A stretch of DNA of 57,092 nucleotides, counting the filler, from Jimgerdemannia flammicorona (lineage: Eukaryota), in assembly GCA_003990765.1 (NCBI GenBank). It is 2 parts of 2 records of this genome, joined end to end, with 100 filler letters (N's around TTAATTAATTAA, not from the genome) between each part and the next. Parts side by side here need not be neighbours in the genome. Positions count along the whole stretch, not along the records: positions 28,622 to 57,092 come from RBNJ01000557.1; 1 more part is not named here. One strand, written 5' to 3'. Below, in pieces: positions 1 through 57,092 of this stretch; position 1 is the first letter of the stretch, and each line of letters opens with the position of its first letter. The position numbers and the translations under genes were made by a program. The notes below the pieces were generated by a model, which worked only from the letters and a program-made list of their open reading frames with translations, was not told the origin of the DNA and searched no databases.

Positions 1-22
1 AAAAAAAAAAAAAAAAAAAAAA

Positions 23-855
23 GTCTATTATAACTTGTTCAAATTTCTTAGTTAAAATTAGTAGTGGTTATAGCAAACTGACTGGTGCTTGGTTGATATA
101 TTTATTGCACTGACAGAGATCATAGCTAGTAATATAGTTCTTGATTTTCTTGATCATACTTAGCCAATAGTAGTAATACTGAATATTCTTAATAGTTTTC
201 TCAATTTCTAGATAACTAGTAAGTAAGAAGTCATAGTGCTCTTATAGTATCTTATAGTGTAGATTTATGTTATCAGATAGATAGACTTTGTCTTGATAGT
301 AGATCAAATTGTTCTCAATAGTATATATATCTTTAAGCTTATTTAAGAAAACTCTAATAGTAATAGTATCTTCTTTGTAAGCTTATCTAATTTGGTCTAG
401 AAATTCTAGTGCCAGGGTGACTTGTATGATTGTGGTGAGGTCTGGGTATCTAGATAAGATATCTGATACTATAAGTATCTTATCAGGCTTATAGATAATC
501 ATCAGATTGAAGCTTTGAAGCTTTAGACTCTATTTGACTTATAGATATAATAGAGTATTTTAGGTATTGATGTACTTAAGTACTTGATGGTCAGTAATAA
601 CATCAAACTCAATACCTTCTAGATAGTATCACTAGTGATTTAGTATATATATTATTACTAGTAGCTCTATTTTATAGATGACTAGCTTTTATTTAACTGA
701 GACCAACTTGCAAGACTTGAAGACAATAGAGTAATATTCTTTGCCATTATCTTGTAATAAAACTACTCTAATGGCAAAATTTAATACATCAGTAGTAATG
801 GTAAATTTTAAACTTAGATCTGCATTATATAAGACTGGAGTATTGGCATAGCCTA
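23..855 (-). mobile_element. Degenerate Ty3/gypsy pol fragment (RNase H to start of integrase)
   Basis: Minus-strand translation gives RNase H motifs YLEGIEFDVITDHQVLKY and QVK*SLKLQSFNLMIIYKPDKILIVSDILSRYPD with stops; boundaries approximate. Confidence 0.8.
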
Positions 856-2087
856 CCCTAAGTATAGAAGAAAGAAGAAGAAATATAAATATATTTCAGA
901 GACATCTATAGCTAAAGTTGCAGAAGTATAAGCAATTTGGGGTCAAGAATTATCTGAGGAAGAAGAAACTCTTAAACAGAAGGTTCTTGAATAAAAAGCA
1001 CTAGAAGAAGAAGAGGTCCCCAAACTCATCCCCTGGGATGACCCTTATTGGATACTATCTAAAGATAATGACCCCTGGAATACTGAAGAAGGACCCAGTA
1101 CAATCCCCATTATTTCTAAGCAAGAAATACATCAAGAAAAAGCCTTTCAGTTAGGAAGATATCTATATTAAATGGTCTTCTATTCTCCTTGAGACTACTA
1201 CTATCGGTACTATTTACTAGACTAACAAGAAAAACGGAGACTTCAAAGATTAGAACTCTTAACCACAGTTGTATAGTCAACTACCTTTCAAGAAGTTACC
1301 ACCAAGTTGCAAAGGCAATTTAGAGAATAAGGTCTCTTCATCCAAACAGAAGTATATCTCTTATCTACTCTTTTCCCAGTCTATGACTAAAATAGATACT
1401 AATTTCCAAAACAGCAAGAAATCAATAACTGGGAATAGCATTTCTGAGCAATAGGATATTGCAATCATAGAAGACACCCAGACTGCTGAGACTACAGATA
1501 TCAGAAGATTCACCTTAGCAAGAATGTTATAATCCATATATTGAAGAGAGGAGATAATAGAGGTCAGATCCAAAAAAGTCAAGCCAAGAAGTCAGAAAGA
1601 AGAATTCTTAAGATCTATAATTTGGAAGAAGATATCCTAGCTCTTATTAGACATACAACCCACCAAGAATAGGTAAAAAATGCCACCAACTTTATGGAAG
1701 CCCTAGACTCTATAGAAAAAAGAGAAATTAATTATCTCTGAGATCTCTCTATTGGAGCCAGATGGCCACACCTCAGCCTCAGAGCTTAGAGACTCTCTGT
1801 CAGTGGAGCCTCAGCCTAAGGATAGTCTGAACTTAGTAAAGATATTGCCCAGTATGCCCTGCTATATCCCAAGGCCAAACCTCTGACCAAAGCCCACCAA
1901 GAAGATATAAGGTATAACCTCTATAGTCTGGAGGATGAACCTATTAAGCCTAGAAGAACACTGATGTTCAGAACTGAACTAGTTATATAGTCACTCCAAG
2001 GAACTTATATCTAACTAACCTCAAGGTCTGGACTTATCAGATAAGGAATAACCATAGAAGGAGAAACTATAGACCCAGAATACATAG

Positions 2088-3621
2088 TGTAATAGTGATC
2101 CCAGAATGATAACATCAGTATAGGAGACAGCCTTTTCTTACAAGCCACTAGATCAGAGCACAAGAAGATCATATGGTATATGAGATGAGTAATGATGACC
2201 AACTGTGAGTCATTGTGACCACAGCATAAGCATCCTGAAGAATATAAAAGAAGGATCAAGGAACCACAGTAGCAACAATCAACAAGAACCACTAATCCCA
2301 AAATAGCTCAAAGACTTACCACAAACAAAATGCCTGCTGCCCACCAAACCTCAAGGTCAAGGAATCACTAAGGTATCTCAGTCGAGAAAAGGATGTTCCA
2401 AGACATCAGAAGAGCCATGAGGACCCACTCAAGAAGGACTTCTAGTATCAACCTGAGTACTGCAGACCCTTATCACTTTATTCTCTACCACTGTGAAATG
2501 GAAATAAGGATCACTATTGCTACCGAATGTCTCTAAATGTGGCAGGAGTATGAAATAGAAAATCTCCTCTGCTGGGAGTTCCCACAAGCCAGCACCCAAG
2601 AGCTACAAGATGCCACTTCCATAGATATATGTGAAACAAGGACAGCTAAGAAGATTCATCAGATCTTCAGGCATGCACTATGGTCAATCTCTAACTTGGA
2701 GTATGTTAGAGTCTCAAACTTCAGAGACCTATTATCCTGCCATATCAATGCACTAGAAGCCAGGGTGGCTACAGAAGTCCAGTCCACTATCACCCTCAAT
2801 AGTGAAGAAGTAGAAGACTTCTGGCACCCTATCCTTCAGGACAACCCAAACCAATTTCTGCAAGGATTGATCTCAGTATTCCAAGGCTCAAGTATCTAGA
2901 TTAGACCTCCCCAAGACCTTACATTTGTTCCCTATTTTGTGGAAGAGAACCTCATAGACTAGAGAGCTCCAGATCTTGTTCCTGATTTTCCCGCCACAGC
3001 TGAACATGATGATGTCATCAGCGATGACGTCATCCCATGTGACATTAACATATACGAGATGTATAACAAAGTACGTGAAAATGATGAATTTGTAGATCTC
3101 ATCTCCTTCAGTGATGATAATAATGAGGATAAAGCTCTCATGGTCCTGAACTTTCTGCTCTAAGTTCTGTATTACATATACTGAATAATACCAGTACTGG
3201 TATTCTCATGTAACACTGGATAATACTAGCACTGGTATTCTGAGATGACATGAAATTGTTCCAGCACCAGCATTTTGATGTGACACTAAATAATGCCAGC
3301 CCTGGAACTTAGTAGTTTTAGTTATTGGAATTTATATTTAGCTTTATATCTTAGCAACCATTGAATTATATTTTGTATAAATACCTCTCTTATTTTCTCT
3401 GAAATAAAGTCAGTCAATTCAGTGTATTTAGTCAAGTATAATATATATACTTCCTTGCAAGCAATCTAAGAGATAACTTTAAAGATAAGAAGTTTGAGGA
3501 CTATAAGACCTTGGGAAGGCACTCCAATAAGAACTTGCTTATAACAACTTGAGTTAGTCTAAGAGATACATCTTGAAGAGAATCTGGTATATTTGAAGAA
3601 CTCAGTGATCACTATATGATA
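2088..3621 (+). repeat. 5' LTR of element A
   Basis: Aligns end to end with 10540-12110; begins TGTAATAG, ends ATGATA (CA mutated to TA). Confidence 0.93.
2330..3163 (+). pseudogene. 277-codon reading frame inside the 5' LTR (unknown protein, acidic C-terminus)
   Basis: ATG 2330 to TAA 3163, 834 nt with no frameshift; internal stops are consistent with single transitions; same frame and length in the 3' LTR. Confidence 0.7.
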
Positions 3622-3624
3622 ACT

Positions 3625-3641
3625 TGGTGCCCATTGGCTGG
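3625..3641 (+). promoter_or_regulatory. Putative primer-binding site of element A
   Basis: TGGTGCCCATTGGCTGG 3 nt after the 5' LTR; primer tRNA not assigned. Confidence 0.65.
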
Positions 3642-5834
3642 TGATTCAAGATGAATCCCTCACTTTCAAGCTGAAAAACAAACAACCCCCACAACAACTA
3701 CCCTGACTACAAGAGTCACCCCTACAAGAATTCAAGATAAGATAGAAATATATCCCCCCACATTCTATAGATATACTACTGAAGAGTCAATCCTGACCTT
3801 TATTGAAGACTTTGAACAATTTGCCACCATATGAGCCCTTGGTGTAGATGCTCAATTGGCTCTTCTACCAGTCAGCCTCAGAGAACCTGCTAGAGATAAG
3901 TTTAATGCAGCCACTATTGCTGGTGCTGATGCAGTCAAACTTACCAATATGAAGGCCTTCCTCAGAACAACATATTATACCGAAGAGATCAAGCAAGCTC
4001 TCAAGGATCAACTCAATACTATCTGCCAGAGACTTAGTGAAGATCCCAACTCATTCTATACCCGAATCTACCACCAGATTGTCTTGGCTGGCTATGATGA
4101 TGCTCTCAAGGAACAAATAGCAGATTCAACCTTCCTTAAAGGAGTTCACTCTGAAATTGCCCTAGCAATCTGGTCTACCCCAGCTGTACTGACTCTTGAT
4201 CAGAAAGTGGTCTTTGCACAGAGATATTGGACTGCTAGACACCCTGCTGAACACTCAATGGAGAAAATAACTGGCATCAAGATGGAGCCATCAAAGCCAA
4301 CTAGTATCTTACCTGCTACAGTTGTAAACAGATAACCAACCCTACCTACCCCCAAGATAGCCAAAGCTGACCCAGTGGAAGAACTTGCCAAGTAGTTCAC
4401 CAAGATGACTGCATACCTTGGTGATGTTGTTAGAGAAGTCTGAAGCGCCAACAGGAGACCAGTGCAGAGATTTGTAGTTGCTACAGAAGAATGCAATATC
4501 ACATGCTTCAGATGTGGAGAAGAGACCACTATGCAAAGAGTTGTATGACCGAAATGAGATGCAAAGCCCAACCAAGCAATGCTAGCAGAACTAGAGAACA
4601 AATCAATATAGTAGTCATCGAGGAGATTGGTGATACTGATGATGAAGAATACTATGAGGAGCTCGAATTCTACCCTGCTACTGAAGGTACCAGAACCCAG
4701 TCCAAGCCCTATAACAAGAAAAGCAACAGTAAGCCAGTTGGAAGACCAAAGAAGACCCCAGCTGTTACTATTCAAAGCAAGACCCAACCCAAGGAGATTG
4801 ATCAAGATATGGAGTTAGACAAAGCTACCTGCCAAATTATTGAAGGCACTTCTCCAGTCTCAGGAGAAAGCGAGAGCAAGAAGAAACAGAAGCTGTGTAA
4901 GACCAAGATCCACCAGTATGACATCTACAAGGACCTTAAGGAACAGAAGGTCAATGCCACTTTTGGGCAGCTAGCTGAAGTCTCTGCCTTCAGACAGCAG
5001 TTGAGAGTAGGACTTGCAACTACCATCAAGAACCAAGAGTACAAGATTGTAGAAGCTCACAATGTACAAGAAGAATCTGAGAACTCAGGTAAAGAATCTG
5101 AAGACCAGTGCAAGACATCAGCCTATAGCCTCTGCCAGATTGAAGACTGTATCTTTAATGCCATCATTGATACTGGTGCTGGAGGATGCCTCATGAGCAA
5201 GAAGGCAATTGACCACCTAGGTTGGAACATTGAAGAGTCCACCAAGATGGTCTATGTTATAGCAGATGGCACACAAGCTACTCCCCTTGGCAAAATCCAA
5301 GAAGTCCCCATCAAGATAGGAGGAGCTACCATCCCAGTAGACATGATTGTTACAAGCGCCACCAACTATGACATTCTCATTGGCAATCAATGGCTTCACA
5401 AGGCCAAGACCATCATTGACCTCAATGCCCAGAAGATGCAGATCAACTACAGAGGAAGAAAGGTACAAGTTTCTATCAATGTCTACAAAGGAGTCCTGCC
5501 AGACATAGAGGAAGGAGATAAAGAAGACACAGAGGTCTTCATGCACTCAGTGAACAAGAATAAGAACAAGACACCCAAGCTCACAGATGAGCAGTGGTAT
5601 AACAAGATCATCAATAGGTATGCCCCTCAAGGAAGATGCCCCCATGGTACTAGAATGTACTGCTCCAAATACTTGAATGACTACTGGTCCTGTATTAGCA
5701 AAGTCAGGAAAATCTGCCAACAGAAACATAAGCAAGAAGCTGCCGAAGCAAAAAGGAAAGCTGAAGAAGATGATCAGCCCCCAGAGCTTCAAGCTGACAG
5801 TAATGATGAGGAGGAACAAGAATCAGACATCACC

Positions 5835-6246
5835 CTCAAGGTCAAGAAGTTTCACCCTAAAGCCAAGATCCCAGAATACAAGACTGAAGGAGCCATAGGA
5901 ATAGACCTTGCCAGCATCCAAGATGCTACCCTTGAACTACAGACCACTACCCTACTTGGCACTGGAATTGGAGTCAAGTTGCCAGAAAACCATGCCAGAA
6001 TTATCAAGACCAGGAGCAGTCTGGCTAAAAGCGAAATCTCAGTTGAAGGAGGAGTAATTGACCCTGATTACACTGGTGAGATTTTTCTCATAATCAGAAA
6101 TCACAACCACACCACCCCCTTCAAAGTCAAGAAGCATGACAGGATTGGCCAGATGCTGATTCACGAAATCAAGAAGCCCAAGATCATAGAAGCCATTGAA
6201 CTTATCAAGATCAAGAGAGGAGAACAAGGCTTTGGATCTAATGGAA
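5835..6246 (+). other. dUTPase domain in element A pol, between PR and RT
   Basis: All five trimeric dUTPase motifs: AIGIDL, TRSSLA, GVIDPDYTGEI, DRIGQM, RGEQGFGS. Confidence 0.93.
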
Positions 6247-7571
6247 GAGGAGCCTATGCCACCACCAAGATTACTGAACTTGAGCACAAGAAAGATAAGG
6301 ACCAGAACAAGCACACATATACCATTGGAGAAAACTTTCCCCTGGAGGAACAACTTCTCAAGATCCTGTATCAGAATGAAGGAGTACTTGCTACAGACTT
6401 TAGGGATATCTACAATCAAGAACCCAAGTACTATCATGAAGTTGACACTGGTGATATCAAGCCTATCTACCAGAAAGCCAGACCCATACCACCTGCCTAC
6501 AGAGAATAGCTGCAAGCCAAACTCAAGGAAATAGAAGAAGCCAGAATCATCAAGTAAGCTATCAGCCCCTGAGCCTCACCCATTGTCCTTGCCCCAAAGA
6601 AAGAAAGCAAGCCTGGAGAGTTTGCACCAAGACTCTATATTGACTACAGGAAACTCAATGCCATCACCAAGAAGGATAGGCAGCTCTTGCTGAATATTCA
6701 AGAAATCCTTACCACTCTTGGAAGCAAAGCCAAATACTACACCACCTTGGATCTGTTCTCAGGCTTCCATCAGATCAGTCTCACTCAAGATGCCAGTGAG
6801 AAATCAGCTTTCATTATACCTGATGCCACCTATATCTATCTGCGAATACCATTTAGAATGTGCAATACCCCAGCAAGTTTCCAAAAAATGATGAACAGAG
6901 TCTTCAGCAATGAGATTGGAAAATGGCTCTTTGTCTATGTTGATGATGTGATCATCTTCAGCAATACTGCACAGAAACATATCAATTACATACAGCTAGC
7001 CCTCAAGAGGCTCAAGAAGCATGGCCTCTATATCAAGCCTAAGAAATGTAAGTTTACAGCTCAAGAAATCACCTACCTAGGACACCTCATCAACCAGACT
7101 GAAATCCACATAGACCCCATGAAGATCGAGGCTGTTGCAGCCTATCTGAGACCCAGAACAACTACAGAAGTCCATGCCTTCCTTGGACTGTCCAGCTACT
7201 ACAGAAGATTTATCAAAGGATACTCTAACATTGCAGCATCTATCTACGAGCTACTGAAGAAGGAGACCAAATTCGAATGGACCAAGGAGTACCAAGAAAC
7301 CTTCAATGAACTCAAGACCAGGTTGACCCAAGTACCCATCCTCAGAAGACCAGACTGGAACCTAGAATTCATCCTGCAGACAGATGTAAGTGCTATAGGA
7401 CTTAGAGCAGTTCTAGCTCAGAAGAAAGATGGACATGAATATGTCATCTCTTATGCAAGCCAAGGTACCCATGGAGCAGAACAGAACTACAAGTCATGCA
7501 AGCTTGAATGCTTAGCAGTAGTTTGGGTAGTAAATAAGTTCTACTACTACCTAGCTGGAAAATACTTCACC

Positions 7572-8778
7572 CCATTCTACCCCAATCTCAACCCACTCCC
7601 AGCCTTGCACCTTTAGGGTGTGAGTTGCGATCTCACTGCCCAAGTAACTAGATCCTCCTACCCAGCCTGCCCCACCCAGTGGGTATGGGTTGTGAGCCCC
7701 AACCATCTCAAATACTTGGCATCTAGTACATCTGACCTACCCCTATTAGTGCCTCCTGTCTTGCCCATCTAGCCCATCTTGCCTGCCCATGTTGCTCATG
7801 TTGCCATCTTACTGTCTTGCCTATCTTGCCCATCTTGCCCACCCATGTTGCCCTTGTTGCCCGTGTTGCCCATATTGCCTGCCTGTGTTGCCCATATTGT
7901 CTATCTTGCCTGTATTGCCCATGTTATCCATCTTGCCCATCTTGCCCATCTTGCCCATCTTGCCTGCCCATATTGCCCATGTTGCCCATGTTGCCTGTTT
8001 TGTCTGTTTTGCCTGTTTTGCCTGTTTTGCCCATCTTACCTATATCACCTATCTTGCCATCTGCCCGTCTTGCCCATGTCGCCCATCTTGCTGTCTTGCC
8101 CTTCTTGCCCATCTTGCCCACCCATGTTGCCCATGTTGCCCATGTTGCCCATATTATCCATATTGTCTGTATTGCCCATGTTACCTGCCCATATTGCCTG
8201 TATTGCCTGTGTTGCCCACCCATATTGCCCATATTGCCCATGTTGCCTGCCTGTATTGCCAGTGTTGCCCATGTTGCTCATTTTGCCTGTTTTGCCTGTT
8301 TTGCCCATTTTGCCCATTTTGCCCATTTTTCCCATCTTGCCCATGTCTCCTGTCTTACCATCTGCCCATGTTGCCCATGTTGCCCATCTTGCCATCTTGC
8401 CATCTTGCCCATCTTACTCATCTTGCCCATCTTGCCCGTCTTGCCTGTCTTGCCCATCTTGTCCATGTTGCCCATCTTGTCATCTTGCCATCTTATCCAT
8501 CTTGCCCATCTTGCCCACCCATATTGCCCATGTTGCCCATATTGCCCATGTTGCCCATGTTGCCCATATTGCCTGTGTTGTCTGTTTTGCCCATGTTGCC
8601 TGTCTTGCCATCTGCCCATCTTGCCCATATCACCTGTCTTACCATCTTGCTATCTTGCCCATCTTGCCCGTCTTGCCCATCTTGCCCATGTTGCTCATGT
8701 TGCCCATGTTTGTTTCTCTGAGTTGTATGTAAAACTGTTGCTTGAATTTTGTGTAATGTGAATTGTATCAGAGAGAGA
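7572..8778 (-). mobile_element. Non-autonomous retroposon: LINE-like 5' head, ~950-bp 8-9-nt minisatellite, ~185-bp unique 3' part
   Basis: 16-bp TSD TGGAAAATACTTCACC at 7556-7571 and 8779-8794 inside RNase H; reverse complement of 8731-8778 matches the LINE 5' end at 56943-56986. Confidence 0.85.
7757..8708. repeat. Minisatellite of TTGCCCATG/TTGCCCATC/TTGCCTGT-type units
   Basis: About 100 degenerate tandem units visible directly; source of the low-complexity ORFs in the track. Confidence 0.95.
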
Positions 8779-10529
8779 TGGAAAATACTTCACCATTTAA
8801 ATGGACTATTCCGCTCTTGCCTGGCTATTCCACACTCTGAACCCCAAAGGAATATATGCCAGATAGATCTACAGGCTGCAAGAGTATGACTGTACTGTCA
8901 AGCACTGCTCAGGAAAGACCAACACCAATGCCGATGCACTCTCAAGGACATTCCAAAACACCCCCATCAAGACTACTCAACATGAATAAGGAGCTATACT
9001 ATGGATTAATCAGCTATCTTGGGCAGCAGAAGATACCCAACTGCCTCAAACTCTGGACAATCACCATCATCAACCGGACTTGGAAATAGTTTGAATTAGA
9101 CAACACTATACTCAGAAAAGGAGGAAAGCTAGTAATACCTGAACACAAGTATCAAGTAATGAAGGAAGTACATGAGCAAGGACACTTAGAAGGAACCAAT
9201 ACATATGACAAGGTAAGAAGAACCATGTGGTGGCCCAAGATGGAAGAAGATCTGCACCAATTTGTCAAAGGGTGTGACAAGTGCCAAAAACAGAAATAAG
9301 ATCAGTAAGACCAGGCACCTGGGTCATTAAGAATTGAGCCTATCCCCTTCTACCACATTGCAATAGATATCATTGGACCACTACCAGTAATACTATCAGG
9401 AAACTGCTATATTATAGTTATTATAGACCTCTTCACCAAATGGATAGAGGCAGGAGCATTACAAGAAGTCAATGCCCTCTCTATAGCCAACTTCTTATAC
9501 TGAGAAATCATCTGCCACTACAAGATATCAAAGCAAATCACAACAGACTATGGTACAGAATTTGTCAATGGATTCCATGAGATAATATATCAGAAATACA
9601 TGATCCAGTACATCAAGACCACTACATACCACTCTCAAGGAAATGGACAGACAGAGAGAACCAATAAGACCCTCAAGAACATTCTAGCAAAGATCTCAGA
9701 GACATATGAGAATTGGGATAACTATCTCCCAACTACCCTCTCTGTTCTACAAGATATATGGTTATAGAGCACACATTTTACCCCAAGAGAGCTGCTCTTT
9801 GGAGAAGAAGATTCTGATGGAATCTCAGCCACAAATCTAGACCTAACTTGGAGATGGGTTGATGCAGAAATCTGGAGACTATACCAAATCAGGAAGAAGG
9901 CTGAAGATTACATTACCAAGTTATAAGCACTGACAAGGAAGAATGCAGAAAAGAATTACAAGGCCCTAGAACCCATCCAAATCAGAGAAAAGGTTCTACT
10001 GTATCAAAATATAATAGAAGCCTCATGGTCATGAAAACTGGAGCCCAAATAGGAAGGACCCTTCTACATGCAAAATATCAAGGAAACTATCTTCTGGCTT
10101 AGAAAAATCTCAGGGACCATACTGTCTATCATGGTACATAGGAACAGACTCAAGAAGTACCATGAACCTATACAAGAGAAGCAAAACATAATGACTGCCC
10201 ATGAGGTTCTAGTCTGCAAATCATAACAGCATATCCCATGACCAGCAGGTTATCTGTCTAGACCATTCTCTAAGGGATACGGTACTGGCAACTACTCATC
10301 CGTGAGACTTTCGAAGTCAGAGGAGTTCGAACTGTCAACTGATTGGTCAAGATCAGAATCAGGCCCTTGCTCTATATGAAGGGAGTGACTCTTCACTATC
10401 ATGCCAAAATACAAAGGGAAGATGCCAGCCCATAAATACCAGTTTTCAACCCCTTGCTGGAGGTTATAGGATCAGCAAATTTTTCAGAACTAGACCAATG
10501 AATAAGGACACTCAGGAAGATCCTTATTC

Positions 10530-10539
10530 AAGAGGAAGA
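10530..10539 (+). promoter_or_regulatory. Polypurine tract of element A
   Basis: AAGAGGAAGA immediately before the 3' LTR. Confidence 0.7.
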
Positions 10540-12110
10540 TATAATGGTGACCCAGAATGATGACATCAGCACAGGAGACAGCCTTTCCTTGCAAGCCACC
10601 AGATCGAAGCACAAGAAGATCATACGGCATATGAGATGAGCAATAATGACCAACTATGAGTCATTGTGACCACAGTACAAACATCCTGAAGAATATAAAA
10701 GAAGGATCAAGAAACTGCAGTAGCAGCAACCAACAAGAACCACCAATCCCAAAATAGCTCAAAGACTTACCACAAATGAAATGCCTGCTGCTCACCAAAC
10801 CTCAAGGTCAAGGAATCACCAAGGTATCTCAGTCAAGGAAAGAATGTTCCAAGACATCAGAAGAGCCATGAGGACCCACTCAAGAAGGACTCCTAGTGTC
10901 AACCTGGATACTGCAGACCCTTATCACTTCATTCTCTACCACTGTGAAATGGAAACAAGGATCACTATTGCTACCGAATGCCTCCAAATATGGCAGGAGT
11001 ACAAAATAGGAAACCTCCTCTGCTGGGAGTTCCCACAAGCCAGCACCTAAGAGCTATAAGATGCCACTCTCATAGATATATGCGAAACAAGGACAGCTAA
11101 GAAGATCCATCAGATCTTCAGGCATGCACCATGGTCGATCCCCAACTTAGAGTATATTAAAGTCTCAGACTTCAGAGACCTATCATCCCACTATATCAAT
11201 GTACTAGAAGCCAGGGTGGCTACAGAAGCCTGATCCACTATCACCCTCAACAGTGAAGAAGTAGAAGACTTCTGGCACCCTATTCTTCAGGACAACCCAG
11301 ACCAATTCCTACAAGAATTGATCTCAGTATTCCAAGGCCCAAGTATCTAGGTTAGATCTCCCCAAGACCCCACATTTGTTCCCTATTTTGTGAAAGAGAA
11401 CCTCATAGACTGGAGAGCTCCAGATCTTGTTCCTGATTTTTCTGCCACAGCCGAATGTGATGATGTTATTGGCAATGATGTCATCCTGTGCAACATCGAC
11501 ATACACGAGATGCATAATGAAGTATATGAAAATGATGAATTTGCAGATCTCATCTCCTTCAGTGATAATAATGACAAGAATGAAGCTCCCATGGTTCTGA
11601 ACTTTCTGCTCTAAGTTCTGTATTACACTGGATAATGCCAGCACTGGTATTCTCATATAACACTGGATAATGCCAGCACTGGTATTCTCATGTAATACTG
11701 GATAATGCCAGTACTGGTATTCTGAGGTGACATGAAATTGTTCCAGTACTGGCATTTTGATGTGACACTAAATAATGCCAGCTCTGGAACTTAGTAGTTT
11801 TAGTTATTGGAATTTATATTTAGCTTTATATCTTAGCAATCATTAAATTATATTTTGTATAAATATCCCTCTTATTTTCTCTGAAATAAAGTCAGTCAAT
11901 TCAGTGCATTCAGTCAAGTATAATATACACACTTCCTTGCAAGTAATCTAAGAGATAACAAGACAGTTTAAAGATAAGAAGTTTGAGGACTATAAGATCT
12001 TGGGAAGATACTCCAATAAGAACTTGCTTATAACAACTTGAGTTAGTCTAAGAGATACACCTTGAAGAGAATCTGGCATATTTGAAGAACTCAGCAACCA
12101 CTACATGACA
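10540..12110 (+). repeat. 3' LTR of element A
   Basis: Copy of 2088-3621 with one extra ~34-bp repeat unit; ends CATGACA. Confidence 0.93.
10781..11614 (+). pseudogene. 277-codon reading frame inside the 3' LTR
   Basis: ATG 10781 to TAA 11614, 834 nt; stops mostly at different codons than in the 5' copy. Confidence 0.7.
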
Positions 12111-13571
12111 ATAGGCAAAATCAAGATTATTCTGCATAACAGTAGTACAGAATAGCACTGAATCATTAGAGAACAGAAGATTGCCCAAGCAGTCTTTATG
12201 AAAATCAAGATCCCACAATTACAAGAAGTCCTCAAACTAACTGAAGAAATAAGACAAGCTAAAGGATTTAGAAGCTCAGATAAGAAGGAAGTATATCTCC
12301 TTCAGGTCAATCACCTCAAAAGAAATATCTCCTAGCAAGTATACCACCAATTAGTCAAACTGTACAAGAATCTCATCCTGGAGTCTAGAGAGCAAACCAC
12401 CTTCAAAATTTTTGTACCATCTGATCTCAGAAACCTCTTCTTTGAACCCAATGAAGATATCCTGAATCTGGATATAGAAGGACACACATTCTCTGACAAG
12501 ATGAATCCAGTATACTCCTAAGTAACCAACCAAAGTTGAGAAAGCATCATCTTATTAAAAGGAACCATCATAGGATATTTGGTATCTTTTCTCAACTAAA
12601 CTTATAGAGAAGTTTATAAACTAAACTTATCAGAAAATAGTAAAAGGTCCTAGAAGAAAGAAAAGGCCCCTCTGTGATCCAGGAGACAGTGAAGTCTTCT
12701 ACCAACATTGGAGAAGAATCAAAACTCCAGCAATAATAACAATTAGTAGAACTTCTTAACAAATATCAAGATATCTTCACTACAGATTATGACAATCTGC
12801 CATATAACCCATTATACCACTACAGTATAAATATAGGAAATACAACACCTATCTAGCAGAAATCCTATAACATACTCCACCATTTAAAGATATTCAAAAA
12901 GGAATACATTTAAGAACTCTTAAACAATAGAGTTATCCAACTCTCTACCAGCCCTTGGGCCAGCCCTATACTTATTATACTAAAGAAAGGAGAATGGAGA
13001 CTCTATGTAGACTACAGAAAACTCAATTTAGTAACCAAAAAGGATGCTTATCCTTTGCCCAAAATCAATGACCTTTTAGACCAGTTATAAGATACCAGAT
13101 ACTTCAGCAGTATGGACCTTTTCACAAGATTTCATAAAATCTCCATGGACCCCAAGAACATTCAGAAAACAGTCTTTCTTACTTTAGAAAAACTGTTTGA
13201 ATATCTCCAAATGTCCTTTGGACTTTACAATATACCTCCTACCTTCCAGAGAATGATGAACTTGATCTATACCCCCCTGATCCACTATTGCTACAGACAG
13301 ACTATATACAATCTACAAATGAAACATCTCAGTACTGATATAGACTCAATTATCTCTGAATGATATATAAAACATGAATTCTGCCATCTACTGAAGTATT
13401 GTCAGCTATGTTGAGATCCTGTTTCCAGAAGAAAAGAAGAATCTGTCAAATAGAGTGACTTTGATCCAAATGAGGATACTAGTTCAGATATTGATGTAGA
13501 AGCTGCTTACATATATTGAGATGATGACTAAAGGATTATCTGAGAGCAGACTATCCTTTAGTGGAGACTAA

Positions 13572-14579
13572 TGTGATGAGTAATAGAATTGTATTACTAA
13601 AATCATAAATTAACCATATATTATATCTAGTACACTAAGTAACTAAGACTGCTTTACTGTACCAATCTATATAATTAGCCAGAGATATCAGAAACAGTAT
13701 ATTTATCTGTTCTGAGTAGGTATATTGTACCAAGTGAGTACACTGTACTATCTAGAAATACTTGCCATAGATAAGAGTGAATAAACCTTAGTCTAAAATT
13801 TAAAGCAAAAGACAAGTCTGCCTACCATGCTTCAAGAGAAACTCTATAGTCACTACTAGAAGATTATGAGCTTACTTTCTACTCTGATCTACTTTTCAAT
13901 ATAAAGAACAAGTCTATTACATTTTTGATATACTTGTCAGATAAGTCTGAAGGTTTGTTACTAAAAGTTTGAATTAAGAACTTCACTACTATTTAAAGTA
14001 ATCCACCACTTAAAGAATAGGCTACCATTTTCAAAAAGAAGTCTGCTATCTTATCACTAAGTCAGTCTGTTGATACAACTTTGCAGTGATTCATTCACAT
14101 AAACAAAGCCTATCTTTGATATAACTTTGCTAAGAAGAAGAGAATCTGAGTCATTATTTAAGAACCTCACTGATTTAGGAGAATCCATATCAAAACTGAG
14201 TTATCTATCAAATTGAGTTATCTGCTAAATTGAGTTGTCTGCCAGAAATCACATATTTTTGGAGATTACTATCACTCAAAGAGAGAACTACTAAATTGCC
14301 AGATCATCACATATAAGGAGATTATCATGCTATATATATAAGAGATTGTCTTATATATTTTGGAGAATATCTATACTATATATAAAATCACTACTACACT
14401 CAGAGAACCATCCCAATAAGGAAATTAATATACAAATCAATTGCTGTATCCAGATTGACTATTGTATCACTAAATACTAAGAATATTTTATTACTTTTGA
14501 CAAAGTAACTGTGGGCTCAAGCTAAACTACATTAATTCCCAACCTTATAATTTGTCTCTATTAAGCTAGGTATATTATA
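13572..14579 (+). repeat. 3' LTR of element B (family B/C)
   Basis: Starts TGTGATGAG after a decayed purine-rich tract; homologous to 15621-16798. Confidence 0.85.
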
Positions 14580-14881
14580 ATATATATACTTAAAATGATA
14601 TAATATAGTTAATATTAAAAATTCTAGTATTAAAAATATTATTTATTATAATTGGAAGACAGAAATAACTATTATTATATATATTGAGTAGTTTAATATT
14701 TTATCTATAAATGTAGTTATTCAAATAATATATATATAATTCTTATTTTGAGAAATATAATTTAGTAAGAATAAACTTAATAGGTAGATTGAATATATAT
14801 TATTTCTATTCATATTTAGTGAATAAGTATATAGATTATATATTATAGAAAGAACTATTTTAGATATATTTATTTATTTAT

Positions 14882-15001
14882 AAAAAAACTTACTCATATA
14901 GAGCTATCCACTCAAAAAGATAGTATCATCCTTGTGCAGGGGCTATACTAATCTTCTTTGTATTGTTCTAATTTTTTCAAGTATCAATAGTCCTAAAGGA
15001 C
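14882..15001 (-). pseudogene. U6: Mutated U6 snRNA copy
   Basis: Minus strand reads AAAATTAGAACAATACAAAGAAGATTAGTATAGCCCCTGCACAAGGATGATAC, the U6 core with G>A/C>T changes (ACAGAGA box now ACAAAGA); 5' hairpin GTCC-TTTA-GGAC; terminal T-run. Confidence 0.9.
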
Positions 15002-15620
15002 TTGACTATTTATTTATAAATACTTAATAATATAAAACTAAAATATTTTAAAAATTTTAATTTTTTTTTTTGACTTAATATTTATTATAAAATTATATAT
15101 AAAAAACATTTAAAAATTTAATAAAAAATAAAAGCAAATTTTTTAGCAATTTAATTTTTGTAGCCAAATCTAACTATATTACAAAATAAGAAATAGTTAA
15201 ATAAACTAAATAACTATAATATATATTGTAATATAGCAAATGCATATATAACTATATAAGTATATCAGATTTCTATATTTTGAAAACTTAATCTTCTTTG
15301 ACTCTACAGAGTCCTTGAAATGCAGGAGTGGGTAAGTTTAAAGTATATCTGCTTACAGGCTTACTAGTTCTCTTACTTTCTCTTTACTTTGAACTATTTT
15401 GATCTAAAGTTTATTTACTTTAAATATTGAGATATTTATATAAGTTTGCTAGCTATAATATGGCTAAATTATAACTATGTTTTCTGTAAGTCACTTTTCA
15501 TAAGTATAGATCCTTAATATCTATGAAATCTTGATAATCATCAAGATTTAATATCTGTAAAATCTCAATTTTAACATTTGTTAAAGTTTCTATATTTATA
15601 AAATTATAAGACTATACTAT

Positions 15621-16798
15621 TATGATAAGTAGCAAAATTGTACTACTAAATTCATAAATTAGCCATATACTATATCTAGTATACTAAGTAATCAAGACTA
15701 CTTTATTGTACTAACTTATATAATTAGCCAGAGATACCAGAAACAGTATATTTATCTATACCAAGTAGGGTACACTATACTGAATAGATATACTATACCC
15801 AGTGGATACACTGTACTCTCTAGAAATACTTACCATAGATAGTAATCTATAGTTAGCAATATAGTAATCAGTAGCAACTACAACTATATAAAATACCTCA
15901 GAGATAAGAGTGAATAAACCTTAGTCCAAAATTGAAGCAAACCAAAGAAGTTTCTAAAGATTGAGCATTGGTCTCTTTTCTCTACTCTAGTCTACTTTCT
16001 GATATAAAGAAGAGTTTGTTACATTTTTGGTTTACTTGCCAGATAAGCCTGAAGAATCTGAGAAATCTACCAGAAGTTTGAGTGAAGAACTTTATCAAAG
16101 AAGTCTACTATCTTATACAAAGCCAGTCTGTTGATACAACTTTGTAGTAAACTTATTCATGCAAATGAAGTCAGTTGATATAACTTTGCCAAGAAAGAGA
16201 ATTCAAGTTATTATTCAAGAAGTCTATCAGTTCTGGAGAATCTATATCATTTGCTATTTTCAAGTTATCTACATTCCCAGAGAAGCCACCAATTAAAAAG
16301 AATCTACAATATTTGAGTTATCTGAGTTATTCATGATACTTAAGTTATTCATCTATTCTCAGTGAGCCTAGCCTAAGAAGAATCTATACTATCTGAGTAT
16401 TATTCCCAGTAAGCCTGATTCAGAAGATCATTATACTATACAGAGATTGTTATACAGAAATTGCATAAGGAAACTGTTAAATTGCAAGATCATCATATAT
16501 AAGAAATTCACTACACTATACAGAGATGGTCACACTATACAAGAGATCATCATGTAGAAATTGTGTGCTTTTGGAGAACACCCACACTATATACAAAATT
16601 ACTACTATATCTAAAAACCCATCTCAATAAGAAAATTGCTTATAGATATTCAGCTTTGACTATTATACTACTAAATATCAAGGATCTCAGAAATCTTAGA
16701 ACATTTTGTTACTTTTTGACAAAGTAACTAGGAGCTCAAGCCAAACTACATAAATCTCTAATCTTGTAATTTGCCTCTATTGAGCCAGGCATGTTACA
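15621..16798 (+). repeat. 5' LTR of element C
   Basis: Homologous to 13572-14579; ends ATGTTACA; followed by a PBS. Confidence 0.85.
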
Positions 16799-16800
16799 TT

Positions 16801-16817
16801 TGGGGGCTCAACTGAGA
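16801..16817 (+). promoter_or_regulatory. Primer-binding site, tRNA-Pro type
   Basis: TGGGGGCTCAACTGAGA resembles the canonical tRNA-Pro PBS TGGGGGCTCGTCCGGGA. Confidence 0.75.
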
Positions 16818-18991
16818 AGATTTCAAATTGATATGACTTTTCAGCTCACAAGAACCTACAGTCAAATTGGACATATTTGATACAACACTAATTTCTGCCA
16901 CTATAGGAGAACCAGTTATTACCAGTATCTAGACAAGAAGAGAAGTAATTATCTTAAGACTTGCCAACTATCTAGCATCAGAAGGATCCTAACCAGAAAC
17001 CAGTATAGTCTGAAATTCTCAATTAGATCAACTAGATAATACAGGCAGTTCTGTTGGAGACTTTGAAGAACTTACTCAAGAACTAGAAGATCTTATTACA
17101 TAACCCCAAAATCCTGTAGCCAGATATTCCACAGTAGTTCTGTCAATCTCACCCATTAAACCTTTACCACTAGCCCTTACAGAACTGGAAGCAGCTCTTT
17201 TAAGAATACCTAGGCTCATTCCACTTTATCTAAGGTCTGGAACACCATCCTCCAGATATCCAAGCACTTTCATCTCTAGTGATAGTTCAGAAAGTGAATC
17301 AGAGTCAGAATCTGAATCAGAATCTGGACCAGAACCAGAATCAGAAGAAAGTGACAATAAAATGGCCACCTCATTGCCAACTTTTGCAAGATATCCAAAG
17401 AAAGATCCTAGAGAATTCCTTAATGGAATTGAGGGAATTGCAGCTCTGAGGAATCTCTCAAATGAAAGAAAAATTGCCATCTATAAGACCCAGCTCAGAG
17501 AACCAGCCAGAGGAATTTTCCACTAAACAGCAAGAGACCTATACTTAGAACTAGTAGTACAAATACAAGCAATAGCATCTTATAAACTAGAATATGAAGC
17601 CATGGTCCACTGGCTCATTGAAAAATATACAGGAAATGAAACCCACCACAAGGCTCAAGAATTCATTATGGAGATGAAGATGAATCTTGGAGAATCACCC
17701 AGAGCCTTCTTTATAAGAATCCAGAAGAGAATGCATACAGCCAGGTTCAATGCTACCAATTAAGACATCATAGGTCTAATGACCTTTATTAATGGGATTC
17801 TCCCAAACATTTCCCAGCATATCTGCATTCTAGGCATCAGAAGGTCTGAAGAGTAAGTAGATATAGCCCAAGGATTCTTTGATATCAGACAAGAAACTAC
17901 CTAGAGTGACTATGACAAGAAGGATAACAAAGAAGATATTCTAATCAAAGCTCTACAAGGACTCCTTTAAGGACAAGAAAGATCTGAAGAAAGAAGGCCA
18001 GCCAAAGAAGGAAAAAAGGATAAAAGTAAAATCCAAGATCTCAGTTCCAAGTTGGATCAATTGGTTAGACAGATTGAAAAACTCACTACAGAGTTATCAA
18101 GACAATAGAGGATATCTACTACAAAGGAGCCAAGGTTATTTACCAAGATATAACAGAAACTACCAGTAAGAGGAAAGAAGATATTCTGCTTGAGACAGAG
18201 CCTAAGTCCAATACTTCTACTGTAGACAATTTGGACACTATACTACTGAATGTGACAATAGAAGAAATGACTGAAGGGACTCAGAGCCACCAAACTGAAA
18301 GAATGAAACTTAGTACAAGAAGGCTGAAGTCCATCTTGTTGAAGACTTTGAAGAAGAAAGCAATAATGGAGACTACAGTAACCTAGACTTGTACCCTATC
18401 AAGGTTACTATCCAAAAAACAGTCTACTCAGTAGAGAAAAGAAAGAGACCTGTAGGAAGACCATCCAGAAATATCAGCAGAAGAATTATCTAAGAATAAG
18501 ATGAAGAATATGAAGAAGAATAAGTAGAAATATCTCTCTGAACTCCCTTACCTTTTGTCTCCAAGACAAATGAGCTGCTACCAGAGAATGAAGAAATGGA
18601 GCAAGAAGAATGGGAACCTACTGCTCCAAAACCCAAGAAGAAGTATACTCTGAAGACCATGCTCAGAGATATCTACAATGAAGCCTGGCAGAAGATTCTA
18701 GAAGCCAAGATAGAAGTCCCTCTCCTATAGTTCCTGCAACTGATACTAGCTAGAGTCTAAAACAAATTGCTGAGGATCACTAGATCTAGTACTGGCTGAG
18801 TCCTCATTCCACAGCAAGAGTCAGCTCCCACCTATCCAAGCTATAGAAAGACATATCAGCACCTACCTATATGGAGATATTGGAGGACAAAAGGTGAAAA
18901 TCCTCATAGATATAGGAGTAGCTATTTGTATCATTACCAAATGATTCCTGGATACCCTCCAATGGTCCATTGATAGACCATCCAATCTCAG

Positions 18992-20174
18992 CAGCATCTT
19001 TCTCTGCTACCTTACCAGTCACAGGGTTTGGTAGGTGACCTTCTAAGTCCCCTTTCCCCTAATATTACCCCCTCTATCTCAGGTTGGTTTGCTGTGCCTG
19101 CAGGGGTATGGTGGGAGGAGGGCAATGGTGATGAGTTGCCCCTTTATCAGTGTCGGATTGGTGATTCCTCCACTTTTTCGTGGATTCTGGTGCCTTCAGC
19201 TACATCTGGGGTATACCCATTTTGGTGCAGCGCCTTCTTTCTTTTGCCATTGCCAACAAAGAGTTGTTTTAGTATATCTCAGGCTACATAGGAAGTCAGC
19301 TGACCTTGGGCATCAAGTGCTCAGTGTAGATTACCTGCAGGTCCTCGGTACCTGTGGTGGGGCCCTCTGGCTTTGGCAAGCTTCCTGGTGAGTGCGGTTC
19401 TGGTATAGGTGACTGTTTTTTGGGTAATGTCAGGATGAGAGGAGAGATGGCCATCACAGATAGGAGGAAGAATGATTATGGTGAACCAGTAGGGTGCCAG
19501 GCTGGGGGCAGTCATCAGGGCTGGGGTGGGTGCTGCTTCAGTGGGGTCTTTTGATTGATACAGTGCAGTTAGGTGGTAGGTGTCACTCTCAGCTTCTTTT
19601 GGTGATTCATGGGGTTGGGCCCCGGTCATCAGGGGGGGTCAGGGGGCCCGAGGCTACCCATTTCAGATGTCTTGGCTGCACTCAACTGGAACCGGGAGCT
19701 GACATGGCAACGTGATCGAGGCCTGCAGGCTTGAGTAGTGGGGTATTGGGGGTTTCCTCTCGCCTCATGTGTAAGTCCTCTACTCATCTCAACTGGGAGA
19801 ACCAGGCCCTACCCACCATGTTGTACTGTGATGAGGGTTTTTTCTTTACCTGTCATTCTCTTTGGGGTGGCAGGGGCTATTCTATTCAGCTTGGGTATGA
19901 CCTTGTATATACATTGGGTTCTCAGGCATGCACTTTTGGTCATTAGCATATGGCTGGGTTTCCCCTGATGGTAGGGAGAGCATGGTGCACAGAATGAGGT
20001 ACAGGCTACTTTGCCCTGCTGCATCTGGCATGGTCGAGCTGCTGGACAATAGCTAGCCTAGGTTAATGGGGGGGCAGTGCTTAATGGGTGGTGGGGGAGA
20101 GTTTTGGCCTATATAGTCTAGGTTCTCTTCCAATAAAAATCTGCAGGACATAGAGTCCGTTAAACAAAAAAAAA
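18992..20174 (+). mobile_element. ~1.18-kb SINE-like non-autonomous retroposon, copy 1
   Basis: 16-bp TSD GACCATCCAATCTCAG at 18976-18991 and 20175-20190 within element C protease; AATAAA at 20132 and A-tail; further copies at 41389, 49315 and 50025. Confidence 0.9.
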
Positions 20175-22670
20175 GACCATCCAATCTCAGTATCATAGTA
20201 GCAGATGGAGCCCAAACTCAACCCCTTGGAGAAGTATGAAACATCACCATCTCTCTTGGACACATTCAGTTCTCTATTCTAAAAGCTATTGTCACTAAAG
20301 CTATTATCTATGATATAATCCTTAGTACTAACTAGATGAAGGAGATGAATGTAGTTATTGATATCAGTCAACAAGTACTCAAGTTTGACTACTGAGGCAA
20401 GAAGTACAGAGTTAAGATAACTAGCTATGAGCAATCAAAGAAGAAGAAGAAGGTCACTATTCAGGAAAAATATACCAGCAGCAAAGAATCTACCACAGAA
20501 GAAGAGGAAGAATCCAAAGATGGAAATGATCCCAGACTTAATTTCTGGATCAACTTAGTAGATAACAGGTCAGAAGATAATATATGGATTAAGAACACCA
20601 TCCCAATTACCATTGGAGTCATTGCAGAAGAAATCAAAAGATGCCCTATCTGTCTCAAGAGACACAAGTATCTCTAAGATCATTGGGACAAGAAATTCAC
20701 CTAGCACAGTCTGCTCCAAGTATAGAAGAAAGAAGAAGAAATGCAGATATGTTCTAGAGATACCTGCAATTAAAGCTACTGAAGTACAAGCAATCTGAGA
20801 TCAAGAGTCATCTGAGGAAGAAAAAACCCCCAAACAGGAAGTTTCCAAACAAGAAGTATCTGAAGAAGAAGAAGTCTCTGAACTCATTCCCTGGGATGAT
20901 CCTTGCTGAACACCACCTGAAGATAATGACTTTTGGAATATTGAAGAAGGACTCAGCATTATTTCAAAGTAAGAAACTCACCAAGAGAGAGCCTTTCAGC
21001 TAGAAAGATATCTACATCAAATGGTCTTCCACTCTCCCCAAGACTACTAATATCAGTGCTATCTATTGGATCAATAAGAAAGACAGAGACCCTAAAGATT
21101 AGAACCTCCAACCATAGTTGCACAGTCAATCACCTTCTGAGAAGTTACTACTAAGTTATAAAGCTGATTTAGAGGACAAGGTCTCTTTATCCAGACAGAA
21201 ATATACCCCTTAGCCACTCTTCTCCCAACATATAACTAAGATGGATACCAATTCCTGAGACAACAAGAGATTAATAACTGGGAACAGTATTTTCAAGTAA
21301 TGGGATATTGCAATCATAGAAGACACCCAGACTGCTGAGACTGCAGACATCAGAAGATTTACCTCAGTCATAATATTGTGATCCATATCTTGAAAAGAGA
21401 AGCTAACAGAGACCAGATCTGAAAAAGCCAGACCAAGAAGTCAGAAAGAAGGACCCTTAAGATCTATGATTTAGGAGAAGATATCTTAGCTCTCATCAGA
21501 TATATAACCTACCAATAATGGATAGAAGATACTACCAACTTCATGGAAGCTCTAGACCTTACAGGAAAAAGAGGAATCAACTATCTCCAAGACCCATCTA
21601 CTAGAGCCAGATGGCCACACCTCAACCTCAGGGCCTGGAGACTCTCTGCTAGTAGAGCCTCAGCCTAAGGATAGCCTGAACTTAGTAAAGATATTGCCCA
21701 GTATGTCCTGCTACATCCCAAGGCCAAATCTCTGACAAAAGCTCATTAAGAAGATATAGAGTATGACCTTTACAGTCTAGAGGATGAAGCCATCAAGCTC
21801 AGAAGAACACTGATGATCAGAACTAGACTAGCCATGTAGTCACTCTAAGGAACTTACATTCAACTAATCTCAAGATCTGGACTTACCAGACAAAGAATAA
21901 CCATAGAAGGAGAAACCATTGACCTAGGATATATAGGTGAAATCAAGGTCATCCTATACAACAGTAGTACAGAATAGCACCAAATCATGAGAGGACAGAA
22001 GATTACCCAAGTAGTCTTTATGAAGATCAAGACCTCACAACTACAAGAAGTCTCCAAAATGATTGAAGGAATAAGACAAGCCAAAGAATTTGAAAGCTCA
22101 GATAAAAAGAAAGTCTATCTCCTTCAAGTCAACCACCTCAAGAGGAATATTCTCCAGCAAGTATACCACCAACTAGTTAAGCTACACAAAAATCTCATCC
22201 TGGAACCCAGAGAGCAAACTATCTTCGAAACTTTGTACTACCTGATCCCAGAAACCTCTTCTTTGAACCTAATGAAGATATCCCAAATCTAGATATAGAA
22301 GGATATACATTCTCTGATGAGATGAATCCAGTGTACTTCTGAGCAACTAATCAAAGTTAGGAAACCATTATCTTGCCAAAAAGAACTATCATAGGACATC
22401 TGGTGCCTTTTCTCAACTGAACTCATAGAGAAGTTTATGAACTAAACCTATCAGAAAATGGCAAAAGGTCTCAGAAGAAAGGAAAGGCCCCTCTGTGACC
22501 CAGGAGACAGTGAAGTCTTCTACCAACATTAGAGAAGAATTGACACTCCAGCAATGACAATAACTAGTAGAACTCCTTAATAAATATCAAGATATCTTTA
22601 CTACCAATTATAGCAATCTGCTATACAACCCATTATATCACTATAGTATAAATACAGGAAATGCAACATC

Positions 22671-25600
22671 AACCTTTCTCAGCTATAATTTACATTACAC
22701 ACACTTTTATAACATACTTTTAAGTTATTTATTAGAGAAAGGTACTAAGGCAATGGCAAACAGCAAGCAATCTGGAGCATATACTGGGTAGGGCAGCCCC
22801 AGTGCATTTGACTGACAGCAGATAGAGAGAGGTCCTGACCTGAGGAGAGGTATGAGGGGGCTGCTGGCAGGAGGATGAGAAGGGAGAGAAGATAGTGATG
22901 GAGAACAGGGGTCTGGGAGAGCAAGCTTTGTAGAGATGGTGAAGGAGAGACAGCAGCCATCAGGGCTGGAGAGATGGCTGAAGAAAGGCAAGGAGATAGA
23001 GAAGACAGCAGTTTGTGGGGGAGTAGCCCTTGATAGTGAGGGCAGTAGAGCTGGGGAAGTAGTGGCTGGGGTGAGTGTGACAGCTAATAGTGATGGGACT
23101 GCCAATCTGGAAAAAAATCCAGATGTGACTGCTAATGGTGCAGCTGAGCAGCAGGCAGGGGGACTTGATCAATGGTGTGACAGGCCTGGTAGTGGCCCTG
23201 TTACTCAAAAAATCAATCTTAGTATTTACAGTTACACTGTGCTTCCAAGGCCTAGTGGTGATGGCAAAAATGGTACTGGGGCTTATCACTAAGCAGGTGG
23301 CTAGAGCAGTATCAGTAAAGTTTCTGAAGGGACTGAAGGGAGTGGAAGTGGGCTTTGAGGAGACTGAGCCTTTGAAGGAGGCACTGAAGGTTGGTCTGAC
23401 TATTAGAGAAGTGTATTTCCCTATGGTGTGCTGCCTGAGATAGAATCCCAGAATAGTACAACTGCTGATAAAAGGAGTGCTCACAGTGATAGTAGTGGAG
23501 ATAAGAAGGAGAGTTGAGGAGGTTATGGCAGAGTATGGCAAGGTAGTAGACATCAGCTTCAGGGTCTGAGAAGAGACCTCACTCAGGACTGAGAATATTG
23601 ATGTATGGATTCAGCTAGCTAGAAAGGAGGCTACCAGGAAGACAAGGGACTGGCCATCAGTGATGGTCTGGGGGGCAATCTTATGTAAGATGATGAGAGT
23701 GAAGGAGAGTAAGAAGGAGGAAGAGGATTTGTTAGAAGCATTGGAAGAGCTGAGTGGTGTGGTGGAGTGGTGGGCAAAGGCTTTGAAGGCTTTTGTAGAA
23801 TCAATGTACTTAGAGGTGGTGGATGGAAAGTGGATTAGAATGGACAAGGGGTAGTGGGAAAGAGCTCAGGAGTATAAGTGTCAGAAGGAGCTGTTGGCTC
23901 AGCTAGAAGATGAACCTCAAAAGGATACAGGTGGAATGGTGGAGGTGGGGGGTGCCAAAGCAAGTATCTGGGCTGACAAGGATAGTAGGAGTACAAGGAA
24001 GGTGGCAGGAGAGGACAGAAAAGTGACTGGTAAGGATCCATATACTGATAGTATGTTGGAGGTCTGGGAGGAGGACTGGGAGGGATTGTCTACCCCTACT
24101 CCTCTTATCAGGTGAGGTCCAGCTTCCCAAAGCAGAGTGATAGAGGATGTGCCAATGAGGGGGGTCCAGTGAGTGCAGTTTGGAGTTCCTGAGGTGGTGA
24201 ATGGGGGACAAGTGGTGGCAGTTAGAGAGGAGGAACTGGTGGATGTCCCAGAGGTGTGAGATGAGTCTGTGAGTACAGGGGCTGACACCATGATGTTGGA
24301 TGGAGGGAGACTGGCAACTTCTGGGGGGAAGAAGGTGGGGAACCTGCTTTGGATGTGCAGAATGATGAATAATCTGGTGGCTGAAGAGTTGGGGGAGGTG
24401 GACTTGAAAGTAATGAGTGATGAGCATTGAGTAAGGATCCTACAAGGGGATGGGGTGGAGCTAGTATTGAAGGCAGAAATCCTTGTAGTATATCTGGAGG
24501 AGGAAGGGTATGAGGTGGATAAGGAGCAGGAGGCTGAGCTGGCAGGGGTTGCTGGTGAGAGGGCTAAATATTGTTGGGACAAGCATTATAGATTGCAGCT
24601 CTGGCAGGAGGCCTGCCTGAAGTATCATGAGGAGTTTGAGGAGAAGACAGATGGGGAGATAAATGAGCTATTGGCTGGACTAGAGGCTCAGAGGACTGAA
24701 GAGAAAGCAGTGACTGCAGAATATAATCTGGACATAGTGCAGGAAGAGGTGAATATGGAGCAGTAAGGATAGACTGGATAATATACCATATTTCATTATG
24801 AATGGTACAACTAACATTTTCTCTTTAAACATGAATGAGTTATGTGGTGCTTCTTGATATAGGAATATTTTTACTTGGCTGAAGGGATTGGAGGCCAATC
24901 TCTTCCTCTTGCAGGATATTAGGTACAAGAATGATTTGGATAGACTGGAATGGATGAAGAAATGGGGAGGTGAGGCAGTTTGGAAGGGCAAGATTGGGAT
25001 TCTGGTCTGAAAAGGTCGAGGGGAGATACAGGAGATAAGGAGCTGGGAGAAAAGATTGGTCTGGGAAGAGTAGATACATATAGGCTAAGAGCCAGTCACA
25101 GTTAGCTCCTATTACTGCCCTACTGTGTGGAGTGAGCATGTGGATTGGATGAAAGGTCTCCAGGAGAGTGGGGTTCTTATGGAGGCTGGGGTGGATGTGC
25201 TTGGTGGCAACTTCAATATGGTCCAGGATGCATGAGTGGATAGAATAGATGGTGGAAGAGGAGCTGAGAATAGGAGTGGAGGGTTGGTGGTATGAAAGGA
25301 TGTGGAAAGGCTAAGTGCTTTGATAGATGCTGGTAGGGAGTATTGGAGAGATAGGAGGGTATATACACTGGGTGGGGGGTCTGAGGACAAGGATTGACTG
25401 GATACTGATGGCCAGCTGCTGGAGATTGGATGTTTGGAAGTCACTGGAAGTGGAATGGTGCCCCTGGTCAGATCATTGGGGACTGTTAGGGCAGGGATAT
25501 TTTGGGGGGAGTGGGGATGGGCCTGGACATTAGTACCTCAATTCCTCATTACTAGATGATAGGATCTGGTAGAATGCATGGGTGGAAGACATTCAACTGA

Positions 25601-28521
25601 GGGTGGAGAGCTGGAGATAGGAAGGTGCCCCAGTTAGTGTTAGGTGGATGAGGATGAAAGCAATGGCTAAGGTTTACTGGAGTGAGGCTGGTAGGGAGGC
25701 TGGAAAGCAGAGAAGATGATGGGTGAGATGGGCTTCTATTAGACTGACCAGACTCTTGGAGGATTGGGCAGAGCTAGCTATGGTGGTGGAGAGGAGAGAG
25801 GATTGGAGATTGATGAGGGTGAAAAAGAAGATTGGGGAATTACAACAGGTGCTAAGAGATGAGGAGGAGGCAAGGGTGCAGAGCTTAGCAGCATGGCTTC
25901 ATTGGTAGGAGTTGGAGGAAGGAGAGAGGCCCTCTAAGTATCTCATAAGGGCCCTTCAGATGAGAAGGGTACAGTAATGGTGAGAGGGGGTGATTGACTC
26001 TGATGGTATACTGGTGCATGGTATATAAGACATCCTTGGTTCACTAAAGGTGCAATAGAGTAGATTGTAGAGTGAGAAGGAGGGGGGGGCAGATACTGCT
26101 GCCATTGACTAGGCATTGAAAGATTGGCACCCTCTTCAAGCAGATGGGCTGGGTGACTTGGTATTGCCAGTACAGGAGGAGGAGATCTACCAGGTTCTTG
26201 CCATGATAATCTTGGACATGGTATCTAGGGAGAATGGTCTGCCCTGGGACTTCTGGAAGAAGATGGTGGGAGTCCTGGGAGTTCTGGGTGAGATGATAGC
26301 ATTGTGTGACTTTATATTATAGACAGGGAGATGAGTGGGGGAACAGGATCTGAGGCTGGTGATACTGCTTTATAAGAACAAAGGAAGGCATGAGGACTGG
26401 AAGAACTGATGCTGATTATGCTACTAGATATGGACAGAAAGTTGGTGATGAAGGTAGTGGTCATATGGCTACAGAAGGTGGTCTAGTAAGTTCTGAGCAT
26501 TGAGCAGAGGGGCTTTGTAGAAGGCTGGCTCATTAGGGATAGCACAGCTTGGGTGCATGGAGTTATTGAAGGGGCATGAGCCTGTGGACTAGATGGGTGA
26601 TTGGTCTTCTTGGACCAAGAGAAGGCTTATGACTGGGTGCATCAAGTCTGGCTGGCAAAAGTATTAGATAGAACTGGAGTACCACTACAGTTCCAGTTAG
26701 CAATGATCAGCCTACTGGAAAGGAGTAGGGTGGCACTCATTTGTAATGGACATAGAGGAGTATCTTTTCCTCTGAGTAGGGGAGTACTCCAGGGGGACCC
26801 ACTGTCCCCCATTCTATATGTCCTTTCTCTGGAGCTCCTAATAGATAGAATCAGGTGGAAGATAATAGGGCTCTCCATCTTTGGAATTGGGTGGAAAGTT
26901 GGGGCCTTTGCAGATGACATAGTTGTTAGCCTGAGATCCATTGCTAATGTTGAGGAGCTCAAGAAAATGGTGAAGTGATATGAGAAGAACTCTGGTATCA
27001 AACTCAATTGGCATAAGTGTAAAACAATGGTATTGGGTAATGGTTTGGTGGGTGGGAACATTATCAGAACAATCATCTCTACTGGCAAGATAGTGTGGTA
27101 CTTGGGTATTTATTTGTCAGTATATGGGTCAGTACTGCCTAGACTTTGGTGGGAGTAGAGGATTGGAATCTGGGGGGAGGCCCTGTGGAGTTGGGGGAGT
27201 TGCCATTTATGTATCTCTAGTGGGGTATATCTCAATTTTGAATCTCTATTGGCTGCCAAAGTTGTGGTATCTGGCTTATCATCTGGACTTCCCAGTCTGG
27301 ATAGTGAAGCAATTATTGAAGCTGGCCAAGGAGTGGATCTGGGCTAAAAGAAGGGGTCAGATCAGTTGGGAGGTCTTATCTTTACTAGTGGCAAGAGGAG
27401 AACTTGAGCTGGTTGACTTTCTGAAGTGGCTACACTGCTTGAGGGCATAGTGGTTGAAGAGAGTGGTGGAATTGAGAGGAGGCAGTTGGATTTCCCTATT
27501 ACAGAAGGTCTGGGAGATGAGAACCTCATCAAGAGACTCAACAGGCAATTTTCTTTCATTGGTGGAGCTTCAGAAGACTGTACAATTGTGATATAAAGAC
27601 TTCTGGTAGAGAGTAGTGGAGGGGGCATACTGCATTGGAATTTATTGGCAGGGTAATGAAGAAGAGGTGGCTTGGGACCAGGTGATGTGGAGATGGGACC
27701 AAGTGTTGTTGGGAGACATTCTCTTAATTGAGTTTGACATTGGTGATGAAATAGACTGCCAAAGGAGACAAGGCCAGGATCTGTGGCCTAGTGGATGGCA
27801 GGGAGTTGATATTGGAGAAGAATGGAACTGGTATAGCATGTGGGCCTAAAGTGCTGAGGTGAGAAGGTAGATGCCACTAAAGTACTGAGTGGTCTGGTAG
27901 TATATGCTGAGGCAGAATGTGATGCTCAATTTCTGCTTGGGTCATCTTATCAAGGGGGGTTGCTTTGACTATAAGGAGTGCCACAATATAGGGCAGGAAG
28001 GAGGATATGTACAGATGTCTGAACATTGGCTAAAAGAGTGTAAGGTACTTAGCAACTTCTGGCAGGCTATTGGAGACTACTTGGGGGTAGTGTATTGGAG
28101 TAATGACATGCAGAATTGGTGGAGGATCTGAGGAATAGACTGGTGGAGGGGGTGGGAAAGGAGTGACTTACCTTAGGCTGAGTTTTGGTGATTTGGATAG
28201 GGTTAGCCAGTTACTAGCTATTTGTTTTTGAAGATGGAAGGAGACTTAGCTTAAGGGACTAGTTGTTGCATTGGCATGACCTTATGGAAGACACCTTGAC
28301 AGGCTGGTGGCTTGGTTGGGGGCTGCTGAGTAGTCAAAGATACTACTTAGTGGAGAAGATCTGTAGGCAGAGTTGGGGGAGGGTGGGGGTAGTGGGTGAG
28401 AAGGTGATCTTTATTTGCAATGATACAAGGAGAGGCTACCTTATGAGAATCAGGTAGGGGGAGGGGATGATGTATAATTATGAATAGATTGGTAATAAAT
28501 GGTAAAGTTCAAGTAACTATA
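22671..28521 (+). mobile_element. Near full-length, inactivated LINE (APE-type, L1/Tx1-like)
   Basis: ORF1 relic 22752-24766; ORF2 relic 24798-~28457 with endonuclease start IFSLNMNEL and GGNFN, RT motifs FLDQEKAYDWV, GVLQGDPLSP, AFADDIVV, YLGI, and a C-terminal Cys/His cluster; AATAAA near 28494. Confidence 0.92.
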
Positions 28522-28621
28522 NNNNNNNNNNNNNNNNNNNNNNNNNNNNNNNNNNNNNNNNNNNNTTAATTAATTAANNNNNNNNNNNNNNNNNNNNNNN
28601 NNNNNNNNNNNNNNNNNNNNN
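28522..28621. other. Assembly gap with artificial TTAATTAATTAA spacer
   Basis: N-runs flanking a 12-nt six-frame-stop palindrome. Confidence 0.9.
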
Positions 28622-28727
28622 TTTTTATTGTGAGGAATTGACAATATAGCTCAGATAAGCTGCTGATATAATATGAGGACAATTCACTATATATAGAACC
28701 CATTAGAATAAAGTGTTGTGGTACTTG

Positions 28728-28762
<35 letters not shown>

Positions 28763-28767
<5 letters not shown>

Positions 28768-28862
28768 TCAGGTGTCAAGTTTGTGGCTTAGGTATCAGTC
28801 TTTGTGGCTTAGGTGTCAGTCTTTGTGGCTTAGGTGCCAGTCTTTGTGGCTTAGGTGTCAGC
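28763..28862. repeat. 21-bp tandem repeat (TTTGTGGCTTAGGTGTCAGTC), 4 copies plus a partial
   Basis: Directly visible. Confidence 0.9.
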
Positions 28863-29123
28863 AAGTTGGATTTATTGTCAATAGTTAACGTGACTTGCCC
28901 TTAACAATGCCTGCTAGAGCTAGAGCACGCCCGTTGTGCTATGCATCCTTTAACTGTATTCACGAACGGTAAAAATGGGTTTACAAAACTGTGAAACAGG
29001 CCAGCGAAAAAAGCACCCGAAGTTTTATATATATATCCCCACGCGAAGATAAATCACGTGCCCATGATGTCACTTCACAAGTTTCGACATTTTGGGTCGT
29101 CACCAGAAACCATCCTCAAGACC

Positions 29124-29621
29124 ATGTCCCCTACACTACGCTCACAGGTTATATCCCTGTACAAACAGGTAGCGTCTGGTCGGATGTGCTAATCCGCACA
29201 TCGTGGTTGTGACCTTGATTTCTGTCTTTTTTCGAAGGCTTAACTCGAACCGGCTTCCTTATCGAAGCTCGTCTACCTGGGTCGCGAGTATCCGCTTGGG
29301 TATACAGAATACTTCCGTCCGCGGCTGAAGGCGGCGTTTGCGAAGAAGAGCGATTTGAGAGAAGGTGAGGAGATTAGGAGGGCGATTGCGCACGGGGAGT
29401 ATGTTGTCAAAGGTGAGTGGGAGGGTTTGTGGTGAGGTAGAGTTCTCGCCTTGGAAACCATGGCAATTAGTCAATACGGGGCTGAGATGAGGTTATGGAC
29501 CCCTTTGCACATTTTCAATGTTTTGGACTCATGCCGTGTTTCTTTTCTTTGTGTAGAGCTAGAGGCATTGTATTTCCTCAAAAAGTACCGCACAATGAAA
29601 CAGCGCTATGAGACTCGCTGA
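29124..29621 (+). CDS. LYRM5: LYR-motif protein 5 / ETF regulatory factor 1; exons 29124-29168, 29268-29412, 29557-29621
   Basis: GT-AG introns splice to [39 protein letters not shown]...[27 protein letters not shown]; absent from the ORF track because it is spliced. Confidence 0.93.
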
Positions 29622-29784
29622 GGTGTATAAACGAACAATAAATTTGTCTTTGGTTGACAGTGGTTAAATGACGTCACACTCAAGCCACATGCTCTCTGAA
29701 CGTTCGTGTCGTCCTTATGACACATCTTCTGCGGCCACATAATATCTTCGTGGCCTTCCTCTTCCTTTGTCGACGATTCTCGTA

Positions 29785-32700
29785 ATGACCTCCCTGCTCA
29801 TAACCCTCACCGTGAGATCCCTTGAGCCTTCCGCCACACACGCCATCACGCTACCCAGAGATGCCTCCGTTTTGTCCCTTAAGGAACGCATCCACTCAAT
29901 CGCAGAGGTTACTCCGGAGAGGCAGCGACTGATCTTTCAGGGAAGGGTGCTTAAGGATGAAAAGATTTTGACCGAGTACGGTACGTTACGAGCTGAACTG
30001 CTTCGAAATCGAACGATTTCAACTACTCAAAGCACCATGTATTGCAATGTCACCTGTCGACTAACCAGGACTTGACGACGGCAAGGTTATCCACCTCGTC
30101 GTGAGGCCAAACGACGGCCCAGTCAATCGAGACAATGGTAAGTGACAATACCCTCGGCCTTTATTTCCTTTATACACTCCTATCTCTATCTCTCAACGGT
30201 TCGGAAACGCCACAATCTCGCAGACGAACCACAACCACCTTCAACAACACGACGGCTACCACGAATTGGCCTCCGAGGTCCTATCACGGGGCCGCCCTCC
30301 GTAAATCTCCCGGGTGTACAGGTCTCGGACTACACCATGATCGCGGTCGACACCACGACCGACAACGCGGGGGAGATCGGCACGGTAGATTTTATTTCCG
30401 GTTTCCCCTGATGCTACTTTGCCCTCCTCCTCGCGCCGACTCTATGTCCTCAAGCTTACCCCCACCCTACTTGATAACCTCAGCTGGTCCAGAGCATTGT
30501 GAGCGGGCTTGGTGCTTCCCAACAATTCGACTCAGTCCAAACCTACGTCCACGCACCCGGCGGAACCGTTTCTGTGCCCGTGGTATGTCATGCTTTCGAG
30601 AAGTTACTCGATTCACAAACCCTCCGACGAACCCGAGGCTTATGGTACGAAAAAAACAAAAAAAAAAACAAAAAAAAACAAAAACCTTTGTTCTCATGGC
30701 ACCCAGGACCTCGGCAGCCGCGGTACCGGCTCGGCAGGAGGGCCCGCTGCGAACAGAACAAATGATGGAGGAGCGGGGGATCCGTTGAGGGTCCCAGTGA
30801 GTTGAAGAGTATTTTATTTTTGATGCGCAAGGACCATTTGGTTTCTTTGGGTTGGATTGAGTGATGGTGAGACGGGTTTGTAGCCATGGTAAGGAGAACG
30901 TGTGCTAACGAAGTGGTGTCGTTGATGCAGGTGGACCTCGATACTAGGCTGTCGAGGGCGGCGGCCCTTATACGGGTGATACGCGATTTGCTTACGGTGC
31001 CACTGGGACAAGGTATGTAATGTTCTTTGTTGAGTCTTTTTAGGGTTATTTTGAGATTATGCTGGAGGTAGTTTGGTGTGGTGTGTTGTATGAGCAGGAG
31101 ATATCCAAATCGTGGTTGTAAATGATAATTTTCCAAGGGCTGTGCGAATAGGAATATTGAACGGATGACGGCAAACGCAAGGACTGACATTAAGCATCAA
31201 CATTTCGTCTTTATTGTTATCTTTGTAGATGTGAACGACAATGTGACGCAACCTACTGCTGAGGATCGCGAGGCAATCATGTCCAGCGGGGCCACACCAG
31301 CTGCACATGTGGCACACGTTGTACGGCAGATGGCCGATTTGACGGAGGGCATGACGTCGTCGCTAAGGGAGCTGAGCCAGAGTCTGCGGGACGAGGGCGA
31401 TGTGGAGGGCGATGAGGTTTGTCACTTTTATTTTATTTTTATTTTTAATATTAATAATTATTCGGTGTTATCGGCGGTAGATTACACAGATTACACTTTG
31501 TTCTTGCTAATTACATATGACACCCATTATTCGCAGGCCCGAAGACGCATTCAGCACCAATCGCAGCGAACGGCGCGCGTCTTCTCCCGCTTTGCCCAAC
31601 TCCAGAACCTCATGGCCCCAATCCTCGCCGGCGCACGCGTGGAGGGCACGCGACCGGGTGAGGCCGAGATGCGTATTAGCAACCTGCGCGGCCCCACTTC
31701 AAGAACCTCCCCACCGATGCAGCCCTCGCAGCAGAGACAACATAACGTCTTGCCCCCAGGGTTCGGTCTCCCCTTCCCCGCTGGACTAAGGCCGTTCAGC
31801 TTCTCCTTCACTCCGCAAACTCCTTCGTCCTCGGCGTCGGGCCACCAGGGACAGACACAATCGCGGGCGCAGGCAGCGGCAGGTGTGGCGGGGGCACAGC
31901 AGCAGCAGGGAGCGCCAGGCGGATCTGGCACTGCGGCTGTGCAGATTGTGGATATTTCCATCATGAGCGGTTTTGGTGGGGGCGGTGGCGCAGCTGGAAC
32001 CGTCAGCGGGCGTCGGCACGTATCGCCATACGAGCTATTCAGTGGGTTGGGTAATCCTCCCGGCAGAATGTCCTCTACCATACCACCTACCGCAACGTCG
32101 CAAGCCTCGCAGACGCAGCAGTCACAGACGCCTGGCGCGCCTTCGGACCAGACCACACCCACGGCCAGCACGGCGGCCACCCCTTCAGTTCCAACCGCCA
32201 TTTCCGCGGCCGCTATGCGCGACCCGAACCCCATCATGAGTTACTTCCATCTGCCAGCAGATTCGCCAGCCATCGACTCCTTATTCTCGAGGCGTGGCAC
32301 GGACGCAGGTGCTCAGGGCTCGGCTACAGAGAGCATGCAGGTCGACGAGCCTCCTTCGCAGGCTTCGGCTACGACGGGGACCTCGACGAACGAACCGCAA
32401 AACACACCAACCCCGACCCAGACCCAGAACCCCGCCACGGCGAACACGCCTGTACACGGGATCTCTGGGATCCCCGGGATCCCTGGGATCTCTGGGATCT
32501 CTGGGATCTCTGGGATCCCTGGGAGCTCTGGGATCTCTGGGATCTCTGGGATCTCTGGGATCCCCGGGATCCCCGGCGCACAGGCGCAAATAATCAACCA
32601 ACTCATGAGCTCGTTCATACCCGGTCTCATGAACAACCCTGTCGACCCTTCCACTCGCGGAACGCCTGGCGAAACTTCACCCGCCTCCGCCAACCCCGAT

Positions 32701-34760
32701 GCTGACCCTAATCGGTCGCACGACAACAGACCCGCGTTCCGCACAAGCGGCGTCATAGTTAGGACCAGCGCCAGCGATGATTTTTCCATGATGCTCCCAG
32801 GCGGGCTGCTGCCCAGCACGGGAGCGGGTGGGGGTGGACGTGCTTCTAGAACAAGGAATCCATCATTGACTCGCTCGTCGCCGTCAACTTCGAACCCCCC
32901 AGCTCCGCTTTCCGATCTCCATCGGAATCTGTTGTCGAATTTCTCGTCGGTAGCCCCCACGAACACATTGGGCCCCTCTTCATCGTCGCCGCTCACAACC
33001 TCGAGGCATCATCATCGCCACTCAAGGTCCGTGGGTGGTTCCAGAGGCGAGGCCTCAAACCCTAACCAAACTACGTATAATCTCGGGAGGATCGGTAGGC
33101 TCGTCTCGGCGGTGTTGAGGATCTTGGATCAGCCGCATGAGGACGGGTCACCGCGATTGTTGTCTGATGTCATGCGTGAACAGGGTGCGGGAGAGGCCGT
33201 TGAGAGCGTGGATGATGGCGGTAAGTAGTAGTGGTTGGATTGGTCGGTCGTTTGGATTGTATTTCTGTGTGGTGTCTGTTTTAGTATTTATTATTATTAT
33301 TTTCTTCTTCGGCTTCTCCTATCATTCATAGATATCGCGAGGCTGCACGATTTGTTCCGCAACCTCGGCGTAAGCTTGACTGTAAGAGAGGCGAGAAGCG
33401 TGATCGATGGTAGGCGTAGTTTCATGAATATTGAAGATATGCGAGCATGTGTTGTTTGCCGCGTAAAACGTTGTAAGTACTAACAAAGACTTTGCTCATC
33501 TTTAGGTCATCCCGAGGCTCTGCGGAATGTGCACCCTGTGTTGAATTCGTTTATTCGAGAGGTTTTGATGAATAATACTGAGATGGGTGAAGATGACTTG
33601 AATGTAAGTTATCTTGGAGATCAAGTATTTGGCTCATAGGGTTGGAAACTGTTGGCGAGTCTCTTCTGTCGTCATGAATTGTGTTTATCGATTTGCACAA
33701 TTTGCTAACAAGCCACCATCATTCCATTGCACAGAGGATCGTCAACATGCTCACCACCAACCTGGTCGCCTCAATCGATTTTCCCGGCGCCATCAGCACG
33801 CTCCAGCCGCCCATGCCCAACGCTGTGTCCGTAACGGACCTGGAGACGATGTCGACCAGTGTCCTGCGCACACACCTGCGGCGCCTTGTTCATCTCGCCA
33901 GCTCCGTCCGGCAGGGTAACGAGATGGCCTATGACACTTTCGGCCACGACCTAACCCTGTGGATCCGCGACATCATCGGCGGCTGGAGGGGCGCTTTCTA
34001 CGCGCTGTTTTCGGAGGTAGAGAGGCGTGAGGCAAGGAGGATCGCCGTCTACATCGTCCGTGAATGGCTCAGGAGGTACTTGCCGCGTTGGGACCTGCTC
34101 GTCAGGAGGGCGAGCGATACCTTTGTTGATGCCTTGGCTGATAATATTATCGCCCGCGACCGCTCAAGCCATGGTCGTAATGTAAATGCGCAAGCAGCCG
34201 CCGTCGTAGCAACGACATCCTCATCAAACGCTTCCATGAGCGACCCGGACGACTTGATGGACTTCACTTTGGACTCAACGTCCCCTCCCGCTGTACAGTA
34301 TCACACTATATCGGTCCCCGCTCCGGCGCCAGTGTCCATGCCGCCTCCCGAACCGACTTTATCGTCGGCTAGCTCCGCCGCTCCTACTGCTACCTCCCAG
34401 CCGCCGGCGCTCACATCACCCCTCCCCGATGCACCGTCCTTCTCTTCCGCCAATCAGCTACGGGAACGTACGCCGCCCCATGCAGGAGAGAGCGACGACG
34501 ACAATGACCGGGGCGTGTCCAAGAACTCCAAGCGGAGGAAGTTGGACGACTCCATGACAGCGTCCTCATCCTCCTCCGTGACCGCAGCAACCAGCTCCGC
34601 CGCCGGGATCGGCGAGCTCGGTACCGAGCTCCTCGATATACTAGGGCAGGAACTACAGGACGGTGAGGAGGCGGGTGAAGAGGGAAACACCGGCCCAGCT
34701 ACGCGTCCGGCTAAGAAGAAGGATGGGAAGGGGAAGGAGAAAGGCGAGGGATCGGCTTAA
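29785..34760 (+). CDS. BAG6/Scythe-like large proline-rich protein with N-terminal ubiquitin-like domain; multi-exon, not all junctions resolved
   Basis: UBL ...LKERI...[35 protein letters not shown]; segments [18 protein letters not shown] and [23 protein letters not shown] resemble conserved BAG6 helices as I recall them; last exon ends TAA 34760. Confidence 0.75.
32458..32577 (+). repeat. In-frame 9-bp repeat encoding ~13 GIS/GIP tripeptides
   Basis: GGGATCTCT/GGGATCCCC units in the large BAG6-like exon. Confidence 0.92.
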
Positions 34761-37204
34761 TTAATTGGGTAAGAGAAAGGTTGGGCGATGGTGAACGATC
34801 TAGTATGAGATCGAGTATTTGCAGTTGGACACTTGCACTCTCCTGCGATGACTGTGATGGACACTACTGCGTAGAAGGATGGATACATATATCTAGCTTG
34901 CGGTTTGAAATGTCAACTTTGTAAAATACGTGATCATGAATTTTTGTGGTAGAAGTCATTTGTAAAGAAGTATATGGTTTTGTGCCCGCATTCCGCCATG
35001 GAAGTGCGAAGATATCGTTTCATCACAAATGCGGAATGCGCTTTAATCTGTGCACAACTGTTATATCCGTTTTAAGTGTCATGCCAAATTTTCCGTGTCT
35101 CGGCAGCCTTTCGTTTAACCGCGTTACTGTATTCCATATAGCTTCGATCTCCTACTACTACGCACGTATTATCATATTAATGATAGCCTATGGGTTGGCA
35201 AACCGAGGTCCCAGTAAGAGAGTCATGTAAGAGGTAGATGAATCATTCTACCTGGTTCTCTTTACTGCAAAGATGTATAAAAATTTACTATAATATTTGT
35301 CTATACCCTTCATCTTACTATTCTAAATAACTTTAGTCATTTGTTTTTATCATATCTCTTTTGATTATTTTCTATTATGACTTTCAGATTACCTTGTGAT
35401 TGCATCTCGATGTAGCATCTCCAGTAGCTTTACCCTTCTTATTATATCATCAACATTGCTAGTGATATCAATTTTAAGAGATTCAGTCTTAAGACTTTAT
35501 TAAGTAATAAAAGAAAGAAAATTATTGCATGATCACTACCGATCTTCGGTATTATATTGTTAGGCCCTGGTACTGTTGTCATGCTCCAAGTATGAAATAC
35601 CATTTTGTACATATGAGTGTTGGACTATAGTGGTTTGTATATCTGAGTCTATAATGTTTCGCTGGGTAAAGTTGTCTTAGAATAATGGCTAGGAATGGTA
35701 ACGATGTCTGACTCTAGCCATCTGTATATTTCCCCCAATCTTGATAATCAATAATTGAAGGGGGGTTTATGACGTTGCATTTGTTTTATTTTATTTTATT
35801 TTGCCAGTGTGAGTGCTAAAAAAAAAAAAAAAAGGGGGGGGTCAGTAGAAATAGTGATGTATAACTCACCGACGATGACTCGATGCCTAGCTCAGAGGTT
35901 CAGAAATGGGGCCGATCATCCTATTTCTTTGTGTATCTGCGTAACATCCGGTTTTCCCACCTCTGTCGGTGTCCGAGGTTCGGCACGTTGGCAGTTGAAT
36001 CCACAAAATAGAGATTTGTTGTTCGGTGTCATGAGCGCGGGGGGGGATTCTTATTTCACGACAGCCTTCGTCAACTCGAGTGCATCCCCTTTCAAGTTAT
36101 TCCCAATAATAGTATGCAATACATATTTTGTATATACATTGTTAGTTAGTAGGTTTTTATTATTCGCTATTCCTTTGGAGTTTTTGCTGTCAGCCTTTGA
36201 CCCATATTGTTGGATTGGAACATTGTGTTATCTGATTTCAGATTAGCAAATTCTCCAACTGTTGCGATGATGCCTAACCTCTGAAATGCCTGTCGTAGGA
36301 AGTTGGTAGCTGCAGTGTTTGCCCTTTCTTCAAGCTCCGCCTTTTCATAAATTGAATGCTCGTGCGCATGTAGGATATGTAAGTGCGTTGGATATTTGGT
36401 GTAGAGCATGAGATATGTCGTCTCGCGAACCGCCCAACTTAGCAGAACTGATAGGTCGCCCAGCCAAATTATTTTTTGCTGAGGCTCTCTACCGGATCTC
36501 TGTCTTGTATATATATATATACCGCCAAGATTACATCGGAGATCCTGGAGCACGAGTGTCACCAAAGTGACCAGTATGGAGATAATTACCGTAAACAGAA
36601 ACACAATCGCGGTCTTCCGATGAGCAAATATACGATTCGTGGTGGCATAGATTATAAATTTACCTTTTTTGTCCTGACAAAGGATTCCAAGACGGGCAAC
36701 TAAAAAACTCTAATCGCGTCGGGATCTTGCAACACAGCAGTCCTAAAGCGAAAACGCGAAGCTCCTCTATGCCGATGCTTACAACATAGGCAATCTGCAA
36801 ATAATCTTGACGAGCTCAGGTAACGAGATCGACTCACAACCTAGACAGACTCAAGCAATATGACCTTGACTCGTTGCATTGTTTAGGACCTGGATAGTCA
36901 GAGGAATCGTCTACTACCAAGCGTTTTTACGGAAGCCATTTATGGAAGTTCGCGGAGAAAATGACACGAGTTTCATTTCAAAATTGCGCGGTAATTACGA
37001 ACGGCCGATCTTGTATGCGATACGAAAGTCCAATGACACGAGATTCGGGCGAAACCTGGACTTCACAAAAGCGCGCACGAGCGTGGCGAATTCACAAGAT
37101 AATCTTAAGCTTATAAAAAGCACCACTCTCCCTCACTATCTCACAGGCAGCTGGGATATCACAACCACACTTCTTCCCTCTTTAACCCGCTCTCTTCCTC
37201 GACA

Positions 37205-38243
37205 ATGAAGATGATCTCCGCCTGCATTGCCACTTTAATGGTGGCCGCCGCTGTGCAAGCCATCCCGGTCAACGACATCAACAAGCAAACCGGCTGGACC
37301 TTCCCCGTTTACAACAACCCCGCTTTCCACTTTCCAGGCAAACGCTACCCGTCAGGTCGTCAAGACCTGGCGTAAGTACCAGTTGCACGCTACTAGCCAC
37401 AAGATCGGCCGCATCAAGAAGAATTCGGAAAGTTGCGAAATGGCTCGTTTCGGGCTGCGAGCATTCCGACTCTTTCCTAATATTTCCGGCGATTATATAA
37501 CAGATCAGCAATGACATTGAATACTAACGCCTCTATCAGCGTTGGCACCCCCGCCAAGACCTTCAAGCTGGACTTCGACACCGGTTCCTCGGACATGTGG
37601 TTCCCGTACACAGGCTGCAAAAGCACCTGCAGCGGTAAGACCATCTACGACCCGACCAAGAGCAGCACCTACAAGAAGGACGATCGCGCCTGGTCGATCG
37701 CCTACGGTGACGGCTCCACCTCCTCGGGTATCCTTGCTGTCGACATGGTGAACCTCGGCGAGTTCCAGATCCAGAACCAGGTTGTCGAAATGGCGTCCAC
37801 GATCTCTGCCTCGTTCCAGAGCGACCCGATCGATGGCCTCCTGGGGCTCGCCTTCGACTCCATCACCATCGTTGCCGGCATCAAGACCAGCTCGCCGTCG
37901 GCACAAAGGTCGTCGGGAAATCTTTCCAGGGCATCATCGACACCGGGACCACCCTCCTCCTCCTTACCAATACGTCGCCACTGACAACGACGACGGCATC
38001 TACAATATCAACTGCGATTCCACTAAACTCTCAGACGTCACCTTCTCCATCGGTTCCGGGAGTTTCAAAATCGCCAATACGGACTTCGTCTTCTACAACA
38101 ACGGCGACGGCACTTGCATCACTGGATTCGGGTACAGCTCCCTCAACTTCGCCATCCTCGGCGACGTGTTCATCAAGAATAACTACTTTATCTTCAACCA
38201 GAATGTCCCCAACGCCCAGATTGCCCCGCTGGCCGGTGTTTAA
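37205..38243 (+). pseudogene. Secreted pepsin-family (A1, rhizopuspepsin-like) aspartic protease pseudogene
   Basis: Signal peptide MKMISACIATLMVAAAVQA; FDTGSSD, IAYGDGS, DGLLGLAF; second IIDTGTT in a different frame; ILGDVFIKNNY; several frameshifts and two internal deletions. Confidence 0.88.
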
Positions 38244-39342
38244 ATGTAGCCATGGATTGACCCCTTGCATAGCTTTGTTTTATTTATTAGTAATATGTGC
38301 TGCGTAAATGGCCTGTAATATTTTTACTCGAAAATAAAGAGATACTTGACCCTCGCCACGCAAGCGTGTGAGGTCCCGAGCATTATGCTGCGCGAACTGT
38401 ACAAGCCTATCATTCCAGCCAGTTTCAATCGGGCTCATCTCACTATTTTGCTTCTTAATTTGAGAGACGAGGCGACGAAATAGACATTCTTTCCCAGCGC
38501 AAGCATCTCATTGTCGGTCTGGTTCGAAATCGCTGAGGCAATGCTAGCGCGGCCTGGAGTGAGAGATAAAGCGACGTTTTGTGTCGAGTATGAAAGCTAG
38601 GCGGTTGAAACAGAGAAATAGAGAGGACAAAATGCTAACTCGTCCATCCGCTAAACTCCTTCTACCCCCTCATCACCCCCTTCCCCTTCCGCTTCTACTG
38701 CTTGTACGTGCATATGGTCATCCACGTTCGTCGGCCACGTGGAAGCTTGCTAAGGCGAAATAACACCTTTGGCTTTTGCGTATGTGATCCGAATCAGATT
38801 GATAGTTATTGGTAGAGCTCAGAAAATTTAACTTGGTAGATCTGAACAGATAGATAGATATTGATAAATATATTATATTATATTATAAAGTTGAATGGCA
38901 ATAAATATAATACTTATATAAGAAAATGGAGATTTTAAGGGTTAGTACTAAGTAGATCTAGCTTAAAGCTATATATTATTTATAATATATTAGCCTGTAT
39001 TGCAGACAAAAATGCCTGCGAAATATTTCTCAATTCTCAACACTAGGTCCGCATACGGCTCGTACGCCGTGTACAGCGAGGTTTTGCTACAGATTAAGGG
39101 AACTGAAATTCAGTGTCTAATCGCTCTAATTCAGAGTATAGAAAATATAGATAGTCTAGAAATTTAATGTCATCTTGATACTATTGGCGATGAATATGCT
39201 AACAAATAGCAATCCGTCTGCCGATCGTGTATTGATTGCTAAAGTGGAAGAGAATAGCATTTTGAGAGTTCTGAAATAAATTATACGTAATATAAAAATG
39301 TATTCAACTTAGAGAACAATAGAGAATAATGTTTTTATGCAA

Positions 39343-39390
39343 CATCTACGTGGTGATGTGACGTCACATCTACGTGGTGATGTGACGTCA
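39343..39390. repeat. Perfect 24-bp tandem duplication, each copy ending in TGACGTCA
   Basis: CATCTACGTGGTGATGTGACGTCA x2. Confidence 0.9.
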
Positions 39391-39911
39391 CGCTTGATAT
39401 AGCGTCACATGACTGTAGCCGACCTACTGCTTTTCTTCCTCCTTCATATACCAGTGTCTGCAAAATGCTCTTGCCCATACAAGACGCTCCACCCGCCCTG
39501 CAAAAACAAGATCTTTCCTTGGTCCCGACATGTAAAAGGTTCGAGGCCTTGAAAAAATACGTCGACCAAGAAAGTCCCGACCTGACCTGACGCCTTACAT
39601 GCGCGGAAAGGGAAAACCCTGGCTCGGGGATTGAAAGGGTTAGTGAGGTGCGTATGGAAGGATCCCCTCTGTTTAATGTGGGAGCTGTCTTCTCGGATCC
39701 AGGCCACCCGGTTCAGAGATGACCCGGCCCGCAATGGCTGGGTTGTTGTCGGGTGACCGGTTCACAGCCCTCAACGGCTGGAATCCAACAAGAACACCAA
39801 ACGCGCATGCAGACGGCCGGCATGTAAAACCTAAGGGTCGCCATCTGGAGGTACTGGCTGCAAGGATCCAGGAGAAGGTTTGGCCGAGAGGTGAAGGCGT
39901 GGGACGGGGTC

Positions 39912-40068
39912 AGCAAGACGGGGGTCGACAAGCTGGCAAGCTGGCAAGCCGACAAGACGGCAAGACGGCAAGACAGGCAAGACAGGCAAGACGGCAAGAC
40001 GGCAAGACGGCAAGACTGGCAAGACGGCAAGACTGGCAAGATAGCAAGACAGCAAGATGGCAAGACGA
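39912..40068. repeat. GGCAAGAC-type minisatellite, related to the 7757-8708 array on the opposite strand
   Basis: Tandem GGCAAGAC(G/A/T) units with CpG intact. Confidence 0.85.
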
Positions 40069-40220
40069 GGTATTCCGCGGGGATGGTCGAGTGGTAAGTG
40101 TATCTTTCTTTTCTGTTAAGTTGGCGCAATTTGCCTTATGTATACACTATGTACTCGCAACCCCCAATCCCACGCGTGGAAAGGGGCACCGTTTCTCACT
40201 TATGTAACCACAAGTTTACC

Positions 40221-40251
<31 letters not shown>

Positions 40252-40912
40252 TATACAGGCTTCATAATGTTCTCTGCCTTCTGCGCCGCCGTTCGACAAT
40301 CTTCACGCCTATGTAATGTAAGTGACGTGTCTATGTTGTATCTAATGTGTATAACGTATGTAATGTATCGGTAATGTATATGTTGTATGTAAAGCATCTA
40401 TATTGTATATATTGTGCTGTATGTATCTATGTTGTATGTAGGATAGTCACGCGATAGATCTGCTGAGGGGGCTAGCGAGTGAGTGGCGGCGGCTTGTGGG
40501 TTGGTGGTGAGTGGTGAGCGGCGCGGGGGACGGTTGAAGCTGATTTTATATATAACAAACAATGTGTTCGGAGGTGTAGGGTCTTAAGGTCTTTGGGACA
40601 TATGACACGCGTCAAAATAAAAAGGGTACGCAAGCCAGGTGTAACTGTAGATTTTGTCAGCCCTCATATATGTCTTTCTGAGTCCGATTCAAGTCATCCG
40701 TTCCCGCCTAGTTCTAACTATGGGCCGAATGTATCGAGGGCGCAAACAATGAGGCATGTTTTCTAGTTGAGCTGATCCTTGATGGACCCCGTTCGTGAAG
40801 CTTCCAATTATATATTAAAAATAAAAATCAATAATGGGATAAACATGTAACATTATAAGAACACGATACGAACAAACGACACCACTCCAACCTTCGTCCC
40901 CCTCAAAAAAAA

Positions 40913-41082
40913 AAACTCGATCCTTCTCGACCTCCTCGATCTCCTCCACCCTCCCCTTGCCCTCCCGCATGGCCATAGAGATGGGGTTCTCGACGTCCAT
41001 AACACCTGTCTTCAACTTCTCAAACAGCACGAACAGACGCTCGGCCTCGCGCTCTTTCTCCTCGTCCGTCATATCTGCCAGA
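40913..41082 (-). pseudogene. RIC8: Isolated C-terminal fragment of Ric8/synembryn
   Basis: LADMTDEEKEREAERLFVLFEKLKTGVMDVENP matches the characteristic fungal Ric8 C-terminal motif; no upstream exons recognised. Confidence 0.8.
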
Positions 41083-41388
41083 GTGGACAATCAATGAGTA
41101 AAGGCAAGAAAGCACTTACAAGCAGGATAAAATCTTCACGAAAAATGACATCAGACAGTAGGTGCCGGAGCTGGGCTCATTTTCTCGATCTTTTACAAGA
41201 GTTCTTTTCTTTTATTGTCCAAAAGGCTAACTCTTTCAAGGAATCGCAACCTGTGAGAAACTGGAAACACGGATAAAATGGGTGGTCAAAAAGAAGAGAC
41301 AAATGTACTTGTTTGCAGCAGTAATGTAAAAAAAATATATATATATATATAATAATGAAAACATTCAAGGAGTTAGGTATAGCCAGTA

Positions 41389-42576
41389 CCCTTTCTCCGC
41401 TACTTTACTGGTCACAATGATTTGGTAGGTAACCTTCTGAGTCCACTTTCCACAACTAATACCCCCTCTACCTTGGGTTGATTTGCTGTACCTGTTGCAG
41501 GACAGTGAGAGGGAGGCAATAGTGATGAGTTGCCCCTTTATTGGTGTTAGATCAGTATTTTCTCTACTTTTTTGTAGTTTTTGGTATCTTCAGCTATGTC
41601 TGAAGTATACTCATTTTAGTGTGGTATCTTCTTCCTTTTGTCATTGTCAATAAGGTGTCATCTCAGTATATTATGGATTATATAGAGAGTTGGCTGATCT
41701 TGGATATCAAGTATCTAATGTAGGTTATCTACAGGTCCTCAGTATCTGTAGTGGGGTCTTCTAGCTTTAGTGAACTTCCTGGTAAGTATGATTCTGATAT
41801 AGATGACTGTTTTTTGAGTGATGTCAGAATGGGAGAGGAGATGGTTATCACAGATAAGAGGAAGGGCAATAATGATAGATCAGTAGGGTATCAGGCTGGA
41901 GATAGTCATTAGGACTGGAGTGAGTATTACTTTGATAGGGTCTTTTGATTGGTGCAAAGTGGTTAGATAATAGATATCACTTTTAGCTACTTTTGGCAAT
42001 TTATAGGATTGGGCCCTGGTCATTGGGGGTGGTTGAGAGACCTGAGGCTATCTATATTAGACATCTTAGCTACACTCAACTGGAACTAAGAGCTGATATA
42101 GTAACATAATTGAGACCTACAGACTTGAGTAGTGAGGTATTAGAGATCTTCTCTTATCTTATATATAAGTCCTCTACTCATCTTGCTTGAGAGAACTAGG
42201 CCCTACCCACCATTCTATATCCTGAGAAGGGTTTTTTCTTTGTCTGTCATTTCTACTTAGGGTGGCAGAGGCTATTCTATTTGGCTCAGGCATAACCTTA
42301 TATATATATTAGAGTTTTGAGTATATACTTTCAGTCATTGGTATATGACTAAGTTCTCTCTGGTAGTAGAGAGAATATAATATATAGAATGAGGTATAGG
42401 TCATTATAGGTCCTGCTATGTCTAGTATGGTCAAGTTGCTAGATAATAGCTAGTCTAAGTTTAATGGAGAGACAGTACTTAGTGGGTGGTAGGAGAGACT
42501 TTTGGCCTTTATAGTCTAGATTCTCTTCTAATAAAAATCCACAGGACTCTGAGTCTGTAAAATAAAATAAAAAAAA
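41389..42576 (+). mobile_element. SINE-like retroposon copy 2 (full length)
   Basis: Colinear with 18992-20174; A-rich tail; decayed 15-bp TSD TAGGTATAGCCAGTA (41374-41388) / TAGATATAGCTAGTA (42577-42591). Confidence 0.9.
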
Positions 42577-44401
42577 TAGATATAGCTAGTATATAGAAAA
42601 AGTAAAAATAAATAGAATATATCTAGATATTTATAAAATTATAAATATATAAATATCTACAATATATATAGGCTTATAAATATTTATAATATAGACTTAC
42701 ATATAGATATCTATAGTATAGCTTATAAATATCTTTTGAGAGAAGAAGAAAAATATATATTAATAATATATTATAATTATTATAATTAAATATAAACCTA
42801 TATCTAAAGTATAATAAATTAATTTATCTGATAAAAGAAATTAGATTATATAATATAAATAAATATTTTAGAATTCTAATATTTAACTAACTTATCTTAT
42901 TTAATAAAAGTTATAATTCTAAATCTACAATAACTAAAACAATATTTTATATAATTTCTTCTTACTACTAGAAAGTAATTATAATAATTTTTTAAAATAT
43001 CTTTAGAGACTAAATTTTAAGTATTAATAAATAAAAAAAAAATAACCTAAATATATAAAACTCAGTTTTAAAAATTATACTTTATATATATAAATATATA
43101 TATATAAAGACTCTAAAAGACTATTTGTCTTTCTGAGTTTAGTGTCTGAATATATAGATAATATAGAATTTGTAAATCTCTACTCTATTGCAAGAAGCAA
43201 CTCTGAGCAGATAAATTCCTTTATTCTCCCCTGTACCCTCTTTTCTACTCCTTCAGGTCCATATCAATCGGCACTCGAGCTATCGATGACATACACACAT
43301 AGCACGGGGTTTGTGGACGAATGGAGAGGTGGACGTCTACTGTTTTAAAATGCTCGTGTGGCAACCATCACAGGTGTCCTACCAAAGAGGCGTTATTGAT
43401 TTTCCAAAATACATGGATCCCATAACCGTGCCACACAGGGCCAAAACAGCTATTTATAAGTTCTCGTCTTCCATATACATTTCAGCTGGGAGCACGAACT
43501 CTTCCTTTTTTTTCTTCTTTGCTTCCATTGTCCAACGAACAGGAGAATGGGTTGTGGTTTTGATATGATTCAACTGGAAATACCTCGCGCAGCTCTTCGA
43601 GTTTACCCATCCCGTTGACACAGCGCACGTGAGCATCGTTTTTATTTTTGCTTTTGCTTTGGATGTAAAGGAGTACGCGTCGTTGATTATTATTTTTGAT
43701 CTCCTCCTCCCGCACGCCAACATCCTTCCCATCCCACTGGCCGCGGACTGATCAGTGTATATCATGTGGAACCGTCCCTTTTATCTTCATATCTATGTCT
43801 GTGTTGTCTAGTGCTTTACGCCCCTACTCCTAGCTGACCTCCCCATCCTTCCCCAGAATCGACGGAAGTCTCTCCCACTACTTGCATCTACGCCAGCGTT
43901 GTACGTTCTCCCATCCCTTCAGCCTTCCCCTTTATGCCTTATTCCATCAGATTCTATTGCCATTCGGGCACGAGCGACACTACTAGCGTGCACAGCAAAC
44001 ATACCAGAGATGCACAACCATTCCAATAGAGAATATGCCAACCCAAGCGAACGGAGGGCGGGATCTTCTTTCTTTACCACAACTTATATTATATGCAAAG
44101 TACAGTTTTGATGCCTATTTCGTGGGTAGGGTGGGGGATCAGAGGGAGTTCGGAAGAAGTGGGTTGGGGGAAAATACGCCAAACAATAACAGACATCAGG
44201 TCTATATTCGTTTGTTGGAGGCATGGCGCAGGCGTATGATTGATATACATTCTCTTTATTGGAGGAATCCAGTCTCCGAAAAATATTTTGATGGCCGGAT
44301 ACTAACCATCACCGTCCCCCGGTCCATAACGACCCACTGTCCGTCTGTTCGCTGTTCATAGAGGAGGGGGAGGGGAAACCGGACGCCGTGGGGTGGGTGG
44401 T

Positions 44402-45051
44402 CTAGTGGTGCTCCACGTTCTTGTGGTGCTCTGTGTTTCGAGGATGGAGAGAGTTCGCATCAAAATCAGCATGCTGTTCGTTTCTATAAGTATAAAAGTA
44501 CTACGGGTGCTTTCCGTGAATTGTATGTATCCGTGTAGGTCGTAATCAGATTAGGATATTTCTACTACGAATTCCGTGATGGTTTCAGCAGTACCCCTTT
44601 GGGGTATCTGTTGTCCCTATCTGTGTCTCATCATATCGACCTGCCGCTCAGCGTTGCAATAGCAGCACCAAAGCTGGCACACCCACCACCACCACCACCA
44701 CCACCACCACCACCACCACCATGAACCAGCATGCTCCTCCCCCGTTCTTCCTCCCTACTTACTGAGGTGGAAGTGGTAATCCAGCGCGTACGAGATGGCA
44801 AAGATACCGATAATAGCGTGGACGAGTGGGGCGGGGGAGGCGTTCTCGCCGTCGAAGTAGCGGGCCTTGTAGCGGGCGAAGAGGCCATGCGCTTGGCGGG
44901 GGGAGGCATCGCCCTTGGGCAGACGCTTGTAGAAGTCGACCATGCCCTGCATGCGGCGGGTATCCTTGGGAGAGCTGATACCCTTGGTCGTCGCAAGGTT
45001 CGGCGGAATAAGCTGCTTCGTCGAGTAGGCGCGGCGGATGACGGTGTTCAT
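44402..45051 (-). CDS. ATP17: Mitochondrial ATP synthase subunit f; exons 45051-44763 and 44430-44402
   Basis: LIPPNLA...MVDFYKRLPKG...RYKARYFDGENASPAPLVH...YALDYHFHL|KHHKNVEHH*; GTAAG...ACAG intron. Confidence 0.93.
44541..44639 (-). ncRNA. Intronic box C/D snoRNA, U74/Z18-like
   Basis: C box ATGATGA (44634-44628); guide AGATAGGGACA before D' CAGA; hairpin; C' TGCTGA; D CTGA (44549-44546); terminal stem GGTCG/CGACC; guide complements LSU rRNA UGUCCCUAUCU. Confidence 0.8.
44682..44721. repeat. (CAC)n microsatellite in the ATP17 intron
   Basis: Directly visible. Confidence 0.95.
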
Positions 45052-45360
45052 GGTGGTGTGGAAGGATTCGAGGTTTTGAGGGAGCGGATGGGTTATGGTT
45101 TGTTTGTACCCCTGCCTCAAAATTCAGGAGTGACGTCACTGGTTGGGATGTCCCCAAAAATTATACACGAGAAGGAATCCATCTCAATACACGCAATATC
45201 CAAAAAAAAAAAAATTGAGAACGCAACACAATCGACCTTTTCTTTTAAAAAATTGGTTTCATAAAATAAAAGGCCGCCCAATTGACCGTTCCCGCCCAAA
45301 CCGCACCCAATACATCACAACCTCGACCCTGCTCATTATCTACTTTCCAGGCCGACCGGC

Positions 45361-46618
45361 TCACTTCTTAGCAGCACCGACCCTTGCTCCGTTGGGTCCT
45401 ACGTACTCGTAAAACCCTTTCCCGGTCTTGCGCCCGAAATGGCCCTTGGCCACGAGATCGGTCAGTTGCTTCACGGGCTTGACGAAGGCGGGCTCCACCT
45501 TGCCCTCTCTGGCCCAGCCTTCAACGATGGACTTAAGGGTGTCGAGGCCGACGAACTGTGTGTGGATGGATTAATGTGAGGTGGAGTTGATGAGAATGTG
45601 TTGGGTGTTATATAGGATCTCACATTTACAGGTAAACAGACTTTACTCACATCAGAAAGTTCAATGGGACCCATTGGGAACCCGGCACCGAGCTTCATGG
45701 CTACGTCGATGTCCTCGAGACTAGCCTCGCCGCGTTCAACTATACGGAGGGATTCCATCATGTAAGGGACCAGGAGGCGGTTCACAATGAAGCTATGCGA
45801 AATAATAAGAATGGGGCGATTTAGGACGTCGCGTCATGTATAACCTCCCTTCAACAATCAAATTTGACATCCTTCTATACCACGCCCTCAAAAACAGATA
45901 ATAAGCAGCATCCATCAATCGCTTACCCAGGAGTATCTTTGCATGCGACGGAAGTCTTCCCAATCCGATTAGTTACGTCAACCAAGCTCTGGTACGTCTC
46001 CGTGTCGACTTTATCAGTCTTCACAATCTCTACCAGCTTCATCGCCGGGACAGGGTTAAAAAAGTGCAGCCCGGCGAACCTGGCCTGCCTGTCTTCGCTT
46101 GTGACCTTGGCGATCTCGGCGATGGGCAGCGATGATGTGTTTGACGTGAAGATGGTGTGTTTTGGCGCCGCGGCGTCGAGCGACATAAACAGTTTCTGCT
46201 TGGTGTCTATGTTTTCCACAATAGCCTCCACCACCAGGTCGGCTCCGGCGACGACGGCCTCGGCCTTCGTGCCTGTCTCGATGAAGCTCCAGGTTCGGTC
46301 CACGTACTCGCTCTGCTTCCCCTCGTCGTCGGGAAACTTCTTCTTGGCCACGCGCCGCACCGATGCAGCGATGATGTCCCGGCCCTTCTGAAGCTGGTCC
46401 GGTGAGAGGTCCACCATCGTCACGTTCAGCTGCGCCTGCGCGGCCACCTGCGCAATGCCGGCGCCCATTAAGCCGGCACCCACGACGATCACGCTCTGGA
46501 TTTCCCTTTGTGCGGAAGGCGTCGTGGAGAAGTGGGAGGCGAGGAGTGGACGGAGGAGAGTGGTTGGGCGCGCGAGGCGGGCGGCAGCGAAGCCCGGTTT
46601 GAGGAGGATAGAAGACAT
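45361..46618 (-). CDS. HADH: Mitochondrial 3-hydroxyacyl-CoA dehydrogenase; exons 46618-45927, 45792-45651, 45555-45361
   Basis: Arg-rich presequence; Rossmann [72 protein letters not shown]. Confidence 0.95.
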
Positions 46619-46884
46619 TTTTTGAGGGGGATGTGGGTGGATGGACGAGGTGTCGAAGTAAGGGGTTCAATACCCTTGCAATACAATACGAATGATGAGC
46701 GTGAAGTGCATGGCTCGTCACATGGCATTGCGATATGCGTGATGTCATCAGAAAGGAATTCTATGTTGGGACCCGTGTACTAAATAAGATATTTACAAAA
46801 AAAAAAAAAAAAAAAAAAAAAATGGGAGAGGGGTTCCTAAAACTTATAAGTATTATATGTACAAATTAAAAAATAAAAAATAAT

Positions 46885-48876
46885 TCACAATCGTTTGTCC
46901 TCCGGATTCGTAATCCAGTACTCTAACGGCACCTCATGCTGCACCAAAAACTCCTCCAGATACTTTGCATACGTCCGCCATGGCCTCCAATCCACCTGAA
47001 ACGCCACCGATTCCTTCACGACCGCCAAATGCTTAGATAAGTGCCATTTTGCCGCGCGCATAACCACGCCATCATCCCCACTCGCGAGATCTTGGTACTC
47101 CACGATCTTGGACAAAATCTCGGTCGTCATAATGAACGTGCCCAAAAACACGTCGTGCGTCTCCCCGCGCTCGCACAGATCGATGAACAACCCGTTGAGC
47201 CTCCACGCAGCCTCGACACACACTTGCAGTGAGCGCAGCTGGAACGTGTACCCGTTCTCTGTGGCAGCGGCGATGGCCTCTGCGGACTTTGGGATGAATT
47301 GCTTGTGCAAATCGATCGACAGGTGGTGGTAGCTGGCCTGATTTGACACGGCCAGCGGACGAATTCGGGGTCCGCACGCGTCCAAACGGTCGGCGCGGAA
47401 TTGCTCCGGCATCTCGGCGTACCACGCCTCCAGCTCGCGTTCCAGCCCCGTCACCAGCGTCAGTGGGACCTTGCCCTCCTCGTTCTCGTACAGAGTGGTC
47501 ATGACCTTCCATGCCAGATCGCGACTGCGGCCGTTGTGGACGAAGAAAGCGAGTATGGCGCGCTCGTCCTCGTCCTCTACATCGAGCTCGCGCGGCGCTA
47601 CCGAGGGCGCGAGGTCACGCAGCATTGCCGGGAATCCGACGGCGAACATGTCGAAGTCCCAGTGGTACAGCAGCCAGCCGAGGCGGATGGTACTCTCGCG
47701 TTGCAGGTCGCGCGACTGGCCCAGGACGAGCGGTTGGTCTCCCCCGCAGCCCGAGAACAGGCCCAGCTGTTGCGCGAACCGGACGGCAAGGCTGTAGAAG
47801 GAGTGCGCCTGAGTCGGCTTTGCAGGGTCCGGGTTGTACAGTCGGTACTGCATCAAGAACGCCAGCGCATACACCGTCGACACATGAGGCTCGTCGAACA
47901 CCTCCATCAGCTGCGCGCTCGCTCGGTGGAAGAAGTACTCAGGCACGTGCGTCGCTCGCTCCCGGTCCACGTGCGCACCGTGGAAGATCAGCGCGTGCTC
48001 CGACGTCCACGTCGCCATCGAGAGAGCTACGAGCGAGTTGAGCGGATCCGGGATTGTGCGGTAGTGTGTGGTGAAGCTGCGGCGATGGAGGATTGGGGCT
48101 TTGTTGTTGAAGCATTCGAAGTAGACATCGATGCAGTTGTCGATGACGAAACGCATTGGGGAGGATAATATGGAAATGCTGAGGTTTGGGAGTGATAGGT
48201 AGAGGTCAATAATGGGTGAGATGGAATCTTTGCCGAACTTGCGGAAGAAGAGCTGGTTCCGGGGGAGGGTGACGGCGGTGGATGAAGAGTCCGAGGAAGG
48301 AGTTGTTGCGTGTAGGTTAAATTCAGATGATATTCGCGTCCCCGACAGACTATAAGAGAAGAGATTCTGAATATCCGTGATGTTGCGCAAGTTTGTCTGT
48401 ATGGTAAACCTCCGTGGGGAAATGCGAACGCTCCAATTTACCGGTTTACCTGACGCAATAGTTTGGTTGGTATGTCGATGTTGCACAATGGTTGTCCCAG
48501 TAGAACTGTCAGATCTGCTATTGTTTTGCTTTGAAAGCCTTCGCATTGTTCTGTTCTGCGCCATGACAACTTCCAATACCGATTCGTCGTCGTCGTTGCC
48601 CAACGTCTCCTGCGCCGCGTTCGTCATGGAAGCACGGTTTTTCAAGCTGGCAATCTCCTCCTCCATACAATCCAACTCCACCTCTATATCCTCTGCTGTA
48701 CCCTGAAGCATATGAAAGTATTCGCCGGGGTTCAGATACCGGCAAGTGATCCCATACAAGAGGCATCGTTCGCAGGATGGCAGGGCCATGGAGCATTTGG
48801 CCTTGCCCTGATGGCAGGCGAGGCAGGCTCCGTCCTTCAGCTTCCTGCCTGTTCTCGGTAGTGGATCGGAGCCCAT
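46885..48876 (-). CDS. Zn(II)2Cys6 fungal transcription factor with middle-homology domain (start codon uncertain)
   Basis: CLACHQGKAKCSMALPSCERCLLYGITC; YFECFNNKAPILHRRSF; AVRFAQQLGL; first ATG at 48876, an upstream exon is possible. Confidence 0.92.
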   Translation of the reverse strand: MGSDPLPRTGRKLKDGACLACHQGKAKCSMALPSCERCLLYGITCRYLNPGEYFHMLQGTAEDIEVELDCMEEEIASLKNRASMTNAAQETLGNDDDESVLEVVMAQNRTMRRLSKQNNSRSDSSTGTTIVQHRHTNQTIASGKPVNWSVRISPRRFTIQTNLRNITDIQNLFSYSLSGTRISSEFNLHATTPSSDSSSTAVTLPRNQLFFRKFGKDSISPIIDLYLSLPNLSISILSSPMRFVIDNCIDVYFECFNNKAPILHRRSFTTHYRTIPDPLNSLVALSMATWTSEHALIFHGAHVDRERATHVPEYFFHRASAQLMEVFDEPHVSTVYALAFLMQYRLYNPDPAKPTQAHSFYSLAVRFAQQLGLFSGCGGDQPLVLGQSRDLQRESTIRLGWLLYHWDFDMFAVGFPAMLRDLAPSVAPRELDVEDEDERAILAFFVHNGRSRDLAWKVMTTLYENEEGKVPLTLVTGLERELEAWYAEMPEQFRADRLDACGPRIRPLAVSNQASYHHLSIDLHKQFIPKSAEAIAAATENGYTFQLRSLQVCVEAAWRLNGLFIDLCERGETHDVFLGTFIMTTEILSKIVEYQDLASGDDGVVMRAAKWHLSKHLAVVKESVAFQVDWRPWRTYAKYLEEFLVQHEVPLEYWITNPEDKRL

Positions 48877-49312
48877 CGTGGATCCTGTTCGTTGAGGTTC
48901 GGGTTGTTGAGGTGTTGCTTCGTTCGACAGTCGGTGTCTGTTTACGATCAACAACAGGTCGCACAACCCACGTGCGCCGTGTTCTCATTTAGCTCCACGG
49001 TTAGAAACCATGTGTTGAGTAATAGAACCGTCTCCCGAAACCCTTCTGACCCCATAAATTTTTTATTCCCACATAATTACATATACATCTAATGCATTTA
49101 ATTAAGGCGGTAACAAATTAACAGCTGAGAAATTATAACTGAAAACCAAAATCATAATTTATAAGAATAATGCTGATCTTAGCTATTTGTAATTAACTTA
49201 TTTGATTCTATTTCAACAGAATCAGACTTGAGACAATTAGCTCAATATATATTAATAATAATAAGAAAAGCAAAAAGTTATTTAAGTATTATTAATATAT
49301 TGAGATGATCAA

Positions 49313-49314
<2 letters not shown>

Positions 49315-49343
<29 letters not shown>

Positions 49344-50024
49344 TGGACTTAAAGTTCTGCAGATTTTATTGAAAGAGAATCTAGACTATATAGACCAAAA
49401 CTCTTTCTTACTATCTATCAAGCACTACCCCTCTATTGAACTTAGGCTAGCTATTATCCAGTAGCTTGACTATACCAGGTACAGCAGGGCCTAATGAGAC
49501 TCATATCTCATTCTATATACTATACTCTCTCTATCACAAGAGAGAATCTGATCATATGATAATAACTGAAAGTACATGTCTGATATCTCAACATATATAT
49601 AAGGTTATGCCTGAGCTAAATAGAATAACCCCTATTACTCCAAGTGAAAATGACAGGTAAAGAAAAAACTCTCTTCAAGATACAAAATAGTAGATAGAGC
49701 CTAGTTCTTCTAAGCAAAGTGAGTAGAGAACTTATATATAAGACAAGAGGAGACTCTCAATACCCTACTACTCAAGCCTGTAGGCCTTGATTATGTTGTC
49801 ATATCAGCTCCTAGTTCTAGTTAAGTAGCCAAGATGCTTGACCTAAGTAGCCTTAGGCCCCCCAGCCACCTCTAATAACTGAGACCTAACCCCATAAATT
49901 ATCAAAAGTAGCTAAAAGTGATATTTATCACCTAACTGCCCTGTACCAATCAAAAGGCTCTACCAAAGCATCACTTGCCTTAGTTCTGATGACTGTCCCT
50001 AGTCTGACACCCTACTGGTCTACT
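49315..50024 (-). mobile_element. SINE-like retroposon copy 3 (3' ~60%), interrupted by copy 4
   Basis: Poly(T) 49315-49341, then reverse complement of ~20160-19480. Confidence 0.85.
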
Positions 50025-50097
<73 letters not shown>

Positions 50098-50197
50098 TTT
50101 ATAAACTCAGAGTTCTGCAGATTTTTATTAGAAGAGAACCTAGACTATATAGGTCAAAATCCTCTCCCACCACCTATTAAGTACTATCTCTCCATTA
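50025..50197 (-). mobile_element. SINE-like retroposon copy 4 (3' end with long tail)
   Basis: ~70-nt poly(T) followed by reverse complement of ~20160-20064. Confidence 0.85.
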
Positions 50198-50350
50198 GTA
50201 CTCTGAATGGATGGAGTTGATCTAGATGAGATTCGATTCAGATTCGTCATGTGATGGATTCGAATCAACTTGAATTGATCTCATGATCTGATCCAGATTG
50301 ATCTGGATTGGTCCATCCAGATTGGTCCATCCAGATTGATCCATCTGGAT
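50196..50350. repeat. Putative DNA-transposon terminus with subterminal GATTC/CCAGATT motifs
   Basis: Begins TAGTACTCTG where homology to SINE copy 4 stops; clustered short motifs in both orientations; partner terminus not in window. Confidence 0.5.
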
Positions 50351-50516
50351 TGAAATCTTTGGTGATATCACTCTTTCTTTTGTTCATTTCGCTCTTGTTT
50401 TTTTTTTTCCTGCTGCACTTTGGTGACATCACCCTTTCCTTTTGCTCTCTCTCTTTTTTTGTTCTTTTCTTTGTTCTTTTTCTTTGTTCTTTTTCTTTGT
50501 TTTTTCCTGCTGCATC

Positions 50517-52710
50517 ATGAACAAACAAAACAGCAGCCCTTAATTTGTACATTAGTCCAGTCTACTCATTTTTCACCCTGCAATGATCATCAAAAGAGGG
50601 AGTATTCGAGGTGGAAATGTACTCTCTGCTGACAATATTAGATTCTTTCTCATATGGACAGCACACAAGCTGCTCATCGAGAGCCAAAGAGGCGACAGTG
50701 GTGGCGGTGGCAATGACAATGGCAATGGCGATGGTGGGGATGAGGGAGAATTCCGGCAACAACTCACAGTGGCCCTTCGGACCTCGGAATTCACAGACCT
50801 CACAGCTATGTATGCAGCAGCCTTTTTGGAGCAGCCGATAGTAGATGTAGGTTGCTCACTCAGCTGCCACTTGTTTACTTATGTTTATTTAAACTTCCCC
50901 AGCATGACCCAATTCACCTTGTGCTTTTCTTAGGGTCCACAGCTCTATGGCGAGATCTGCCAACTTTATTCGCAACATCTGGTCAAGATGAAGAAAGGCT
51001 GGCAGACATTATGGGGCATGCCTTTGGTGGCTGAGCTGTTGAGTCAATGCATTGTGTGGCGGAGGTCTCAAAAGGAATAGAAGCAAGCCTTCATGAGCAA
51101 TCTTGTGCAACTTGTACAACTCGTCAGCATGCAACTCGTCGGCATGCAACTCATCGGTATGCAGCTCACTCACTCACTCACTCACACTCTTTTTCTGAAA
51201 TACCCATCTCTGTGTTTTATTTAATTTTATTTTTATATGGTCTCCCCCTAAAAAGCACCCACACCCACATGCAACCCGCCTACATACAACCCACCCATAT
51301 GCAACCTGCCCGCATGCAACCCACCTGCACGCAACCCACCCACATGCAACCTGTCTGCAATCCACCTGCAACCCACCTGCACGCAACCTGCCTGCATGCA
51401 ACCTGCCTGCATGCAACCCACCTGTATGCAACCCATCTGCATGCAACCCGTCCATATACTTATCTCAGTCTCTCAGATCAGGGCTCAGTTCCATTGGAAA
51501 GGAGAGTTCAAAGTTACCTAAGTTCAACCATGTCCAGCATCTGATCAAATAGAGAAATTCAAGGGTAAGATGTTCAGCATGAGTAGGACCAGTATCATCA
51601 TCAAGGCTTGGGGGTCTATATTTGAATCAGAGCCAATTGTACTCGACCAAGGGGCCCATTGGCCAGCAGGAGTAATCAATGACGAAGAGAACCATATATT
51701 TATTAACAAATACAGAAAGGTGGTTGCGATGGTGGTAAGGAACCTTTATGGCAACGAGCTTTACTGCCACATCAATGAGATTTATGAGGATTGTGTCAAA
51801 TATCAGGTGGCAGGAAAGAGGGAGCGAAAAAAGCAAGGAGGGGGGGTTTGGATAGGAATTAGATATACTGCAATACTGGTGAAGGGTGGGTTCCAGAGTT
51901 CCGAAATCCCCCACACTCATCTCTCTTTTTTTTTTTAACCCCTCCCCAGATAAATCACACTCTTCGCCGACATACTCTTTTTGATACAATTCCAGGGATG
52001 CACAAGATTCTGTACCCCTACCAGAACTTTAGAAGTACCATCAAAGAGCAAACTGCGCACAAGCATGATATGGCCTATGCGGTGATGGCAGCTATGATCT
52101 GGGGTTCTTTGAGCAGATTGGTAGAGTGTACAGCAGGCCAGCTTGGTGGTGATCTCAGCACAGCTATATGTACATTCTTGGCATAATTTAGCATGCCATA
52201 TGAGGTGAGGAGCTCTGCTTTTTTGGGGTGCTACAGCCCAGGGGGTTTCTGCCCCCCTGCACACAAAAAGGACTGACCAGTTGTCATCTGTTTCAGCAGA
52301 TTTCCAAGCCAGGACTCCTGGGGCTGGACTAAGGGCAGGCATCCATTAGCATAGCCTGACAGTATGAGGTCTTGGGCCAAGGGTTCACCCAACTGTACAC
52401 TCATGTCACATTAGGATACATTAGGCGCAACCTTTCTCTGCCCATACACACAGACAACAATATCACTCCAGTAATGTTTTACATTCTGGAAAGGAAGGAC
52501 CCAACCTGGGAGGATAGCAGCAGAGTCTGGTATGACTTCATCTATGGTTTCAGGGTCCCATTTGCAGCCAACATGACTATCCTATTCCAACCACATGACC
52601 ACCATGGTACCATCGCCTTCGAGGAGAGCTCAGATACAATAGTTGTCACACTCACAATAGATGATAGGCTCATCAAGGCCTGGGACTGGCAGGTGGAGCA
52701 GTTTTTGTGA
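50517..52710 (+). pseudogene. Spliced gene relic with C-terminal 2OG-Fe(II) dioxygenase-like (TET/JBP-like) domain
   Basis: Phase-compatible GT-AG introns 50847-50933, 51807-51949, 52205-52296 and acceptor at 51476; last exon has LPIHTDNN (52447) and ILFQPHDHHGT (His 52603); few stops, consistent with C>T; 5' end uncertain. Confidence 0.62.
51105..51452. repeat. Intronic TGCAACC-core tandem repeats (~15-bp units)
   Basis: Directly visible, two blocks. Confidence 0.85.
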
Positions 52711-52959
52711 AGGTTAGACAATCTTTCATAAGGGTTAGGCAGCCATTTTGTGTGGGTTAGACAGCCATTTTGTGTGGGTTGAACAGTCTTATGTGGGCTG
52801 AGTGCCTCTTATATAGTACTAGCTTAGCCATTATGTAGGGCCCTACTAGCCCCTCGGCTCTGCTCTGTAGTGCCGCTAGTATGGCACTACAGCATAGGGC
52901 CAGAGTGCCCGTGGGATCTGAACTGGTGACTTCAACTGCTGGAAATGCCCTCCAACCGT

Positions 52960-53460
52960 CAGAAGCACCCTCTGCCCCAGACTCCTTGGCGGCTTGGGGC
53001 TGCTCCTATGCTACTGGCGGAGGGCCACAAATTTTACATGCTCCCTCCATCTGCCCCACCCATCCCGGACACTTGCAGCTTGGGGCTGCCCCTTACTGCT
53101 GGTAGAGGGCCGCAAATTTTGCACACTCCCTCTGCTGACTCTGTGCCCGCCAACCTGCCAACCGACCCCACCCACTGACCTGGGCACTGATAGCTTGGGG
53201 CTGCCCCTCACTGCTGGCAGAGGGCTGCAAATTTTGCATGCTCCCTCCACCTACCCCCCTGACCCAGACACTTGTGGCTTAGGGCTGCCCCTTGCTGCTG
53301 GTAGAGGGCCGCAAATTTTGTGCACTCCCTCTGCTGACCCACTGACCCGCCCACCAACCTGGGCACTAGCAGCTTGGGGCTGCCCCTTGCTGCTGGCTGA
53401 GAGCCACAAATACTGCGTGCTCCCTCCGCTGCCGCCACCAACCCCACCCTACTTGGGCTG
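52960..53460. repeat. Five ~65-bp conserved units (GCTTGGGGCTGCCCCTTGCTGCTGGCAGAGGGCCGCAAATTTTGCA...) with C-rich linkers
   Basis: Directly visible between the dioxygenase-like and hAT genes. Confidence 0.85.
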
Positions 53461-53589
53461 TAAACTCTGGGCCAAGTCCTTAGGTTTTTTTTTTCCTTTT
53501 TTATTATTTTGAAAGGTATTAATTTGAAAGGTATTAAATATTCCACAAGGCCAACTAACTTATCCACGAACCTGCCAAATTTTAGTAGC

Positions 53590-55818
53590 CCAAGCCCCAC
53601 CAAGACTTCAGATACATACATACACACCTGAATTGTCTCAGTATTCAGCGCACACCTCTTTGGGGCAATGAGGTCCACCCCATCTGAGAACACCCGCTCG
53701 ACAGGAGTGCTGGAGGCAGGAATCACCAGGTAGTTCTGAGCTATATCATACAGACTGGAGAAGTCCGTTTGACACAGCTGCACACCCTGGTGGGTAGAGC
53801 GGTGGTTAGATTGGTGGGTTAAATTGGCCCAACACCCATCTGACAATGCCCACCTGACAACCCACCTTCCACCAGTTGAGCACCTCCACACCCTCTAGTA
53901 GAATCATGCAGTCACTGGTGAGATAAATGGTGAGTTCGTCTATTGATGGCAGCTCTTCCACTGATGGCTCCCTCTTCCTCTTTCTGTTGAAGTAAATATG
54001 GGACAGGAGGGAACTCTCGGCATATTCATCCGAACTTTGGCCAGAACCTTGTGGCAGTGTATAGTTTTTCCAGTATACTTCGATTATGGCCTGCTTGGTT
54101 CTCTCAATGAAGTGCTGCTCCCAACTCTGATCTTTATAGTATTGTAGCTTTAAGCATGGGTCCAGTACTGTTTAAAGAAAAGGAGAGTGAGTTTTTGCAG
54201 GGTTTCCTCTATTTTGGAAGGGGCAATGGCCACATGCCAACATCGACATACCTGTACTGATTGAGTATACAGCAGTATCTGTTTGGGAGTAGTATTTCCT
54301 GAGCTTACTTAGAGTAACCTCCACAGCATCTCTCTGATCCGGGCTTAACCGTAAATCACCACAATCCTCCAGCCTGTCCTCGAGCTTGTCCTCTAGCCAG
54401 TCAATCAGAAGGTTGTATACTGATATCGCAGAGCTTATTGTTAGGGTCGTTTGTTTGACTATATCCTTTGTACAATCATCAAAACACTGGCAGTTATATA
54501 TGGTGAGGTGTTGCATTGTGTGGAGGTAGACAAAATGAGTATGGAGTCAGAGCAACCACCACTTACTTCCAAAACTCTGACAACATTCCTAAGTATGTCC
54601 CACTTGCTTTCACCTAGAGCCTTGGCCCATATTTCCTTATCAGCAGCCATTATTGAATCTATTGGCTTTTTTTTTTTTTTAATTTTTTAAAATAAATCTT
54701 CCATCATCTGAAATAGTTACTTCAGCTGACCAAAGAAAAAAAGGATGTATACTACAGCAAACTCCAGCGCATGCTGGATCATTGCAAATGTTGAGTTCCA
54801 ATGTATACAGACATCCAATATAAGCTCTTTTAGAGCTAAACTGATTGCTCTACACTGCATAGTGAATTTGTCTCGTCATTGTGGGGACAATCAGACCGAC
54901 ACAATCAGTTTGTGCAGCTTGGAAATTATACTCAGGGCCCCTCCTCTCTTGGATGTTTTGTCTATATGCATAAGATAGTTCTGAACAGTGAGGTTCAGTA
55001 TGTGAGTCTGGCATTGCACACAGCAGCTTTCTACACTGAAGGCCATGTTTTCCTATTTGAGGCTGGCTGCTAAAGCTTGGAAAAATGTTGAGTTGTTTGT
55101 GGCATTGTCCATTATAATGGCCAAAATCTATACTTGAAATATTTGGTTGGCGAATTATGCGAAAATAAATAACCAATAAAATCTATTCTGTTTAAGGACC
55201 TCCCTCAAAATGCTGACCTGATGGCAAGCCCCCCTTTTTTTACCTTGGTTGTGATCCCAAGCTCCCGGATATAACTAATAAAAGCATCTGCGATGTTGTC
55301 TCCAGAATGAGGGCTAGCAAGTTTGATGAAGTCAAGGGTGAGAGATTTAAGCTACCAATCGAGGTCAATCCAATGACCAGTAATACCCAGAAATGAAATT
55401 GTATTGGGGAATATCCATATGTTGATCATAAACGAAATTTTACCTGCCAAATTCTGCTTATTGAATGTAAGGTTAAATTGGTGAGCTCTTTTATATAATT
55501 CAGCTTGCAAAGGTCATGGTGCTGCCCTTATTTTATCTGAAGTGTCTGGTGAAGATTATCGTGCTCCTTCCTATAGGCCTCCAGGACATCTTTATGAATA
55601 GTATTGGCACTTGGCAAATATAAATCATGCTTGAGGAGACCAAAGATGCTATGCAATTGATCACTCTCGATGGTTGTGAATGGCTGGTCTGTGTACACAA
55701 TCCAGCAAATGAGCTGATTTCAAAATTCTGCTAAAGAGTATGGCTAAATATTTTTGATTAAATAGCATTGTTGGTATAGAAATGATTGGGCAATCAGATA
55801 AACATACCCACCACAGCA
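53590..55818 (-). mobile_element. Intron-containing hAT transposase pseudogene; 5' part displaced by a LINE insertion
   Basis: Dimerisation domain IAQNYLVIPASSTPVERVFSDG; VLDPCLK; LDVCIHWNST; HILNLTVQ; NIWISPNTISFLGITGHWID; PHSGDNIA; DQPFTTIES. Confidence 0.9.
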
Positions 55819-56941
55819 GCACCTTTCACCGGTAACATTCGGGTGACACAAGATTTGGACAACACTTTCTGTGAAGTTTTTGGTGAAAAGCTACTATCAA
55901 CATGGCGAGCAACGAGCAAACTGGTGGGCAGGTCGGCCAGGGGGGCAGCCGGGCCTTCGGCTGGCAGCAGGTTGGGAGGAAACGAGGAGATGGTTTGGGG
56001 ATGCCAGGGCCGTCTGTGGTGGGCGGTGGCACTGGAGGTGGAGGGAGAGGTGGACTGAGGCAGAGAGGTGGGGGGAGGGCGACCTTTGCCGACAAGGTCA
56101 GGATAGGGAAGATGGCCGCAGGGCTGGATGGTTGGTTGGGACTGGGGAAGGCAATGCCGGGTTCAGAAGGAGGGCAGGGAGGATCCCCCATGGGAGCCTC
56201 AGTCGGCATGGGGGGAGGGGGAGTAGGGGTTGGAGATATGACTGCTGATGGGGCTGTGACAGGAAATCTGGAAAAAAATCCAGATGTGATGGCGGTTGGC
56301 GGATCTGGTCAGAAGGAGGGCACGAGGCCCAGGGACCTGGCTGATGGAGTGACAGGCATGGTGTCGGCACCGTTACTCAAAAAGTCGAGGTCAGAATTCG
56401 CTGTCACATTGTGTTTCCGAGGCTTGGCAGTGACTGCAAGGATGATCCTGGGACTGGTGGTGCAGGAGGTGAAGGGGGCAGCTACGGTCAAGTTCATGAA
56501 GGGGAAGGAAGGGATTGAGGTTGGGTTTGAAGAAGAGGGGTCGATGCTGGAGGCTATGGAGAAAGGAGTAGTAGTGGGTGGAGTGGTAGTTCCTATAGCA
56601 AGGTGCATGCGCTGGGACCCGAGAGTGGTGCAGTTGACGGTGCTGGATCTTCCTATGGTGTCACGGGAGAGGGCTAGGGAGTTGATTGTGGAGGTGGTAA
56701 AGGAGTATGGGGATGTCATCGATATCGGGTTCAAAGTCTGGGAGGGTATGGAACTTAGGACTGGAGACGTTGATGTAAGAGTATGCTTGTTTGGTCGGGA
56801 GAACACGGGGAAGGCGAGGGACTGGCCGGCGACGCTGAAGTGAGGACAGGCTGAGTACAGGGTCTCTCGGGTGAAAGGGACGCTGGAGGAAGAGGAGGAT
56901 TTGCTGGAGGCTCTTGAGGATCTGACGGGAGCTGTTGAGAG
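55819..56941 (+). mobile_element. 5' part of a second LINE (5' UTR and ORF1 from 55902), inserted in the hAT element
   Basis: ORF1 homologous to the relic at 22752-23760 (NLEKNPDV, LLKKS, VTLCF.GL.V, VKF.KG..G.EVGFEE, RDWP). Confidence 0.88.
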
Positions 56942-57092
56942 GCTCTCCTGTACAATTCACATTACACAAACCTTCAAGCAACAGTTCTCGACACAACTAG
57001 GAGTAAAGGTACTAGCAATATGTCTTCAAGCAAGAGTTCCGACGGGCGTACTGGGTCGGGGGGAGCTGGGGCTTTCGGCTGGCAGCAAGTGG
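56942..57092 (+). mobile_element. 5' end of a third LINE nested in the second
   Basis: TACAATTCACATTACACA head and AAAGGTACTA..ATG context shared with 22671-22755; ORF1 ATG at ~57020; runs off the window. Confidence 0.75.

Follow-up and report, generated by a model that had tools for sequence, protein, structure and literature searches.

A decayed multi-copy gene for a probable divergent TET/JBP-like dioxygenase beside a hAT transposase in Jimgerdemannia flammicorona

Described relatives and overview of the locus

Transposon-borne TET genes, including genes in hAT elements, have been described, and Kojima (2025; PMC12730594) reports 20 TET+ hAT7 families in Puccinia, so that the statement in the initial annotation that no hAT association was known is out of date. 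The Puccinia elements encode PU-type TETs with GWRK, SHFDSD and YTRIGFS motifs, have CAACRGTGGG termini and a 7-bp TSD, and occur in a host whose repeats show methylation-linked C-to-T decay (PMC12730594). PE-type TET-like proteins, found in truffles and Agaricus, are carried by transposons of the Helitron, IS3EU, Plavaka, EnSpm and Zisupton lineages, and Kojima's HHpred match of this type to CMD1 had an E value of 1.4 (PMC12730594). CMD1 itself is a vitamin C-using TET homologue of Chlamydomonas (PMC7854593). A further point of comparison is the phage Tet_JBP family (PF12851), represented by gp2 of Mycobacterium phage Cooper, which matches Pfam Tet_JBP at an E value of 4e-6.

We analyzed a window (the whole stretch of DNA under study) of 57,092 nt from J. 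flammicorona (GCA_003990765.1), consisting of two joined parts, with positions 28,622 to 57,092 derived from RBNJ01000557.1 (Table 1). The window was compared with a set of soil metagenome contigs (X1), with two metagenome loci that carry the TET-like gene (L001 and L002), and with the TET-like family proteins P0001, P0002, P0003, P0005, P0006, P0012 and P0020, of which P0005 is intact (374 aa). As a whole, the data are best explained if positions 51570 to 52710 are, as we consider probable, an inactivated copy of a fungal gene that exists in multiple copies, has at least three exons and encodes a very divergent TET/JBP-branch Fe(II) dioxygenase; direct support comes from homology and exon structure, from the conserved metal ligands, and from the multi-copy state and CpG loss. 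Like the Puccinia TET+ hAT7 elements, the window has a hAT transposase beside a TET/JBP-type gene in a fungal repeat. This type of pairing has already been described in fungi; the enzyme lineage found here apparently has not.

Table 1. Features in and around the TET-like pseudogene (window positions)
Feature	Positions	Strand	Evidence
Retroposon, about 700 bp, poly(A)-tailed, non-autonomous, full-length (the "SINE" of the initial annotation)	49315..50022	-	Self-BLAST
Same retroposon, 5'-truncated copy: 75-nt poly(T) followed by 115 bp of 3' body	50026..50197	-	
Non-coding repeated segment containing short repeats; perhaps a DNA transposon's subterminal region	50198..50580	.	TRF
Two short ORFs, first exons of the initial annotation; no homology support	50583..51080	+	
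Minisatellite, 15-bp, CATGCAACCCACCTG-like units	51117..51449	.	
Exon A, TET/JBP-like pseudogene	51570..51879	+	Spliced alignment to P0005; intron match to L001
Exon B, TET/JBP-like pseudogene; donor GAG|GTGAGG	51996..52204	+	tblastn with P0005 residues 167-209; alignment
Exon C, TET/JBP-like pseudogene; stop at 52708-52710	52297..52710	+	74% identity to P0001; family alignment; hhalign
Five tandem units, about 85-115 bp each, separating the ends of the TET-like and hAT genes	52968..53445	.	Self-BLAST
hAT transposase gene, decayed; many short ORFs in three frames	53560..55830	-	Pfam Dimer_Tnp_hAT
LINE-like retroelement, 5' (ORF1-like) part, abutting the hAT 5' side and continuing beyond the window end	55887..57092	+	

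Exon structure, decay and copy number

The plus-strand ORFs reported initially are present, and three of the four that had been joined into one gene, at 51570, 51998 and 52372, do belong together, as judged from homology to P0005 and from the three-exon genes at L001 and L002, which support exons A to C with conserved intron positions and phases. The remaining stretch (50583-51080; CpG observed/expected ratio [o/e], 0.42) could not be retained in the gene, as it had no tblastn match to P0001, P0002, P0003 or P0005 (E ≤ 10) and no Pfam hit. When the spliced translation was aligned with residues 91 to 337 of P0005, the score was 242, against a mean of 32 and a maximum of 54 for shuffles. At the end of exon A, an intron of L001 (phase 1, G|GA) sits at the equivalent place; a fit to it requires a phase-1 end of exon A at 51879, where the following bases are TG, not GT, so the one donor that had been left open is unusable in the L001 phase.

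Three in-frame stops (52184, 52330 and 52357) lie inside the exons, and thus the exons exceed the ORFs and this copy is a pseudogene. In exon B, a TAA at 52184-52186 stands where P0005 has Gln, and C is found at 52184 in all nine X1 contigs that span it, making the codon CAA; exon C contains a TAA at 52330 and a TGA at 52357, and the latter is TGG (Trp) in all seven X1 contigs over 52359, each of which reads G. Two of the window stops are therefore sense codons in every X1 contig that covers them. Reading through two stops, tblastn aligned 52309-52707 of exon C with P0001 at 74% identity. The WEDSSRV motif has SSR (about 52512-52520) in place of SGG, and its relatives have SGG, GGS or GGG, which bears out the earlier suggestion that these codons could be restored by undoing G>A changes. 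Overall, X1 contigs differ from the window by 653 transitions versus 66 transversions. Stops are also found in L002 and are lacking in L001, that is, they occur in two of the three genomic copies (window, L001 and L002).

The TET-like gene, the hAT gene and their flanks are all multi-copy in the soil metagenome, with 2163 X1 contigs of 80 to 99+% likeness covering 49580-57092, while the host genes at 43000-49100 have a depth of 0 to 5. Loss of CpG is typical of methylated repeats, and the transposable element (TE)-type decay attributed to both genes is evident in CpG o/e values of 0.21 for the TET-like gene and 0.26 for the hAT gene, compared to 1.04-1.13 for host genes. An origin as an ordinary host gene family, silenced after its duplication and not a transposon passenger, would agree with the failure to find element ends and with the finding that L001 and L002 are 99% identical across 2.7 kb with no visible transposase. 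This explanation is nonetheless highly improbable, since X1 contains hundreds of short, diverged contigs that cover the gene and barely covers the neighbouring host genes, the CpG loss resembles that of neighbouring TEs and not that of host genes, two of three genomic copies carry stops (the window and L002, not L001), and the nearest described relatives are transposon-borne (PMC12730594).

TET/JBP affinity and conserved active-site residues

When 1.84 billion representatives were searched with the last exon in phmmer, five matches were obtained, four of them real: P0001 (74% identity), P0002 (47%), P0003 (37%) and P0005 (30%). The H-T-D motif (52447-52455) and downstream His of the initial annotation are present, the distal His (52603-52605) being the third His of HDHHGT, 52 residues past the first, and they are conserved in relatives: both His residues are invariant in all eight aligned members and the Asp is found in seven, with HxN in the remaining one, P0003, whose cluster mates P0006 and P0012 carry Asp. 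An Arg about 7 residues N-terminal to HxD is kept in 7/8 members (His in P0001), an Arg 13 residues past the Asp (R298) is invariant, and a GG turn and HG[TS] motif are also kept. In total, 16 columns plus the metal ligands are invariant among members that are 25 to 48% identical to P0005. The family has Asp or Asn at Asp+2; the base-contacting Asp/Asn of TET2, NgTET1 and CMD1 is at Asp+3 (PMC7854593).

The family profile alignment (A2) matched nine phage Tet_JBP proteins in hhalign with a probability of 87% and an E value of 4e-6 over 68 columns, pairing H283/D285 with H171/D173, R298 with R187, and H335-G with H221-G. On rerun, this comparison scored 42.3, while 30 column shuffles reached at most 21.5, the reversed alignment scored 16.5, and a control alignment of PiuC-type 2OG oxygenases scored 14.3 (E = 0.38; no match); with P0020 as the first sequence, the probability dropped to 20% (E = 0.0011). 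In the ESM Atlas, 18 of the 30 clusters nearest to P0005 carried PF20515 or PF12851 (the other 12 had no family), and all 30 named neighbours of P0020 were Tet-like (8 with PF20515 and 22 with PF12851). Together, the hhalign match, the lack of a match to the PiuC-type control and the protein-language-model neighbours support the original designation as a TET/JBP-like Fe(II) dioxygenase. The other profile and structure checks gave no such match: Pfam assigned no family, Tet_JBP included, to any exon or relative, whether P0001, P0002, P0003 and P0005 (E ≤ 10) or P0020 and the window pieces (E ≤ 1); PDB sequence searches gave no match for P0005 and profile A2 and chance matches alone for the window exon and P0002; and two AlphaFold models were unusable (mean pLDDT, 36.5 and 38.0), with nothing better than an E value of 1 in Foldseek for the second. 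The sequence comparisons suggest that the gene family is a very divergent, apparently undescribed lineage of TET/JBP-like DNA-base oxygenases, which presumably has a double-stranded beta-helix (DSBH) fold and would act on 5-methylcytosine or a related modified base.

The phage match is to the core, beginning shortly N-terminal to HxD and ending shortly past the distal His; the His-His spacing is 50 residues in phage and 52 in the fungal family, and both have an invariant Arg 13 to 14 residues past the Asp, GG, and HG followed by T. In contrast, the phage proteins have Asn at Asp+3 and, 14 to 17 residues beyond the distal His, an invariant Y-R-x-S, neither of which is found in the fungal family; their N-terminal halves differ from those of the fungal proteins, they hit Pfam, and their biology is DNA hypermodification rather than that of a fungal transposon passenger.

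When read by eye from the printed sequences in the PMC12730594 supplement, rather than from a computed alignment, the family resembles an HxD-bearing sister of the PE-type proteins. Conserved blocks of the Agaricus bisporus Plavaka and Tuber Helitron/IS3EU proteins (PMC12730594) appear in the same order in the window, with ...GGHFYISEYGIRVRAAANTLIAWQPKDWHGT... corresponding to ...SRVWYDFIYGFRVPFAANMTILFQPHDHHGT... of the window, and a further three blocks are shared; ELVLVVIRN corresponds to KVVAMVVRN in the window, LSAGSRS to VSAGYTV, RMDGHG to RLDGGH, and GGHFY..YGIRV..AANT.I.W.P.DWHGT to GG.WY..YGFRV..AANMTILFQPHDHHGT. By eye, both also have an Arg shortly N-terminal to the first His and a TT.R Arg about 15 residues past it, and both groups are very distant from canonical TETs, multi-copy and repeat-associated. 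They differ in that the PE-type hallmark is HxE, compared to HxD in 7/8 and HxN in one member of the window family, and in that Agaricus PE sequences retain an Arg past the distal His (QRGLAFV) where the window family has T, N, H or I. Six family motifs (HTDNN, DLHGT, YGFGV, YGFRV, HVDFD and THVD) were absent from the supplement text.

The 2-oxoglutarate-binding Arg expected after the distal His, already noted as not evident in the window copy, is missing in 8/8 members, and therefore the family could be inactive; in TET2, NgTET1 and phage Tet_JBP this Arg binds the 2-oxoglutarate C5 carboxylate. The family might accordingly be related to TET/JBP but catalytically dead or independent of 2OG: lacking the C5-carboxylate Arg, it would make no use of 2-oxoglutarate and be either non-enzymatic or dependent on another co-substrate, as CMD1 is on vitamin C. 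At the position equivalent by eye to this Arg (that of PE-type QRGLAFV and of R236, invariant in phage), the family has T, T, I/T, H, N or N, and there is no conserved basic residue between His+3 and His+19 among family members. According to PMC7854593, 2OG binding in TET2 and NgTET1 involves two strictly conserved Arg residues, and CMD1 cannot use 2OG because none of its basic residues is placed to bind the C5 carboxylate. The likeness to CMD1 is one of analogy only; CMD1 still has this Arg in its sequence (R410), but it points away from the site and Trp358 occupies the space, whereas in the family the residue is replaced (PMC7854593). We consider a dead or non-2OG protein unlikely, as the invariance of the metal ligands and 16 columns at 25 to 48% identity argues for purifying selection on the active site, the invariant R298 could assume carboxylate binding, 2OG-binding residues are subfamily-specific across 2OG oxygenases (PMC7854593), and the Arg position was placed by eye because the hhalign alignment ends at His+5, five residues beyond the distal His.

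The repeat island and the hAT neighbour

The poly(A) retroposon copy ending at 50197 was confirmed. Its full-length neighbour has a plus-strand poly(T) at 49315-49341 and a CpG o/e of 0.0 and is 75 to 77% identical to 42576-41876 and 20174-19485, and 50083-50197 is 87% identical to 42576-42462. The proposed truncation stands, but the retroposon is about 700 bp long and no tRNA, 7SL, 5S or other Rfam head was found in it. Truncation at the 5' end is a normal outcome of retroposition, so no inserted element is required to explain the end at 50197. Soil metagenome contigs run from about 50185 into 49439-like sequence, indicating full-length copies elsewhere. In the adjoining block, described earlier as terminus-like, the 14-bp repeats are real (3.4 units at 50306-50353, with a 13-bp T-rich unit at 50450-50505; TRF) but have no inverted partner within the window, where the motif CCATCCAGATTG is likewise unique to this segment and without an inverted counterpart; many X1 contigs cover 50198-50580.

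The decayed hAT transposase facing the TET-like gene was verified by its hATC dimerisation domain at about 53610-53768 (E = 1.9e-6; 28 bits versus a cut-off of 21.4). This stretch weakly resembles the C terminus of the Hermes transposase (E = 0.9), and the other 14 minus-strand ORF pieces scanned in the region matched no transposase family. In the tandem units between the two genes (families D5-D7), X1 joints skip 92 to 401 bp or go back 148 to 167 bp. Within the LINE-like element, 56217-56533 is 67% identical (self-BLAST) to 23053-23361, the 5' part of an element with RVT_1 at 26601-26978 (E = 2e-12).

The claim that a hAT transposon carries the TET-like gene was not demonstrated: no TIRs were found enclosing both genes, the hAT gene alone or the TET-like gene alone, and neither TSDs nor a second linked copy turned up. 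That this hAT carries the gene is therefore unproven, and we regard it as somewhat less likely than not. The two genes may instead be separate elements, the true carrier's transposase lying outside the window and the hAT being a mere repeat-nest neighbour, an arrangement that we regard as a real possibility, if short of an even chance. It is consistent with the lack of a TIR pair and of an inverted partner for the 14-bp block, and with the island being a patchwork of retroposon, LINE-like element and tandem repeats. L001 and L002 have only the TET-like exon in common with the window, and neither has a hAT in its 0.75- to 1.7-kb flanks. Kojima's list of PE-type TETs covers five transposon lineages and does not include hAT, and the TET+ hAT7 elements, whose terminus motif is missing from the window region, carry PU-type TETs that retain the Arg and, in three named families, lie upstream of the transposase and face the same way, unlike the convergent genes of the window (PMC12730594). 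However, no other transposase is seen between 50198 and 53560, the intergenic segment is itself multi-copy with a variable unit number in X1, the LINE-like insertion abutting the hAT 5' end could have moved the right terminus outside the window, and TET genes have repeatedly switched transposon superfamilies (PMC12730594, section 3.4).

In the window, the TET-like gene thus lies tail-to-tail with a dead hAT transposase within a repeat island stripped of CpGs. Intact copies may encode a transposon passenger whose substrate would be 5-methylcytosine, or a related modified base, in its own element, and oxidation of this base would let the element escape methylation-based silencing.

A decayed three-exon gene and its relatives

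A phmmer search with the last open reading frame (ORF) of the candidate gene (52360-52710) against 1.84 billion representative proteins returned five matches. Four are real relatives, namely, P0001 (136 aa, 74%), P0002 (47%), P0003 (37%; a cluster of 28 members), and P0005 (30%), which has 374 aa and is apparently full length. The fifth, P0004, a 1423-aa repeat protein with seven stretches matched to residues 61-101 only, was treated as a repeat-motif artefact and dropped. A word-indexed search with P0005 gave P0020 (259 aa) as its sole match, and a search of this kind with the last exon against longer proteins gave none. We found no new member among 8000 scored candidates in a profile search with the family alignment (A2) and no relative among 53 pattern matches in a scan of viral contigs, while a metagenome scan yielded only two contigs, the soil-metagenome loci L001 and L002, which encode the family protein in pieces.

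When these relatives were compared with the window by tblastn, homology reached upstream of the last ORF to 52309, across two in-frame stops, and residues 167-209 of P0005 matched 51995-52123. Two introns of L001 agree with those of the window gene in position and phase: a phase-1 intron splits the Gly codon before G-M-H, and a phase-0 intron precedes the L-P-x-L-D-G-G block. The tblastn matches and the L001 introns thus back three exons (A, B, and C in the table) of the gene that the initial annotation had joined from short ORFs. The ORFs at its upstream end (50583-51080) match no relative by tblastn at E ≤ 10, and we therefore place them outside the gene; N-termini vary within the family. 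The spliced window translation, with X at stops, scored 242 against residues 91-337 of P0005, compared to a mean of 32 and a maximum of 54 for 200 shuffles; exon A ended at 51881 in this scored translation and ends at 51879 by direct reading.

The window copy of the TET-like gene is dead. Its in-frame stops are TAA at 52184 (Gln in P0005), TAA at 52330, and TGA at 52357 (Glu and Trp, respectively, in P0001); it also has SSR in place of the SGG or GGG of its relatives, and the donor after exon A begins with TG in the required phase. The two soil contigs that carry the gene (L001, 1-3666, and L002, 1-2870) are AT-rich (34% GC) and show 99.0% identity over 2717 bp, with 26 differences that comprise 23 substitutions, 15 of them G>A or C>T, and three 1-bp gaps; identity in their flanks is likewise 99%. 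L002 has two in-frame stops. In both contigs the gene has one more exon upstream (at about 575-648 in L001), and an ORF pair downstream in L001 (2320-2945) has no known domain.

Features of the window, with CpG o/e for some of them
Feature	Position	Strand	Detail	CpG o/e
Ty3/Gypsy-type polyprotein	4434-7616	+	aspartyl protease, dUTPase domain (E 1e-24), RT, RNase H	
Retroposon copy	19485-20174			
LINE-like retroelement	22879-29000	+	RVT_1 at 26601-26978	0.02
699-aa open frame	31129-33228	+	GC-rich stretch (54-62%); sub-threshold collagen-repeat match (26.1 bits vs cut-off 27.2)	
Retroposon copy	41876-42576			
3-Hydroxyacyl-CoA dehydrogenase gene	45923-46666	-		
Zn2Cys6/Fungal_trans transcription factor gene	46885-48984	-		
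Retroposon copy	49315-50022			
Retroposon copy	50026-50197		5'-truncated at 50197	
Non-coding segment with 14-bp repeats	repeats 50306-50353			
Two unsupported ORFs	50583-51080			
15-bp minisatellite	between ORFs 50583-51080 and TET-like gene			
TET-like gene	51570-52710	+	decayed	0.21
Exon A	51570-51879	+	read against relatives	
Exon B	51996-52204	+	donor GAG/GTGAGG	
Exon C	52297-52710	+	acceptor tttcag/CAG	
Hairpin, 19 nt	52856-52901		150 bp past stop codon of TET-like gene	
Five tandem units	between TET-like gene and hAT		about 85-115 bp each	
hAT transposase gene	53560-55830	-	decayed	0.26
LINE-like retroelement, 5' part	55887-57092	+	ORF1-like 5' region found again at 55887-56843	0.02
Tandem repeats				0.25
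LTR polymerase				0.09
Three host-gene regions				1.04-1.13

Probable TET/JBP affinity and the replaced arginine

Sequence comparison makes it quite probable that the family is TET/JBP-like. Its alignment of eight sequences (A2) has 16 invariant columns, which include the first His (H283 in P0005), the distal H335-G336, and an Arg (R298). The conservation of the Fe(II) triad HxD...H in relatives, on which the initial annotation had proposed to test its reading, was found, with both His invariant in 8/8 members and the Asp in 7/8; the exception is P0003 with Asn, but P0006 and P0012 from its cluster carry Asp. The two His stand 52 residues apart both in P0005 and in the window, compared to 50 in nine phage Tet_JBP proteins, whose alignment (A5) was seeded with Mycobacterium phage Cooper gp2, a match to Pfam Tet_JBP at E 4e-6. 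An hhalign comparison of A2 with A5 gave a probability of 87% and E 4e-6 over 68 columns, pairing HxD with HxD, R298 with the phage-invariant R187, GG with GG, and HG with HG. When this comparison was rerun it scored 42.3, compared to a maximum of 21.5 for 30 column-shuffled versions of A5 and 16.5 for the reversed alignment. Placing P0020 first in the family alignment (A4) paired the same columns more weakly (score 31.8, E 0.0011, probability 20%). For a specificity control, we used an alignment of six cyanophage PiuC-type 2OG-Fe(II) oxygenases (A6), which scored 14.3 (E 0.38) against A2 and 22.0 (E 0.028) against A5. The ESM Atlas neighbors, which are leads and not tests, were PF20515 in 6, PF12851 Tet_JBP in 12, and no family in 12 of the 30 clusters nearest P0005, and for P0020, with named clusters only, all 30 were PF20515 (8; "Tet-like 2OG-Fe(II) oxygenase") or PF12851 (22).

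Pfam returned no family for the five window ORFs proposed to make up the gene (E ≤ 1), for P0001, P0002, P0003, and P0005 (E ≤ 10), or for the L001 exons, and only two unrelated matches far under their cut-offs for P0020 (E ≤ 1), so that no 2OG or Tet family appeared in any Pfam scan, at gathering score or below it. AlphaFold2 models of the putative double-stranded beta-helix, from alignments of 8 and 11 sequences, had mean pLDDT values of 36.5 and 38.0, respectively, and a Foldseek search of PDB with the second model gave a best E of 1.0 and no match at E ≤ 0.001. The TET/JBP-like dioxygenase of the initial annotation is thus backed by the profile match and by the conserved HxD/H, and not by Pfam or the AlphaFold2 models. 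Sequence searches of PDB gave no true match, two of them returning only chance matches: one of these was to coatomer beta' (E 0.024), through the C-terminal peptide DDRLIKAWDW (52669-52701), which mimics a WD40 repeat signature, and the other was to uS17 (E 0.25).

In TET2 and NgTET1, two strictly conserved Arg residues (R1261 and R1896, and R224 and R289, respectively) hold both carboxylates of the co-substrate, and the one for the C5 carboxylate (TET2 R1896, NgTET1 R289) sits 10-15 residues past the distal His (PMC7854593). The initial annotation had cautioned that this Arg was not evident in the window gene, and we found that its absence is real and family-wide, with no conserved Arg or Lys from His+3 to His+19 after the distal His across 8/8 members. 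At the position assigned by eye, family members have T, T, I/T, H, N, or N; the post-His Arg is invariant in the nine phage Tet_JBP proteins (R236, in Y-R-x-S). An Arg 7 residues ahead of the first His, present in 7/8 members, is possibly the counterpart of NgTET1 R224. Most interesting among the open points is that the whole family has lost the C5-carboxylate Arg. CMD1 is unable to use 2-oxoglutarate because it has no basic residue positioned for the C5 carboxylate (PMC7854593), and in this one studied precedent the loss goes along with a change of both co-substrate and DNA mark. In the fuller and unlikely proposal given below, intact copies of our family might use a co-substrate other than 2-oxoglutarate, as CMD1 uses vitamin C, or might put another kind of mark on transposon DNA.

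TET/JBP genes have been known in fungal DNA transposons since reference 21 of Kojima (PMC12730594), and the transposon-borne TETs of fungi fall into three types, PU, AG, and PE, in eleven transposon lineages (Kojima 2025, PMC12730594). The hallmark of the PE type is HxE (PMC12730594, section 3.4), whereas our family has HTD or HVD in 7/8 members and HVN in 1. By eye, four PE sequences in the supplement of that paper (two Agaricus Plavaka, one Tuber IS3EU or Helitron, and one Tuber borchii Helitron) have the main blocks of the family in the same order and wording. The clearest shared block is GGHFYISEYGIRVRAAANTLIAWQPKDWHGT in PE and (GG>SR)VWYDFIYGFRVPFAANMTILFQPHDHHGT in the window, and others, again by eye and with PE given first, are ELVLVVIRN and KVVAMVVRN, LSAGSRS and VSAGYTV, and RMDGHG and RLDGGH. 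The Agaricus PE sequences (QRGLAFV) and the PU sequences (YTRIGFS, FTRLGMS) have an Arg past the distal His, in contrast to our family. Six peptide motifs of the family are absent from the text of the PMC12730594 supplement, PF20515 / 2OG-FeII_Oxy_6 is named in no paper found, and "TET JBP" is absent from the matches listed for Mucoromycota, Glomeromycotina, Rhizophagus, and 5mC. TET-carrying fungal DNA transposons are thus already known; on our reading of these sequences, the window gene would be a decayed copy from an undescribed, HxD-bearing, transposon-associated lineage near the PE type. Members of this lineage come from two or more fungal genomes of widely different composition, at about 47% GC in the window and 34% in the soil contigs.

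The repeat island and the neighboring hAT

The host genes in the window are fungal, and the TET-like gene lies in a repeat island that spans from about 49315 to the window end. Within this island, the gene faces, tail to tail, a transposase gene called as hAT by a match to Dimer_Tnp_hAT (PF05699, E 1.9e-6, 28 bits vs a cut-off of 21.4), a stretch that also weakly matches the C terminus of Hermes. Decay has split the transposase frame into many short ORFs; the 14 other minus-strand pieces that we scanned matched no transposase family.

The initial annotation had proposed that a hAT transposon carries both genes, and had suggested looking for shared terminal inverted repeats around them. None was found in the window: a repeat search gave no inverted pair of at least 14 nt, and a mismatch-tolerant scan gave no inverted termini for the gene plus hAT, for hAT alone, or for the gene alone, the best 12-mer-seeded inverted pairs having 5-7 mismatches in 16-24 nt. 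The sequence CCATCCAGATTG in the 14-bp repeats has no inverted partner, the hAT7-type terminus CAACRGTGGG has no occurrence in the region, and no second copy lies in the window. The only sequence common to the window and to L001 and L002 is the TET-like exon, and neither hAT nor any other recognised domain was seen in these contigs in the 0.75-0.9 kb before the gene and the 0.8-1.7 kb after it. The LINE-like insertion, which begins at about 55887, may have displaced the right end of hAT beyond the window. At the other side of the gene, the retroposon copy that ends at 50197 lacks its 5' part, on the side away from the poly(A), as is usual after incomplete reverse transcription, and so the cut is no evidence for an inserted terminus, although an insertion may have occurred there. 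Thus, the proposed carriage is not borne out, and hAT may or may not carry the TET-like gene, adjacency being the sole tie between them. The hairpin past the stop codon of the TET-like gene (GGCTCTGCTCTGTAGTGCC / GGCACTACAGCATAGGGCC) includes CTGTAGTG; this word also recurs often in the subterminal sequences printed for hAT7, and it is not clustered in the window.

The initial annotation knew of no association of TET/JBP genes with hAT, but 20 TET+ hAT7 families with 7-bp TSDs have been published from six Puccinia species (PMC12730594). Their TETs are of the PU type and quite unlike the window protein, and in three of these families the TET lies upstream in the same orientation, whereas the two genes in the window are convergent. 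The fuller proposal, an unnamed fourth lineage of transposon-associated TET/JBP-like oxygenases that would be an HxD sister of the PE type, with the C5-carboxylate Arg replaced in every known member and perhaps captured here by a hAT, is one that we hold to be unlikely as a whole.

We also found the island in X1, a soil-metagenome sequencing run that contained 11% of the sampled words of 50196-55818; two other runs, X2 and X3, contained next to none of this stretch. When X1 was mapped on 43000-57092 at ≥80% likeness, 2163 contigs were placed, 222 at ≥99%, 524 at 95-99%, 841 at 90-95%, and 576 below 90%. In 470-bp bins, these contigs leave no gap over 49580-57092, with summed word depths, which are not copy numbers, of 62-336, and the depth over the host-gene part (43000-49100) is 0-5. 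They do show that each part of the island exists in numerous diverged copies in a related organism. The differences comprise 653 transitions and 66 transversions. Position 52184 is C in 9/9 X1 contigs (CAA, Gln) and position 52359 is G in 7/7 (TGG, Trp), so that these two stops of the window copy are private decay. At 151-363 bp, the X1 contigs are too short to bridge the TET-like gene and hAT.

Other repeats of the window were also recorded. The non-autonomous, poly(A)-tailed retroposon of about 700 bp has three near-full copies at 75-77% identity and one truncated copy, two of these standing head to tail at 49315-50197; its head matches no tRNA and no Rfam family at its cut-off, and "SINE" is therefore a loose label for it. 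The coding strand of the LINE-like retroelement is strongly G-rich (GC skew +0.35 to +0.53), and the element is nearly without CpG. Its 5' part in the island is 67% identical, at 56217-56533, to 23053-23361, which belongs to the element carrying RVT_1, and a second similar start (MSSSKSS...GAFGWQQV) from 57020 suggests tandem or nested LINE-like 5' ends.

CpG decay and the meaning of the lineage

Across the window, CpG depletion is limited to repeats (o/e 0.0-0.56), and the TET-like gene and hAT also have an excess of TpG plus CpA, with (CpA+TpG)/(ApC+GpT) at 1.55-1.63. RIP was rejected as the cause of decay, since TpA/ApT is 0.70-0.76 in the TET-like gene and hAT and the loss is CpG-specific. 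Such a pattern arises where CpG methylation is restricted to repeats and deamination follows, and it suggests that in Jimgerdemannia flammicorona repeats undergo methylation and deamination specifically at CpG. The observation that the gene shares the decay of transposable elements therefore held, its CpG o/e and that of hAT standing against those of the host-gene regions (table), and the genome treats the TET-like gene as a repeat.

The clearest example of mobile DNA resisting epigenetic silencing is the transposon that brings its own 5mC oxidase, and this locus adds a lineage outside Pfam and outside the printed sequences of PMC12730594. If capture by hAT is true here, it would be the first PE-like TET in the hAT superfamily. 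The window copy, being dead, is of value as a guide to the family. Should intact copies prove active, they would provide a compact enzyme of about 370 residues in which to test the drift of TET chemistry, and a direct test of whether such a passenger shields its carrier from CpG decay.
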